Shown: positions 1 through 46,609 of the stretch, piece after piece
Layout: each line of letters opens with the position of its first letter
How positions within the stretch are numbered: the stretch's first letter is position 1
From: Octopus bimaculoides
Lineage: Eukaryota
DNA length: 46,609 nucleotides
Reading direction: 5' to 3'
Assembly (NCBI RefSeq): GCF_001194135.2
Contig: NC_069000.1
Coordinates: forward strand, 47,435,488 to 47,482,096
Program-made: the position numbers and the translations under genes
Notes under the pieces: model-generated
What the model was told of the DNA's origin: nothing
Databases searched by the model: none
The model's input: only the letters and a program-made list of their open reading frames with translations

Positions 1-35
<35 letters not shown>

Positions 36-157
36 GTTGGTGCAAACAGGAAAAATATAAGTCAAAATATGAGTATACATAAATTTTCATTATTCAGCAG
101 AAGCAAGAGAGTGATTCAAGATCCGGGAGTTTCGTGCACATAAGAGCTAACACACAG

Positions 158-191
<34 letters not shown>

Positions 192-437
192 TGTGTGCGC
201 GCGCGTGCGTGTGTGTGTGTGTGTGCGTGTGCATGTGTACGTGTGTGATGTTTTTCTTATTTTGAACTTGCTTAAAATTAGAAAATTGCCATAAAGGTTG
301 AGTATGGCACTTACCCAATTTTGGTAAGTACCATGCTTCAAACTTTTGTAACTTTCTGTAAATTAGAAATTATAAAGTATGTCTATTCATGTATTGCCTT
401 CTCTCTTTCTCTCTTCTTTGTCCTACCAAGCCTAAAT

Positions 438-475
<38 letters not shown>

Positions 476-3396
476 ATATACACACACACACACATATGCA
501 GAGCTGCAACAAGTTAGCACGGCTGTTAACATATGTCGAAAGTAATGGTCATATTTGATGAATTGTAAGTGATTGGTCATTGTAAGGTGGTCAGTAGGCA
601 CCAGAATAGTCTGAGAGTCAGGCAAGTTTGTTGTGGCAATTGTTCCAACTTTCCTTGTTTTGAGTTTAAATTCTTCCAAGGTTATCTTTGTCTTTCATTT
701 TTTCTGGGTCCTAAATCCATTAACTAGTCCAGTACCGGAGTTGTTTCTTCTCTCTCATCCCCAACTCTTTTAGAATGGCTGTACTGTGAGGGGCAGGGGT
801 CTTCAGGTAGTACTTCTTAAAAAAGAGACAAGGGTTAAACAAGGGGTTAACTTCTTTTCTGTTAAATTTTCTGCAAAAATTGTTGAACCATATGAGAGAA
901 CAGATTTGGAGGGACTAATGTGCCATTTCACATGGAATGGTTGGATGATGATGATGATTTCAAATTTTTGGCACAGGGTCAGCAGTTTTTGAGGGGAGGG
1001 GCAAGACAATATACATCAATCCCAGTGCTCCGAAAGAATGAAAGACAATGTTGATCTCAGTATGTAAAGCCAAATGAAAAATGCCACTAAGCATTTTGCC
1101 TGGTGTGCTAACGATTCTGCTAGTCTTGCCATCTTGATGACGATGATGGTGATAGTAATAATCCATTCTGCTATAGCCTGAAATTTTGGTGGAGAGAGGA
1201 CTGGTCAATTATGTTGACCCCCACAAAAGGACAAAAGGCAAAGTCAACCTTGGTGGAATTTGAACTCAGAGCATAAAGATGGGTGAAATACTGCTACTTT
1301 CACAATAACAATATTTAACATAGATTTGTTTTCATAAATGCATTCCCTGTGGGTTGGAAGGGAGTATGATGATTGCTTTTTCCAGATGGGACAGGTTGGG
1401 GGAGGGGGTGATGAGTCCTCAGATCACCATTTTCTGGCATAAATTAAAGTGGTTAATTTACCGATTCTCCCTTCACTAAAATGCAGCCATTAATGAGACA
1501 ACCTAAATCTATGACCAATATTTCAATGACCTATAAATTTTCTTGACCCCCCCCCCCCCGCAAGGCTCAGATGATACTCAGTCTTCAACAGGCCCCCAGT
1601 ACTTAGCAGGAGCTCAGTCTTCAAACTGATTTTGACTGGTTTGGTATTAGAGCCGACCAAATTTCTTTGCTAGGCTCAAAAGTATATTAAACTGTTTTAG
1701 TTACAGAAACGTTTTACAGACGACATCGCCATTTTGTTTGTCTTTCATTTTGTGATGCATCAGAAACTATTTCTTTCCCAGATCTGTTGGACCTCCATTC
1801 CATTCCAATGGAGTTCGACTGACTCAACAATGTTGAAATATGCAAATGAAAACCATTTAATCCTCCGCAAGACATTAATTAATGGTTGTTCATTTTCTTG
1901 ACAGCTGCCTGCTCGTCTTCCTCTAATCAGTCGTTTAATTAGGTCTTAAAAGACTGATCCGTCTCTTTGGCTGTAGTTAACGTCTAATGTTCACAGTAAA
2001 TGGCCAAATACGGAAAGCTGGATATCTTCCTGTTGAGAGTCCCAGATGAACCTACCTCACAGCAAGAGGTGCAAATGAGGGTAGCTACATGAAACTTCAT
2101 TCTTCACCAAGTGCCACATATTAGAGGAGGCTCTCAGCAATAACAGTGTAGCAAAACGGCGGTGCACCAGCATGGCCGCAGCTCTGAGCTGAAACTACAG
2201 AAAAAAAAAATACATATACATACACATGTACTAAAGCTGTCTGTTGGAGGTGGGGGTGCATTTTTGTTTTAATCATGAGGTATGAGACAGAAAAACAAAA
2301 CAAAAAAAAAACCAGATCAATAACGAAATCTTTTATACAGATTGCAATTTGTTGGAAAGTTGCCATTTTGGAGACAGAAAACAAATTGTATATTAATCTC
2401 TGAACAGTCAAAACCTAGAACAAAGAAGCAAATTAAAAACAATGTGACCCATCTAAAAATTCCTTCATGCTTTTTGCTATGTTCACTTTTGTAAAAACAA
2501 TAAAACCAATGTCACCCCCCCCCCTAACTGACAAAACCTGCTCCTCTTTGACCTACCAAGGTCATCCATCAACCCGCTGTACTGTTGACATGCTTTCCTT
2601 ATATGGTATGTCGTCATTGTAGTCTTATTATTTATTCTCTAATTCTTGCCTTTTGTCTTTCTCCCACCTCCACCCTACACTCCCACCCACGTCCACTGTC
2701 CTCCCACCCTCTCACAATTTCCTCTCTTTCTTTCACATTCTTCGGAGGGACCACCACCTTCTCCATTAACTTCACAATGTCCTCTCATCCTCTTTCTTTT
2801 CCAGACCTTTTATATTTGTCAGGCAGTTGCTCTCTCAGTCTCTCTCTCTCTTTCTCCCTCTCTCACACATACACACAAATACATTCTCATGCACAAACAC
2901 AATCTCTCACATACACTCTCACTCACCCTCATACATATCCTCACTCACACTCACCCTCATACATATCCTCACTCCTACAGCCTACCATTTTGTCTTTCCA
3001 TTACAATTATTATAATTCAGGTTTATTTTGTACCTCTTTCCCCCCTCACACGTTAAGTGTTCCCTCTCCCAATTACTCTTTACCTCCCCTTCTCCTCTCT
3101 CCCTCCTCTCCTATTGTCATCTCCCTTTTCCACACACACACACACACACACCAAACTGACATCAATTGTTCCTTCATGGTTTTTTGTTAAATTCCTGTCC
3201 TGGGAAGACAGAATCACTAACCCACCTGACAAATAAAAGATGTCAGTAATTTTAGTTTAGTTTCCACTTGCTTTGGGGTTCAAATCCTGAAGTGGTGTTG
3301 ATTTTTCTCATCCATTCCACTGGGTTTATTCAGAAATATCAGTAAACTATAGCTGAATCAAATAAAACCCTTTCCCGACTCTTTCCCCTAATTTTT

Positions 3397-3759
3397 CTAC
3401 TGTGGAGTGCTAACAGCACCACCCTAGCGGGATCACTGCCAGAGCAGCGGTAGCACCATTTGAGCGCGATCATTTCCAGCTTCGCCTTACTGGCACTTGT
3501 GTTGGTGGCATGTGAACAAAACGTTGGGCTGACTCCTGTGCAGGTAGCACGTAAAAAACACCATTTGAGCATGGCCATTGCCAGTACCGCCGGACTGCCC
3601 CTCGTGCCTCTGGCATGTAAAAAGCACTCACTACACTCTCGGAGTGGTTGGCGTTAGGGAAGGGCATCCAGCTGTAGAAACTCTGCCAGATCAGATTGGA
3701 GTCTGGTGTAGCCATCTGGTTCGCCAGTCCCCAGTCAAATCGTCCAACCCATGCTAGCT
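3397..3759 (+). mobile_element. RTE-derived 3' UTR copy
   Basis: Same sequence as 21890-22290 (gcaccatttgagc...ggcacgtaaaaa units; cactacactctcggagtggttggcgttagggaagggcatccagctgtagaaactctgccagatcagattgg). Confidence 0.85.
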
Positions 3760-4446
3760 TCCTTTTTCGTACTCATAAAGCATTATGTGCCTCAAATGCT
3801 CTTTGGATACTTCCTAGTTAGAAAGGGTTTTAATCAAAGAAATTTTAATTCTATTATTCTGTAAAATAATATTTAATTAGTTTAAATGTACACAAAGGCA
3901 CAAAAATAATTTTAAATTCCATTAGACATTCTAAAATACTATTAAATTGCGCTTAATTTTANNNNNNNNNNNNNNNNNNNNNNNNNNNNNNNNNNNNNNN
4001 NNNNNNNNNNNNNNNNNNNNNNNNNNNNNNNNNNNNNNNNNNNNNNNNNNNNNNNNNNNNNNNNNNNNNNNNNNNNNNNNNNNNNNNNNNNNNNNNNNNN
4101 NNNNNNNNNNNNNNNNNNNNNNNNNNNNNNNNNNNNNNNNNNNNNNNNNNNNNNNNNNNNNNNNNNNNNNNNNNNNNNNNNNNNNNNNNNNNNNNNNNNN
4201 NNNNNNNNNNNNNNNNNNNNNNNNNNNNNNNNNNNNNNNNNNNNNNNNNNNNNNNNNNNNNNNNNNNNNNNNNNNNNNNNNNNNNNNNNNNNNNNNNNNN
4301 NNNNNNNNNNNNNNNNNNNNNNNNNNNNNNNNNNNNNNNNNNNNNNNNNNNNNNNNNNNNNNNNNNNNNNNNNNNNNNNNNNNNNNNNNNNNNNNNNNNN
4401 NNNNNNNNNNNNNNNNNNNNNNNNNNNNNNNNNNNNNNNNNNNNNN

Positions 4447-4482
<36 letters not shown>

Positions 4483-4889
4483 CCACACACACATATATAT
4501 ATACTCTTTTACTTGTTTCAGTCAGTTGACTGCGGCCATGCTGGAGCACCACCTTTAGTTGAACAAATTGACCTCAGAATTTATTCTTTGTAAGCCTAGT
4601 ACTCACTCTATCTTTTGCTGAACTGCTGTGCTACGAGGAGGATGTAAACACACCAGCACCGGCTGTCAAGTGATGCTGGAGGGGACAAACCCAGACACAT
4701 ACACACATATATAAGTATATGTCCAGAAACACTTAGAAATGAAATCACTGAATCTGATGCAAAAACAAAAACATGGACATGAATTGGAGAAAGCAACCTC
4801 TCAGATGTCATGTAGGATCTACTTAAACAATTTCATTTTTGGTACACTTCCTCCAATTACAACATCAGATATAATTATATATATGCATA

Positions 4890-5335
4890 CACAAAGTGCA
4901 TCTCAGAAGATTTGAGACTTTTTTCAGGAGAGACATTTCCTAATTTCCAAGAAGTACTAAACTCTAATCTCTTCCAGAGTAGTTTCCTCTGACATCAATA
5001 CACTTGTTGTGGTGCTCCAACCACTTCATGAAGGCCCCCATAGAAGTCTTCTAAAGTGAAGGTGTCCAACACCCCCGTCACAGCCTTCTTCATCTTCAAA
5101 ACGACTGCCCCCTCCTTCAGACTGGGGACACAAGCAAATGTCACAGAGAGCAAGCTTTAGACTGTAGGGAGACTGAAAAGGAAAATGGTGATACTCTTTT
5201 TCTGTCAAATAGTTGGTTACCTGGATGGAATTGTGGACAGATGCATTGTCCTGATGCAGGTACTCTGGTCTTTTGTGATGAATTCTCTTCTTAAGTCTAC
5301 CTTCTGATTCCTGTTGTGAGGAGGTGTACATAAGC
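4890..5335 (-). mobile_element. Mariner (DD34D-type) transposase 3' fragment
   Basis: Minus-strand HQDNASVHNS...QSPYSLKLALCDI (degenerate HDNA / PYSPDLAPCDF motifs), followed after a frameshift by FMKWLEHHNKCIDVRGNY, a typical mariner C-terminus. Confidence 0.75.
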
Positions 5336-6834
5336 AGTTGTGACGTTCATGCCTTTCCCAAAACAATTATCTGTCGGTGAATGGAACAGTTACAAGGAAG
5401 AGCTGAAATCCAATCTTGATATCAACAACTTTTTTACTTCTTGCATATATTAATACATAACCATAGCTTATATAAAAACCAAAAGTCTTGCTTAAGGTCT
5501 CAGTGTTAAAACAGAAAGATTTCCTTTATTCTAAAAGCCATTTTTGTCTTTTAACTTTTTTTACTGTGTCAACCAGCCCAGTTTACTTAGCTGTAAGTAG
5601 GTACCACGGTGTGCACTTACTTCGCAGTACCCTATCAAGGTACTGTCTGTATAACCAAAGTACCACAACTTCACTGTAGCTATGACAGCCAGCTTGTCTG
5701 TGGCGTTGTTATGTCAGGCGTCCAATTGACTTTCTTTCATAAAATAATGTCACTCGTCACTCAATTATTTCTTCATTGGGACACCTCCTACTCCCCCCCN
5801 NNNNNNNNNNNNNNNNNNNNNNNNNNNNNNNNNNNNNNNNNNNNNNNNNNNNNNNNNNNNNNNNNNNNNNNNNNNNNNNNNNNNNNNNNNNNNNNNNNNN
5901 NNNNNNNNNNNNNNNNNNNNNNNNNNNNNNNNNNNNNNNNNNNNNNNNNNNNNNNNNNNNNNNNNNNNNNNNNNNNNNNNNNNNNNNNNNNNNNNNNNNN
6001 NNNNNNNNNNNNNNNNGGTGGGAAGAGAAGCAGGATATGGCGTCATGAGAGTGCTTCAAGAGAGGGGGGAATGAAGGGGGGAGGTGGTGGAGAGCAAAAT
6101 GCATTAAATAATAGGGGGGGAGAAGAACAGAATTAAAGAACTGTAGAGAGAAACAATTAAAAACAACAACAATAACAGCAACAAGAACAATATTTGTTTC
6201 TAATTTAGGCAGGAGGTCAGAAATTTTGAGGGGAGGGGGAGTTAGCCGATTACACTGACATGCCTCCACACACACACACACATCTGGTTCTTTGTTTTAT
6301 TGGCCCTGGAAGAATTTTATGGCTGACTCTCGATCGATTCTACTTATTTAATGCCTTGAGTACAACAACAACAACGACGACAACAAGTTGCAAGCAATAA
6401 GGATGCCGACAGTTGCTGCAATTATAAAGCTGTCAAAAATCTGTTTGTGTGTGTGTGTGTGTGTGTGTATACATCTGTCTATGTATTTATGTGTGTGTGT
6501 GTGTGTGAGAAAGTATGTACTTAGTTAAGTAGCAGAATATTTTACAGAATGAAATAGAATATAAGATAAGGTCACAGTGTTGTGTGAGTGGTGGTGGTGG
6601 TGGTGGTAGTGATGATGGTGATGATGACAATAGTGGTGGTGGAGCTCTACGTCACTTGCAAGTGGTGTTATCACCGCTCCCCCCCCCCCGATCCTCTTCT
6701 TTCTCCGTTGCAGAATGTGTTGTGAAAAGACTGTTTTGTTGGCAAGGTATTTCTGTCGAAGAAACAATGGAACTTTTGTATTAAATAGCAACAAAGGGAA
6801 GATATTTTACATGAAGGGTTAAACAGCTGTACTT

Positions 6835-7085
6835 ATTGACTGATGAGTGATTGACTAATGATTGGTGACTGACTGATAAATTGACAGTGGATTGGCTGAT
6901 GCTAGGTGATTTACATCTGACTGATTCATAAACAATTGGCTAACTGATGATTGATTAATTCATGATTTATAGTTGATTGTTGATTTATGACTGGTTGATT
7001 GATTGAGTGGTGATTAAAAAATGGTTGAGTAATTGATAACTGATTGAAGATTGATCAGGCTGATTTACTAACTGTACTGATTGTG
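6835..7085 (+). repeat. Degenerate TGAT/TGAC tetranucleotide-derived low-complexity tract
   Basis: About 250 bp of tgat/tgac/tggt motifs. Confidence 0.75.
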
Positions 7086-7534
7086 TTGTTATTTAGCCCC
7101 TGGTCAATGTTAATCTAACAGATCTATGATTGAAAATGGTCCACACATGACCATCCTGTCTTGAATTCAGACATGGTGTTTAGCCCTAAGCCAGCCTTGA
7201 TACAGCTGTGACCATCTCCTCTTCAATTCAGGATTCCACCACCTCCTCAACCATTTTGACAACAATAGCTATTATTTTTTAATTGAATTTAAAATTGGGA
7301 TCCAGTAACCTATAGAACAATAACCCTCTGATGACATTATCTGCTACTGAATTAACATGATAGTGGTTGAGTATTCCAGAGACGTGTGTACCCTCAGCAG
7401 GGTTCTAAGGCAGAATCAGTATCACAAACACAGTGAATGTGGCAAGGCTTTTGTGAATTACCAGAATAATCCATTGAACAAGCTTCTGCATTCTCCCTCT
7501 ACTCTAATTTTATTCATAAGATGTCGGTTGACCC

Positions 7535-7566
<32 letters not shown>

Positions 7567-8478
7567 TGAGGCCATGCACTGTAACAGCGTGTCACTGCAT
7601 CCACCATTCGTTAGTTCTTCCTTACAATTCCTGACGGATGATGCCTTTGTACCACTCTGGCGACAACCTTCCAACCCATGGGTCTGTTTTTGTGTAGCCC
7701 TTACTGGTGAGGGTTTTATGAGGTTGGAGTGCGAATCCTGCCTCTTCTAGTCCCCGTAGAGGAAACAGTGGGAAACCTGACTCATCCTGATATATGGTAC
7801 ACATCCTGATATATGGTACACTTCCTCTTGTTCCCACAAATCCTCTGCTAAAACAAACATTCACATGAACACCTACGTAAGTGCTCCACTCATTAATTTG
7901 GCAACCATTTTAAGTTGTAAATCTTTGTTGTCTGGAAGTGCTTTGTGTAGTCATTCGGGTCAAATTGCCAAATTATTGAGCAGAGCACCTACGCAGGCAT
8001 TGATGTGGATTTGTGGGAACAAGAGGAAGCATTAGAGACTGCGTACCATTTATCAGGATGAGTCAGATTTCTTGTAATTTCTTTGTTGTCTTTTGTGAAA
8101 ACCAGCCAAGTTCGCAGCTCAATTAACTTGGCTCTTAATTAGAAAAGAACCCGTCCAACCCAAGACAGCATGTAGGAGTGGATGTGAAATGAGGACAAGG
8201 ATGATCTTTCATTCATACATGGTTTATCTTATGAAGGGGAGAGGGTTGGGTAACAGCTAGAGCATTTTGATCATAGGTGTGCCACATGATGGCACACCCA
8301 GGGTTAAACTACAACAACAACAAACTACTGCACTTAACATGCTAGAAATAGCAACTGAATCACACTCAAATCAACTATACTACATTCAGAAAGAAGCAAC
8401 ACATTGGTTGATCATGTAATCCTAGATGCACTTTGCTGAACCCAAACCAGTATGAAAAATGGATGTAAAATAACAATG

Positions 8479-8520
<42 letters not shown>

Positions 8521-8719
8521 ACACACACACATATTCATACATGTGTGTGTATAAATATACTGACGTACACATGCACCTATATATTTATGTGTGCATATGT
8601 GTATATATGTATGCATGTTTGTATGCATTTTCAGCTGCCTAGTGCAGATAAGTGAGTCTATTTGTTGCAAATTCAGTTAATCTTTCACAATAAACAAGTT
8701 GTTATCTACCACACACACC

Positions 8720-9854
8720 AGCTCCATAAATAAACTATTGTCTTAACAAACTCCAAGATGTGATGTATATTTAGCTTAAAACATGCTGAGTGTTCTCTTA
8801 ATTACTGTGGCTTTGTTGAAGGTTGTTACACTGTCACAACAAACTCACTTCTCTTTCATTTTCATTCAGATCTGTCTTAATATTAAATGCTAGCCATGAT
8901 GTTATTTGAAGTCAAGTGTTCTAATTAGGTGTGTTTAAAATAGTCTTAATGAGTATGTCTTAACCCATGATTGACAACGATCTCTCCAAGGCAATCAGGT
9001 CCATGGGAGTGTCTGAGTTTCTTATCAGGTAAGTAGTGCATGAAGACATTCAGTATTCCTCATACAAGATGAGAAAGGGCCAATTTTTATCACAAGCCAT
9101 CAAGGACAAGAGGAAAGACCACACTACGAAGTTTTTGAACAAACTCAAGCATACTTTGGTTTTTCTCAGATGAGAAGAATTTCTGCCAGGATCAGATGGT
9201 GAACACAGAGAACAACTGTTGGCTTACTGTGTCCCCCAAAACATGTACCGAGAGGGATAAACATCAAACATCCAGTCAACATCATTGTGTTTGGAGTGAT
9301 CACTAGTGATGGTGACGTTATGCCTCCATTCGACTTCTCACACAGCTTCAGACCCAACACGGAAGCCTACATCAAGTGCCTGGAGGAGGTAATGCTGCTC
9401 TGGGTCAAGAGGGTGGCTGCTGGAAGACTATGTCTGGCAACAGGATTCTGCACCATGCCAAACAAGCAGCAGAACCCAGTCATGGCTGTCAGACAATTTC
9501 TGCGACCACATCTGGTCACCTAACTCCCCAGACTGCAACCCTCTTGATTATTATGTGTGGGGTGCAGTTGAGTAAGAGACCAACAAAACTCCTTCTTACA
9601 CCAAAGATGAAGGCAAGGATTATGGCAGCATTCACCAATTTAGACAAGGAGACTGCCCAGAAGAGTTGCAGGAGATTCCAAAGTCGTCTGGAGGCCAAGG
9701 TTGAAGCCAATGGCGATTTTATTGAATAAATTTACTCTTTAGTATTTCAAGATATTTTCATGTAATTTTGGTAAATATATCTGTTAAAATGAGATGTCAG
9801 TGATATTTTCATTTTTGCATAATTTAGACGACAATTTATTCACTGCACCCTGTA
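8720..9854 (+). mobile_element. Decayed Tc1/mariner-superfamily DNA transposon, maT (DD37D)-like
   Basis: Frameshifted transposase pieces: FSDEKNFCQDQMVNT, VFGVITSDGDVMPPF, QQDSAPC..SWLSDNFCDHIWSPNSPDCNPLDYYVWG, KARIMAAFTNLDKETAQKSCRRFQSRLEAKVEANGDFIE. Right end ...cactgcaccctg followed by TA (9853-9854). Left boundary approximate; left TIR not found. Confidence 0.85.
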
Positions 9855-9960
9855 TGTATGTATGTATACACACACACACACACACACACAAAGTGAGGGT
9901 TTCATTTGTTTATTTTGTTAGTTAATTAACTAATTGTCTATAACTCAACCAATTATTACT

Positions 9961-10332
9961 CTTTACTCTCTTTTACTTGTTTCAGTCATTTGACTGCAGC
10001 CATGCTGGAGCACCGCCTTTAGTTGAGCAAATCAATCCCAGGACTTATTCTTTGGAAGTTTGCCGAACCGCTAAGTTATGGGGACGTAAACACACCAGCA
10101 TTGGTTGTCAAGCGATGTTGGGGAGTGACAAACACAGACACACATATATATCTGCATATACATATATACGACGGGCTTCTTTCAGTTTCCGTCTACCAAA
10201 TCCATTCACAAGGCTTTGGTCGGCCCGAGACTATAGTAGAAGACACTTGCCCAAGGTGCCACGCAGTGGGACTGAACCCGGAACCATGTGGCTGGTAAGC
10301 AAGCTACTTACCAAACAGCCACTCCTGCGCCT
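9961..10332 (-). mobile_element. tRNA-derived SINE, family B (CORE-like central segment), near full length
   Basis: Minus-strand head aggcgcaggagtggctgtttggtaag (A box) ... ggttcagtccc (B box), then ggcaccttgggcaagtg (CORE-like), an internal (TA/TG)n tract, and a tail ending gactgaaacaagtaaaagagagtaaag. Confidence 0.85.
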
Positions 10333-11396
10333 ATTAAAATTTAAAAAGAAACATCCGGATTTTCCAAAGCAACCAGTAAAACTGTCTCTTGGAAGTTACT
10401 GCTATTGACTGATTTAATTCACTGTAGCACTTTCAAGATCTTACTGTTTTGTGTATGTGAACATGCATTGTGTGTGTGTGTGTGCACGTGTTATCAATCT
10501 CTTTCTATTTTAACATGTTGAGTGTTTGTTTTTTGTTTAAGCATTTCACTTCCATCTCCTCTGTTTTCTCTGATTTATTATTATCAGCCTTAACATTGTT
10601 GTGGTGGTGGTGGTGGTTTGCTGTGTTCTTTTGTCACAAGTATTGAATTCGGTGGTGGTGGTGGGGGGGTTGTTATTGTAAAGCAGGTCTTGTCCCTTCA
10701 TACCCCATCCCCCGTCTGTTTTAGTGTTTTTGTGTTTGCGAGTGACTTTCTGTTTAGTGCAAGTGTTAAAGGTGATGATGATGATGGTGGTGGTGGTGGT
10801 GGTGCCGGTGGCAGTTGTTTAAAGGTGGACAACAGAGTGAAGGCAGCAAGGAGCCGACCCCAATAGGGAGCTAACAATAAACAAATGGGTTTGAATGGAA
10901 AATTAAGGGACAGTGCAATGGTGCGGGAGACAAAAAATGGGTCACGTTTCCCACAGACCCTCTTTTCAGGTGTGTGTGTGTGTCCGACAATTGACTGGAT
11001 CCTATCAGTTAAATGGCTCTGAAGAAGTTATAAATATATCACCCGAGCACACAGCTCTAAGTGCAATGATTCTTATGGCAGAAACAACTGTAAGCTAATG
11101 GAAATGACAACGTAATATCCTGTTAATATTATTTGGTATGATGCTCTGTATTTAAGACAAAATCATTAGCATGCTGGGCAAAATGCCTAGCAACATTCCG
11201 TCCATCTTCGTGTTCTAAGTTCAAATTCCACTGAGGTCAACTTTCATCCTTTCAGGGTCAATAAAGTAAATACTGGTTGAACACCCAAAATTGCTGGCCT
11301 TGTGCCAAAATTTGAAACCAGTCTTGTGCTCTGGATTCATTGAATGCTTCTATTCTAACAACTGGGGATTAGCACTGCCATTCCTCAGTGGAATCA

Positions 11397-11427
<31 letters not shown>

Positions 11428-11939
11428 TTTATAGACTGTCCTGAATAGGTTGCAAGTAGGGGGGGGGAATCAGGAGCAANNNNNNNNNNCTGTCCTGAAT
11501 AGGTTGCAAGTAGGGGGGGGGAATCAGGAGCAATTTTAGGTTATGTAGAAGCATGACTTGACCTTTGGAGACATAATTGAATTATCTCTGTTCTACTGAC
11601 CTCCATAGAACTCAAGTTCCACTGAAAATGGTGAACCATATCTAGCTGGGTTTGATTTAGATGTGAGGATGAATACAAGATGAGAGAGAGAGAGAGATTG
11701 TACGACAGAAACAGAGAAAGAGGGAAAGAGAGATGTTGATTATCCTAAGTTTATTCTCGGTCATGGACCCTCCAAGACCCTTTTATCTTAAGGTGACCAC
11801 AGACATGAAATCTGCTTAAAACCAGCCAAAACCACATTTTTTTTTCTTTTTTTCTTTTCTTTGACTTGTTTCAGTGGAATGGAGACAAACTGTTATCAAA
11901 TACATGAAACACCGAATATCTATATTGAGTGCTACTTTC

Positions 11940-12123
11940 TTTTGTTTGTTCATTCACTTGTGGCCATGCTGGAGCACTGCTTTGCAAGTTTTAGTTGAAA
12001 AAATTGCCCCCAGCAGTTATTTTAAGTCTGCTATTTTTCTGTCAGTATCTGGTGGCTGAACAGCTAAGCTACGAGGATATAAACAAACCAACACCAGTTG
12101 TCAAATGTTATGGATACAGACAT

Positions 12124-12163
<40 letters not shown>

Positions 12164-12434
12164 GAGTTACGGAACATAAACACACCGAAACCTCTCGTTA
12201 AGCAGTGGTGGGAGGATAATCACAGACATACACACACGTAAATATACACACGTATATATATATATATGTATACAACAGGCTTCTTTCAGTTTCCGTCAAC
12301 CATATCCACTCATAAAGCTTTGGTCAGCCCAAGGCTATAAAAGAAGACACTTGCCCAAGGTGCCACACTGGGACTGAACCCTGAACTTTGTGGTTGGGAA
12401 GCAAGTTTCTTACCACACAGTCATGTCTGTGCCT
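11940..12434 (-). mobile_element. SINE family B copy with partial internal duplication
   Basis: Homologous to 9961-10332; the ctaag(c/t)tacg..taaac..acc segment occurs twice, separated by (CA)n. Confidence 0.8.
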
Positions 12435-14149
12435 GTGTGTGTGTGTATCCTGCCATTTGGCAGTGGTTGTTGGTTTGTTTACATCCCTGCAATCGTGTGG
12501 TTCAGTGGAAAGAAACCAAGGCTTGAAAATATGAACTGTTGATTTTATTCAATAAACTCCTTCAAGGGAATGCTCCAGTATGGCCACAGCCTAATACTGA
12601 AACAGGTAAAAGAATACACACACTTCCTCTTATTTTGTCTACACACACACTGTCAGATATCAACTTGTTAGCTGACAATATCTCCAGTGTTATCAGTTTC
12701 TAGGGCAACTATATATTTTTTTTTCAGTCCACATTATTTCCTCTTAACCCAAATGCTACAACTTACACTGGTCATTAACCCCTAAATCTACCCCCATAAA
12801 TAACTCTACACCCAGTCCTTTGTTAACCCTGTATCCCCATGTTTGCTTCATGGCTACATGTGGATATCTAATGAAAGAACATGTTGGATTTAAAAGCTGA
12901 AGCTGAATTGTGTGTGTGGAGGGGGGGGATTGTCAATTGGATGAGTGGAGATAGAATTTAAGAATGACAGAACAATGGATCCTTAATGACAAGACTACAG
13001 TTTTGGTGTCAAGTAATAGACTTTTGGGTGCCATTGTAATCAATGGTCAAACAGAAAGTTTTAAGAGAATCTTTTGCCAGAAAATACAGATTGCTGTATC
13101 TTGTGAAGAACTTTCAAATCTTGGATAATTAATAACATCCAAGAACTGAAAGGCCGTGTTGATCTCTATAAAGCTAATTAGATTAGATCAATATCGATTT
13201 CTATAAAAGCCCCTTCCCCGCTATGAAACATTGTCAAAGACTTTGGTGATATTGGAGTTGTTGTGGAGTGTGACCCTCAGACATAGATGTACTGCCATTG
13301 TCTGTAAAGGTGGCAAAGCATTCGTTAGCGAAAGAACCTTTTGAAAATATTAACAGCAGCAAATTTGCTGCTTGAAAAGATTAAATGAAGTGTGCATGCC
13401 TGCATGCGTGTGCGCACATGTGCTCTGTGAGTATTTTGTGTTATTGTTGAGTGTCAGGATTAGGGAAGATTGAGGGGGTCAAGTGATAGTGGTGGTGAGG
13501 TGAAGGGTTTGACCAGGTAGAAAAAAAAATAGACAAACCAGGTGTGGAAGGGGACTGGAGCTGGTGTAGGAAGAATATGGGGTAAGCAAATATAGGGAAA
13601 TAGAGATAAAGACAGAGGAGAGAGAGAGAGAGCATAAGAAAATGAGAAGCCGGGGGGGGGGGGGAANNNNNNNNNNGTTGTGTTATTCTCTAAAATCAAA
13701 AGATATCATGTGTGTCTACCCCCTCCCACACCACCATGGCAAACTTCATGCGAGATTAACTATAAAAAGGGGGGGGGGACACAAACGCACATACATACAT
13801 ACACCCGGATACAATGGCAGCAACAGTTGTCTTTAGAAATTGCAGTAAATCCAGATTTGTTGGTTTTATAGAACTATAGAAAGAAATGGAAACTAATATA
13901 TATTTAGTGATCTGCATGAATGATTTTGTGTGTGTGTGTGTGTGTGCATATGAAAGGGAACAAGAATCAATAAATGAACCGTTTCATGATTTCTGAGGTG
14001 ACTCCATTAAATAAACGCCACTCAACTGATTCCCTCCGCTGCTCGTTCAACCATGACCCACACCAATGTACAAACACTGGGGAAAATATCTACATTGATG
14101 ATGGTCGTCGTTAAGTGAGGGTTAACATAATTAATAATATAAGGAGCAG

Positions 14150-14554
14150 TAAACCTTTTGATGCCAACCTGCCTGAGATTGTCCCTGGTTCTGTTTGAAA
14201 ATGATCAAAAAAGAAAACCCACCCATCCAAACTTAATCCAGGTTCTCCTGCTGAATAGGAATGATTTTACTAAATCCTTCATTATTGCCAAAATTAATCG
14301 AAACCAAGACAATGATTTTCAACAGAAATATGGTAACAAAAGGGTTAAAACTTGTTCTTGCCCCCTTTAATAGTAACCCTTTGAGATTGCCTGTGCTCCG
14401 ATGCAAATTAAAACATTTCACTAAAATTTCACTTATCTTCCACACCCCAGCTTAATAACATCAAAGCAATTATTACTAAATTCTTTGTTATTTTCAAATT
14501 TACTGGAAAGAAAGGCAGTGTCTTTCATTAGAAATGGGGTAATGAAAGGGTTAA
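14150..14554. mobile_element. Two adjacent piggyBac-type MITEs
   Basis: 14150-14348 has imperfect TIRs (taaaccttttgatgcca / tggtaacaaaagggttaa); 14374-14554 has taacccttt / aaagggttaa. CCC-starting TIRs with TTAA-like flanks are the piggyBac hallmark. Confidence 0.55.
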
Positions 14555-14859
14555 ACGGTTGGGTAGAAGACAGATGGATAGGGTTAACATAGGTGACATA
14601 AAACATTAAGTAGTTAACTAGAAGTTCTAAGAGTTAATATATTTGTGATCAAAGGATTAGGGGAAATATTACCTTACTTGGAAACAGGTGTGGATTGGTG
14701 ACAGGAAGAGCATCCAGTCATAGAAAATTTACCTCAACCAATTATGACTGACTCATGCAAGCATGGAAAAGTGGATGTGAAAACAACGATTATGTATGTA
14801 CATATGTATATTTATGTGTGTAAATATTTGTGTGTATATATATATATATAGTATAGATA

Positions 14860-14890
<31 letters not shown>

Positions 14891-15786
14891 GTGTATGTTT
14901 AGTAGCTTCCTCTGTCTCCTAATTTTCACTGCTAAATCTTTGGCTGACCTGACAATATGGTAGAAAATATTTGTTCAAGGTTGTTATTACGATGATGTTG
15001 ATGATGATAATGGTGATGTTTGGTTAAGAGAATTATTTCAAAGACATCTTGTTTATTTCTGTTAATAAAGAAGTTTTTTTGTGTTTTTTTTCTGCTAGCC
15101 CCAATGACTGAGGTCCTTGTTTCAATATTATCACCTCTAAAGAAAACCTACATTCACTCTCTCTTCTCCATAAAAACCATCCTTGTCTGTCTGTCTGTGT
15201 GTCTGTTTGGTTATTTATTTATTTATTGCTTTTTAAAACTGATCTTCTCTTCCTTAGTGTTGTTATCAAGATAAAGGGAGTCCCCACCACCACCACCACC
15301 ACCACTCTCTTTCAACTTTTTCACTACTACTACTACTACACAGGACCAACCTTGTCTGTCTGTTTGTCTCTCTCTCTGTTTCTGTGTTTGACCTGAGCCA
15401 GTTAACATCCTTAACTATAGACAACATCATTTCCATTACCACCACCACCATCTCCCCCTCACAAGCACCCTTCCACCACCACCACCAACAACACCATCTC
15501 CTCTGTGAAATATATAAAGATATTTTTATTGTACACACACACACTACACCAGCTCCCTCATTCATTTGACCCCTATTCTCAGTGTGAATTAAGGAGGTCA
15601 AACTTGTTACTGCAGGTATTTAGGCTAGCCATAGAGTTATATACATACTGGTTATTATATACACACTAATAATTATATACACAAAAGTAATTATATACAT
15701 TGTAGAGTTATTATATAGACAATAGCTATTTAACACACTGTGGCTTGCTGTGTTTAACTGCCTCACTGACAGATTATATATACTTG

Positions 15787-15836
<50 letters not shown>

Positions 15837-17029
15837 GTATGTGTAATATTTGCAATGACCCCCCGCACTCCCAAGTTTTATCAGTCCCCTGATGTGGTGT
15901 TATGTCCTTGGTCAGCACCCACGATGGAGCAGGAGAAAGAAAGGTTGCCAATAGGGAGTAATTGTCAATCTTCCTTAAAAGCCATTTTGCCTTCTTGAAC
16001 TTTACCCCTCCATCTTCTCTCCCCAGCCCCTCGGGGGTAGAATCCTCAGGTATCTCCTCCTCCATAGAAGCAACTTTCAGGTTGGATTCCCAGGCATGAC
16101 CGAGAGACTCTCTGACGATCAAATGCTTGAGATGCTACATTACTGTGCCAGTACCTGCAACTCCAGCTTCCTGCTGACCATCACTTGTCAATACACCTCC
16201 AACACATAACTCCGCTTGATTCACTGATATTTCATTAACATCCAGAATTAGAAAAACACAAAATATTCCGTTACTGCCCTTGTGATAGAAAATTTGTTTT
16301 GCCAACATTCATGGCTGTTCCCTTTTTCAGACTAGAGAAAAGAGAACCCACAGCTGCCCCGTTTCAGCCACAACTGACATCATCTCACAAGAGACAGCTC
16401 TTCTTTTCTTCCAGATTTAACTTTTTGCTACACTTTTCCTTCTGCCATTTATCATCAATGAGCAAACCAGGTCTCTGTATATTTACCTCCAGCAGGGAAG
16501 AGGCGATGGGCTTCCTGTCTGCATCTCTAAAAGATACATCAGTAACATTCTGATCAGTTTTTTTGTTTTTTTTAAATTTTTTGCTTTTACCAGGAATATA
16601 TTGCTCAACGATATCAAAATATCGTCATTGGTTTAAAGACCTCATTTCTATGCTTGCGTGGGTTGGATGCGGGTTTATTGAAGCAGACTTTCTATGACCA
16701 GATGCCCTTCCTTTCATCAGCTGACGCCTGTTTCCAAGCAAAATAACATTTCCCCATGATCAGACATATTTTTGCAGAAGATTGAAATTAAAAACACCGT
16801 TTAGATGACAGTCACACTCATTTACAACTATCATGCGATGTCAAGATAAGGACACACACACACACACACATGCACTTCTTTCAGTTTCCATCTACCAAAT
16901 CCAATTTCAAGGCTTTGGTCGGCCCAAGGCTATAATAGAAAACAGTTGCCCAAGGGTTGCTGCTCTGTGGGACTGAATTCAGAAGCATTTGATTGAGAAA
17001 AATGCTTCTTACCACACAACCATGTTTAT

Positions 17030-17195
17030 ATATGAGGGGGGACCTAAAAGATTCTGGAGTTTTGCAATATTATTTTATTCACTTAGTTTTTTATGTTTAC
17101 ACTTTTATTGTCTTCAAAGTATTCTTTGTTTTGAAGCAATGCATTCGTCCAGACATGCTTTCCATTGTCGGAAGCATTGTCGGAAGAACTCTGGT
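17030..17195 (-). mobile_element. Mariner 3'-terminal fragment
   Basis: Minus strand CFRQWKACLDECIAS / EYFEDNK (W..C..C...G.YFE-like C-terminus); terminus tatgagggggacctaaaag resembles a mariner TIR end with TA. Confidence 0.5.
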
Positions 17196-17469
17196 AAAGT
17201 GTACACATGTATACTTTACACACAAATGTGTGTGTGTCTATACACACACACACACACACATATATATAAATGAGCACAAATAGTACATAAATAAAGCCCT
17301 CTCCACACAATCTGCACTTCCTCAACAGGAAGTAGAAGGGACATAACCTAAATACTTAAACATTCACTAACTTCCTGTTTTATTTCTTATCAACATTTTC
17401 TATAAATTTCACCTGAATCCTCTTTATTTGAAAACTAAATATGTTGTTGGTGCTGTTGTGCATATACAT

Positions 17470-17605
17470 ATAATCTTTCACCTTGCTTCTTAATGGAGTG
17501 ATAACTTCTTCGCTCTTTAAATCTCATGAACCATCCTTGACTTGCCTTGAACTCCACATCTTTCACATCTGAATATTTTTTCTTCAGGTCCTCAAACAAA
17601 GACAA
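17470..17605 (-). mobile_element. pogo/Tigger (CENP-B-like HTH) transposase fragment
   Basis: LSLFEDLKKKYSDVKDVEFKASQGWFMRFKERRSYHSIKKQGE matches the FxASxGWFxRFKxR...GE signature of Tc5/Tigger HTH domains; truncated at the adjacent RTE-derived insertion. Confidence 0.8.
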
Positions 17606-17606
17606 T

Positions 17607-17937
17607 GAGTGTAGTGGGTGCTTTTGCGTGCCACTGGCACGAGGGCCAGTCAGGCTGTACTGGTAATGGCCACACTCAAATGGTGCCACTTTCTTTACGT
17701 GCCACCTGCACAGGAGCCAGTCCAGCGGCACTGGCAATGACTTCGCTCAAATATTTTTTTACGTGCCACCAGCACAAGTGCCAGTAAGGTGACGCTGGTA
17801 ATGATCATGCTCGAACGGTGCTTTTTACATGCCACCGGCACAGAAGCCAGTCAGCTGCTTTGGCAACGATCACGCTTGGACGGTACTCTTAGCGCTCCAC
17901 TAGCACGGATGCCAGTCATTGAATTTGATTTCGATGA
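17607..17937 (-). mobile_element. RTE-derived 3' UTR copy abutting the Tigger fragment
   Basis: Reverse complement of the repeat-unit region of 21840-22170. Confidence 0.8.
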
Positions 17938-17964
17938 TGGTGATGATGATGATGATATATATGG

Positions 17965-18220
17965 GTGGAAGGGCATCCAGCTGTAAAAGCCTTGCCAAAA
18001 CTGACCTCATAGCCTGTGCTTCTGCCATGTAGAAGGCACTAAGTCCACCTTGCTAAGTGGTTGGTGTTAGGAAGGGCATCCGGCTGTAAAAATCCTGCCA
18101 AAACAGTCACAGAAATCTGGTGCAGGCTTCTGCCTGGCTGCCTCTTGTGAAACCATTCCACCCATGCCAGCATGGAAGGCAGGTATTAAATGATGATGAT
18201 GATGATGATGATGATAATGA
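17965..18220 (+). mobile_element. Short elements sharing the RTE 3' terminus, with (GAT)n tail
   Basis: ggaagggcatcc(a/g)gctgtaaaa...cccatgccagcatggaa...aaatgatgatgatg. Related copies at about 14690-14790 (+), 16640-16850 (-), 29495-29650 (+) and 37390-37520 (+). Confidence 0.7.
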
Positions 18221-18935
18221 TATGCATATATACACACACATACACTTTACATAACAGCAGCTTGATTGTTATATAGTAGAAAGGAACTTTTGGCTTGTTG
18301 CACCCTTCTTTAATCCTATATGTATCCCATCAGGCCATTGTTCAACACTTTATATAAGTTAGTGAGGGTGGGGGAGGGAGGGAAGATCCATGGTCTTTGC
18401 AGGTCGTACACCCAAACCCGTCGTTAAACAGCAAGGAAAGGAGGACACATTACCTAGTGGAGTCCAAGATACACTTATATCTGAATAGAATGGACACAGG
18501 TAGAGCATCTTTGATTGACCTGAGACTAAACAACAGTAGGGACTTGTGTGAAGGCTGGGGTGATCCTTAAATGCCAGTCTTCCCCTACAGAAGGAGGGGC
18601 CTCCACTCTGACATTTTATCAAGGGTGTTCCAGAAGTTTTTGTAATTAGTGAGAAATGTCAATAAATCACTGACACACACATGCTAACACACACACACAC
18701 AGACAAATACATACACACACACACACACACTAACATATACACACACACATGCTAATATCCACACACTAACACTAACATGCTCACAGTTTACTCTTTGCTT
18801 TTGTCACTCACGCATCTACATTAGACCGCATTGCTGATGGCGATGGTGCTGGTGCTGGTCGTCACATGTCCACTGATGATATTTTCTAAATGTTTAATAA
18901 CAATGTGTATTGTGTCTTGATTTCTGCAGTGAGGA

Positions 18936-19600
18936 ATTATTATTATTATTATTATTATTATTATCATTATATGAAAACTCACAGCTTATTTTGCAGGGTA
19001 TGATGGAGTCCACAGCCAGCAGACTAAGGGGACACTTATTTTACTGGTGATGCTTCAAGAACCCTGCCAAGAATTCTTTCAGTTCCAAGCAATGCTGATT
19101 TTTGTAGGCGTTCTACCTTCGCATTTCCGCCAATCTTCTTCAGCCATGTTGGTAGTTGAGTGCTGATACTTCCAAAGTCCACCAATTACCTTTGCTATCA
19201 CGTCTACTCTCCTCATTGACCACAACCTTCGTATTTCACATTCCAAAGCGTCGTAGCTGTTTTTATTTTTTCTTCTTCTTTCACATTGATCCTCTTGTCA
19301 CTGGGACATGCTATGTCGATTACTACACACGTTCTGTCTTTTTCATTCACCACAACAATGTCCTGTTTCCTATGTCTGGTCAGGTGATTGCACTGGATTT
19401 GGCAATTCTCATTCTCAGTGACTCTTTCTGGGGTTTGCTCATACCACGTCTTTGCTCTTTGCAGGCCGTGATTCCCAGAGCTTCCAATGGATCGTTTGTG
19501 TCTGTATTGTGCCAATTTGAGGCATTCACTAATGAAATGTGTGAATGAAATATGGCATATACTCATTTTTGTTTTTACATTTCATTGTTTGTTTACATCT
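18936..19600 (-). mobile_element. 3' fragment of a restriction-like-endonuclease non-LTR retrotransposon (R4/Dong-like) ending in (TAA)n
   Basis: HFISECLKLAQ (CCHC finger remnant), WYEQTPERVTENE, HRKQDIVVVNEKDRTCVVIDIACPSDKRINVKEEEKI (degenerate PD..D-EK RLE motif), C-terminal LQKSALLGTERILGRVLE, then a short UTR and a (TAA)n tail at 18936-18970. Confidence 0.85.
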
Positions 19601-21224
19601 GACTTCTTGATACAAAGAATCAGTGCTGGCTTATAGAGTTCTATAGAATACCTGTAGAAAAAAAAATTTTAAAAAAAACATAACAAAATAATAAAGACGA
19701 GTGTTTTAGTGTTGGTTGTTAGTCACAACATTTTGGCTTGAAGAAGCTGGAAGATTGAATCGTTGAAATATTATGACTCTAACAACCATGAAGAAGACTC
19801 TAATCTTGATATATCAGAATATGATAATGACTATGATGATGATTATGATGATAATGTGTAAAAAGGTATGTGAAAAAGATCAAAGAGATTATAACGAGAA
19901 GTGGTGAGGTTTATGACAGACACAATAGAGAGACGGACTCAATTTTGCAGCTCACTGAAGCTTGGCACTCCATTAGAATTATTATTATTATTATTATTGA
20001 ATCTGTCATTTATAAAAATGCTCCACAATATATTTGAGTTTGTGTAGGGATATGTGTGTGTAGGAGGGGGTTTCTTTTCATGTGTGTTGGCATGGATAAA
20101 GGCAGGTGTACTCGGGTGTGGTGTGTGTATTTAATGTGGAAGTTATCTATGTGAGTACCTGAAGGAAGGAAGGGGTATCCATGCATGAATGTCTGTAGGG
20201 AGGAGGGAGATGTGTGTGTGCGAGAGAGAGAGAGAGAGAGAGAGGAGAGCGAGTATGTAGTTATGTGTCAGCTTCTATAAAAACAAGGAAATATGCAAAT
20301 ACACACACACACACACACGCATGCACACTGACAAACACACACACACACACACACACTTGTCTCTCATTACAGGTTTCTGAAAGTTGATGTAAATTATATT
20401 TCTGTTGTTCACTCATTCCAGCTGATGTCAAGTCCCTAATTCCCTGTGTCCCCTAACAGGACACTGCCTCTACCCCTTCCCCCAACTGTTGTGTTCAAGA
20501 CTTGGCAGAAACAGAAGGTATTTGAGCTCTAAACAATTACTAAACCCCTGTTTAAGGGTACCCTAACTCCACCCCGTGTACCCTCTCTACACACATTATC
20601 AAATCCTTCCGTCTTAAGAATAAGGAAAGTCACTTTGGTTAGTGTAGTCCTAGATGTACTAATATATCTAGAACTATATCTAAAATACTTGTCTCCTGTT
20701 AAGCTGTGTCCTCTCTTTGGGTTGTCTAACCACTACTACAATGGTCCCTGCTCTTCTGAATCTGTTACCTGTTCACCTAAGAGGAGGGACATTGCCCATA
20801 ACAACTGAAGATATTCCAAGATTGATGTGGTGGTGTTCAGCTTGGCCAGCGAAGGTAGTGGTTAGTGACTGTGGGTTTTGTGGTTTAACCCATGGTCAGT
20901 CCTGATCCAACACACCTTACAATCAAAGGTGTTCCAGCTATGACCTCTTTACTTGGGCTAAGTGTACCTAGAACTACATTATCTGATGTGTTTTTCTTGC
21001 TGTTTAGCCCCAGATCAATGCTGATCTCACAGACTTATGATCTAAGATGTTCCAGCCTATCTTTTATCTATGCACAGTGTATATATATATATATATATAT
21101 ACTCCTTGGTTTTTTAAGCCTCATACTTGTTCTATCAGTCTCTTTTGCTGAACTGCTAAAATACAGGGATGTAAGCACATCAACACCAGGTCAAGTGATG
21201 GCAGAAGAGATAGACAAACTCAAA

Positions 21225-21269
<45 letters not shown>

Positions 21270-21531
21270 GTGTTGACCTACATGTATATTTGTGTCTGTG
21301 TTTGCCCCCCACCCCACCATCACTTGACAACCGATGTTGGTGTGTTTATGTCCCTGTAACTTAGCAGTTCAACAAAAGGGTACATTAGAACAAGTACCAG
21401 GCTTACAAAGAATAAGTCCTGAGGTTGATTTCTTTGACTGAAACCCTTTAAGACAGTGTGCTCCAGCATGGCCAGACACAAATGACTGAAATGTGTAAAA
21501 GAGTAAAAAAATAGAATATATATATGTTGAT

Positions 21532-22293
21532 ATGGTCATGTGGCGAGAATGGATGAGGATAGCTGTGTGAAAAAGTGCCACACCCTAGCGGTTGAGGGTA
21601 CCTGTGGAAGAAGTAGACCCAGAAAGACCTGGGATGAAGTGGTGAAGCACAACCTTTGAACATTAGGCCTCACTGAGGCAATGACTAGTGACCGAGTCCT
21701 TTGGAAATATGCTGTGCTTGAGAAGACCCAGCAAGCCAAGTGAGACCATAACCCATGGTCTTTACCAGGGGTGTAGCCAGCCCACTTATGCGTACCTTTC
21801 CTTCATTGGACACTAAACTCTGCTTGCGAAGATCTGTTGAGGCTAGTGAAATTGAAATCAAATTCGATGACTGGCATCCGTACTAGTGGAGTGCTAAAAG
21901 CACCATCCGAGCGTGATTGTTGCCAGAGCAGCTGACTGGCTTCTGTGCCAGTGGTACGTAAAAAGCACCATTTGAATGTGATCGTTACCAGCGTCGCCTT
22001 ACTGGCATTTGTCGGTGGTACGTGAAAAAATATTTGAGCGAGGTCGTTGCTAGTGCCACTGGACTGGCTTCTATGCAAGTGGCACGAAAAAAATTCCATT
22101 TGAGAGTGGCCGTTGCTAGTAGTCTGACTGGCCCTCGGGCCGGTGGCACGTAAAAGCACCCACTACACTCTCGGAGTGGTTGGCGTTAGGAAGGGCATCC
22201 AGCTGTAGAAACTCTACCAGATCAGATTGGAGCCTGGTGCAGCCATCTGGTTTGCCAGTCCTCAGTCAAATCGTCCAACCTGTGCCAGCATGG
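21532..22293 (+). mobile_element. RTE-clade LINE 3' end (RT C-terminus plus 3' UTR with internal ~65-bp repeats)
   Basis: YGHVARMDEDSCVKKCHTLAVEGTCGRSRPRKTWDEVVKH is the RTE C-terminal GHV.RM...G.R.RGRPRKTW motif. It is followed by four ~65-bp repeats and the conserved ggaagggcatccagctgtagaaactct...tccaacc end. Confidence 0.85.
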
Positions 22294-23348
22294 TAAAAAC
22301 TGCATAGAAACCCTTCTGGTTTCAAATCTTGCTGAGGTCAACTTTGCCTTTTGCTCCTTATGGGTCAATTAAATAAAGTGCCAGTCGAGTCCTGAGTTCA
22401 GTGGAATTGACTACCCCCACACCTTCAAATTTTAGGCCATTCTACACACTTATTAAAGCATGTATGTATGTGTGTGTGTACATACACATATTTAACTGTA
22501 AAGCTACATAAGTGACTCAAGGTCAGAGAGTTTCTTGTGTTGCATTTAGCAAAGAGAGAGAGACAGACAGACAGACGGACACTGGAAATGTGAGGTTATG
22601 CCAGTATTTCATCCTGGGTCGTCGTGTTGTGATGTGGGCTGCAAGTTTATTAAAATATTAAAAATAAAAACCATCCAGTAGCAAATTGGCCTTCATGAAG
22701 ATCTCCCCACAATGATAAAGAAAAGAAAGCTAAGATGGAATGGCATTTAACAATATCCATTGGCATGCCAAGACCATGTTCGAAANNNNNNNNNNNNNNN
22801 NNNNNNNNNNNNNNNNNNNNNNNNNNNNNNNNNNNNNNNNNNNNNNNNNNNNNNNNNNNNNNNNNNNNNNNNNNNNNNNNNNNNNNNNNNNNNNNNNNNN
22901 NNNNNNNNNNNNNNNNNNNNNNNNNNNNNNNNNNNNNNNNNNNNNNNNNNNNNNNNNNNNNNACAAGGAATGGATGGCTAAATTGTTAGCAGAGATCTGA
23001 GATCTGGTACACAAAGCTGTGACTCATTGAAGTGATTTGTGTACAGTGAGGCACAGCGACACTCCTGTGACACCATCAGGAGTTGCCAGTTCAAGCAGAG
23101 GAGTGTGTGTGTGTGTGTGATGTGTCTGCAATGTGTATAAATATATACCTGTGTGTGTGTACAAATATGCACACACAATGGACTTCTCGTTGTAAGGATG
23201 AACACCTGCTTTCTTTCAGTCTTTCAAGGATATTATATTCAATGGCAGTGTGTGTGTGTGTGTGTGTGTGTAATGTGTGTATGTGTGTAGGCTTATTTCC
23301 TGTCCCATAAAGGCCAGTAGATAGTGAGTATGCAATGACTGCCATAAA

Positions 23349-23575
23349 CATCATCATCATCATCATCATCATCATCGTTTAACGTCCGCTTTCCATGCTA
23401 GTATGGGTTGGACGATTTGACTGAGGACTGGTGAAACCGGATGGCAACACCAGGCTCCAATCTAATTTGGCAGAGTTTCTACAGCTGGATGCCCTTCCTA
23501 ACGCCAACCACTCAGAGAGTGTAGTGGGTGCTTTTAAGTGTCACCCGCAGGAAAACGGCCACGCTCGAAATGGTG
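23349..23575 (-). mobile_element. RTE-derived 3' end with (ATC)n tail, truncated by gap
   Basis: catcatcatcgtttaacgtccgctttccatgctagtatgggttggacg... is the reverse complement of the family 3' end. Confidence 0.85.
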
Positions 23576-24741
23576 NNNNNNNNNNNNNNNNNNNNNNNNN
23601 NNNNNNNNNNNNNNNNNNNNNNNNNNNNNNNNNNNNNNNNNNNNNNNNNNNNNNNNNNNNNNNNNNNNNNNNNNNNNNNNNNNNNNNNNNNNNNNNNNNN
23701 NNNNNNNNNNNNNNNNNNNNNNNNNNNNNNNNNNNNNNNNNNNNNNNNNNNNNNNNNNNNNNNNNNNNNNNNNNNNNNNNNNNNNNNNNNNNNNNNNNNN
23801 NNNNNNNNNNNNNNNNNNNNNNNNNNNNNNNNNNNNNNNNNNNNNNNNNNNNNNNNNNNNNNNNNNNNNNNNNNNNNNNNNNNNNNNNNNNNNNNNNNNN
23901 NNNNNNNNNNNNNNNNNNNNNNNNNNNNNNNNNNNNNNNNNNNNNNNNNNNNNNNNNNNNNNNNNNNNNNNNNNNNNNNNNNNNNNNNNNNNNNNNNNNN
24001 NNNNNNNNNNNNNNNNNNNNNNNNNNNNNNNNNNNNNNNNNNNNNNNNNNNNNNNNNNNNNNNNNNNNNNTATATTACAAACTGACAGCCTCAACAGATT
24101 GATCAATCTGAAGCTCAGTTAAAACAGGTCCACAGTAACATCAAACTCAAAACCATACTTGCAAAAACCTATTTAACTATTCAGGTTATGTCTGCACCTT
24201 TTATTTTCTTAAAATTATTCTCAAATAGAGAAAACTTTAAAAAAGCCTTTCAAACTTATTTTTATTTCCACATCTCATCTGCTACAAACTGGAGGTCAGT
24301 TTAAAATAATCTTTAAAAACCAGTAATTTTTTAATTTAATTTTGTTTTTATTAATACTTCTCTATTAAGACCACAGGTTACTTCAGTCAACAGGGCACTG
24401 TAAACTGTTGTAACCAGGAAAAGTTTGAAGTTTTGTCAGGCTCAGCACAAATTCCTAACCAAATCCCATTATTTCATTAACTCCAACAACCATCTCATAT
24501 TTTGATAGAAATATCTTTTAACTTACGATTTGAAAATGGTGAAGAGCAGGGATTTTTTTTTTCTTCTATGGAAAATATTTTTATGAAAAGACACTATTGG
24601 ATCAATTGGAATCCTCGTTGTAAGAACCAACAGAATGCCCGTTGCATAATTCATAAGCTTCTCCATGGTCTCCCTATCTTCAGACATTTTCACGTTAAAA
24701 AAAAAATATATATTTTCTAAAAATTTTTTTTTCCTCTTCAG

Positions 24742-24957
24742 GAACTGAATTTTGCTCCGTCCACATCAGAGCCCAGACATTTGCCTGCAATAATGGGAGT
24801 GTGATGTTCATTGAAAAGTTAAATGCCTTAATGGACAGTGATTGGAAATGTCTTCACGATCTCAAGTTTTATTGCAATAAATACCGAAAGTGTAACATGC
24901 CACGTTCTTGTCAGAATGCATCAATAGATGCCAGAATACTTTATGGCTGCATTCCAG
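24742..24957 (+). CDS. Receptor gene, first visible coding exon: degenerate SUEL/Gal-lectin-like Cys-rich domain
   Basis: Acceptor ttttttcctcttcag, donor CAG|gtatgt; 216 nt, phase 1-1. Translates (G)TEFCSVHIRAQTFACNNGSVMFIEKLNALMDSDWKCLHDLKFYCNKYRKCNMPRSCQNASIDARILYGCIP, with 7 Cys and NGS/NAS sequons. C..G.VMFI / C..L..YC....C / YxC spacing resembles SUEL domains. Confidence 0.8.
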
Positions 24958-25230
24958 GTATGTCTCTCTCTCTCTCTCTCTCTCTTTCTGTCACTTGCTC
25001 CATGTCACTGTCTCTTTATCTTTCTTTCCCTCTCTTTGTCTATTTGTGAGTGTGTGTGTTTTTGCTGTCACTTTCTCTCACACATTCATTTCTATGTTAA
25101 CACACACACACACACACACACACATTCATCTGAATTCTGAGACTGTCGTAGATCCTGTAGTATTGAAAACTGTGGATATCAAGAATACAACAATTTTGAA
25201 GTGTCATATGCTTAGCAGGTTAGACACATA

Positions 25231-25266
25231 ATTCATTAAGATTCATTAAGATTCATTAAGATTCAT
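25231..25266 (+). repeat. 10-bp tandem repeat (attcattaag)x3.5
   Basis: Perfect copies read directly. Confidence 0.9.
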
Positions 25267-25417
25267 GACATTTAAATCCCAATGAAACCAGCCTCTGATC
25301 TTCACCATTCCAGGTTCAAACCCACTGCACAATGCTTTAGCTAGTGTCTTCTGTAGCCATAGGTTAACTCTCATAGGTGGAATTTGGTAGACGGAAACCA
25401 TTGCATGTACACATGTG

Positions 25418-25470
<53 letters not shown>

Positions 25471-25503
25471 NNNNNNNNNNNNNNNNNNNNNNNNNNNNNN
25501 NNN

Positions 25504-25520
25504 CGACGCTCTTCCGATCT
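25504..25520 (+). other. Illumina TruSeq adapter remnant (assembly contamination)
   Basis: cgacgctcttccgatct equals the 3' 17 nt of ACACTCTTTCCCTACACGACGCTCTTCCGATCT, directly at the edge of gap 25471-25503. Confidence 0.95.
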
Positions 25521-25720
25521 TATATATGTGTGTGTGTGTATTTCTTTTAAGTTCGTTTATGGGAAACGTTTTTGAGTATGCACTTAATAGCTTGTATGTC
25601 ATTATGTTGGCTACAGTCTAATGATTCCAAATTACAACAGCAGTTTTGTGGGATTGGACTGATTAGTGCCGTTTTAATGTAGGATAAATACAGTAATAAC
25701 AAGCAGAGACACCCAGCATT

Positions 25721-25780
25721 GGTCAGGGTCAGGGTCAGAGTTAGGGTCAGGATTAGGATTAGGGTCAGGGTCAGGGTTAT
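25721..25780 (+). repeat. Interstitial telomere-like hexamer array (TCAGGG/TTAGGG/TTAGGA variants)
   Basis: ggtcag ggtcag ggtcag agttag ggtcag gattag gattag ggtcag ggtcag ggttat: ten hexamers, six GGG runs. Confidence 0.75.
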
Positions 25781-26057
25781 AATGGCATAGTTTTTTATTC
25801 TTTTACTTGTTTCAGTCATGTGACTGCAGCCATGCTGGGGCACCATCTTTACTCGAACGAATTGACCCCCAGGATTCATTCCTTGTCAGCCTAGTAATGA
25901 ACCACTAAGTTATGGGGATGTAAACACAGCAACATCGGTTGTCAAGTGATGGTGTGAGTACAAACACACACACACACACATAAATATACACATATATACA
26001 ACACTTTTCTTTCAGTTTCTGTGTACGAAATCCACTCACAAGGCTTTGGTCAGCCTG

Positions 26058-26393
26058 TATATATACATACATACATACATACATATATATATATATATAC
26101 ATACATATACATATATACATATATACACACACACATATATATATATACATACATACACACACACATATATATACATACATACACACATATATATACATAC
26201 ATACACACACATATATATACATACATACACACACATATATATACATACATACACACACANNNNNNNNNNNNNNNNNNNNNNNNNNNNNNNNNNNNNNNNN
26301 NNNNNNNNNNNNNNNNNNNNNNNNNNNNNNNNNNNNNNNNNNNNNNNNNNNNNNNNNNNNNNNNNNNNNNNNNNNNNNNNNNNNNNNNNNNNN

Positions 26394-26448
<55 letters not shown>

Positions 26449-26550
26449 CTTACATATACATATATATATATACACACACACACTTATTTATACATATATA
26501 TATATATACACACACACACACATATGTACACATATAAACATACATATATG
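26058..26550. repeat. Compound (TA)/(TACA)/(CA) microsatellite spanning a gap
   Basis: Source of the HTYI/MCVY ORFs. Many other simple repeats are present, e.g. (AT)n 1-32, (CA)n 439-495, (GTA)n 7536-7566, (GT)n 43279-43325. Confidence 0.95.
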
Positions 26551-26656
26551 AAGAATAATACTTAAGATTTCGTAAATAGTATTAATTAACATTTCTCCAA
26601 ATAACATGCCTATAAAATACTTACATTAATAGACTTACTGATACACTATAGAGACG

Positions 26657-26739
26657 AACCACCTGTTGTCCGGAATGGAATTGACCAAAGTCCAACCATG
26701 AATATAATTGGTCAGTCCCATTACGGACAACAGGTGGTT
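26657..26739 (+). ncRNA. Pre-miRNA-like hairpin (or tiny MITE) in an intron of the receptor gene
   Basis: 32-bp inverted repeat: aaccacctgttgtccggaatggaattgaccaa pairs with ttggtcagtcccattacggacaacaggtggtt (2 mismatches, 1 G:U), with a 19-nt loop. The structure is seen directly; RNA function is not shown. Confidence 0.35.
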
Positions 26740-27402
26740 GGGTGGCTTTTAAGCTAGCTCCCATGAAGGTCTCTTCATTGGGCCTTGGGCCCAACAATGA
26801 CACTTCATGCTTTGAATGCATATTAAATTTTGTTAAACTACAAAATATTTTCCAAGCAAAGAACAATTTTCATCAAAACAATGATATAATTTGTCAACTT
26901 GGAACTTATTGCAAAGCTGCATAATAAACCACAGTACCACCACCATCGCCACCACATCTGTTATACACACACCATTCAGACTTCTGACACCACCGCCATC
27001 AATACCTTTCACTTCACCACTTTGCCCTCCATTACCATCACCACTGTCTTTCACATCACTTACTCTCACTTCATCTCTCACCTCCTCAGCTGACTTCTAG
27101 TAGTATGTATGTCTCCTGACAGTGAACACATCTTTCACTGAACGTTCATTCATGTACAGTAACAGCAGACATGCCTTTGAACACTGAACTTGTCTTCTGA
27201 TGGTGAACATTATCTTTTGTTAATGAACTTCCAAAAGATATGAATTCATTTTCATGTATTACTTATTTATGAAAGATAAAATATTGTGTCACAATTAACA
27301 GAGAGTTAGTGATATGTTTTAAAATTCATGTCATCTCATTTGTTTCTTTCTATAATTTCCTTTCTTCTTTTAATTTTTGCTTTTGCTTTTTTCATTTGGT
27401 AG

Positions 27403-27714
27403 ATGTTAAGAGTGAAAAAGAACATGTCTGTTCAGGCAAGACAAATTCCAGAGATTTAGAAGACCAAATCTTCCTTGTTACACCACCTAATATGAAAACT
27501 ACTACAAGATGTAATTGGAGGTTGAAGACTCTCACCAATGGAGTATTGATACTGTATGTCCTCAATGCCTCTGACACCAGTCTTTTAACAATTCATCATC
27601 TTAATTCTAATAAACAAAAACAGTTACATCGAGCTTTTGTCATCAATGTCACAGCAAATGAAGCAATAGACCTAACTATCAATCCTATGTCACCGACTTG
27701 GTTAGTAGCAAAAT
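27403..27714 (+). CDS. Receptor gene exon: CUB-like domain
   Basis: Polypyrimidine acceptor ttttttcatttggtag, donor AAT|gtaagt; 312 nt, phase 1-1, in frame with neighbouring exons. DVKSEKEHVCSGK..IFLVTPPNMKTTTRCNWRLKTLTNGVLILYVLNAS..VINVTANEAIDLTINPMSPTWLVAK shows the CUB-like C...(S/T)P...CxWxL pattern and NAS/NVT sequons. Confidence 0.85.
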
Positions 27715-29190
27715 GTAAGTGCACTTTGTCCTAATATCTTTAAAACTGACCTGGTTACTGTTACTTTGTCCTAATATTTTGGAAACTGATTGAGTCACTG
27801 TTTGGTTCCAATTGAGCAGACATGATGAAGCAGTGACCATCCCCTTTTTTAAGGACTCGTCCATATTGGAATACATTATCTAATGTAACCTAGGTGGTAG
27901 TTGCTCATATCAAGGGTGCCTCACTGTATGTTTAGAGGGGTTGTGACTTCTTAGAAATGAAATGTTTGAACCAGTTATGATATTTATAGTTGAAACCTGT
28001 TTTCAAAAGAAATCTTTGTTGGGATTACAATGTAAGAAAGGAGGACATTCTGTTATCAGTGAATAGAAACATGACTGATGATGTAGCAAGGTCCAATAGA
28101 ATTCCATTCTAGAAGTCCTCACCTTCTTTAGTAATTCAACGTGGACAGCCACAGTCAACACAAATGTTTATATATATAGGAGGTCAGTGTCTTATGAGGT
28201 GGGCCCTATCTGAGCAGGACCAGACCAAACATGTTCCAGCCATGAACATTTCATTTATTCCCCTTTTTGTACACCAAGAACAACATTGTCTCAAGTCCTT
28301 CTTGTTTTCAGATACTAAGAGAATTTAGTTGTTATTTCTAGCAAGTCAAATGGCAGCATAGAGACTTACTTGTTTAAGATGCAGGGAAGTCACAGAGTGA
28401 TGTGGTTGTGGCCAGAAAAAATTATATAGAAGGTGGGAGGGAGCGGCTTTAGGTGACTGTGAAGTATCAACAGAGGTGGTTGTATTGGTTGAATTGCTGC
28501 CTGTTCAGCCCGAGGTCATTTCTTATCCAGCAGAAACAAGATCAAAAATGTAGATCCTCAATTTCATGTTATATATATATATCTGGCAATAACGTCAAAG
28601 TGGTTGGGTGGCCTTCATCCTCTACTAGGGGATGGAAATATAACATCTGACTGATATGGCCTTTGATCTTATTGTTATTGTTTAACCCTAGGCTAGCCCC
28701 AATTCCCTGATGAATAAATAATGAGAAATTTGAATTTGAAAAATTGAAATTTTGGGAAAAGACCTAAAGGTTAACATTGCAAAGATCAAGATACCAGTAA
28801 TTGGTTGAGATCCTCTTGACCCAGAGCTTCTAGCATTAAGAAATTACTGTCACTGTTCATACAGTTGGCCGCATGTCAGGGGTAGTGTGACTGAGGGTAG
28901 ACTATAGGGGTCAGTGTAACAATAGGGATTGACAGACAAGATGCAGTCTAGCAATAGGTGTATCCTGATAACTGGCACAAGGCTGTCTTGGTAACACTGG
29001 ATTGCACAAGAACTTGTATAACCATACATTGGTGCCTATCAGAATCATCTGCCGTCTTTTATCCCCTGCAACTATTCACCCTCAACATATAAAACCATCC
29101 AGTCACATACTAACAACTGTTTGATGCCAACCAACTTGCAGACTGCCTTTGGTTTTGGTTTCTTTAAACTCCATTTTGTTCTAATTTCAG

Positions 29191-29304
29191 TGATTCATCA
29201 GAGTGTGAAGGATGTCAGCCTTCAAGATTTTATTTCCTGTCCAGTTTCTGACAAACCTAAAAAAGTTAGAAGCCTTGCAGAAATTTGTCTTGCAACTTTA
29301 GCAG
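29191..29304 (+). CDS. Receptor gene exon: end of ectodomain / juxtamembrane stalk
   Basis: Acceptor ttttgttctaatttcag, donor CAG|gtatga; 114 nt, phase 1-1; LIHQSVKDVSLQDFISCPVSDKPKKVRSLAEICLATLA; keeps the frame. Confidence 0.8.
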
Positions 29305-30940
29305 GTATGATGACCAATTTCTTGGCAAATGGAGCACTCAATACCTCCACAACAGATATTAAAAACTTTTTAAATGCATTCTCATATTTATATTTGTTCC
29401 TATTTTGAATCTTCTGTCAGTCCATTCCATCAAAGAATTGTATAATTCCTCATGATCTGATGTAATGGTACCATGTAGAAAGCACCAGTTGACTTGTAAA
29501 GGGATTGGCAGTTGGAAGGGCTTCTGGCTGTAGAAACCATGCCAAAACAGACAACTGGGACCTGGTGCAGCTCTCTGGTCATGCCAGCTCCTGTCAAACC
29601 GTCCAACCCATGCCAGCATGGAAAATGGATGTTAAATGATGAGGATGATGTGAAATAGAATGGTAGAATGGCAATGTAGCCAGGAGAGAGTAGAGAGAAG
29701 ATGTGAAAAAAACTAGGCAGAAGTTGAATGGAAGTGAAATGGGGTGGATGGGAAGGGCATTGAAGAAGAGAAGCACATGGTACTGGAGTGATTGGGAATT
29801 GTGGGGGGAATGAAGACAGAAAGTGAGCTAACTTAAAATGAAGCATCTTGCTGAAGAAATGACCCCACAACCATCTGAGCTTCTGATAGCAATGGTAAGG
29901 TTTGAACTTAGCACCACAGAAAAACATTAACATGTGTGGGCTACATCTGCCTGGGGTACCTATTTACAGCCAGGTGGACTGGTAAAGATATGAGATCACT
30001 GAGGTGACCCTTGATTGTCTACTTCTTTACTTACCTGGCCAGCTGGAGCTTTCTGTGTGTGTTGCTAATAATTACTTGTATATCAAGCTTATCATCATCA
30101 TCATCATCATCATAATCATCTTTGCTGTATTGAGATATTTGTTAACATTCAAAATATCCCCCCTCCACCATCACCACTACCCCTGCTACTTCATGCTGAA
30201 GCACCAATTTGACATATTTTCTATAATTAGCCCTAATTAATAATCTAGAACCAGCCAGTTAATTGCCGGTGCTAATGATAATCATTGCTGGTTGTCATTT
30301 CTCTTGGAAGAAATATAAAGGAATAGGATGGGGCATGCCTGTGCACTCACTGTTATAGCCCCATGGTGGGACTGGTGTGATGACAAAAGCATCCAGTTAT
30401 AATATATATAAAGGAGTAGGATGGCGGTGGGGAGGTATGCGTGTGTGTGTTGTGTGTGTGTAATAATAGAGGTTCAAACAAATCTCACTTTCAGCTCTTC
30501 ATCAAGCGCATGGCTAACAAGAACCTATAAAAATAGAACAGAGAAGAGGAGACTGGTGAGAGAATAGATGTTTGTTCCATTCGTTTAGAACCGTTTCATA
30601 ATCTTATTAGTTATAGAGTAGATGTTACATCAACATTTACAGACATAAAATATACATATAAACATATATATGCCCGTGTACCCCCCCCCCTATGATGGAC
30701 TCTCCCGTTGTTAGACAATGTATGAGGGTTCAACAATTTCTTACCAAACAACCACACAGATCGTTTGTTTATAGGGATCAAATGTTTGTGTAGACATAAG
30801 CTCACTCCCTCCATCAGAGCAACGTGAAATGAAGTACTTTGCTCAAGAACACAATGCAATGCCTGGTCTGGGAATTGAACCCACGGTCTTGCATTTGTGT
30901 GTGCAACACCCTAACCGCTAAGCCATGCACCTGTGTACAT

Positions 30941-30972
<32 letters not shown>

Positions 30973-30982
30973 NNNNNNNNNN

Positions 30983-31016
<34 letters not shown>

Positions 31017-31727
31017 ATAAAAAGTAACAACAAAAGAATGAGACCTCCATATTAGATAAACAGGGGATTATTTATATATGTTACAATTTAGAACAAGTAG
31101 TAAAAAGTTGTCATTATAGCAGTCGGAGTTTCAAATGTCGGAGCAAAGAGCTACAATGCATTCTCGTTGGCTATTAATGGCAAGAGACGCTATGAAAGAA
31201 AACCGTTGAATAAAAGAGTTATTCTAATAGGTAGGAAAAGTAAAAAAAGAAAAATGATAAAAAATACATGCAACCATATTCTCACAATACATAAACCTCC
31301 AGCGTTCACATGCACATGCGTACATGCACATACAAACATGCATGTACGTAGTCATACATACACACATTTCTCTTATATAAAATAAATAAATTATGTGTGT
31401 TTGTGTAAACCATCTAGGAATCCATAAGTCAGGAAGCAGCTCTATAATATAAATGTTAACAATATCACTTTATGCACATTTCTTGTTTAAACACCAGAAG
31501 CTGCAGTTTTTGTCCAGAGAAAATCCCTTTAAAAATGTACAGAGTTAGAAAACAAGTCTTTAAAGGAAATTTTCTTGGATGCAAAACTGCAGTTTTACGT
31601 TAATCTATTCTCTCTTATTTCAACCCCTCATCCCCTTATCCGAACCATGGACATACATACCCCTACACACACACATGCTGACATGTATATTCTGAGTGAC
31701 CTTTGCCATCAATTTTTCTATTTTCAG

Positions 31728-31803
31728 GCTATAAAATCGCTGTAATTGTGTTATGTTGTGCTGTCCTCATCTTGTTGGCCATCTTGTCAATAATAATCCA
31801 TTG
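31728..31803 (+). CDS. Receptor gene exon: transmembrane helix
   Basis: Acceptor tttttctattttcag, donor TTG|gtgagt; 76 nt, phase 1-2; GYKIAVIVLCCAVLILLAILSIIIH (21 consecutive uncharged, mostly hydrophobic residues). Confidence 0.88.
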
Positions 31804-33262
31804 GTGAGTCCAGTTTTTATTGTATCCCATGGCTGCCACCCTGCAATCTATCCTAGAAAAGGTTGTCTTTGATACAGACAATTGTGAAACCACATTAAAC
31901 CAGTTTTTCTACCCACTCTTGGAGATGATATGGGTGACAAGTGTTGGAGAGTCTTAGAATATGATGGGAGAGCAAATACCTTGATCATAGTTTCATCATA
32001 GAAATAGGAGGAGGATCATATTTATGACCCTACAACTATGAAGTGTCATATTTATGTCTTAGAAATTACGAAAGTCATACTTATGACTATGAGGTGTCAT
32101 ATCAAGACTGTAGGACTATGGGGTGGATGTCTTTTATGAGTTAAGAAGTATTCAGGAGGTGGGAACCATGCAGTGATGTTAGAATATACAAGGGGTTTAT
32201 TCTGTGGCATGGAACTCTAGAAAAAGGCCAGTCTATGACCTTTGAACTCTGCTGGTCAACTTTTGTGGATTTCAGCTCTGCTGAAGCAGGAAGCAAGTTA
32301 TTCTCTAATTATTAAATTAAATGTAATATCAATTAATTGTTTCTCTTCTGTAGTAAATCCTGAACTGTATTTAGATTTGCAGAGAGATGGGCTTCACCAA
32401 GTCTAAAAATGCCTCCAAGGAGGTCCCTTCTGTACCAATAATGTAACTCTTCCAACACTGTCAGGAGTTGAGGGTCCCTGGCCTGGCAGCATTAGTTCTA
32501 TCTGCTCAGTCCACATTATGTAAGCAACCCAGTGCCACACACTCCTGATCATTCACCTAATTCCTTCAGTGTACGACTGACATGTGTACTGAAGGAATGA
32601 GCACAACAAACTCACTGCTCAACAAATTTGTTGCCAAACACACTCATTACTCAACATATTCAGTGCTCAAGGCAACTGCTACTCAAATATGGCTCAATAC
32701 ATTCACACACAGCTCACCACAGTCAATGGACTTGCTGCACAATGCAGTTGTTACTCTTACACCATTAGTGTTCAACACACTCCCACACAATACACTTCCT
32801 ACTCAACACTTTAGCTCTAATGCATTTGCTGCTCAAAACAGCCGATGCTTGTTCAGTGCACTCACTGTTTATCATAAGCACATTCAATAATGTATTTCTA
32901 GATATACTAGAACTACATTATTCAGTGTGTCCTTTCCTTTTTTTAAAACCTTCCCATGTAATCTAAGGGAAATTTGGTTGCAATTTCTTGCAGGTCTAAG
33001 GGGCTGCTTAGAAGCTCCATCTTTGGTTGGCACTGGCTGGTTGTATAGAATAATATTACACTGCACACTTAGAGGTGATTGTTGTAGAGGCTGTTGTAAG
33101 TTAGTGGTAGTTGTGACATCAGTGGTGGTGATTGCAGCGTTGGTGTAAAGAGGATGATGCTGGGACGGTTGATGTTGCTACCCCTACTGCCACCACCTCT
33201 GCAGCAGTAAAATATCCTGCTTCCCCCACACCATCATCTGGTTTCTTCTTCTCTTCCTCCAG

Positions 33263-33376
33263 TTACTGTAAGAAAATCAAGTCTACACAAAGATCTCGAG
33301 ACATGACAGGGAATCGGCCAACATCAACTGTGATTCCATATCAGACGACCCTGATTAATGGCTCCAAGAAGAACAA
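33263..33376 (+). CDS. Receptor gene exon: proximal cytoplasmic tail
   Basis: Acceptor ttcttctcttcctccag, donor CAA|gtaagt; 114 nt, phase 2-2; CYCKKIKSTQRSRDMTGNRPTSTVIPYQTTLINGSKKN, with a basic stop-transfer cluster directly after the TM. Confidence 0.85.
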
Positions 33377-33665
33377 GTAAGTGGAGGTTGACATTGTTAC
33401 AAGTAGTTGCTGGGGGTTGGGGACAACCCTTCTTGAAACTACCTTATTGTGTACATTGGAACTTAATGGGGACATTAACAAAGAGATATTTGTGTGTGTA
33501 TTTATTTACATGAACACAGGGACTGGCAAAGTTGTGAGTTCTAGAAGTTCCCTTGATAGCCATGTGGCTTTTGATGGAGTTCGAGTGCTTGGCACTTTGG
33601 GGCAAATCTTCTAATACATCTATCTCCTGAATGAATTCAGAAGATGGAAACTATACACAGTCTGT

Positions 33666-33701
<36 letters not shown>

Positions 33702-33964
33702 GAGACCCTTGTTGTGATTTCATTCAATGTTTATCAATGAGTGTCACCATCACATAAGCAATGTTCTTCATTTTCAATCTTCCATGGAAACCTGTCTGGC
33801 CATGAAGGAAATATCACAAGGGAAGGTTAGGGGACAAGAACAGCATCAGTGAATTCTGTTTGACCCATGGCAAAGTCGATATCAAAACGATGGTGAATTA
33901 TCTATTTCATTAGCTAATTATTTATTTCTTTGTCTAATTATATATTTTTTGCTTTGCTTTCTAG

Positions 33965-34160
33965 GTTAAATCAATTAAACCACAACGTGTCATCACCCAA
34001 TCATTTCAGAAAAGACAAACACCTGTACGACCACTTAAACCGTTACGACTCATCCTATGCTGTGCGATTTGACCCCAACAAGTCAAAGCAGAACTGGAAA
34101 AGATCTTATGATGATTCTGACTCCGATTCGACCTATGCCACTGTTGGCGAGAACTCGTAG
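33965..34160 (+). CDS. Receptor gene terminal coding exon: Tyr-rich tail with ITIM-consensus motif
   Basis: Acceptor tttgctttgctttctag; phase 2 completes AA|G; KLNQLNHNVSSPNHFRKDKHLYDHLNRYDSSYAVRFDPNKSKQNWKRSYDDSDSDSTYATVGENS-TAG (stop ends 34160). Confidence 0.85.
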
Positions 34161-34391
34161 AAACTATCAAATACAAATTCTTTAAAACTTGCTTTGCTGC
34201 ATTCTGTTTGTTAATCAAGATTCAGGTGTCTCGTCAGTGGAGTTTTATATTTATTAGGTCTCTGCTCCTCACCAAACTCTGCCATCATTCTGTGATTAAT
34301 GATAATGTTCCAGAATTCCATTTAAATATCTTTCTGACACACCATTCAAATGGCCATTGTTATTCTTGTTGTTACTGCTGTTGTTGGCGTC

Positions 34392-34865
34392 AAGGCAGCA
34401 GACTGGCAGAATCGTTAAGAGGCTGGGCGAAATGCTTAGCAGTATTTCGTCTGCTGCTACGATCTGAGTTCAAATTCTACAAAGGTCGACTTTGCCTTTC
34501 ATCCTTTTGGAATCAATGAAATAAGTACCAGTTACGCACTGGGTTCAATGTAATTGACACATCCCATCCCCTGATATTTCTGACCTTCTGCCAAAATTTG
34601 AAATCATTATTACTATTAATAAGGTGGTGAGCTGACAATCATTAGCACACTGGACAAAACACTTAGCAGTATTTCACCTGTCGCTACGTTCTGAGTTCAT
34701 ATTCCGCTGAGGTTGACTTTGCCTTTCATCCGTTGGGGGGGGGGGAGGTCGATGAAATAAGTACCAGTTACATACTAGGGTCGATGTAATTGACTAGCCC
34801 CCTTCCCCCAAATTTCAGGTCTTGTGCCTAGAGTGGAAAAGATTATCATTATCATTATTATTATT
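34392..34865 (+). mobile_element. Two head-to-tail copies of tRNA-derived SINE family A
   Basis: aggc(a/g)g..gctggcagaatcgtta...tctgagttcaaattc..gaggtcgactttgcctttcatcc...ataagtaccag appears at 34392-34605 and 34620-34865. Other copies at about 35208-35385, 11150-11330, 22310-22440 (+) and 1085-1300 (-). Confidence 0.8.
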
Positions 34866-36468
34866 GAAAGCCTTGCACTGCTAGAGTTGGTGCAGCTACC
34901 TCACCAAGGTCTCATGAAGGTTGTGCAGCGTCAGAGAAACTGTTATGAAGACTTCAATGGGTTTAGTGAATGTTGTCAACTTTGGCACTTCTCCCAGAAT
35001 CTTGGAACATTTTTACATTTATTTGTTTTTTGTTGGTTTTTGTTTTTCTCTCTCTCTTTAAACATTCCTTTTTAATTTCCAGAAGGCCAATGGAAGCCAA
35101 CTCCCATGATGAAGGGTTCAAACCCCAGATAGGGAACTGTATCAAACCCATTAGTTTTAATCTTTTTTTGTTATTGTTGTTGTTGTTATTATTATAATTA
35201 TTATTATTAGGGCAGTGGATTTGCAGAATCAGTGAAGCATCAGGAAAAATTCTTTGTGCTATTTTTTCCTATTCATCACATTCTGAGTTCAAAACCCACC
35301 AATATCAATTCCGCTTATCATCCTCCCAAGTGTCAATAGAGTAAGGTACCAGTCACATACTAGGGTCAGTATAATGTAATCCTAGACACACTATACCTGA
35401 AACTGCATCCTTCCAGAAGTGTGTGTGTGTAGGGGGAAAGGGGTTATTAAGATATACCAGTCATATATTGGGGAAAGGGAGAGTCAATATAATTGACCAA
35501 CAGTTCTTGGTACAATTAAAAATTGGTTTCATAAATATTCTGGTGTAGTGTTGGTTCCTTCAGCTGGAAACCAACAACACAGCCTTTAGCTGGTTGATCA
35601 AATTGCTAAAGATAGCAGCCAAACACCCTATTGTCAAAAAGAAAAAAAGAATAAGTCTGAGGATACACGGCGTTTGTGAAATGAAAGATGGGATAGTCAT
35701 AGTTGGAATGTCTTGGGAAAGGAATGACCTACAGCAAATAATCATGCAAAAGTCTTGACAGAAATGGCCAACCGAGTCGAGACCAGAACCATGTAAAAAC
35801 TTCTTACAGAAGCTGCACATCACATTCCTCTTCATCTCTACTTCTTCTTCTCTTCCTCTTTATTCTTTCATACTTCTTTTTTACCTTCTCCTCCTCCTCC
35901 TTCATCAATTACATTGCTTCTCTCTTTCTTTCTCTCTACAAAAACCATTTAACATTCAAAGACTGGTGCTGCCATCTGCCCTATCTCCATTATTTTTCTT
36001 TCTCCCTTAAAGAAAGGCATGACCACCACAACTCCTACTTGCTGCCATCATTCACATCTAATTAACAAGTAATATAATTGCCATCNNNNNNNNNNNNNNN
36101 NNNNNNNNNNNNNNNNNNNNNNNNNNNNNNNNNNNNNNNNNNNNNNNNNNNNNNNNNNNNNNNNNNNNNNNNNNNNNNNNNNNNNNNNNNNNACACCAAC
36201 CATATGTTTGTGTTCCTCATGCTGTCTGGCAAGGTGCCAGTTTCTGTAGCAATGATTGCAGTGAGGTGTTTAGTGAGTTGCAGAGATCCTAAATTATTAC
36301 TGGTACATATTTTTACTGCCTTCACCCCCAGACATTAGAAGTGAAGCAGATGTTGGTGTGATTTGAACTCAGAATCAAAAATGAAGCAGTGACCCAGATA
36401 TTGTATGAAATATTGGGGTCAGCCCATTATCATATTCATCTTGATACAATATGAAGATTAAAGGCCAC

Positions 36469-36503
<35 letters not shown>

Positions 36504-39500
36504 TATGGCTGCTGCTTTCAGAGCAAAGATGTACAAAAGAGGACTGGATCATATTGATTTCATGTCAACAGGGTCTGACTTGATCAATACAAGACAAACA
36601 GAAATGGCTGAAATGGCTTAATTCGGTTTAAGATTTGGTACGGCCAAGCCACAGTTCTTCCTTACTTTTTTTTTTCTCCTCAAAGACAGCATTTTTGGAG
36701 CAGGAGACAGGCTGATGAATGGTCTGGAGCCAAACTTCATAATTGGAAGCTTTAGCAGAGCACTGGCAATCGTTATATACACACACACACACACACATAC
36801 CTACACGTATATATGAGGTGAGGGAAAACAGTAAAAGGAATCAGTTGTTATGAAGAAGGGGGAGGAGACTTTGTTGCTGTGGAGATGTGATGCTGTCAAT
36901 GGATGATGACCATTGGATAAAGAAACAGCAAGAGATGCAAGTGGGAGGAAGGCTTGGGCAGAAGTGGTGAGGGATGGTGTCAGGAGGACAGAGCACATCA
37001 TAAAGATGAGAGAGGGAGAGCAATTTGTGGTGAGATGGGGTGTGGGAGAACACCTGTCCAACCCATATGAACAGACAGAAACAGTTTTATATAAAAATTA
37101 TGATCACACACACACACACACACACNNNNNNNNNNNNNNNNNNNNNNNNNNNNNNNNNNNNNNNNNNNNNNNNNNNNNNNNNNNNNNNNNNNNNNNNNNN
37201 NNNNNNNNNNNNNCACACACACACACACACACTCATTTACTGGTTTCAATCTTTGGGTTGTGGCTATGCTGGGGCACTGCCTGGAAGTGTCAATTATTTT
37301 ATCAGTGTCTTTTTGTCAAATCCCTAAGTTATAGTGATGTAAATGAACCAACACCAGCTGTCAAGAAACACACACACACACACCTATGCCAGTGCCACCT
37401 GACTGGCACCCGTGCCAGTGGGATATAAAAAGCATCAGGTGCAGCCTCCTGGCTTGCCAGTCCAGTCAAACCATCCAACCCATGCCAGCATAGAAAGCAG
37501 ATGCTAAATGATGATGACGATCTGTTTCTGTTTGTGGTAGAAAACCTTCCACGGCACATATGTTGTCTGGAATGGAGGAAAACAGGCAGGTTCCTTATCT
37601 TCCCCAATATTCAGTCTCAATCAACGATTTGGTCAGAGTCATCCACATCAAAGGAGAATTGTTGTTCCCAAGCTTCACAATAATAATTTCTGTTTGCTGA
37701 AGGTGTGAGAGAAGCAAACAGGAAGCTGTGACATTCATGTCCTTCCCATAAGTGATACAAATGAAGGTTGGGGGAGATAACACACTATTTGCTGTTATAA
37801 ATATTCGTTTTACTTCTTTTTTGATCCTCATCCTTCCTAAAATTCTATTATTTGTTTTCAGTATTCAAATATTTAAAATGGGTCAGAAATAAAAGACATT
37901 TCTGGTTTTTTTTCCAAAAATATATGGAGTCTTGTTTTTATTGTTGATGTTATGATTGATTTCAAGTGGGACTGGCCTTGTTTGAGGGGTTTGTGTATCT
38001 TGAGAGAGGGAGCTAATTAAGAAGGACAAAGATCAATGTGGCAGTGGTAGAAAGAAGAGAGAGAGAGAGAGGGGGGACATAGTGGAAGATGGTCACAGAT
38101 GTGGCACTGGAATGGTCTTATTTGTTACAAGTGAATCTGGCAACTATTCCAACTGTTGTCCACTCAACTAAGAAGTTGAGAGTGGTACCCAACTCATCCA
38201 GGTATTTGTCAGGGAAATTTGAGTGAACAAGATAAAAAAACTGAGAAAATAAAATCAATTTTGAATTACAAGCAAAGAATTCTTGAGATTTCTGTGTGAC
38301 TTTTTCATTTTAACACCAGAAAATATTTCAGCTTTAATTACCTGCCGAATTGACGACTTTTCACTGAGTATCTAATGACCATCTCAAACATATTAAAATA
38401 CAGATCCCATTTCGGAGACAGTGGTCCTGTTGTTGTTGTTGTTGGGTACACAAACCCCATCTACCCATAGACATCCCAGACAGCCTCCAAAAGGAAACTG
38501 TTCTACTAAGTCATAAAGATTCACTCACCAATTCTCTACAACCCCAAGTTCACAGATACACAGACTCTTTCTCACCATTTCTATAACTACTGTTGTTTTC
38601 CTAACTTAGCTGTGTAACCCAGAACGCCATCGAAGCTTATCTCATCTCTATTAAAAATAACAAAGCTTTCCTCCATCAACAATTCAGCCAGAAACACGAG
38701 AGAGAGAGAGAGAGAGAGAGAGAGCTGGAGGCAGTTTAATCCGCTTTGATGTTTCACTGGTATTTAGTCAATTGATGTGGAATATACATTAGTTCATATG
38801 TAAACGAGTTAGTTTACATAATGTATGTTAATTTGATAATTGTGAATAAATTATTGATCAAACAATAGTTTGAAAACTAAAACATTCAACATACAACAAA
38901 AATTTATTCACACACTCACATATACAGTGTACTGTTCTGTTATTGTTGGGATCAACCAAAAACGGGTGTGTGTGTGAAGAGGTAAATTTACAAGTGGATA
39001 GGAACAACACCAAAGTTATTTTGTGTTCTTTGCTACATTGGTTTCTATTAACCCATTTATTCTATCCGAAGAATTATTATTCATTAAGATAGAAGAAATA
39101 CATATAATTAAATATATATATATATATATATATATATNNNNNNNNNNNNNNNNNNNNNNNNNNNNNNNNNNNNNNNNNNNNNNNNNNNNNNNNNNNNNNN
39201 NNNNNNNNNNNNNNNNNNNNNNNNNNNNNNNNNNNNNNNNNNNNNNNNNNNNNNNNNNNNNNNNNNNNNNNNNNNNNNNNNNNNNNNNNNNNNNNNNNNN
39301 NNNNNNNNNNNNNNNNNNNNNNNNNNNNNNNNNNNNNNNNNNNNNNNNNNNNNNNNNNNNNNNNNNNNNNNNNNNNNNNNNNNNNNNNNNNNNNNNNNNN
39401 NNNNNNNNNNNNNNNNNNNNNNNNNNNNNNNNNNNNNNNNNNNNNNNNNNNNNNNNNNNNNNNNNNNNNNNNNNNNNNNNNNNNNNNNNNNNNNNNNNNN

Positions 39501-39765
39501 NNNNNNNNNNNNNNNNNNNNNNNNNNNNNNNNNNNNNNNNNNNNNNNNNNNNNNNNNNNNNNNNNNNNNNNNNNNNNNNNNNNNNNNNNNNNNNNNNNNN
39601 NNNNNNNNNNNNNNNNNNNNNNNNNNNNNNNNNNNNNNNNNNNNNNNNNNNNNNNNNNNNNNNNNNNNNNNNNNNNNNNNNNNNNNNNNNNNNNNNNNNN
39701 NNNNNNNNNNNNNNNNNNNNNNNNNNNNNNNNNNNNNNNNNNNNNNNNNNNNNNNNNNNNNNNNN

Positions 39766-39803
<38 letters not shown>

Positions 39804-40155
39804 CACTAAATATAGCTATGAAAATGTGAAGGAAAAAGAAATATTTTCAGAATAACAATATGTATGTATTTGCATATTCTGATGCAATATTTTTTTGTTT
39901 TTGTTTTACATTTTCATAGGATTTCCTTTGTGTTTGGCACTGAATCCATCATCAAAATTCCTAAATTTGTTGTTGATTCTTTGTAGTAAGACAGGGACGG
40001 TGGCATTGATGAAGGCATTAAAGCCACAATATGAATTTTTGAGTGATAGATTCATAACTGTGTGTGTGTGTGTTTAGGGTAGCATTGACTTCTGCTCTGA
40101 GAAGCTTCCAAATTTCTCTCGGCTCGTGCCTTAGAATAATAATAATAGAAAAAAA

Positions 40156-40530
40156 AGGCAGGCATGGTTGTGTGGTAAGCAGCTTGATTTCCAACCACAT
40201 GGTTCTGGGATCAGTCCTGCTATGTAGCACCTTGGGCAAATGCCTTTACTATGACCTTGGACCAACCAAAGCCTTGTGAATGGATTTGGCAGACAGAAAC
40301 TGAAAGAAGCTTCGCATATGTATGTGTGTGTGTCTTTGTGTCCATCGTTGTCCCCCCCCCCACCTCCACCAGGTGTTGGTGTGTTTATGTTCTTGTAACT
40401 TAGCAGTTCAGCAAAAGGCACCAATAGCTTTAAATAATAAGTAGTGGGGGAGGGGGTTGATTCATTTGACTAAAAATTCCTTAAGGTAGTGCCCCAGCAT
40501 GGCCACAATAATGACTGAAACAGGTAAAAG
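40156..40530 (+). mobile_element. SINE family B copy
   Basis: Forward-orientation homologue of 9961-10332. Further partial copies at about 4505-4710 (-), 16860-17030 (-), 21105-21505, 25300-25410 (+), 25800-26060 (-), 30700-30930 (-) and 37235-37380 (-). Confidence 0.8.
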
Positions 40531-41098
40531 CTAACTAATGAGGTAATGTAGTTCTAGGTACACGTAAATAAAACACAAGGGGGGTGAGGAGCAATTGAAA
40601 CATTTTTTAACCAAAAATCACCTTGTCCCGAGGATAAACATAAATGAAAAAGATACAACTGAGAACAGAACTTGCATAGCCCCATTTAATCTGCTCCAGC
40701 TTGGTCACTATTAGACATTTTAGAAAAGCTTTTAGACAGAAAGTTCAGGTTTCAAATATCAAGCTTGCTTTGAAAATGTTAACAGAATCATTTGGTTTGA
40801 AGTGTCGTTGACATTCAGGTCTTTCTCAGCACAACAACCTAAACCACTTTGATTACATCACATTTGGAGAGGGTTTTCACTTTCAACAGTTGCCGGGGGT
40901 GAGGGACATCAATTGTTAGTCAGTGGTATACACAACCGCCTATATAAGGACAGAGCTGTGTCTACGGTCTGGAATTTGTCTCAACATTACACACAGCTGT
41001 CTCCCATCTGTCATCCTGGATAGTCTGCTGAGTCAACAATGAGAGGGCCCATAAAGGGTTTTTATGTTTGCTCACCTTTCCAAAGGCACCAAATACAT

Positions 41099-41312
41099 TT
41101 AACCCTTTTCTTGCTCTATTTTTATTTTTGTTTTCAATTAATTTTGAAAATAATGAAGAATTTGTAAAATGACTTAACTCGTTATTTGTTTAGAACAAAT
41201 TACCATAAAATTTTGATGGAAGAAAGTTTAATTCAGACCCCTCCTAAAGCAGGTAGTTTGTCTCACAGAACCAGGAGGGGTGGTTTCGGGTGAGTTGATA
41301 AGAAAAGGGTAG
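41099..41312. mobile_element. piggyBac-type MITE, same family as 14150-14348 in opposite orientation
   Basis: ttaacccttttctt ... aagaaaagggt 11-bp TIR; internal agaaccagg is the reverse complement of cctggttct in the 14150 copy. Confidence 0.55.
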
Positions 41313-42461
41313 CAAGGTACACACTAACAAGCCATCCTCAGTTGCGAGTGATAGCCATGGTTGTTCCCCGATTGATATAAACTAGTTTCAATCAATCTTA
41401 CTAAGTCTGCCTCAATGGATCGACTGAGCAAACCAAAGACTTTTCAACCATGACCATCCTGTCTTAATCCTGTTTAGAAGACTACATTATCCAACACTTT
41501 CTTTTCTATGATAGTAGAGAATTAGAGGAAGTTTTAGCTGTTATTTCTAGAAGGTCAAGCACAAACATTGAAGTTCTCTTGTTAGTTATTTGTTNNNNNN
41601 NNNNNNNNNNNNNNNNNNNNNNNNNNNNNNNNNNNNNNNNNNNNNNNNNNNNNNNNNNNNNNNNNNNNNNNNNNNNNNNNNNNNNNNNNNNNNNNNNNNN
41701 NNNNNNNNNNNNNNNNNNNNNNNNNNNNNNNNNNNNNNNNNNNNNNNNNNNNNNNNNNNNNNNNNNNNNNNNNNNNNNNNNNNNNNNNNNNNNNNNNNNN
41801 NNNNNNNNNNNNNNNNNNNNNNNNNNNNNNNNNNNNNNNNNNNNNNNNNNNNNNNNNNNNNNNNNNNNNNNNNNNNNNNNNNNNNNNNNNNNNNNNNNNN
41901 NNNNNNNNNNNNNNNNNNNNNNNNNNNNNNNNNNNNNNNNNNNNNNNNNNNNNNNNNNNNNNNNNNNNNNNNNNNNNNNNNNNNNNNNNNNNNNNNNNNN
42001 NNNNNNNNNNNNNNNNNNNNNNNNNNNNNNNNNNNNNNNNNNNNNNNNNNNNNNNNNNNNNNNNNNNNNNNNNNNNNNNNNNNNNNNNNNNNNNNNNNNN
42101 NNNNNNNNNNNNNNNNNNNNNNNNNNNNNNNNNNNNNNNNNNNNNNNNNNNNNNNNNNNNNNNNNNNNNNNNNNNNNNNNNNNNNNNNNNNNNNNNNNNN
42201 NNNNNNNNNNNATTTTCCCTTCTAAATTTAAACTCTCCGAAACCCCTTATTTCAAACTTTACAAGATGTTGTAAGCCTCAGGTCAGCTCTGATAGAATTG
42301 ACTTGATTAAAGACATTCCAGCCATGAACATCTCATCTGCTTTTTAGTTATTATATCTAAGATCATACCATCCAATGCTTCCTTCTGTATTTTATGACAG
42401 TTCAGAATAAAATAGATTTCATTGCTCCTTCTAGCAAGTTGTTGACCACATACAGAACTCG

Positions 42462-42770
42462 TCATCATCGTTTAACGTCCGCTTTCCATGCTAGCATGGG
42501 TTGGACGATTTGACTGGGGACTGGTGAACCAGATGGCCACACCAGGCTCCAATCTAATCTGGCAGAGTTTGTACAGCTGGATGCCCTTCCTAACGCCAAC
42601 CACCCCGACAGTGTAGTGGGTGCTTTTACGTGTCACGGGCACGAAGGCCAGTCAGGCGGTACTGGCAACGGCCACACTCAAAATGGCGTATTTTACGTGC
42701 CACCTGCACAGGGGCCAGTCCAGCGGCACTGGCAACGATCTCGCTCGAAAGTCTTTACACGTGCCAGGAA
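42462..42770 (-). mobile_element. RTE-derived 3' end, little diverged
   Basis: catcatcgtttaacgtccgctttccatgctagcatgggttggacg...ggatgcccttcctaacgccaacc plus two ~65-bp units. Confidence 0.85.
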
Positions 42771-43276
42771 GGCGGTCAAATCCACGCTTCTATATGTAAG
42801 GTCTTCTCCCCTATTTTTGATGAGGCGTCGCATTAATTCGATGTAAAAATATCTTTAATTCATTCATTTTAAACGTCAGAAAAATCGTGACTGAACAAGC
42901 TCGACAGATTTGTCTCCCTTGGTACACGCCTGTATAGGAAGGAAGATAAATCTTTTGTTTCTAAGCTATGAATGAATTTAGGGATTTCTTTATTCTGTGA
43001 ATGAATTTAAGACAAAAAAAATCCATGCATGAACTTCAGTAGATATTGGTAGATATTTTATTGAACCTGAGATGACGAAAGGGAAAAAATTTACGTTGGC
43101 AAAGGACTTAGCCTAGTTCTAGGGCGATTATGTGACTAAACTGTGTTTCCAATACTATAATAAATATAGCAACGTCTCTATGGTGGATATTGAACTGTAA
43201 TTGGTTCATCTTTCACAGAACAGAGACTGTATTAGAATTACTAGCAGAGCAGATACCACACAGAATGTAGATATTA

Positions 43277-43326
<50 letters not shown>

Positions 43327-43640
43327 ACACACATTTTCCTATAACTGGTTGGTCCACTGTCACAGAATGAAGACACCCGTATCAGTAATTACACCAATAT
43401 CACTGGCGTGGTTAGAACAGACGAGAACAAAGGTTATATAACAGTTACAAATGGTAGTCAGAGCAGACCCCCAGAACACATGCGTGTGAGTGGGTGTCCC
43501 TTTATAACTGGCTCACCATGTCACAGAGATTGTAGTTTAATTAGTAGAACAGAAACAATAAAACTGTCACAGTGGTAATCAAAGAAGATAACGTTACAAG
43601 AATGGCAGTGAGAACAGAACCATTGCAATATGGAATGGTA

Positions 43641-43646
43641 TTTATT
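43641..43646 (-). terminator. Candidate AATAAA polyadenylation signal for FANCG
   Basis: tttatt on plus, about 250 nt downstream of the FANCG stop. Hexamer only. Confidence 0.35.
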
Positions 43647-43891
43647 AATTTCTAAACAGAAAGGTACTTTGTCAATGTTGTTCCTTGTTCAATTATTGAA
43701 GTTGAAAAGATAGTACTAGGTGGTTGGGTAATTACTTTGTCAACCAATTATTTCAACAGAAAAACCATGGTATATCATAGAAATTTGAGTGGAGCCTTAA
43801 GCAATACACTTCACTCTGCTACCCAAATCTCAGCTCATGCATTTTTAATCTCCTCAAAGGACTGGGACAAAGAATATTTCCAACCTAGCAT

Positions 43892-46168
43892 TTAAAGTGC
43901 TTTTTCTCGTGTTCTAAGGACATTCTCCAAAATAGCAATGTCCAGTTGTAAAACAACAAACAAAGATGGTTCATCTGTGCATTTTGGTGTTGATTTCAAG
44001 GACTCCTTTTGATTCTTAAAGCTTTCAAGCTGAGTTCTTTTCGATTTTAATAGTTTATGCAAAGCTGTTTTACTACCTTTCATCTCACGATATGTTGTCC
44101 ACAAGTCAGCTCCACTCTCAAACTGTTTTAAGCAAATCAGGGTCAAGACACAGTTGAAAGAAAGCAGAAGGTCTTTTGGTGAAATCTGAAGACCCAGCCG
44201 GAAGCAATGCACAGCATCTTGGTACCGGTGCCTGCTCTGAAGTAGAACTGCAGTGTTGTTGTAGACAGCTTGAACAACAGAGAGGAATGGAGCCTGGGGA
44301 TCAGTAGCATCACCTAAAAATGGAATGGCTGAGCTATCATCATCTCCTTTTTGACATTTCTCTGAAGGTTGCTGAAGAGGTAAGACTTTACTTAACAGAT
44401 GAGGATTTTCTTGAACAGTTTGTGTTGCAAGCTGCAAAGTTTGTAAAGCATCATCCAGTTGGTCAATATGGACCAGGGAATCAGCTTTGTACAGTAAAGC
44501 AAGTAATGTGGTTGCAAGATGAGATAAAGAATTGTTAGTGCCAATGTCTTGGCCAGGAGAATTACCAAAACTTGTCATAGAACAATTCCGATCTTTGGAG
44601 AACTGGGAACTTCCCGGTAAAAAATAGTCTTCTTCTTCATCAGACCTATTCAACTGAGAAAACATCATTGAACTGGCGTGAAGATAGTCTCTAGAATTGT
44701 CACCATTCACACAAGATAATAACCAATCACAAATTATAATACATTCGTCATATTTCCCTGCTTTTAACATACAAAACGCTGCTTCCAGATGAATTTCTGT
44801 GATGCTGGGTAAAGGACAGGATAGCATATACGTCTCAGAGTGCTGAAGGAAATGGTTATCTCTGAAATAACCTAAAAGATCAAGATAATGTTCAGATGCT
44901 TCGTCTAAATAGTTCTCTTGGAGACAGCGTTTGCAAATAAGATACATGATGTAAGGTAGACGTAGGGGTGCCCCGTACATGTCTAAATACCGACTTAGTT
45001 TCAATTGATTGTCTTCACCCAAATGAACGATGTTGTATTGAATGGAAGTTGTAGAATTTAAAGCAGTAATGAGATACTTCAAAGTGTCTAGCTCCGCCTG
45101 AACGTGTTTCTGTTGTTGATAGACAACGGCAATGTTGTATAAAGGAACAAGAAAAGAAAAGTCGAGTTTTAAAGCTGCTTGAAAATTTTCTACGGCACTC
45201 CAACAATTGCCTAATTTGAAATAACAACAGGCCTTCAGATTGAGGAATAATACGGACTGTGCGTCGGTGTAGTAGGTCGTGTCTTCCTCCTGGAAAAGTT
45301 GCAGGACTGCTTCAAACATATTCTTTATATAAAGGGAATGAGCCTTAATATAAATAACATATGACTTATATGGGTTCTGGGAGAGAGAAACATCAGGTCT
45401 GAAATGAGTTTCGGTAAGAGGAAGAGTAGAATCGAACGTTTTGAAAACGACAGCCAGTTCTTGTATGAGAAGGTGAGAATTTTTCAATTTTTCTTCAAAG
45501 CCAACAAGAACTGGAGTAGCAAAACATATTTTCCAATCAGATTCATTTATTGATTCCTCTATTCGAAATCTATGGCAAATATCAACAATCATTTGTTGGT
45601 CTGTGCAAACAGCAAGACAATAACACAAGAAAAAAACTGGTTGGAAACAAAACCAAGGAAAATCAGAATTTGACTTACATGGTTTCCTAGTCTTGGATTT
45701 TCTAGACACCGCTTCACCAGAACCGACTTTGTTCTTATAATGAAGAATTCTTTGTAAAGTGATTTCGAAATGAGATTTTTGAGTTTGCAGAGAAATTCCA
45801 GACACGTCGCTGGTGGCAGCCAATTGTCGTGCTGTATGGAAGAATAACAAGTTATAGAGAACAACACACTCAAGAATTAACTTCTCACATTGTTTGGCGT
45901 CGTCATAAACACAAGAATTACTGCGAATCTTCATCAAAAACTTCTCAAAACTTTCCCAAATTTCCGCTGAATTTGCTCCGTGTTCTTCATATTCGTTCCT
46001 CACCGCCCGAAACAGAAAAACATTATTGTCTCTCACCCATTCGGAGATATCAAATGTCTGGAATTGTAATACATCTAATGCTTCTATTGCTTTAATATAT
46101 TTACCAGAGAGAAATTCTTTAACAGCTGAATGAATCGCAGACGAGACGGAACGGTCAGACGAAGACAT
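43892..46168 (-). CDS. FANCG: Fanconi anemia group G protein homologue (TPR-repeat scaffold of the FA core complex), single uninterrupted ORF, 758 aa
   Basis: Only long ORF in the window, good start context (aaacaATG). Colinear motifs match human FANCG as recalled: [11 protein letters not shown] ~ [53 protein letters not shown] ~ [62 protein letters not shown] ~ [52 protein letters not shown] ~ [32 protein letters not shown]. Further TPR-like repeats near the C-terminus. Alignment by eye, no database search. Confidence 0.9.
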   Translation of the reverse strand: [758 protein letters not shown]

Positions 46169-46175
46169 TGTTTGA

Positions 46176-46183
46176 GCGGGAAA
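46176..46183 (-). promoter_or_regulatory. E2F consensus site (TTTCCCGC) just upstream of the FANCG start codon
   Basis: Plus strand gcgggaaa reads TTTCCCGC on minus, an exact match to TTTSSCGC, 8 nt before the ATG in a CpG-enriched stretch. Function is inferred. Confidence 0.5.
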
Positions 46184-46609
46184 TAGAGTTACTTCCCTTA
46201 TATCGTAATTTTAACGTGTGCGCGCGCGCGTGTGTGTATTATGTCAAGTTAAATATAAGATGAATCTAAAAAGGTTTTCACATCTACTTTATGTTTTCCG
46301 GACGAGGCTGCTCTGGTACAGTTTTCTCCAGCCATATACCTCACCTGAATACATACACATACACACATTCGTAGGCATCATCATAATCGAGTTGATAGCA
46401 GTTAAAACCGCTTTTCGTACGTTAAACGATGATGATGATGATATACATACATGCATATATATATATATATAAATGAAGAGCATATGCTCCAAATGCCATA
46501 GAGGTTTCCATTCTTCTTGAGCGCTAATACACCTACTTGTTCCTTCACTTGTCTTCATCTTTTTGTTTCTGTAAATTTGAACTATATATATATATATATA
46601 TATATATAT

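What the first reader, a model, noticed from the sequence alone, without database searches (positions are those of the whole stretch)
24742..34160. Hidden six-exon orphan receptor: SUEL-like + CUB-like ectodomain, one TM helix, Tyr-rich tail
Seen: six exons with canonical AG/GT sites and matching phases (1-1, 1-1, 1-1, 1-2, 2-2, 2-stop) splice into one open frame of about 342 aa (1028 nt plus one upstream base). No ORF-track entry shows it whole. Topology is type I: N-glycosylation sequons before the TM, basic KKIK after it. Known: symmetric phase-1 exons are the hallmark of shuffled extracellular modules. Inference: a lectin-like/CUB cell-surface receptor of a fast-evolving molluscan family, plausibly for immune recognition, chemosensing or neural recognition. 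I cannot assign it to a named gene.
Basis: partly seen in the sequence, partly recalled or inferred. Interest (0 to 1): 0.75.

Follow-up and report, generated by a model that had tools for sequence, protein, structure and literature searches.

The report
Annotated cephalopod CUB-like membrane glycoprotein gene

Summary
Six + strand exons (24742-24957, 27403-27714, 29191-29304, 31728-31803, 33263-33376, 33965-34160) have AG/GT sites and the stated phases. They splice into 1028 nt encoding 341 aa plus a stop.

This product is 100% identical to residues 31-371 of RefSeq XP_014785088.1 (LOC106879878; UniProt A0A0L8G181, "CUB domain-containing protein"). A seventh exon was missed. It encodes the signal peptide and lies 8.2 kb upstream of the window start. 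All three N-gaps are intronic and hide no exon.

Orthologues occur in O. sinensis, O. vulgaris, Argonauta and at least three further lineages that I take to be decapodiform. One of these is represented by contiguous mRNA-like contigs. Exon lengths and splice sites are conserved, and dN/dS is 0.37.

- **Distribution:** exhaustive searches found no paralogue and no homologue outside this ortholog group.
- **CUB-like domain:** supported at fold level. The top Foldseek hit is a spermadhesin CUB (E 7e-5).
- **SUEL-like domain:** only a weak lead. hhalign probability is 32%, above all controls, but the domain has 7 rather than 8 Cys and lacks the YGR and DPC motifs.
- **Tail:** three invariant Tyr motifs and an acidic Ser cluster suggest adaptor docking or endocytic sorting.

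Function is untested. This is an ordinary, already annotated gene of low to moderate interest.

The parts
1..24741 (+). 3' part of intron 1 of LOC106879878. The full intron is 32,858 nt. Coding exon 1 (signal peptide, M1-Q29 plus the first base of G30) lies 8.2 kb upstream of window position 1.
   Evidence: window position 1 equals L001 19207 (GCA_001194135.2 CM046620.1), and exon 1 is at L001 11001-11088; the exon 1 peptide is not found anywhere in the window.
15016..15022 (+). Candidate alternative first coding exon end (ATGTTTG|gttaag) that would give RefSeq isoform X2 (MF-G-TEFC...), which has no signal peptide.
   Evidence: pattern match; for the X2 sequence (P0007). Not verified with transcripts.
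24742..24957 (+). Coding exon 2, phase 1-1. It encodes the whole 7-Cys N-terminal module (T31-P101), including the conserved N47-G-S sequon. The module is weakly SUEL/RBL-like.
25471..25503 (.). Assembly gap inside intron 2, followed directly by an Illumina adapter remnant at 25504-25520.
26260..26393 (.). Assembly gap inside intron 2, flanked by (CA)n and (TA)n microsatellites.
   Evidence: No exon is missing.
27403..27714 (+). Coding exon 3, phase 1-1. It encodes most of the CUB-like beta-sandwich (D102-K205), with the C111 and C138 pair and the N156 and N183 sequons.
   Evidence: The same exon boundaries are present in a genomic contig that I take to be decapodiform.
29191..29304 (+). Coding exon 4, phase 1-1. 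It encodes the last predicted strand of the CUB-like domain (SLQDFISC, C222) and the juxtamembrane stalk.
30973..30982 (.). 10-N assembly gap inside intron 4, within a (TA)n run.
31728..31803 (+). Coding exon 5, phase 1-2. It encodes the transmembrane helix (Y245-H268; the helix ends at C271 in exon 6).
   Evidence: Kyte-Doolittle maximum of 3.5 at residue 249; predicted helix 234-278.
33263..33376 (+). Coding exon 6, phase 2-2. It encodes CYCKKIK (stop-transfer) and the proximal tail, with the invariant P-Y295-x-T-T-L motif at 33336-33353.
33965..34160 (+). Coding exon 7, phase 2 to stop. It encodes the distal tail: H-x-Y328-D-H-L (34020-34037), then the acidic Ser cluster and S-T-Y364-A-T-V-G-E-N (34110-34157), then TAG at 34158-34160.

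Best explanation
The region holds coding exons 2-7 of the annotated single-copy cephalopod gene LOC106879878. The gene encodes a 371-aa type I membrane glycoprotein.

Shown:
- A signal-peptide exon lies outside the window.
- Exon 2 encodes a 7-Cys module of about 70 aa.
- Exon 3 and the start of exon 4 encode a degenerate CUB-fold beta-sandwich that keeps only the first CUB disulfide pair.
- A short stalk, one TM helix and a 99-aa cytoplasmic tail follow.
- The gene is under purifying selection and is conserved from octopods to the divergent, apparently decapodiform orthologues.

Inferred:
- It probably acts at the cell surface as a ligand-binding or co-receptor subunit, as other single-pass CUB proteins do (neuropilin, NETO, Kremen, DCBLD2, CDCP1).
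- The ectodomain more likely binds a protein partner than a sugar, because the RBL sugar-binding motifs are absent.
- The three invariant tail tyrosines (PYxTTL, HxYDHL, STYATV) and the DDSDSDS cluster would couple binding either to phosphotyrosine adaptor recruitment or to clathrin-adaptor-mediated internalisation.
For: - **Gene model:** exact exon and phase structure, and 100% identity to XP_014785088.1.
- **Conservation:** all seven exons have the same lengths and AG/GT sites in the gapless O. sinensis locus. dN/dS is 0.37 overall (N-terminal module 0.21, CUB-like 0.42, TM 0.19, tail 0.27). The same CUB-exon boundaries are present in a genomic contig that I take to be decapodiform.
- **Expression in a relative:** the 386-aa orthologue is encoded contiguously on 20 short Logan contigs from several sequencing runs, which indicates spliced mRNA.
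- **Topology:** hydrophobic 245-271 followed by KKIK, and four ectodomain sequons.
- **CUB fold:** the AlphaFold ectodomain model has pLDDT 70-84 across the domain. The best Foldseek PDB hit is spermadhesin CUB (E 7e-5, TMt 0.58), and many other CUB domains are among the hits. hhalign against real CUBs scores 28.1, above all 300 shuffles (maximum 25.4; mean 11) and above the reversed control at 9.4.
- **Tail motifs:** invariant in all four full-length orthologues despite 38% overall identity.
Against: - No functional data of any kind exist, and no paper mentions the gene or its accessions.
- Pfam CUB (PF00431) is not matched. Only a sub-threshold CUB_M02D8_5_2nd hit appears, at E 0.065 in 2 of 7 members.
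- The structure models have modest confidence (mean pLDDT 52 and 64), and the alignment behind them holds only 4-7 sequences.
- Foldseek also returns non-CUB jelly rolls (C-CPE, collagen-binding domains) at similar E-values.
- No O. bimaculoides transcript was examined directly.
- The Tyr motifs are short and could be sorting signals, phosphorylation sites or neither.
Confidence: 0.6

Rival explanations
1. It is an endocytic or TGN-endosome sorting receptor rather than a signalling co-receptor. Under this reading the YxxPhi motifs (YDHL, YATV) bind AP complexes, and the CK2-type acidic cluster DDSDSDS just upstream of YATV acts as a PACS-1-type retrieval signal, as in furin or the mannose-6-phosphate receptors. 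The ectodomain would carry a cargo.
For: The YDHL and YATV motifs and the acidic Ser cluster are invariant or nearly so across orthologues. The pairing of an acidic cluster with YxxPhi is a classical sorting signature; this rests on established knowledge of furin and CI-MPR tails, not on a test here. CUB domains are also used by cargo receptors such as cubilin (seen among PDB CUBs).
Against: There is no localisation data. The same motifs fit SH2 docking (S-x-Y-x-x-V is ITIM-like). One orthologue gave a weak Pfam hit to the SHP2-interacting adaptor SIT (E 0.036), which points the other way but is below threshold.
Confidence: 0.25
2. The protein is a carbohydrate-binding (SUEL/rhamnose-type lectin plus CUB) pattern-recognition or chemosensory receptor that belongs to a fast-evolving molluscan family.
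For: The N-terminal module aligns with real SUEL/RBL domains at C2, C4, C5 and C6, with hhalign score 23.8, P 5e-4 and probability 32%. That score is above all 200 column shuffles and all 100 Cys-fixed shuffles, and above the reversed and kringle controls. The ectodomain is the fastest-evolving part of the protein (CUB-like dN/dS 0.42).
Against: - The two motifs that define sugar-binding RBL domains, (AN)YGR(TD) and DPCxGTYKYL (PMC3269628), are absent. The module has 7 Cys in about 70 aa instead of 8 in about 95.
- There is no Gal_Lectin Pfam hit at E<=10 and no RBL structure in the Foldseek top 50.
- There are no paralogues and no bivalve or gastropod homologues in a 1.84-billion-representative HMMER scan or in a 5.8-billion word-index search.
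- dN/dS is below 1 in every mature-protein region.
Confidence: 0.1
3. The model is a gene-prediction artefact or a decaying pseudogene with no functional product.
For: No O. bimaculoides transcript was inspected here. RefSeq isoforms X2 and X3 lack a signal peptide. The locus sits in gap-rich, repeat-rich sequence.
Against: The reading frame is intact in five or more species. Exon lengths and splice sites are identical in O. sinensis. dN/dS is 0.37. An apparently decapodiform relative yields contiguous mRNA-like contigs.
Confidence: 0.03

Closest known systems
Single-pass CUB-domain co-receptors (neuropilins, NETO1/2, Kremen1/2, DCBLD2/ESDN, CDCP1)
   Same: All are type I membrane glycoproteins with a membrane-distal CUB-fold module and a short signalling or sorting tail. 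Kremen and Neto2 CUBs are among the significant Foldseek matches. CDCP1 and DCBLD2 likewise pair degenerate CUB domains with Tyr-motif tails; that point is established knowledge and was not tested here.
   Different: There is no sequence-level homology to any of them. This protein has only one CUB-like domain, which lacks the second CUB disulfide. It has no LDLa, FA58C, MAM, kringle or WSC domains. The weak neuropilin C-terminal hit (DUF3481, E 0.02-0.03 against a cut-off of 28.5 bits) covers the TM segment and is below threshold.
Spermadhesins (PSP-I/PSP-II, aSFP): minimal single CUB domains
   Same: They are the best structural match for residues of about 102-222 (1spp_A: E 7e-5, TMt 0.58, 106 of 109 columns aligned; 1sfp: E 3.8e-4).
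   Different: Spermadhesins are secreted mammalian seminal proteins with both CUB disulfides. Sequence identity is 12-13%.
SUEL / rhamnose-binding-lectin (RBL) domains in membrane receptors (latrophilin/ADGRL, EVA-1/EVA1C, PKD1-like)
   Same: Both are N-terminal Cys-rich alpha/beta modules on a membrane receptor. hhalign places the octopus C45, C66, C74 and C80 on RBL C2, C4, C5 and C6, including the shared C-x5-C spacing. The predicted order of secondary-structure elements, strands then a long helix then strand, short helix, strand, is compatible with the RBL fold described in PMC3269628.
   Different: The octopus module has 7 Cys rather than 8 (C3 is missing) and about 70 rather than about 95 residues. 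The YGR and DPC motifs are absent. It falls below Pfam and PDB sequence thresholds, and Foldseek shows no RBL hit in the top 50. It is best described as a possible stripped-down derivative, not a member.

Membership tests
CUB domain (Pfam PF00431 / PROSITE PS01180) | Sequence match to the curated family model above threshold | tested here: not met
   Pfam scans of 7 orthologues at E<=10 gave no PF00431 hit. The only related hit was CUB_M02D8_5_2nd at E 0.065 in 2 of 7. UniProt's automatic name 'CUB domain-containing protein' suggests that another profile does match, but I could not rerun it.
CUB domain (Pfam PF00431 / PROSITE PS01180) | A beta-sandwich (jelly-roll) fold of about 110 residues, superposable on solved CUB domains | tested here: met
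   AlphaFold ectodomain model with pLDDT 70-84 in this region. Top Foldseek PDB hit is 1spp_A (E 7e-5, TMt 0.58), and there are 29 hits at E<=1e-3 including many CUBs. Caveats: model confidence is moderate, and other jelly rolls score similarly.
CUB domain (Pfam PF00431 / PROSITE PS01180) | Profile-profile similarity in register with the CUB N-terminal half (SP-x-YP ... C-x-W-x-I ... strand) | tested here: inconclusive
   hhalign of A4 against 8 real CUBs gave probability 40%, P 2.9e-4, score 28.1 over 54 columns. None of 300 shuffles reached it (mean 11, maximum 25.4), and the reversed control scored 9.4. The three divergent (apparently decapodiform) orthologues carry FLVSxSYPR / FLISPTYPR followed by C-x-W-R.
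CUB domain (Pfam PF00431 / PROSITE PS01180) | Four conserved Cys forming C1-C2 and C3-C4 disulfides | tested here: not met
   Only one pair is present at the CUB C1-C2 spacing (C111 and C138, 27 residues apart, compared with 26 in cubilin). There are no C3/C4 equivalents.
SUEL / rhamnose-binding lectin domain (Pfam Gal_Lectin PF02140) | Sequence match to the family model | tested here: not met
   No Gal_Lectin hit at E<=10 in any of 7 orthologues. The PDB profile search found no RBL chain.
SUEL / rhamnose-binding lectin domain (Pfam Gal_Lectin PF02140) | About 95 residues with eight half-cystines paired C1-C3, C2-C8, C4-C7, C5-C6 (PMC3269628) | tested here: not met
   There are seven conserved Cys in about 70 residues (C34, 45, 66, 74, 80, 86, 99). 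In the hhalign register the RBL C3 has no counterpart.
SUEL / rhamnose-binding lectin domain (Pfam Gal_Lectin PF02140) | The YGR motif and the DPCxGTYKYL motif (sugar-binding residues) | tested here: not met
   All 9 real RBL domains in A5 keep Y-G-R and D-P-C-x-G-x-Y-K-Y-L invariant. The octopus family has EKL-NALMD and (R/A/T)(S/V)C...RILYGC at those positions.
SUEL / rhamnose-binding lectin domain (Pfam Gal_Lectin PF02140) | Profile-profile or fold similarity to solved RBL domains | tested here: inconclusive
   hhalign gave probability 31.7%, P 5e-4, score 23.8 over 48 columns. That is above 200 column shuffles (maximum 21.7), 100 Cys-fixed shuffles (maximum 19.9), the reversed control (10.4) and the kringle control (11.3). 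No RBL appears in the Foldseek top 50, which is dominated by the CUB part.
Neuropilin (C-terminal TM/cytoplasmic region, Pfam DUF3481) | Match to PF11980 above its 28.5-bit cut-off, and the C-terminal SEA PDZ ligand | tested here: not met
   The score was 14.4-14.7 bits (E 0.02-0.03) in 3 of 7 members and is centred on the TM helix. The C-terminus is GENS/GENT/GDIS, not SEA.
ITIM/ITSM-bearing immunoreceptor-type tails | Conserved (S/I/V/L)-x-Y-x-x-(I/V/L) motif that is phosphorylated and recruits SHP phosphatases | not testable with these tools
   S-T-Y364-A-T-V fits the ITIM pattern in the two octopus sequences and the apparently decapodiform sequence (P-T-Y-A-I-V in Argonauta), and H-x-Y328-D-H-L is a YxxL motif. 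Phosphorylation and SH2 binding need experiments. One sub-threshold SIT hit was seen (E 0.036).

The most novel reading that the evidence does not exclude
This would give cephalopods a private co-receptor, for example for neural or immune cell-cell recognition, with no counterpart in other molluscs.
Probability: 0.15. Interest if true: 0.45.

Novelty: new member of a known kind. Interest (0 to 1): 0.22.

Why it matters
The practical result is a correction. This is not an unannotated gene.

Biologically it adds one more uncharacterised, taxonomically restricted single-pass CUB-type membrane protein. Its invariant Tyr-motif tail and single-copy conservation across the cephalopod orthologues found make it a reasonable, though not urgent, candidate for a lineage-specific co-receptor. 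It opens no long-standing question.

Tried and rejected
- **Exon 1 in the window:** I searched by tblastn, 5-mer scan and Smith-Waterman. It is absent and lies upstream of the window.
- **Pfam:** nothing above threshold on the octopus protein or on 7 orthologues at E<=10.
- **PDB sequence searches:** profile searches with the whole protein and with the CUB-like part returned only chance hits (5-HT3A, DMAP1, TetR).
- **Full-length AlphaFold model:** too poor to use (pLDDT 52). Its Foldseek hits were generic cupins and CBMs at E>=0.03. I redid the prediction on the ectodomain alone.
- **Remote homologues and paralogues:** the exhaustive HMMER scan of 1.84 billion representatives and a second word-index profile search returned only members of the one ortholog group.
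- **Rfam and tRNA scans of the window:** nothing found.
- **Literature:** searches for the gene, protein and sample accessions gave 0 papers. A topical search found nothing relevant.
- **Kremen-like architecture:** considered because Kremen was a 216-column Foldseek hit. Rejected because rmsd is 12.5 A outside the CUB part and the N-terminal module scores at background against kringles.
- **Neuropilin relationship:** considered via DUF3481 and rejected as a sub-threshold similarity centred on the TM segment.

Full report
**Observation**

I extracted the six proposed exons and spliced them. They lie on the + strand at 24742-24957, 27403-27714, 29191-29304, 31728-31803, 33263-33376 and 33965-34160. 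Each is preceded by a polypyrimidine tract and AG, and each is followed by a strong GT donor (GTATGT, GTAAGT, GTATGA, GTGAGT, GTAAGT). The exons sum to 1028 nt and, with one upstream base, translate to 341 aa plus TAG.

**Gaps**

The three N-runs named by the scan's program all fall inside introns: 25471-25503 and 26260-26393 in the intron 24958-27402, and 30973-30982 in the intron 29305-31727. They are flanked by (TA)n and (CA)n microsatellites. The first is followed by an Illumina adapter remnant at 25504-25520.

The O. sinensis orthologous locus has no gaps and the same seven coding exons with identical lengths (88, 216, 312, 114, 76, 114, 196) and AG/GT sites. The O. sinensis, Argonauta and more divergent orthologue proteins are colinear across both affected junctions. 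The gaps therefore hide no coding sequence and do not affect the reading frame.

**Identity of the gene**

A search of 5.8 billion proteins returned XP_014785088.1, [quoted passage not shown]. Its UniProt entry is A0A0L8G181, named "CUB domain-containing protein". It is 371 aa long and 100% identical over 100% of the query. An independent annotation therefore uses the same five junctions.

The window is identical to GCA_001194135.2 chromosome CM046620.1. They are encoded by an exon at L001 11001-11088, which is 8.2 kb upstream of window position 1. That exon ends ...CAAG|gtaaga, which supplies the "one upstream base". Window 1-24741 is therefore the 3' part of a 32.9-kb first intron. The gene is not hidden, and it has seven coding exons rather than six.

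**Conservation and expression**

Orthologues are:
- O. sinensis XP_029647326.1, 90% identity.
- O. vulgaris CAI9737282.1. This model skips the N-terminal-module exon in frame.
- Argonauta hians GAB1602041.1, 56-57% identity.
- A 386-aa protein at 37-38% identity, plus two further related sequences. Their samples carry no species names. I take them to be decapodiform cephalopods from their divergence alone, and that assignment is an inference.

The 386-aa orthologue is encoded as one uninterrupted ORF on 20 Logan contigs of 1.4-2.6 kb from several sequencing runs. This is what spliced mRNA looks like. A genomic contig of a related species carries the CUB-exon orthologue bounded by ...acag|AACCTG and ATTGAAT|gtaagt, the same boundaries and phase as the octopus exon.

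Nei-Gojobori dN/dS between O. bimaculoides and O. sinensis is 0.37 overall (dS 0.134). By region it is 0.21 for the N-terminal module, 0.42 for the CUB-like domain, 0.19 for the TM region and 0.27 for the tail. This is a functional gene under purifying selection.

**Family size and range**

I ran an exhaustive HMMER profile scan of 1.84 billion cluster representatives and a second word-index profile search at E<=1. Both returned only members of this one ortholog group, one locus per species, with no paralogue and no homologue outside the group. "Fast-evolving molluscan family" is not supported. As far as sequence methods can see, the gene is single-copy and confined to cephalopods.

**CUB-like domain (residues ~102-222)**

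Pfam gives no PF00431 hit. The only related result is a sub-threshold CUB_M02D8_5_2nd hit in 2 of 7 orthologues. PDB sequence searches are negative.

The full-length AlphaFold model was poor (pLDDT 52), and its Foldseek hits were not significant. An ectodomain-only model built from seven sequences reached mean pLDDT 64 and pTM 0.57, with 70-84 across this domain.

Its best PDB match is the prototype CUB structure, spermadhesin 1spp_A (E 7e-5, TMt 0.58, 106 columns). Kremen, TMPRSS6, aSFP, meteorin, Neto2, C1r, ADAMTS13 and PCPE-1 CUBs follow. Related jelly rolls such as C-CPE and collagenase collagen-binding domains score similarly.

I then collected real CUB sequences from PDB and ran hhalign. 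The result was probability 40%, P 2.9e-4 and score 28.1. The alignment is in register with the canonical SPxYP...CxWxI...strand region. Column shuffles gave 11.3 +/- 2.4 with a maximum of 25.4, Cys-fixed shuffles reached at most 20.1, the reversed profile scored 9.4, and the cross-control against SUEL scored 9.0.

The three divergent, apparently decapodiform orthologues retain FLVSxSYPR or FLISPTYPR followed by C-x-W-R. Only the first CUB disulfide pair is present (C111 and C138). I accept "CUB-like fold" and regard strict family membership as unproven.

**N-terminal module (residues 31-101)**

This module is encoded exactly by exon 2. It has seven invariant Cys in about 70 residues.

According to PMC3269628, RBL/SUEL domains are defined by about 95 residues, eight half-cystines paired C1-C3, C2-C8, C4-C7 and C5-C6, a YGR motif and a DPCxGTYKYL motif. 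Nine real RBL domains taken from PDB keep both motifs invariant. The octopus family has neither motif.

hhalign nevertheless aligns 48 columns. It places the octopus C45, C66, C74 and C80 on RBL C2, C4, C5 and C6, with probability 32%, P 5e-4 and score 23.8. That score exceeds all 200 column shuffles (maximum 21.7), all 100 Cys-fixed shuffles (maximum 19.9), the reversed profile (10.4), a kringle control (11.3) and the CUB cross-control (9.5).

No RBL structure appears in the Foldseek top 50, which the CUB part dominates. "SUEL-like" is therefore a statistically visible lead, not a demonstrated relationship. If the module does derive from an RBL, it has lost the sugar-binding residues, so protein binding is more likely than lectin activity.

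**Membrane segment and tail**

The strongest hydrophobic stretch is 245-271 (YKIAVIVLCCAVLILLAILSIIIHCYC), followed by KKIK. AlphaFold predicts a helix across it.

The 99-residue tail is predicted to be disordered but carries blocks that are invariant across 38%-identical orthologues: STQR, V-x-P-Y295-x-T-T-L, H-x-Y328-D-H-L, and D-S-(D/E)-S-x-(S/P)-T-Y364-A-(T/I)-V-G.

YDHL and YATV are YxxPhi motifs. S-T-Y-A-T-V also fits the ITIM pattern. The acidic Ser cluster resembles CK2/PACS-type sorting signals. These comparisons rest on established motif definitions and were not tested here.

**Mechanism**

What is shown: a conserved, selected type I glycoprotein with a two-module ectodomain and a motif-bearing tail.

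What is inferred: it binds an extracellular partner through the N-terminal and CUB-like modules, and it couples through its tail tyrosines to SH2/PTB adaptors, to clathrin adaptors, or to both. This is how other single-pass CUB proteins work (neuropilin, NETO, Kremen, DCBLD2, CDCP1).

The main rival is a cycling cargo or sorting receptor. The lectin motifs are missing, there is no gene family, and there is no sign of diversifying selection.

**Novelty and score**

The gene model already exists in RefSeq and UniProt. No paper mentions it. It is a new, uncharacterised member of a known kind: single-pass CUB-type membrane proteins. Its taxonomic restriction to cephalopods is mildly interesting. 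I score interest at about 0.2.

Noticed in passing
window 25504-25520: An Illumina adapter remnant (CGACGCTCTTCCGATCT) sits directly after the 33-N gap. It is an assembly or gap-closing artefact retained in the public chromosome sequence, and it is intronic.
   Followed up: partly
window 43892-46168 (- strand): An intronless 758-aa ORF lies convergent to the receptor gene. It has TPR repeats (Pfam TPR_1 E 8e-10, TPR_2 E 9e-8) and is also called as a gene in the public annotation of the locus. Its identity was not pursued.
   Followed up: partly
window 15016-15022 (+ strand): ATGTTTG|gttaag could be the alternative first coding exon of RefSeq isoform X2 (MF-G-TEFC...). That isoform, like X3 (which starts at M51), lacks a signal peptide, so both may be non-productive or prediction artefacts.
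   Followed up: partly
O. vulgaris protein P0005 (CAI9737282.1), corresponding to window exon 24742-24957: The O. vulgaris model joins the signal-peptide exon directly to the CUB-like exon, skipping the phase 1-1 N-terminal-module exon in frame. This is either real exon skipping or an annotation miss.
   Followed up: no
window 4518-4544, 9982-10008, 25812-25838 (+ strand): Three copies of an interspersed SINE-like repeat core (TCAGTCATKTGACTGCRGCCATGCTGG) lie in introns 1 and 2. None is expected by chance.
   Followed up: partly
window-wide (13 N-runs, e.g. 3962-4446, 23576-24070, 39138-39765, 41595-42211): The window carries 13 assembly gaps totalling about 3 kb, mostly bordered by (TA)n and (CA)n microsatellites. 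The same gaps are present in GCA_001194135.2, so the window comes from that assembly unchanged.
   Followed up: yes
protein residues C34 and C222 (window 24753-24755 and 29238-29240): There are ten conserved extracellular Cys: seven in the N-terminal module, the CUB C111 and C138 pair, and C222 after the CUB-like domain. The odd count in the N-terminal module suggests an inter-module disulfide, for example C34-C222. This is inference only.
   Followed up: no

What the first reader, a model, noticed from the sequence alone, without database searches (positions are those of the whole stretch)
43892..46168. Full-length but intronless FANCG in an invertebrate: retroposed or intron-stripped Fanconi core gene
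Seen: a 2277-nt uninterrupted ORF whose motifs are colinear with human FANCG from N-terminus to the C-terminal TPRs, in a genome where the neighbouring gene has kb-long introns. Known: human FANCG has 14 exons, and most FA core-complex subunits including FANCG are missing from Drosophila and C. elegans. Inference: this lineage retains FA core components, and this copy probably arose by retroposition or wholesale intron loss. No poly(A) remnant or TSD is visible, so the event is old, and the intact frame suggests it is the functional copy.
Basis: partly seen in the sequence, partly recalled or inferred. Interest (0 to 1): 0.7.

Follow-up and report, generated by a model that had tools for sequence, protein, structure and literature searches.

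The report
Intronless FANCG gene shared by cephalopods
The ORF is the octopus version of the DNA-repair gene FANCG, and in the cephalopod lineage sampled here its coding sequence has lost all 13-14 introns that scallop, snail and ribbon-worm copies keep at shared positions; it is a clean but fairly ordinary case of a gene rebuilt from its own spliced mRNA.

Summary
Window 43892-46168 (minus strand) is one 758-codon ORF in Octopus bimaculoides, annotated by NCBI only as 'uncharacterized protein LOC106879875'.

**Identity.** It is a FANCG orthologue. Human FANCG is its best match among solved structures. A cephalopod-only profile aligns colinearly with a vertebrate-only FANCG profile (99.8% probability). 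The AlphaFold model's top three fold matches are FANCG chains. Its database relatives are named FANCG in scallop, mussel, sea star, coral, skate, fish and frog.

**Intron loss is derived.** Scallop, a gastropod and a nemertean have 13-14 coding introns, with 8-12 shared in position and phase. The octopus ORF has none.

**The event is old.** The same uninterrupted ORF occurs in two other octopods and in two sequences only 34% identical. One of those sits at the same locus, head-to-head with an NSMAF-like gene.

**The gene is functional.** dN/dS is 0.29-0.38, and an E2F-like element lies 13-20 nt upstream of the ATG in all five loci.

**Unresolved.** I could not separate retroposition with loss of the parent gene (favoured, about 0.5) from in-situ cDNA conversion. 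There is no poly(A) remnant or target-site duplication, and synteny is uninformative.

FANCG is common in invertebrates, so its presence here is not novel. The interest is modest.

The parts
43892..46168 (-). FANCG coding sequence: one uninterrupted exon of 758 codons plus TAA
   Evidence: ORF listing. It translates exactly to the 758-aa product on record for O. bimaculoides GCA_001194135.2. FANCG identity. Ancestral intron positions map to about residues 58, 83, 141, 174, 209-215, 276, 320, 369, 420, 443-445, 580, 612-614, 665 and 715, and the ORF is continuous at all of them.
45832..46104 (-). In-frame 273-nt segment (codons 22-112) removed in NCBI isoform X2. It is bounded by G|GTAAAT and ...ttcttccatacAG|, but it is conserved coding sequence and not a conserved intron.
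   Evidence: P0001 lacks residues 22-112. Splice-like sites were read. The AG acceptor is specific to O. bimaculoides; O. sinensis and the third octopod read ACAA. dN/dS of the segment is 0.14-0.22 among octopods. The segment is conserved in the 34%-identical homologues.
46176..46183 (-). E2F-like element TTTCCCGC, 8-15 nt upstream of the ATG
   Evidence: It is the only TTTSSCGC match in the window. One match is what chance predicts, so the count alone is not evidence. The core TTCCCGC is invariant at -13 to -20 in all five intronless loci, although the rest of the flanks of the distant pair are unalignable. Human FA genes, including FANCG, are reported as E2F/DREAM targets (PMC3149625, PMC5729532). 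Binding was not tested.
46186..46199 (-). Conserved promoter-proximal block AAGGGAAGTAACTC
   Evidence: Conserved as AAGG[G/A]A[A/G][G/A]T[A/C]ACTC in all five intronless loci. Its function is inferred only.
43641..43646 (-). Candidate polyadenylation signal AATAAA, about 250 nt downstream of the stop codon
   Evidence: Read. The same 'aaattaataaa' context is present in the third octopod's contig L003. This is an inference with no transcript evidence.

Best explanation
**What it is.** The ORF is the single-copy cephalopod orthologue of FANCG, the TPR-solenoid subunit that pairs with FANCA in the Fanconi anaemia core ubiquitin-ligase complex.

**What happened.** Its coding region is a processed, cDNA-derived version of an ancestral gene with about 14-15 coding exons. 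All 13-14 coding introns were removed together, through reverse transcription of a spliced mRNA. This happened in the cephalopod lineage before octopods split from the lineage of the two 34%-identical sequences. I infer those are decapodiforms, but their source organisms are not identified.

**Most likely route (about 0.5).** A retrocopy inserted a few kb from the 5' end of an NSMAF-like (PH_FAN/BEACH/WD40) gene, in head-to-head orientation. It became transcribed from a compact promoter with an E2F-like site just upstream of the ATG. The multi-exon parent gene was then lost. This is retrogene replacement, as described for amphioxus SYCP1.

**Current state.** The gene is functional and under purifying selection.

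**Shown here:** FANCG orthology; the derived and complete absence of ancestral introns; sharing across deep cephalopod lineages at one locus; selective constraint.

**Inferred:** the reverse-transcriptase step; relocation as opposed to in-situ conversion; loss of the parent; E2F regulation; a role in the core complex.
For: **FANCG identity.**
- Human FANCG is the top solved-structure match for the single sequence (E 9.3e-14) and for the cephalopod profile (E 1e-14).
- hhalign of cephalopod-only against vertebrate-only profiles gives 99.8% probability, E 1.7e-29, over 556 colinear columns.
- The AF2 model has pLDDT 73. Its top three Foldseek PDB matches are FANCG chains, with E from 1.6e-11 to 1.6e-9.
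- An exhaustive HMM search found 226 relatives. The named ones are FANCG or FANCG-like in Argopecten, Mytilus, Patiria, Anneissia, Glandiceps, Montipora, skates, a teleost and Spea.
- The NJ tree follows the species tree.

**Introns are ancestral.**
- Exact exon maps give 13 coding introns in Argopecten and 14 each in Gigantopelta and Lineus.
- The phase series is 0,1,1,1,0,1,0,0,2,x,2,1,(1),2.
- 8 positions are identical in alignment column and phase in all three species, and 12 are shared between the two molluscs.

**The intronless form is shared.**
- O. bimaculoides.
- O. sinensis, apart from a 1-bp gap.
- A third octopod on a genomic contig.
- A 180-kb ENA contig and a Logan contig.
- These form a clade with 100% bootstrap support.

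**Same locus.** NSMAF-like exon 1 (MAFLESCNANERE plus a GT donor) lies head-to-head 2.5, 6.1 and 5.85 kb upstream in L008, L002 and L001.

**Function.** dN/dS is 0.38, 0.31, 0.34 and 0.29 in four pairwise comparisons. A promoter block is conserved in all five loci.

**Relocation (weak support).** The neighbours in scallop (NADPH-oxidase-like and LSM), gastropod (insulin-like and CLIC-like) and nemertean (DUF7153 and HLH) are not NSMAF-like. None of them is found in 46 kb downstream or 10 kb upstream of the octopus gene.

**No second copy seen.** No second cephalopod-labelled FANCG appeared among the named hits.

**Precedent.** Amphioxus SYCP1 (PMC5803294).
Against: - No poly(A) remnant follows the 3' end, and no target-site duplication brackets the gene. 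The classic retrocopy hallmarks are therefore absent. This is expected after hundreds of millions of years, but it means retroposition is not demonstrated.
- Microsynteny around FANCG is not conserved even among scallop, gastropod and nemertean. The different neighbourhood in cephalopods therefore hardly discriminates between the routes.
- Cephalopod genomes are known to be heavily rearranged (general knowledge).
- The NSMAF-like exon 1 is 2.5-6 kb away, which is too far for a tight bidirectional promoter.
- Absence of a parental copy was judged only from protein databases. No whole-genome DNA search was done.
- The organisms behind the two distant sequences are unidentified.
- There is no transcript evidence for the transcription start site, or for or against 5'-UTR introns.
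Confidence: 0.5

Rival explanations
1. In-situ wholesale intron loss. A full-length FANCG cDNA recombined with the ancestral locus (reverse-transcriptase-mediated gene conversion) and erased all coding introns without moving the gene. The NSMAF-like neighbour was acquired or retained through ordinary rearrangement.
For: Everything that shows derived, complete and simultaneous intron absence fits this route equally well. It also explains the absence of a poly(A) tail or target-site duplication directly. The promoter-proximal E2F-like site echoes an E2F consensus site at -97 in scallop FANCG, which would fit retention of the original promoter. No second locus is needed, which matches the single copy seen.
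Against: No ancestral neighbour is shared with any outgroup, though the outgroups share none with each other either. As general knowledge, cDNA-mediated loss in animals usually removes runs of adjacent, 3'-biased introns rather than every intron including the first. Deleting introns that span tens of kb (32-33 kb in the outgroups) in a single conversion event is demanding.
Confidence: 0.33
2. Stepwise loss. The 13-14 introns were deleted one by one, or in small groups, over a long period on the cephalopod stem lineage.
For: The stem branch is long: 34% identity between the two cephalopod groups and about 22% identity to bivalves. No intermediate taxa such as Nautilus were available for testing.
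Against: All sampled members have zero coding introns. The flanking genes, and these genomes generally, keep their introns. Fourteen independent and exact deletions confined to one gene is unparsimonious compared with a single cDNA-based event.
Confidence: 0.08
3. The ORF is an expressed or silent retrocopy that is not the working FANCG. A functional multi-exon FANCG exists elsewhere in cephalopod genomes.
For: No whole-genome DNA search could be run. Protein databases can miss badly annotated genes.
Against: The frame is intact in five lineages across very deep divergence. dN/dS is 0.29-0.38, falling to 0.14-0.22 in the N-terminal segment among octopods. A promoter block is conserved. The exhaustive HMM search gave no second cephalopod-like cluster between the cephalopod hits (E 1e-274 or better) and Solemya (1e-59).
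Confidence: 0.03
4. Either it is not FANCG but another TPR family, or the intronless state is ancestral and the introns were gained in other lineages.
For: Pfam and NCBIfam report only generic TPR models.
Against: The local Pfam copy has no FANCG-specific model. Bona fide frog and scallop FANCG also hit only generic TPRs. FANCG beats every other TPR protein by sequence, profile and fold. Eight intron positions and phases are identical between molluscs and a nemertean. As general knowledge, human FANCG has 14 exons.
Confidence: 0.01

Closest known systems
FANCG / XRCC9 (Fanconi anaemia group G protein; human structure 7KZP chain G; InterPro IPR039684)
   Same: The helical TPR-solenoid architecture is colinear over the full length. 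The most conserved core is octopus residues 313-487 against human 272-443. Length is similar (758 against 622-680 aa in vertebrates and 690-784 aa in other invertebrates). It appears to be a single-copy orthologue whose tree follows the species tree.
   Different: It is only about 17-20% identical to vertebrate FANCG. It has longer disordered inserts (model pLDDT below 50 at residues 150-262 and 491-541). The coding sequence is uninterrupted, against 14 exons in human (general knowledge) and 14-15 coding exons in scallop, gastropod and nemertean. It is not annotated as FANCG in either Octopus RefSeq set.
Retrogene replacement, e.g. amphioxus SYCP1 (Garstang and Ferrier 2018, PMC5803294); 'orphan retrogenes'
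   Same: A conserved, normally multi-exon gene involved in genome maintenance is present as a single coding exon throughout a clade. No parental copy has been detected. It sits head-to-head with an unrelated gene.
   Different: For SYCP1, relocation next to the ParaHox cluster, the shared bidirectional promoter and the de novo 5' UTR were demonstrated experimentally. Here relocation is unproven, the neighbour's first exon is 2.5-6 kb away, and there are no transcript data.
Reverse-transcriptase-mediated intron loss by cDNA gene conversion
   Same: Introns are removed exactly with the reading frame preserved, and no poly(A) or target-site duplication is present.
   Different: Documented cases usually remove a few adjacent introns. 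Here every coding intron, including the first, is gone.

Membership tests
FANCG (Fanconi anaemia group G protein) | Significant full-length, colinear sequence similarity to established FANCG, better than to any other TPR protein | tested here: met
   phmmer against PDB: 7kzp_G E 9.3e-14, next hit 5e-8. Cephalopod-only against vertebrate-only profiles: 99.8% probability, E 1.7e-29, residues 41-695 against 12-596.
FANCG (Fanconi anaemia group G protein) | Orthology: the nearest relatives across animals are FANCG and the gene tree follows the species tree | tested here: met
   Named relatives are FANCG or FANCG-like in bivalves, echinoderms, hemichordates, corals, skates, a teleost and a frog. 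NJ tree: cephalopod clade at 100% bootstrap, grouped with the other lophotrochozoan sequences (that deeper grouping is poorly supported); vertebrates at 100%.
FANCG (Fanconi anaemia group G protein) | All-helical TPR solenoid fold matching solved FANCG | tested here: met
   AF2 model with pLDDT 73 and pTM 0.62. The Foldseek top three are FANCG chains (9a0j_G, 7kzp_G, 7kzp_H). TM-scores are only 0.32-0.47, as expected for a flexible solenoid.
FANCG (Fanconi anaemia group G protein) | Match to the family-specific model (Pfam FANCG_N PF28330 / InterPro IPR039684) | not testable with these tools
   PF28330 is listed as a precomputed hit for scallop FANCG, but the model is absent from the local Pfam copy. 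Scallop and frog FANCG also give only generic TPR hits there.
FANCG (Fanconi anaemia group G protein) | Binds FANCA/FAAP20 and is needed for FANCD2-FANCI monoubiquitination by the core complex | not testable with these tools
   This is a biochemical property.
Retrogene / retrogene replacement | Lacks all introns that the parental gene type carries | tested here: met
   0 of 13-14 conserved coding introns.
Retrogene / retrogene replacement | Poly(A) tract at the 3' end and flanking target-site duplications | tested here: not met
   There is no A-run after the ORF or after the AATAAA signal. Only short, imperfect, chance-level direct repeats were found. These marks decay with age, so their absence weakens the claim without excluding it.
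Retrogene / retrogene replacement | Located away from the parental locus (synteny broken) | tested here: inconclusive
   The cephalopod neighbours (an NSMAF-like gene and a 371-aa gene of unknown family) differ from the scallop, gastropod and nemertean neighbours. Those three also share none with each other.
Retrogene / retrogene replacement | Multi-exon parental copy absent from the genome | tested here: inconclusive
   No second cephalopod-like FANCG cluster was found in an exhaustive protein search. No whole-genome DNA search was possible.

The most novel reading that the evidence does not exclude
FANCG was replaced by a retrocopy in a stem cephalopod. The copy was transcriptionally self-sufficient because the E2F-type element, now 13-20 nt upstream of the ATG, travelled inside the 5' UTR of the retroposed mRNA. 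In O. bimaculoides the once-intronless exon is now re-acquiring an intron by intronization: a single A-to-G change (ACAA to ACAG) created an acceptor, giving the in-frame 273-nt 'exitron' of isoform X2.
Probability: 0.12. Interest if true: 0.5.

Novelty: new member of a known kind. Interest (0 to 1): 0.3.

Why it matters
The practical gain is annotation. LOC106879875 in O. bimaculoides and LOC115221305 in O. sinensis can be named FANCG. The 758-aa single-exon product should be treated as the conserved form, not the 667/669-aa models.

In evolutionary terms, this is a well-controlled example of complete, lineage-wide intron erasure in an essential genome-maintenance gene inside an intron-rich genome. 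It has exact ancestral intron maps for comparison. That makes it a useful marker for dating reverse-transcriptase-driven gene remodelling on the cephalopod stem, and a compact 2.3-kb target for FA-pathway genetics in cephalopod model species.

It does not change what is known about the FA pathway, because FANCG is widespread in non-ecdysozoan animals.

Tried and rejected
- **Pfam and NCBIfam scans** gave only generic TPR hits. A control showed that the local Pfam copy lacks a FANCG model, so this says nothing about membership.
- **First AlphaFold run**, on a 3-sequence alignment, was unusable (pLDDT 39.8). I repeated it with 45 sequences.
- **The search for homologous proteins with a 21-sequence alignment** returned only the cephalopod set plus two generic TPR proteins.
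- **The same search with P0004** returned no named relatives. The organisms behind ERZ21867824 and ERR12370320 therefore remain unidentified. A literature search for the accessions found nothing.
- **Isoform X2 (P0001)** is not on record as a gene product. The 758-aa form is.
- **The X2 'intron' as a retained ancestral intron: rejected.** It coincides with no ancestral intron pair. Its acceptor exists only in O. bimaculoides. The O. sinensis model needs a GT..AA junction and coincides with a 1-bp gap in a homopolymer. The segment has the lowest dN/dS in the gene among octopods.
- **Synteny tests** with 2-10 kb outgroup flanks and introns against 46 kb plus 10 kb of octopus flank found nothing shared.
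- **Target-site duplication and poly(A) search** was negative.
- **tRNA and Rfam scans** of the window found nothing.
- **Literature searches** for FANCG with 'mollusc', 'intronless' or 'cephalopod' found no relevant report.
Full report
**1. Observation**

Window 43892..46168 holds a 758-codon ATG-to-TAA ORF on the minus strand. At the window's base composition, the chance that 758 codons stay open is about 2e-22. Every other long 'ORF' in the window is low-complexity sequence or runs through N gaps. The window comes from Octopus bimaculoides. The ORF translates exactly to a 758-aa product on record for assembly GCA_001194135.2. A 667-aa 'uncharacterized protein LOC106879875 isoform X2' is 100% identical over 86% of it.

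**2. Identity**

Pfam and NCBIfam see only generic TPR repeats. This is uninformative, because the local Pfam copy has no FANCG model: frog and scallop FANCG also hit only generic TPRs.

Direct comparisons are decisive:
- Human FANCG (7kzp_G) is the best solved-structure match for the single sequence (E 9.3e-14, residues 313-487 against 272-443). It is also the best match for a three-sequence cephalopod profile (E 1e-14).
- A cephalopod-only profile aligns with a vertebrate-only FANCG profile at 99.8% probability (E 1.7e-29). The alignment covers 556 colinear columns, octopus 41-695 against vertebrate 12-596.
- An AlphaFold2 model built on 45 homologues (pLDDT 73, pTM 0.62) has FANCG chains from Fanconi anaemia core-complex structures as its top three Foldseek matches (E from 1.6e-11 to 1.6e-9, TM 0.32-0.47). 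These rank ahead of Ctr9, Ski3, TTC7B, OGT and the other TPR solenoids.
- An exhaustive HMM search of 1.84 billion representatives found 226 relatives. The named ones are FANCG or FANCG-like in Argopecten, Mytilus, Patiria, Anneissia, Glandiceps, Montipora, skates, a teleost and Spea. Unnamed orthologues occur in oysters, clams, a gastropod, nemerteans, an annelid, echinoderms, amphioxus and corals.
- A neighbour-joining tree follows the species phylogeny.

FANCG is therefore widespread in non-ecdysozoan animals. Its presence in octopus is expected, although both Octopus RefSeq sets leave it unnamed.

**3. Is the intronless state derived?**

I mapped three annotated orthologues exactly onto their genomic loci, requiring GT-AG junctions that reproduce the protein.

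| Species | Coding introns | CDS span |
|---|---|---|
| Argopecten irradians (bivalve) | 13 | 44.6 kb |
| Gigantopelta aegis (gastropod) | 14 | 56.8 kb |
| Lineus longissimus (nemertean) | 14 | 6.2 kb |

- The phase series are almost identical: 0,1,1,1,0,1,0,0,2,x,2,1,(1),2.
- Eight introns fall in the same alignment column with the same phase in all three species. In octopus residues these are about 83, 276, 320, 369, 420, 580, 665 and 715.
- Twelve positions are shared by the two molluscs.
- From general knowledge, human FANCG has 14 exons.

The octopus ORF is continuous across every one of these positions. The intronless state is derived.

**4. Age and distribution**

The same uninterrupted ORF is present in these loci:
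- O. sinensis (L002).
- A third octopod (Logan SRR11869390). This is a genomic contig that ends in the same microsatellites that flank the gene in the window.
- A 180-kb ENA contig (ERZ21867824). Its product is 756 aa and 34% identical, and the gene span is exactly 2271 nt.
- A Logan contig (ERR12370320). Its product is 748 aa and 68% identical to the ENA protein.

These sequences form a clade with 100% bootstrap support. I infer that the two distant ones are decapodiform cephalopods, but I could not identify the source organisms.

The locus is also shared. Exon 1 of an NSMAF-like gene (PH_FAN/BEACH/WD40) encodes MAFLESCNANERE and is followed by a GT donor. It lies head-to-head 2.5 kb upstream of FANCG in O. 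bimaculoides, 6.1 kb upstream in O. sinensis and 5.85 kb upstream in the ENA contig. The intronless gene was therefore already at this locus in the common ancestor of these lineages.

**5. Function**

Pairwise dN/dS is 0.38, 0.31 and 0.34 among the three octopods and 0.29 between the two distant sequences. This indicates purifying selection at a level plausible for a fast-evolving scaffold protein.

A short block just upstream of the ATG (AAGGGA-GT-ACTC ... TTCCCGC ... AAAC) is conserved in all five loci, although the remaining flanks of the distant pair cannot be aligned. Its core matches the E2F consensus TTTSSCGC (window 46176-46183). That is the only match in the window, but a single match is what chance predicts, so the evidence lies in the positional conservation. 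Human FA genes, including FANCG, are reported as E2F/DREAM targets (PMC3149625, PMC5729532). Scallop FANCG has a consensus E2F site at -97. E2F regulation of the cephalopod gene is an inference.

**6. The annotated internal 'intron'**

Isoform X2 removes 273 nt (45832-46104, codons 22-112) between a good donor (G|GTAAAT) and a good acceptor (ttcttccatacAG|). I reject this as a conserved intron for four reasons:
- The acceptor AG exists only in O. bimaculoides. O. sinensis and the third octopod read ACAA.
- The 669-aa O. sinensis model needs a GT..AA junction, and it coincides with a 1-bp gap in an A-run that breaks the frame. This is most simply an assembly error that the gene model skipped.
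- The segment is conserved in the 34%-identical proteins (QFQTFD..EWVRDNN, ECVVLYN).
- Among octopods it has the lowest dN/dS in the gene, 0.14-0.22.

At most it is a species-specific exitron.

**7. Mechanism**

Exact removal of all 13-14 introns from one gene, while both neighbouring genes keep theirs, points to a single event based on spliced mRNA and reverse transcription. Two routes fit.

- **Retroposition followed by loss of the parent (retrogene replacement).** The precedent is amphioxus SYCP1 (PMC5803294).
  - It is slightly favoured because every intron, including the first, is gone.
  - None of the neighbours seen in scallop (NADPH-oxidase-like and LSM), gastropod (insulin-like and CLIC-like) or nemertean (DUF7153 and HLH) appears near the cephalopod gene, and no outgroup has NSMAF next to FANCG.
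- **In-situ conversion by a full-length cDNA.**
  - It fits the absence of any poly(A) remnant or target-site duplication.
  - It also fits the single copy seen.

The outgroups share no neighbours with each other either, so the synteny argument is weak. I put retrogene replacement at about 0.5, in-situ conversion at about 0.33, stepwise loss at about 0.08 and the remaining alternatives at a few per cent. The broader statement (a FANCG orthologue, secondarily and completely intronless in its coding region, old and functional) I hold at about 0.9.

**8. Not done**

- I could not search the octopus genome for a parental remnant.
- No transcript data were available to fix the transcription start site, the UTR structure or the use of the X2 junction.
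- No Nautilus or named squid sequence was available.

**9. Verdict**

The result is a new member of known kinds: the FANCG family, and a processed or retro-replaced gene. It is useful for annotation and as a dated example of cDNA-mediated gene remodelling in cephalopods, but it would not surprise a specialist.

Noticed in passing
L002:10185-10195 (O. sinensis GCA_006345805.1), equivalent to about window 45975-45985: A single-base deletion in an A-run (GCAAATTC becomes GC-AATTC) breaks the FANCG frame in the O. sinensis assembly. The NCBI model (669 aa) bypasses it with a 272-nt GT..AA 'intron'. This is probably an assembly error and an annotation artefact.
   Followed up: partly
window 42441-42840; other copies at 3522-3758, 17608-17876, 18057-18202, 22016-22296, 23366-23553, 29505-29648 and 37438-37538: An interspersed repeat of about 300-400 nt, SINE-like, with an internal 67-nt duplication at 42624-42750. 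It has at least 8 copies in the window at 71-92% identity, and copies also occur in the O. sinensis locus. ARAGORN and Rfam find no tRNA or RNA family in it.
   Followed up: partly
L008:7441-7478 (-), about 2.5 kb beyond the right end of the window; also L002:3900-3937 and L001:4115-4152: Exon 1 of an NSMAF/FAN-like gene (PH_FAN, BEACH and WD40 domains) lies head-to-head with FANCG. It is conserved in sequence, orientation and approximate distance across deeply diverged cephalopod lineages. A second conserved non-coding block (GCAGGGAACCGGATAT) lies just upstream of it.
   Followed up: partly
window 33930-34160 (+): The last coding exon of the downstream, convergent neighbour gene ends at 34160 (...DPNKSKQNWKRSYDDSDSDSTYATVGENS*). 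The annotated product is 371 aa with no Pfam hit, and its earlier exons lie further left in the window. I did not identify it.
   Followed up: no
window 3962-4446, 5800-6016, 22786-22962, 23576-24070, 26260-26393, 36086-36192, 37126-37213, 39138-39765, 41595-42211 and four runs of 10-33 nt: There are thirteen assembly gaps (N runs), and those whose edges show in the ORF listing abut (TA)n or (CA)n microsatellites. The low-GC bins in the composition profile are these gaps, not real AT-rich DNA.
   Followed up: yes
window 46210-46240 (-); L002 and L003 at equivalent positions: A (CA)n(CG)n microsatellite lies immediately upstream of the conserved promoter block. It is present in all three octopods but not in the two distant species.
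   Followed up: no
L010:9149-9622 (-) and L010:10001 (Argopecten); L011:9990-10000 (Gigantopelta): Scallop FANCG starts 379 bp from a divergently oriented LSM-domain gene of 157 aa, a likely bidirectional promoter, with a GCGGGAAA E2F consensus at -97. The gastropod start codon is preceded directly by a splice acceptor, so that gene also has a 5'-UTR intron. Both genes contain one intron of about 32-33 kb.
   Followed up: partly
P0016 (Logan, 753 aa on a 2697-nt contig) and P0026 (ENA, 748 aa on contigs of 2.7-3.6 kb): Two further full-length FANCG homologues from unidentified organisms sit on contigs barely longer than the ORF. They are either transcripts or additional independent intronless genes. 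P0016 groups loosely with annelids and nemerteans, and P0026 with ambulacrarians.
   Followed up: no
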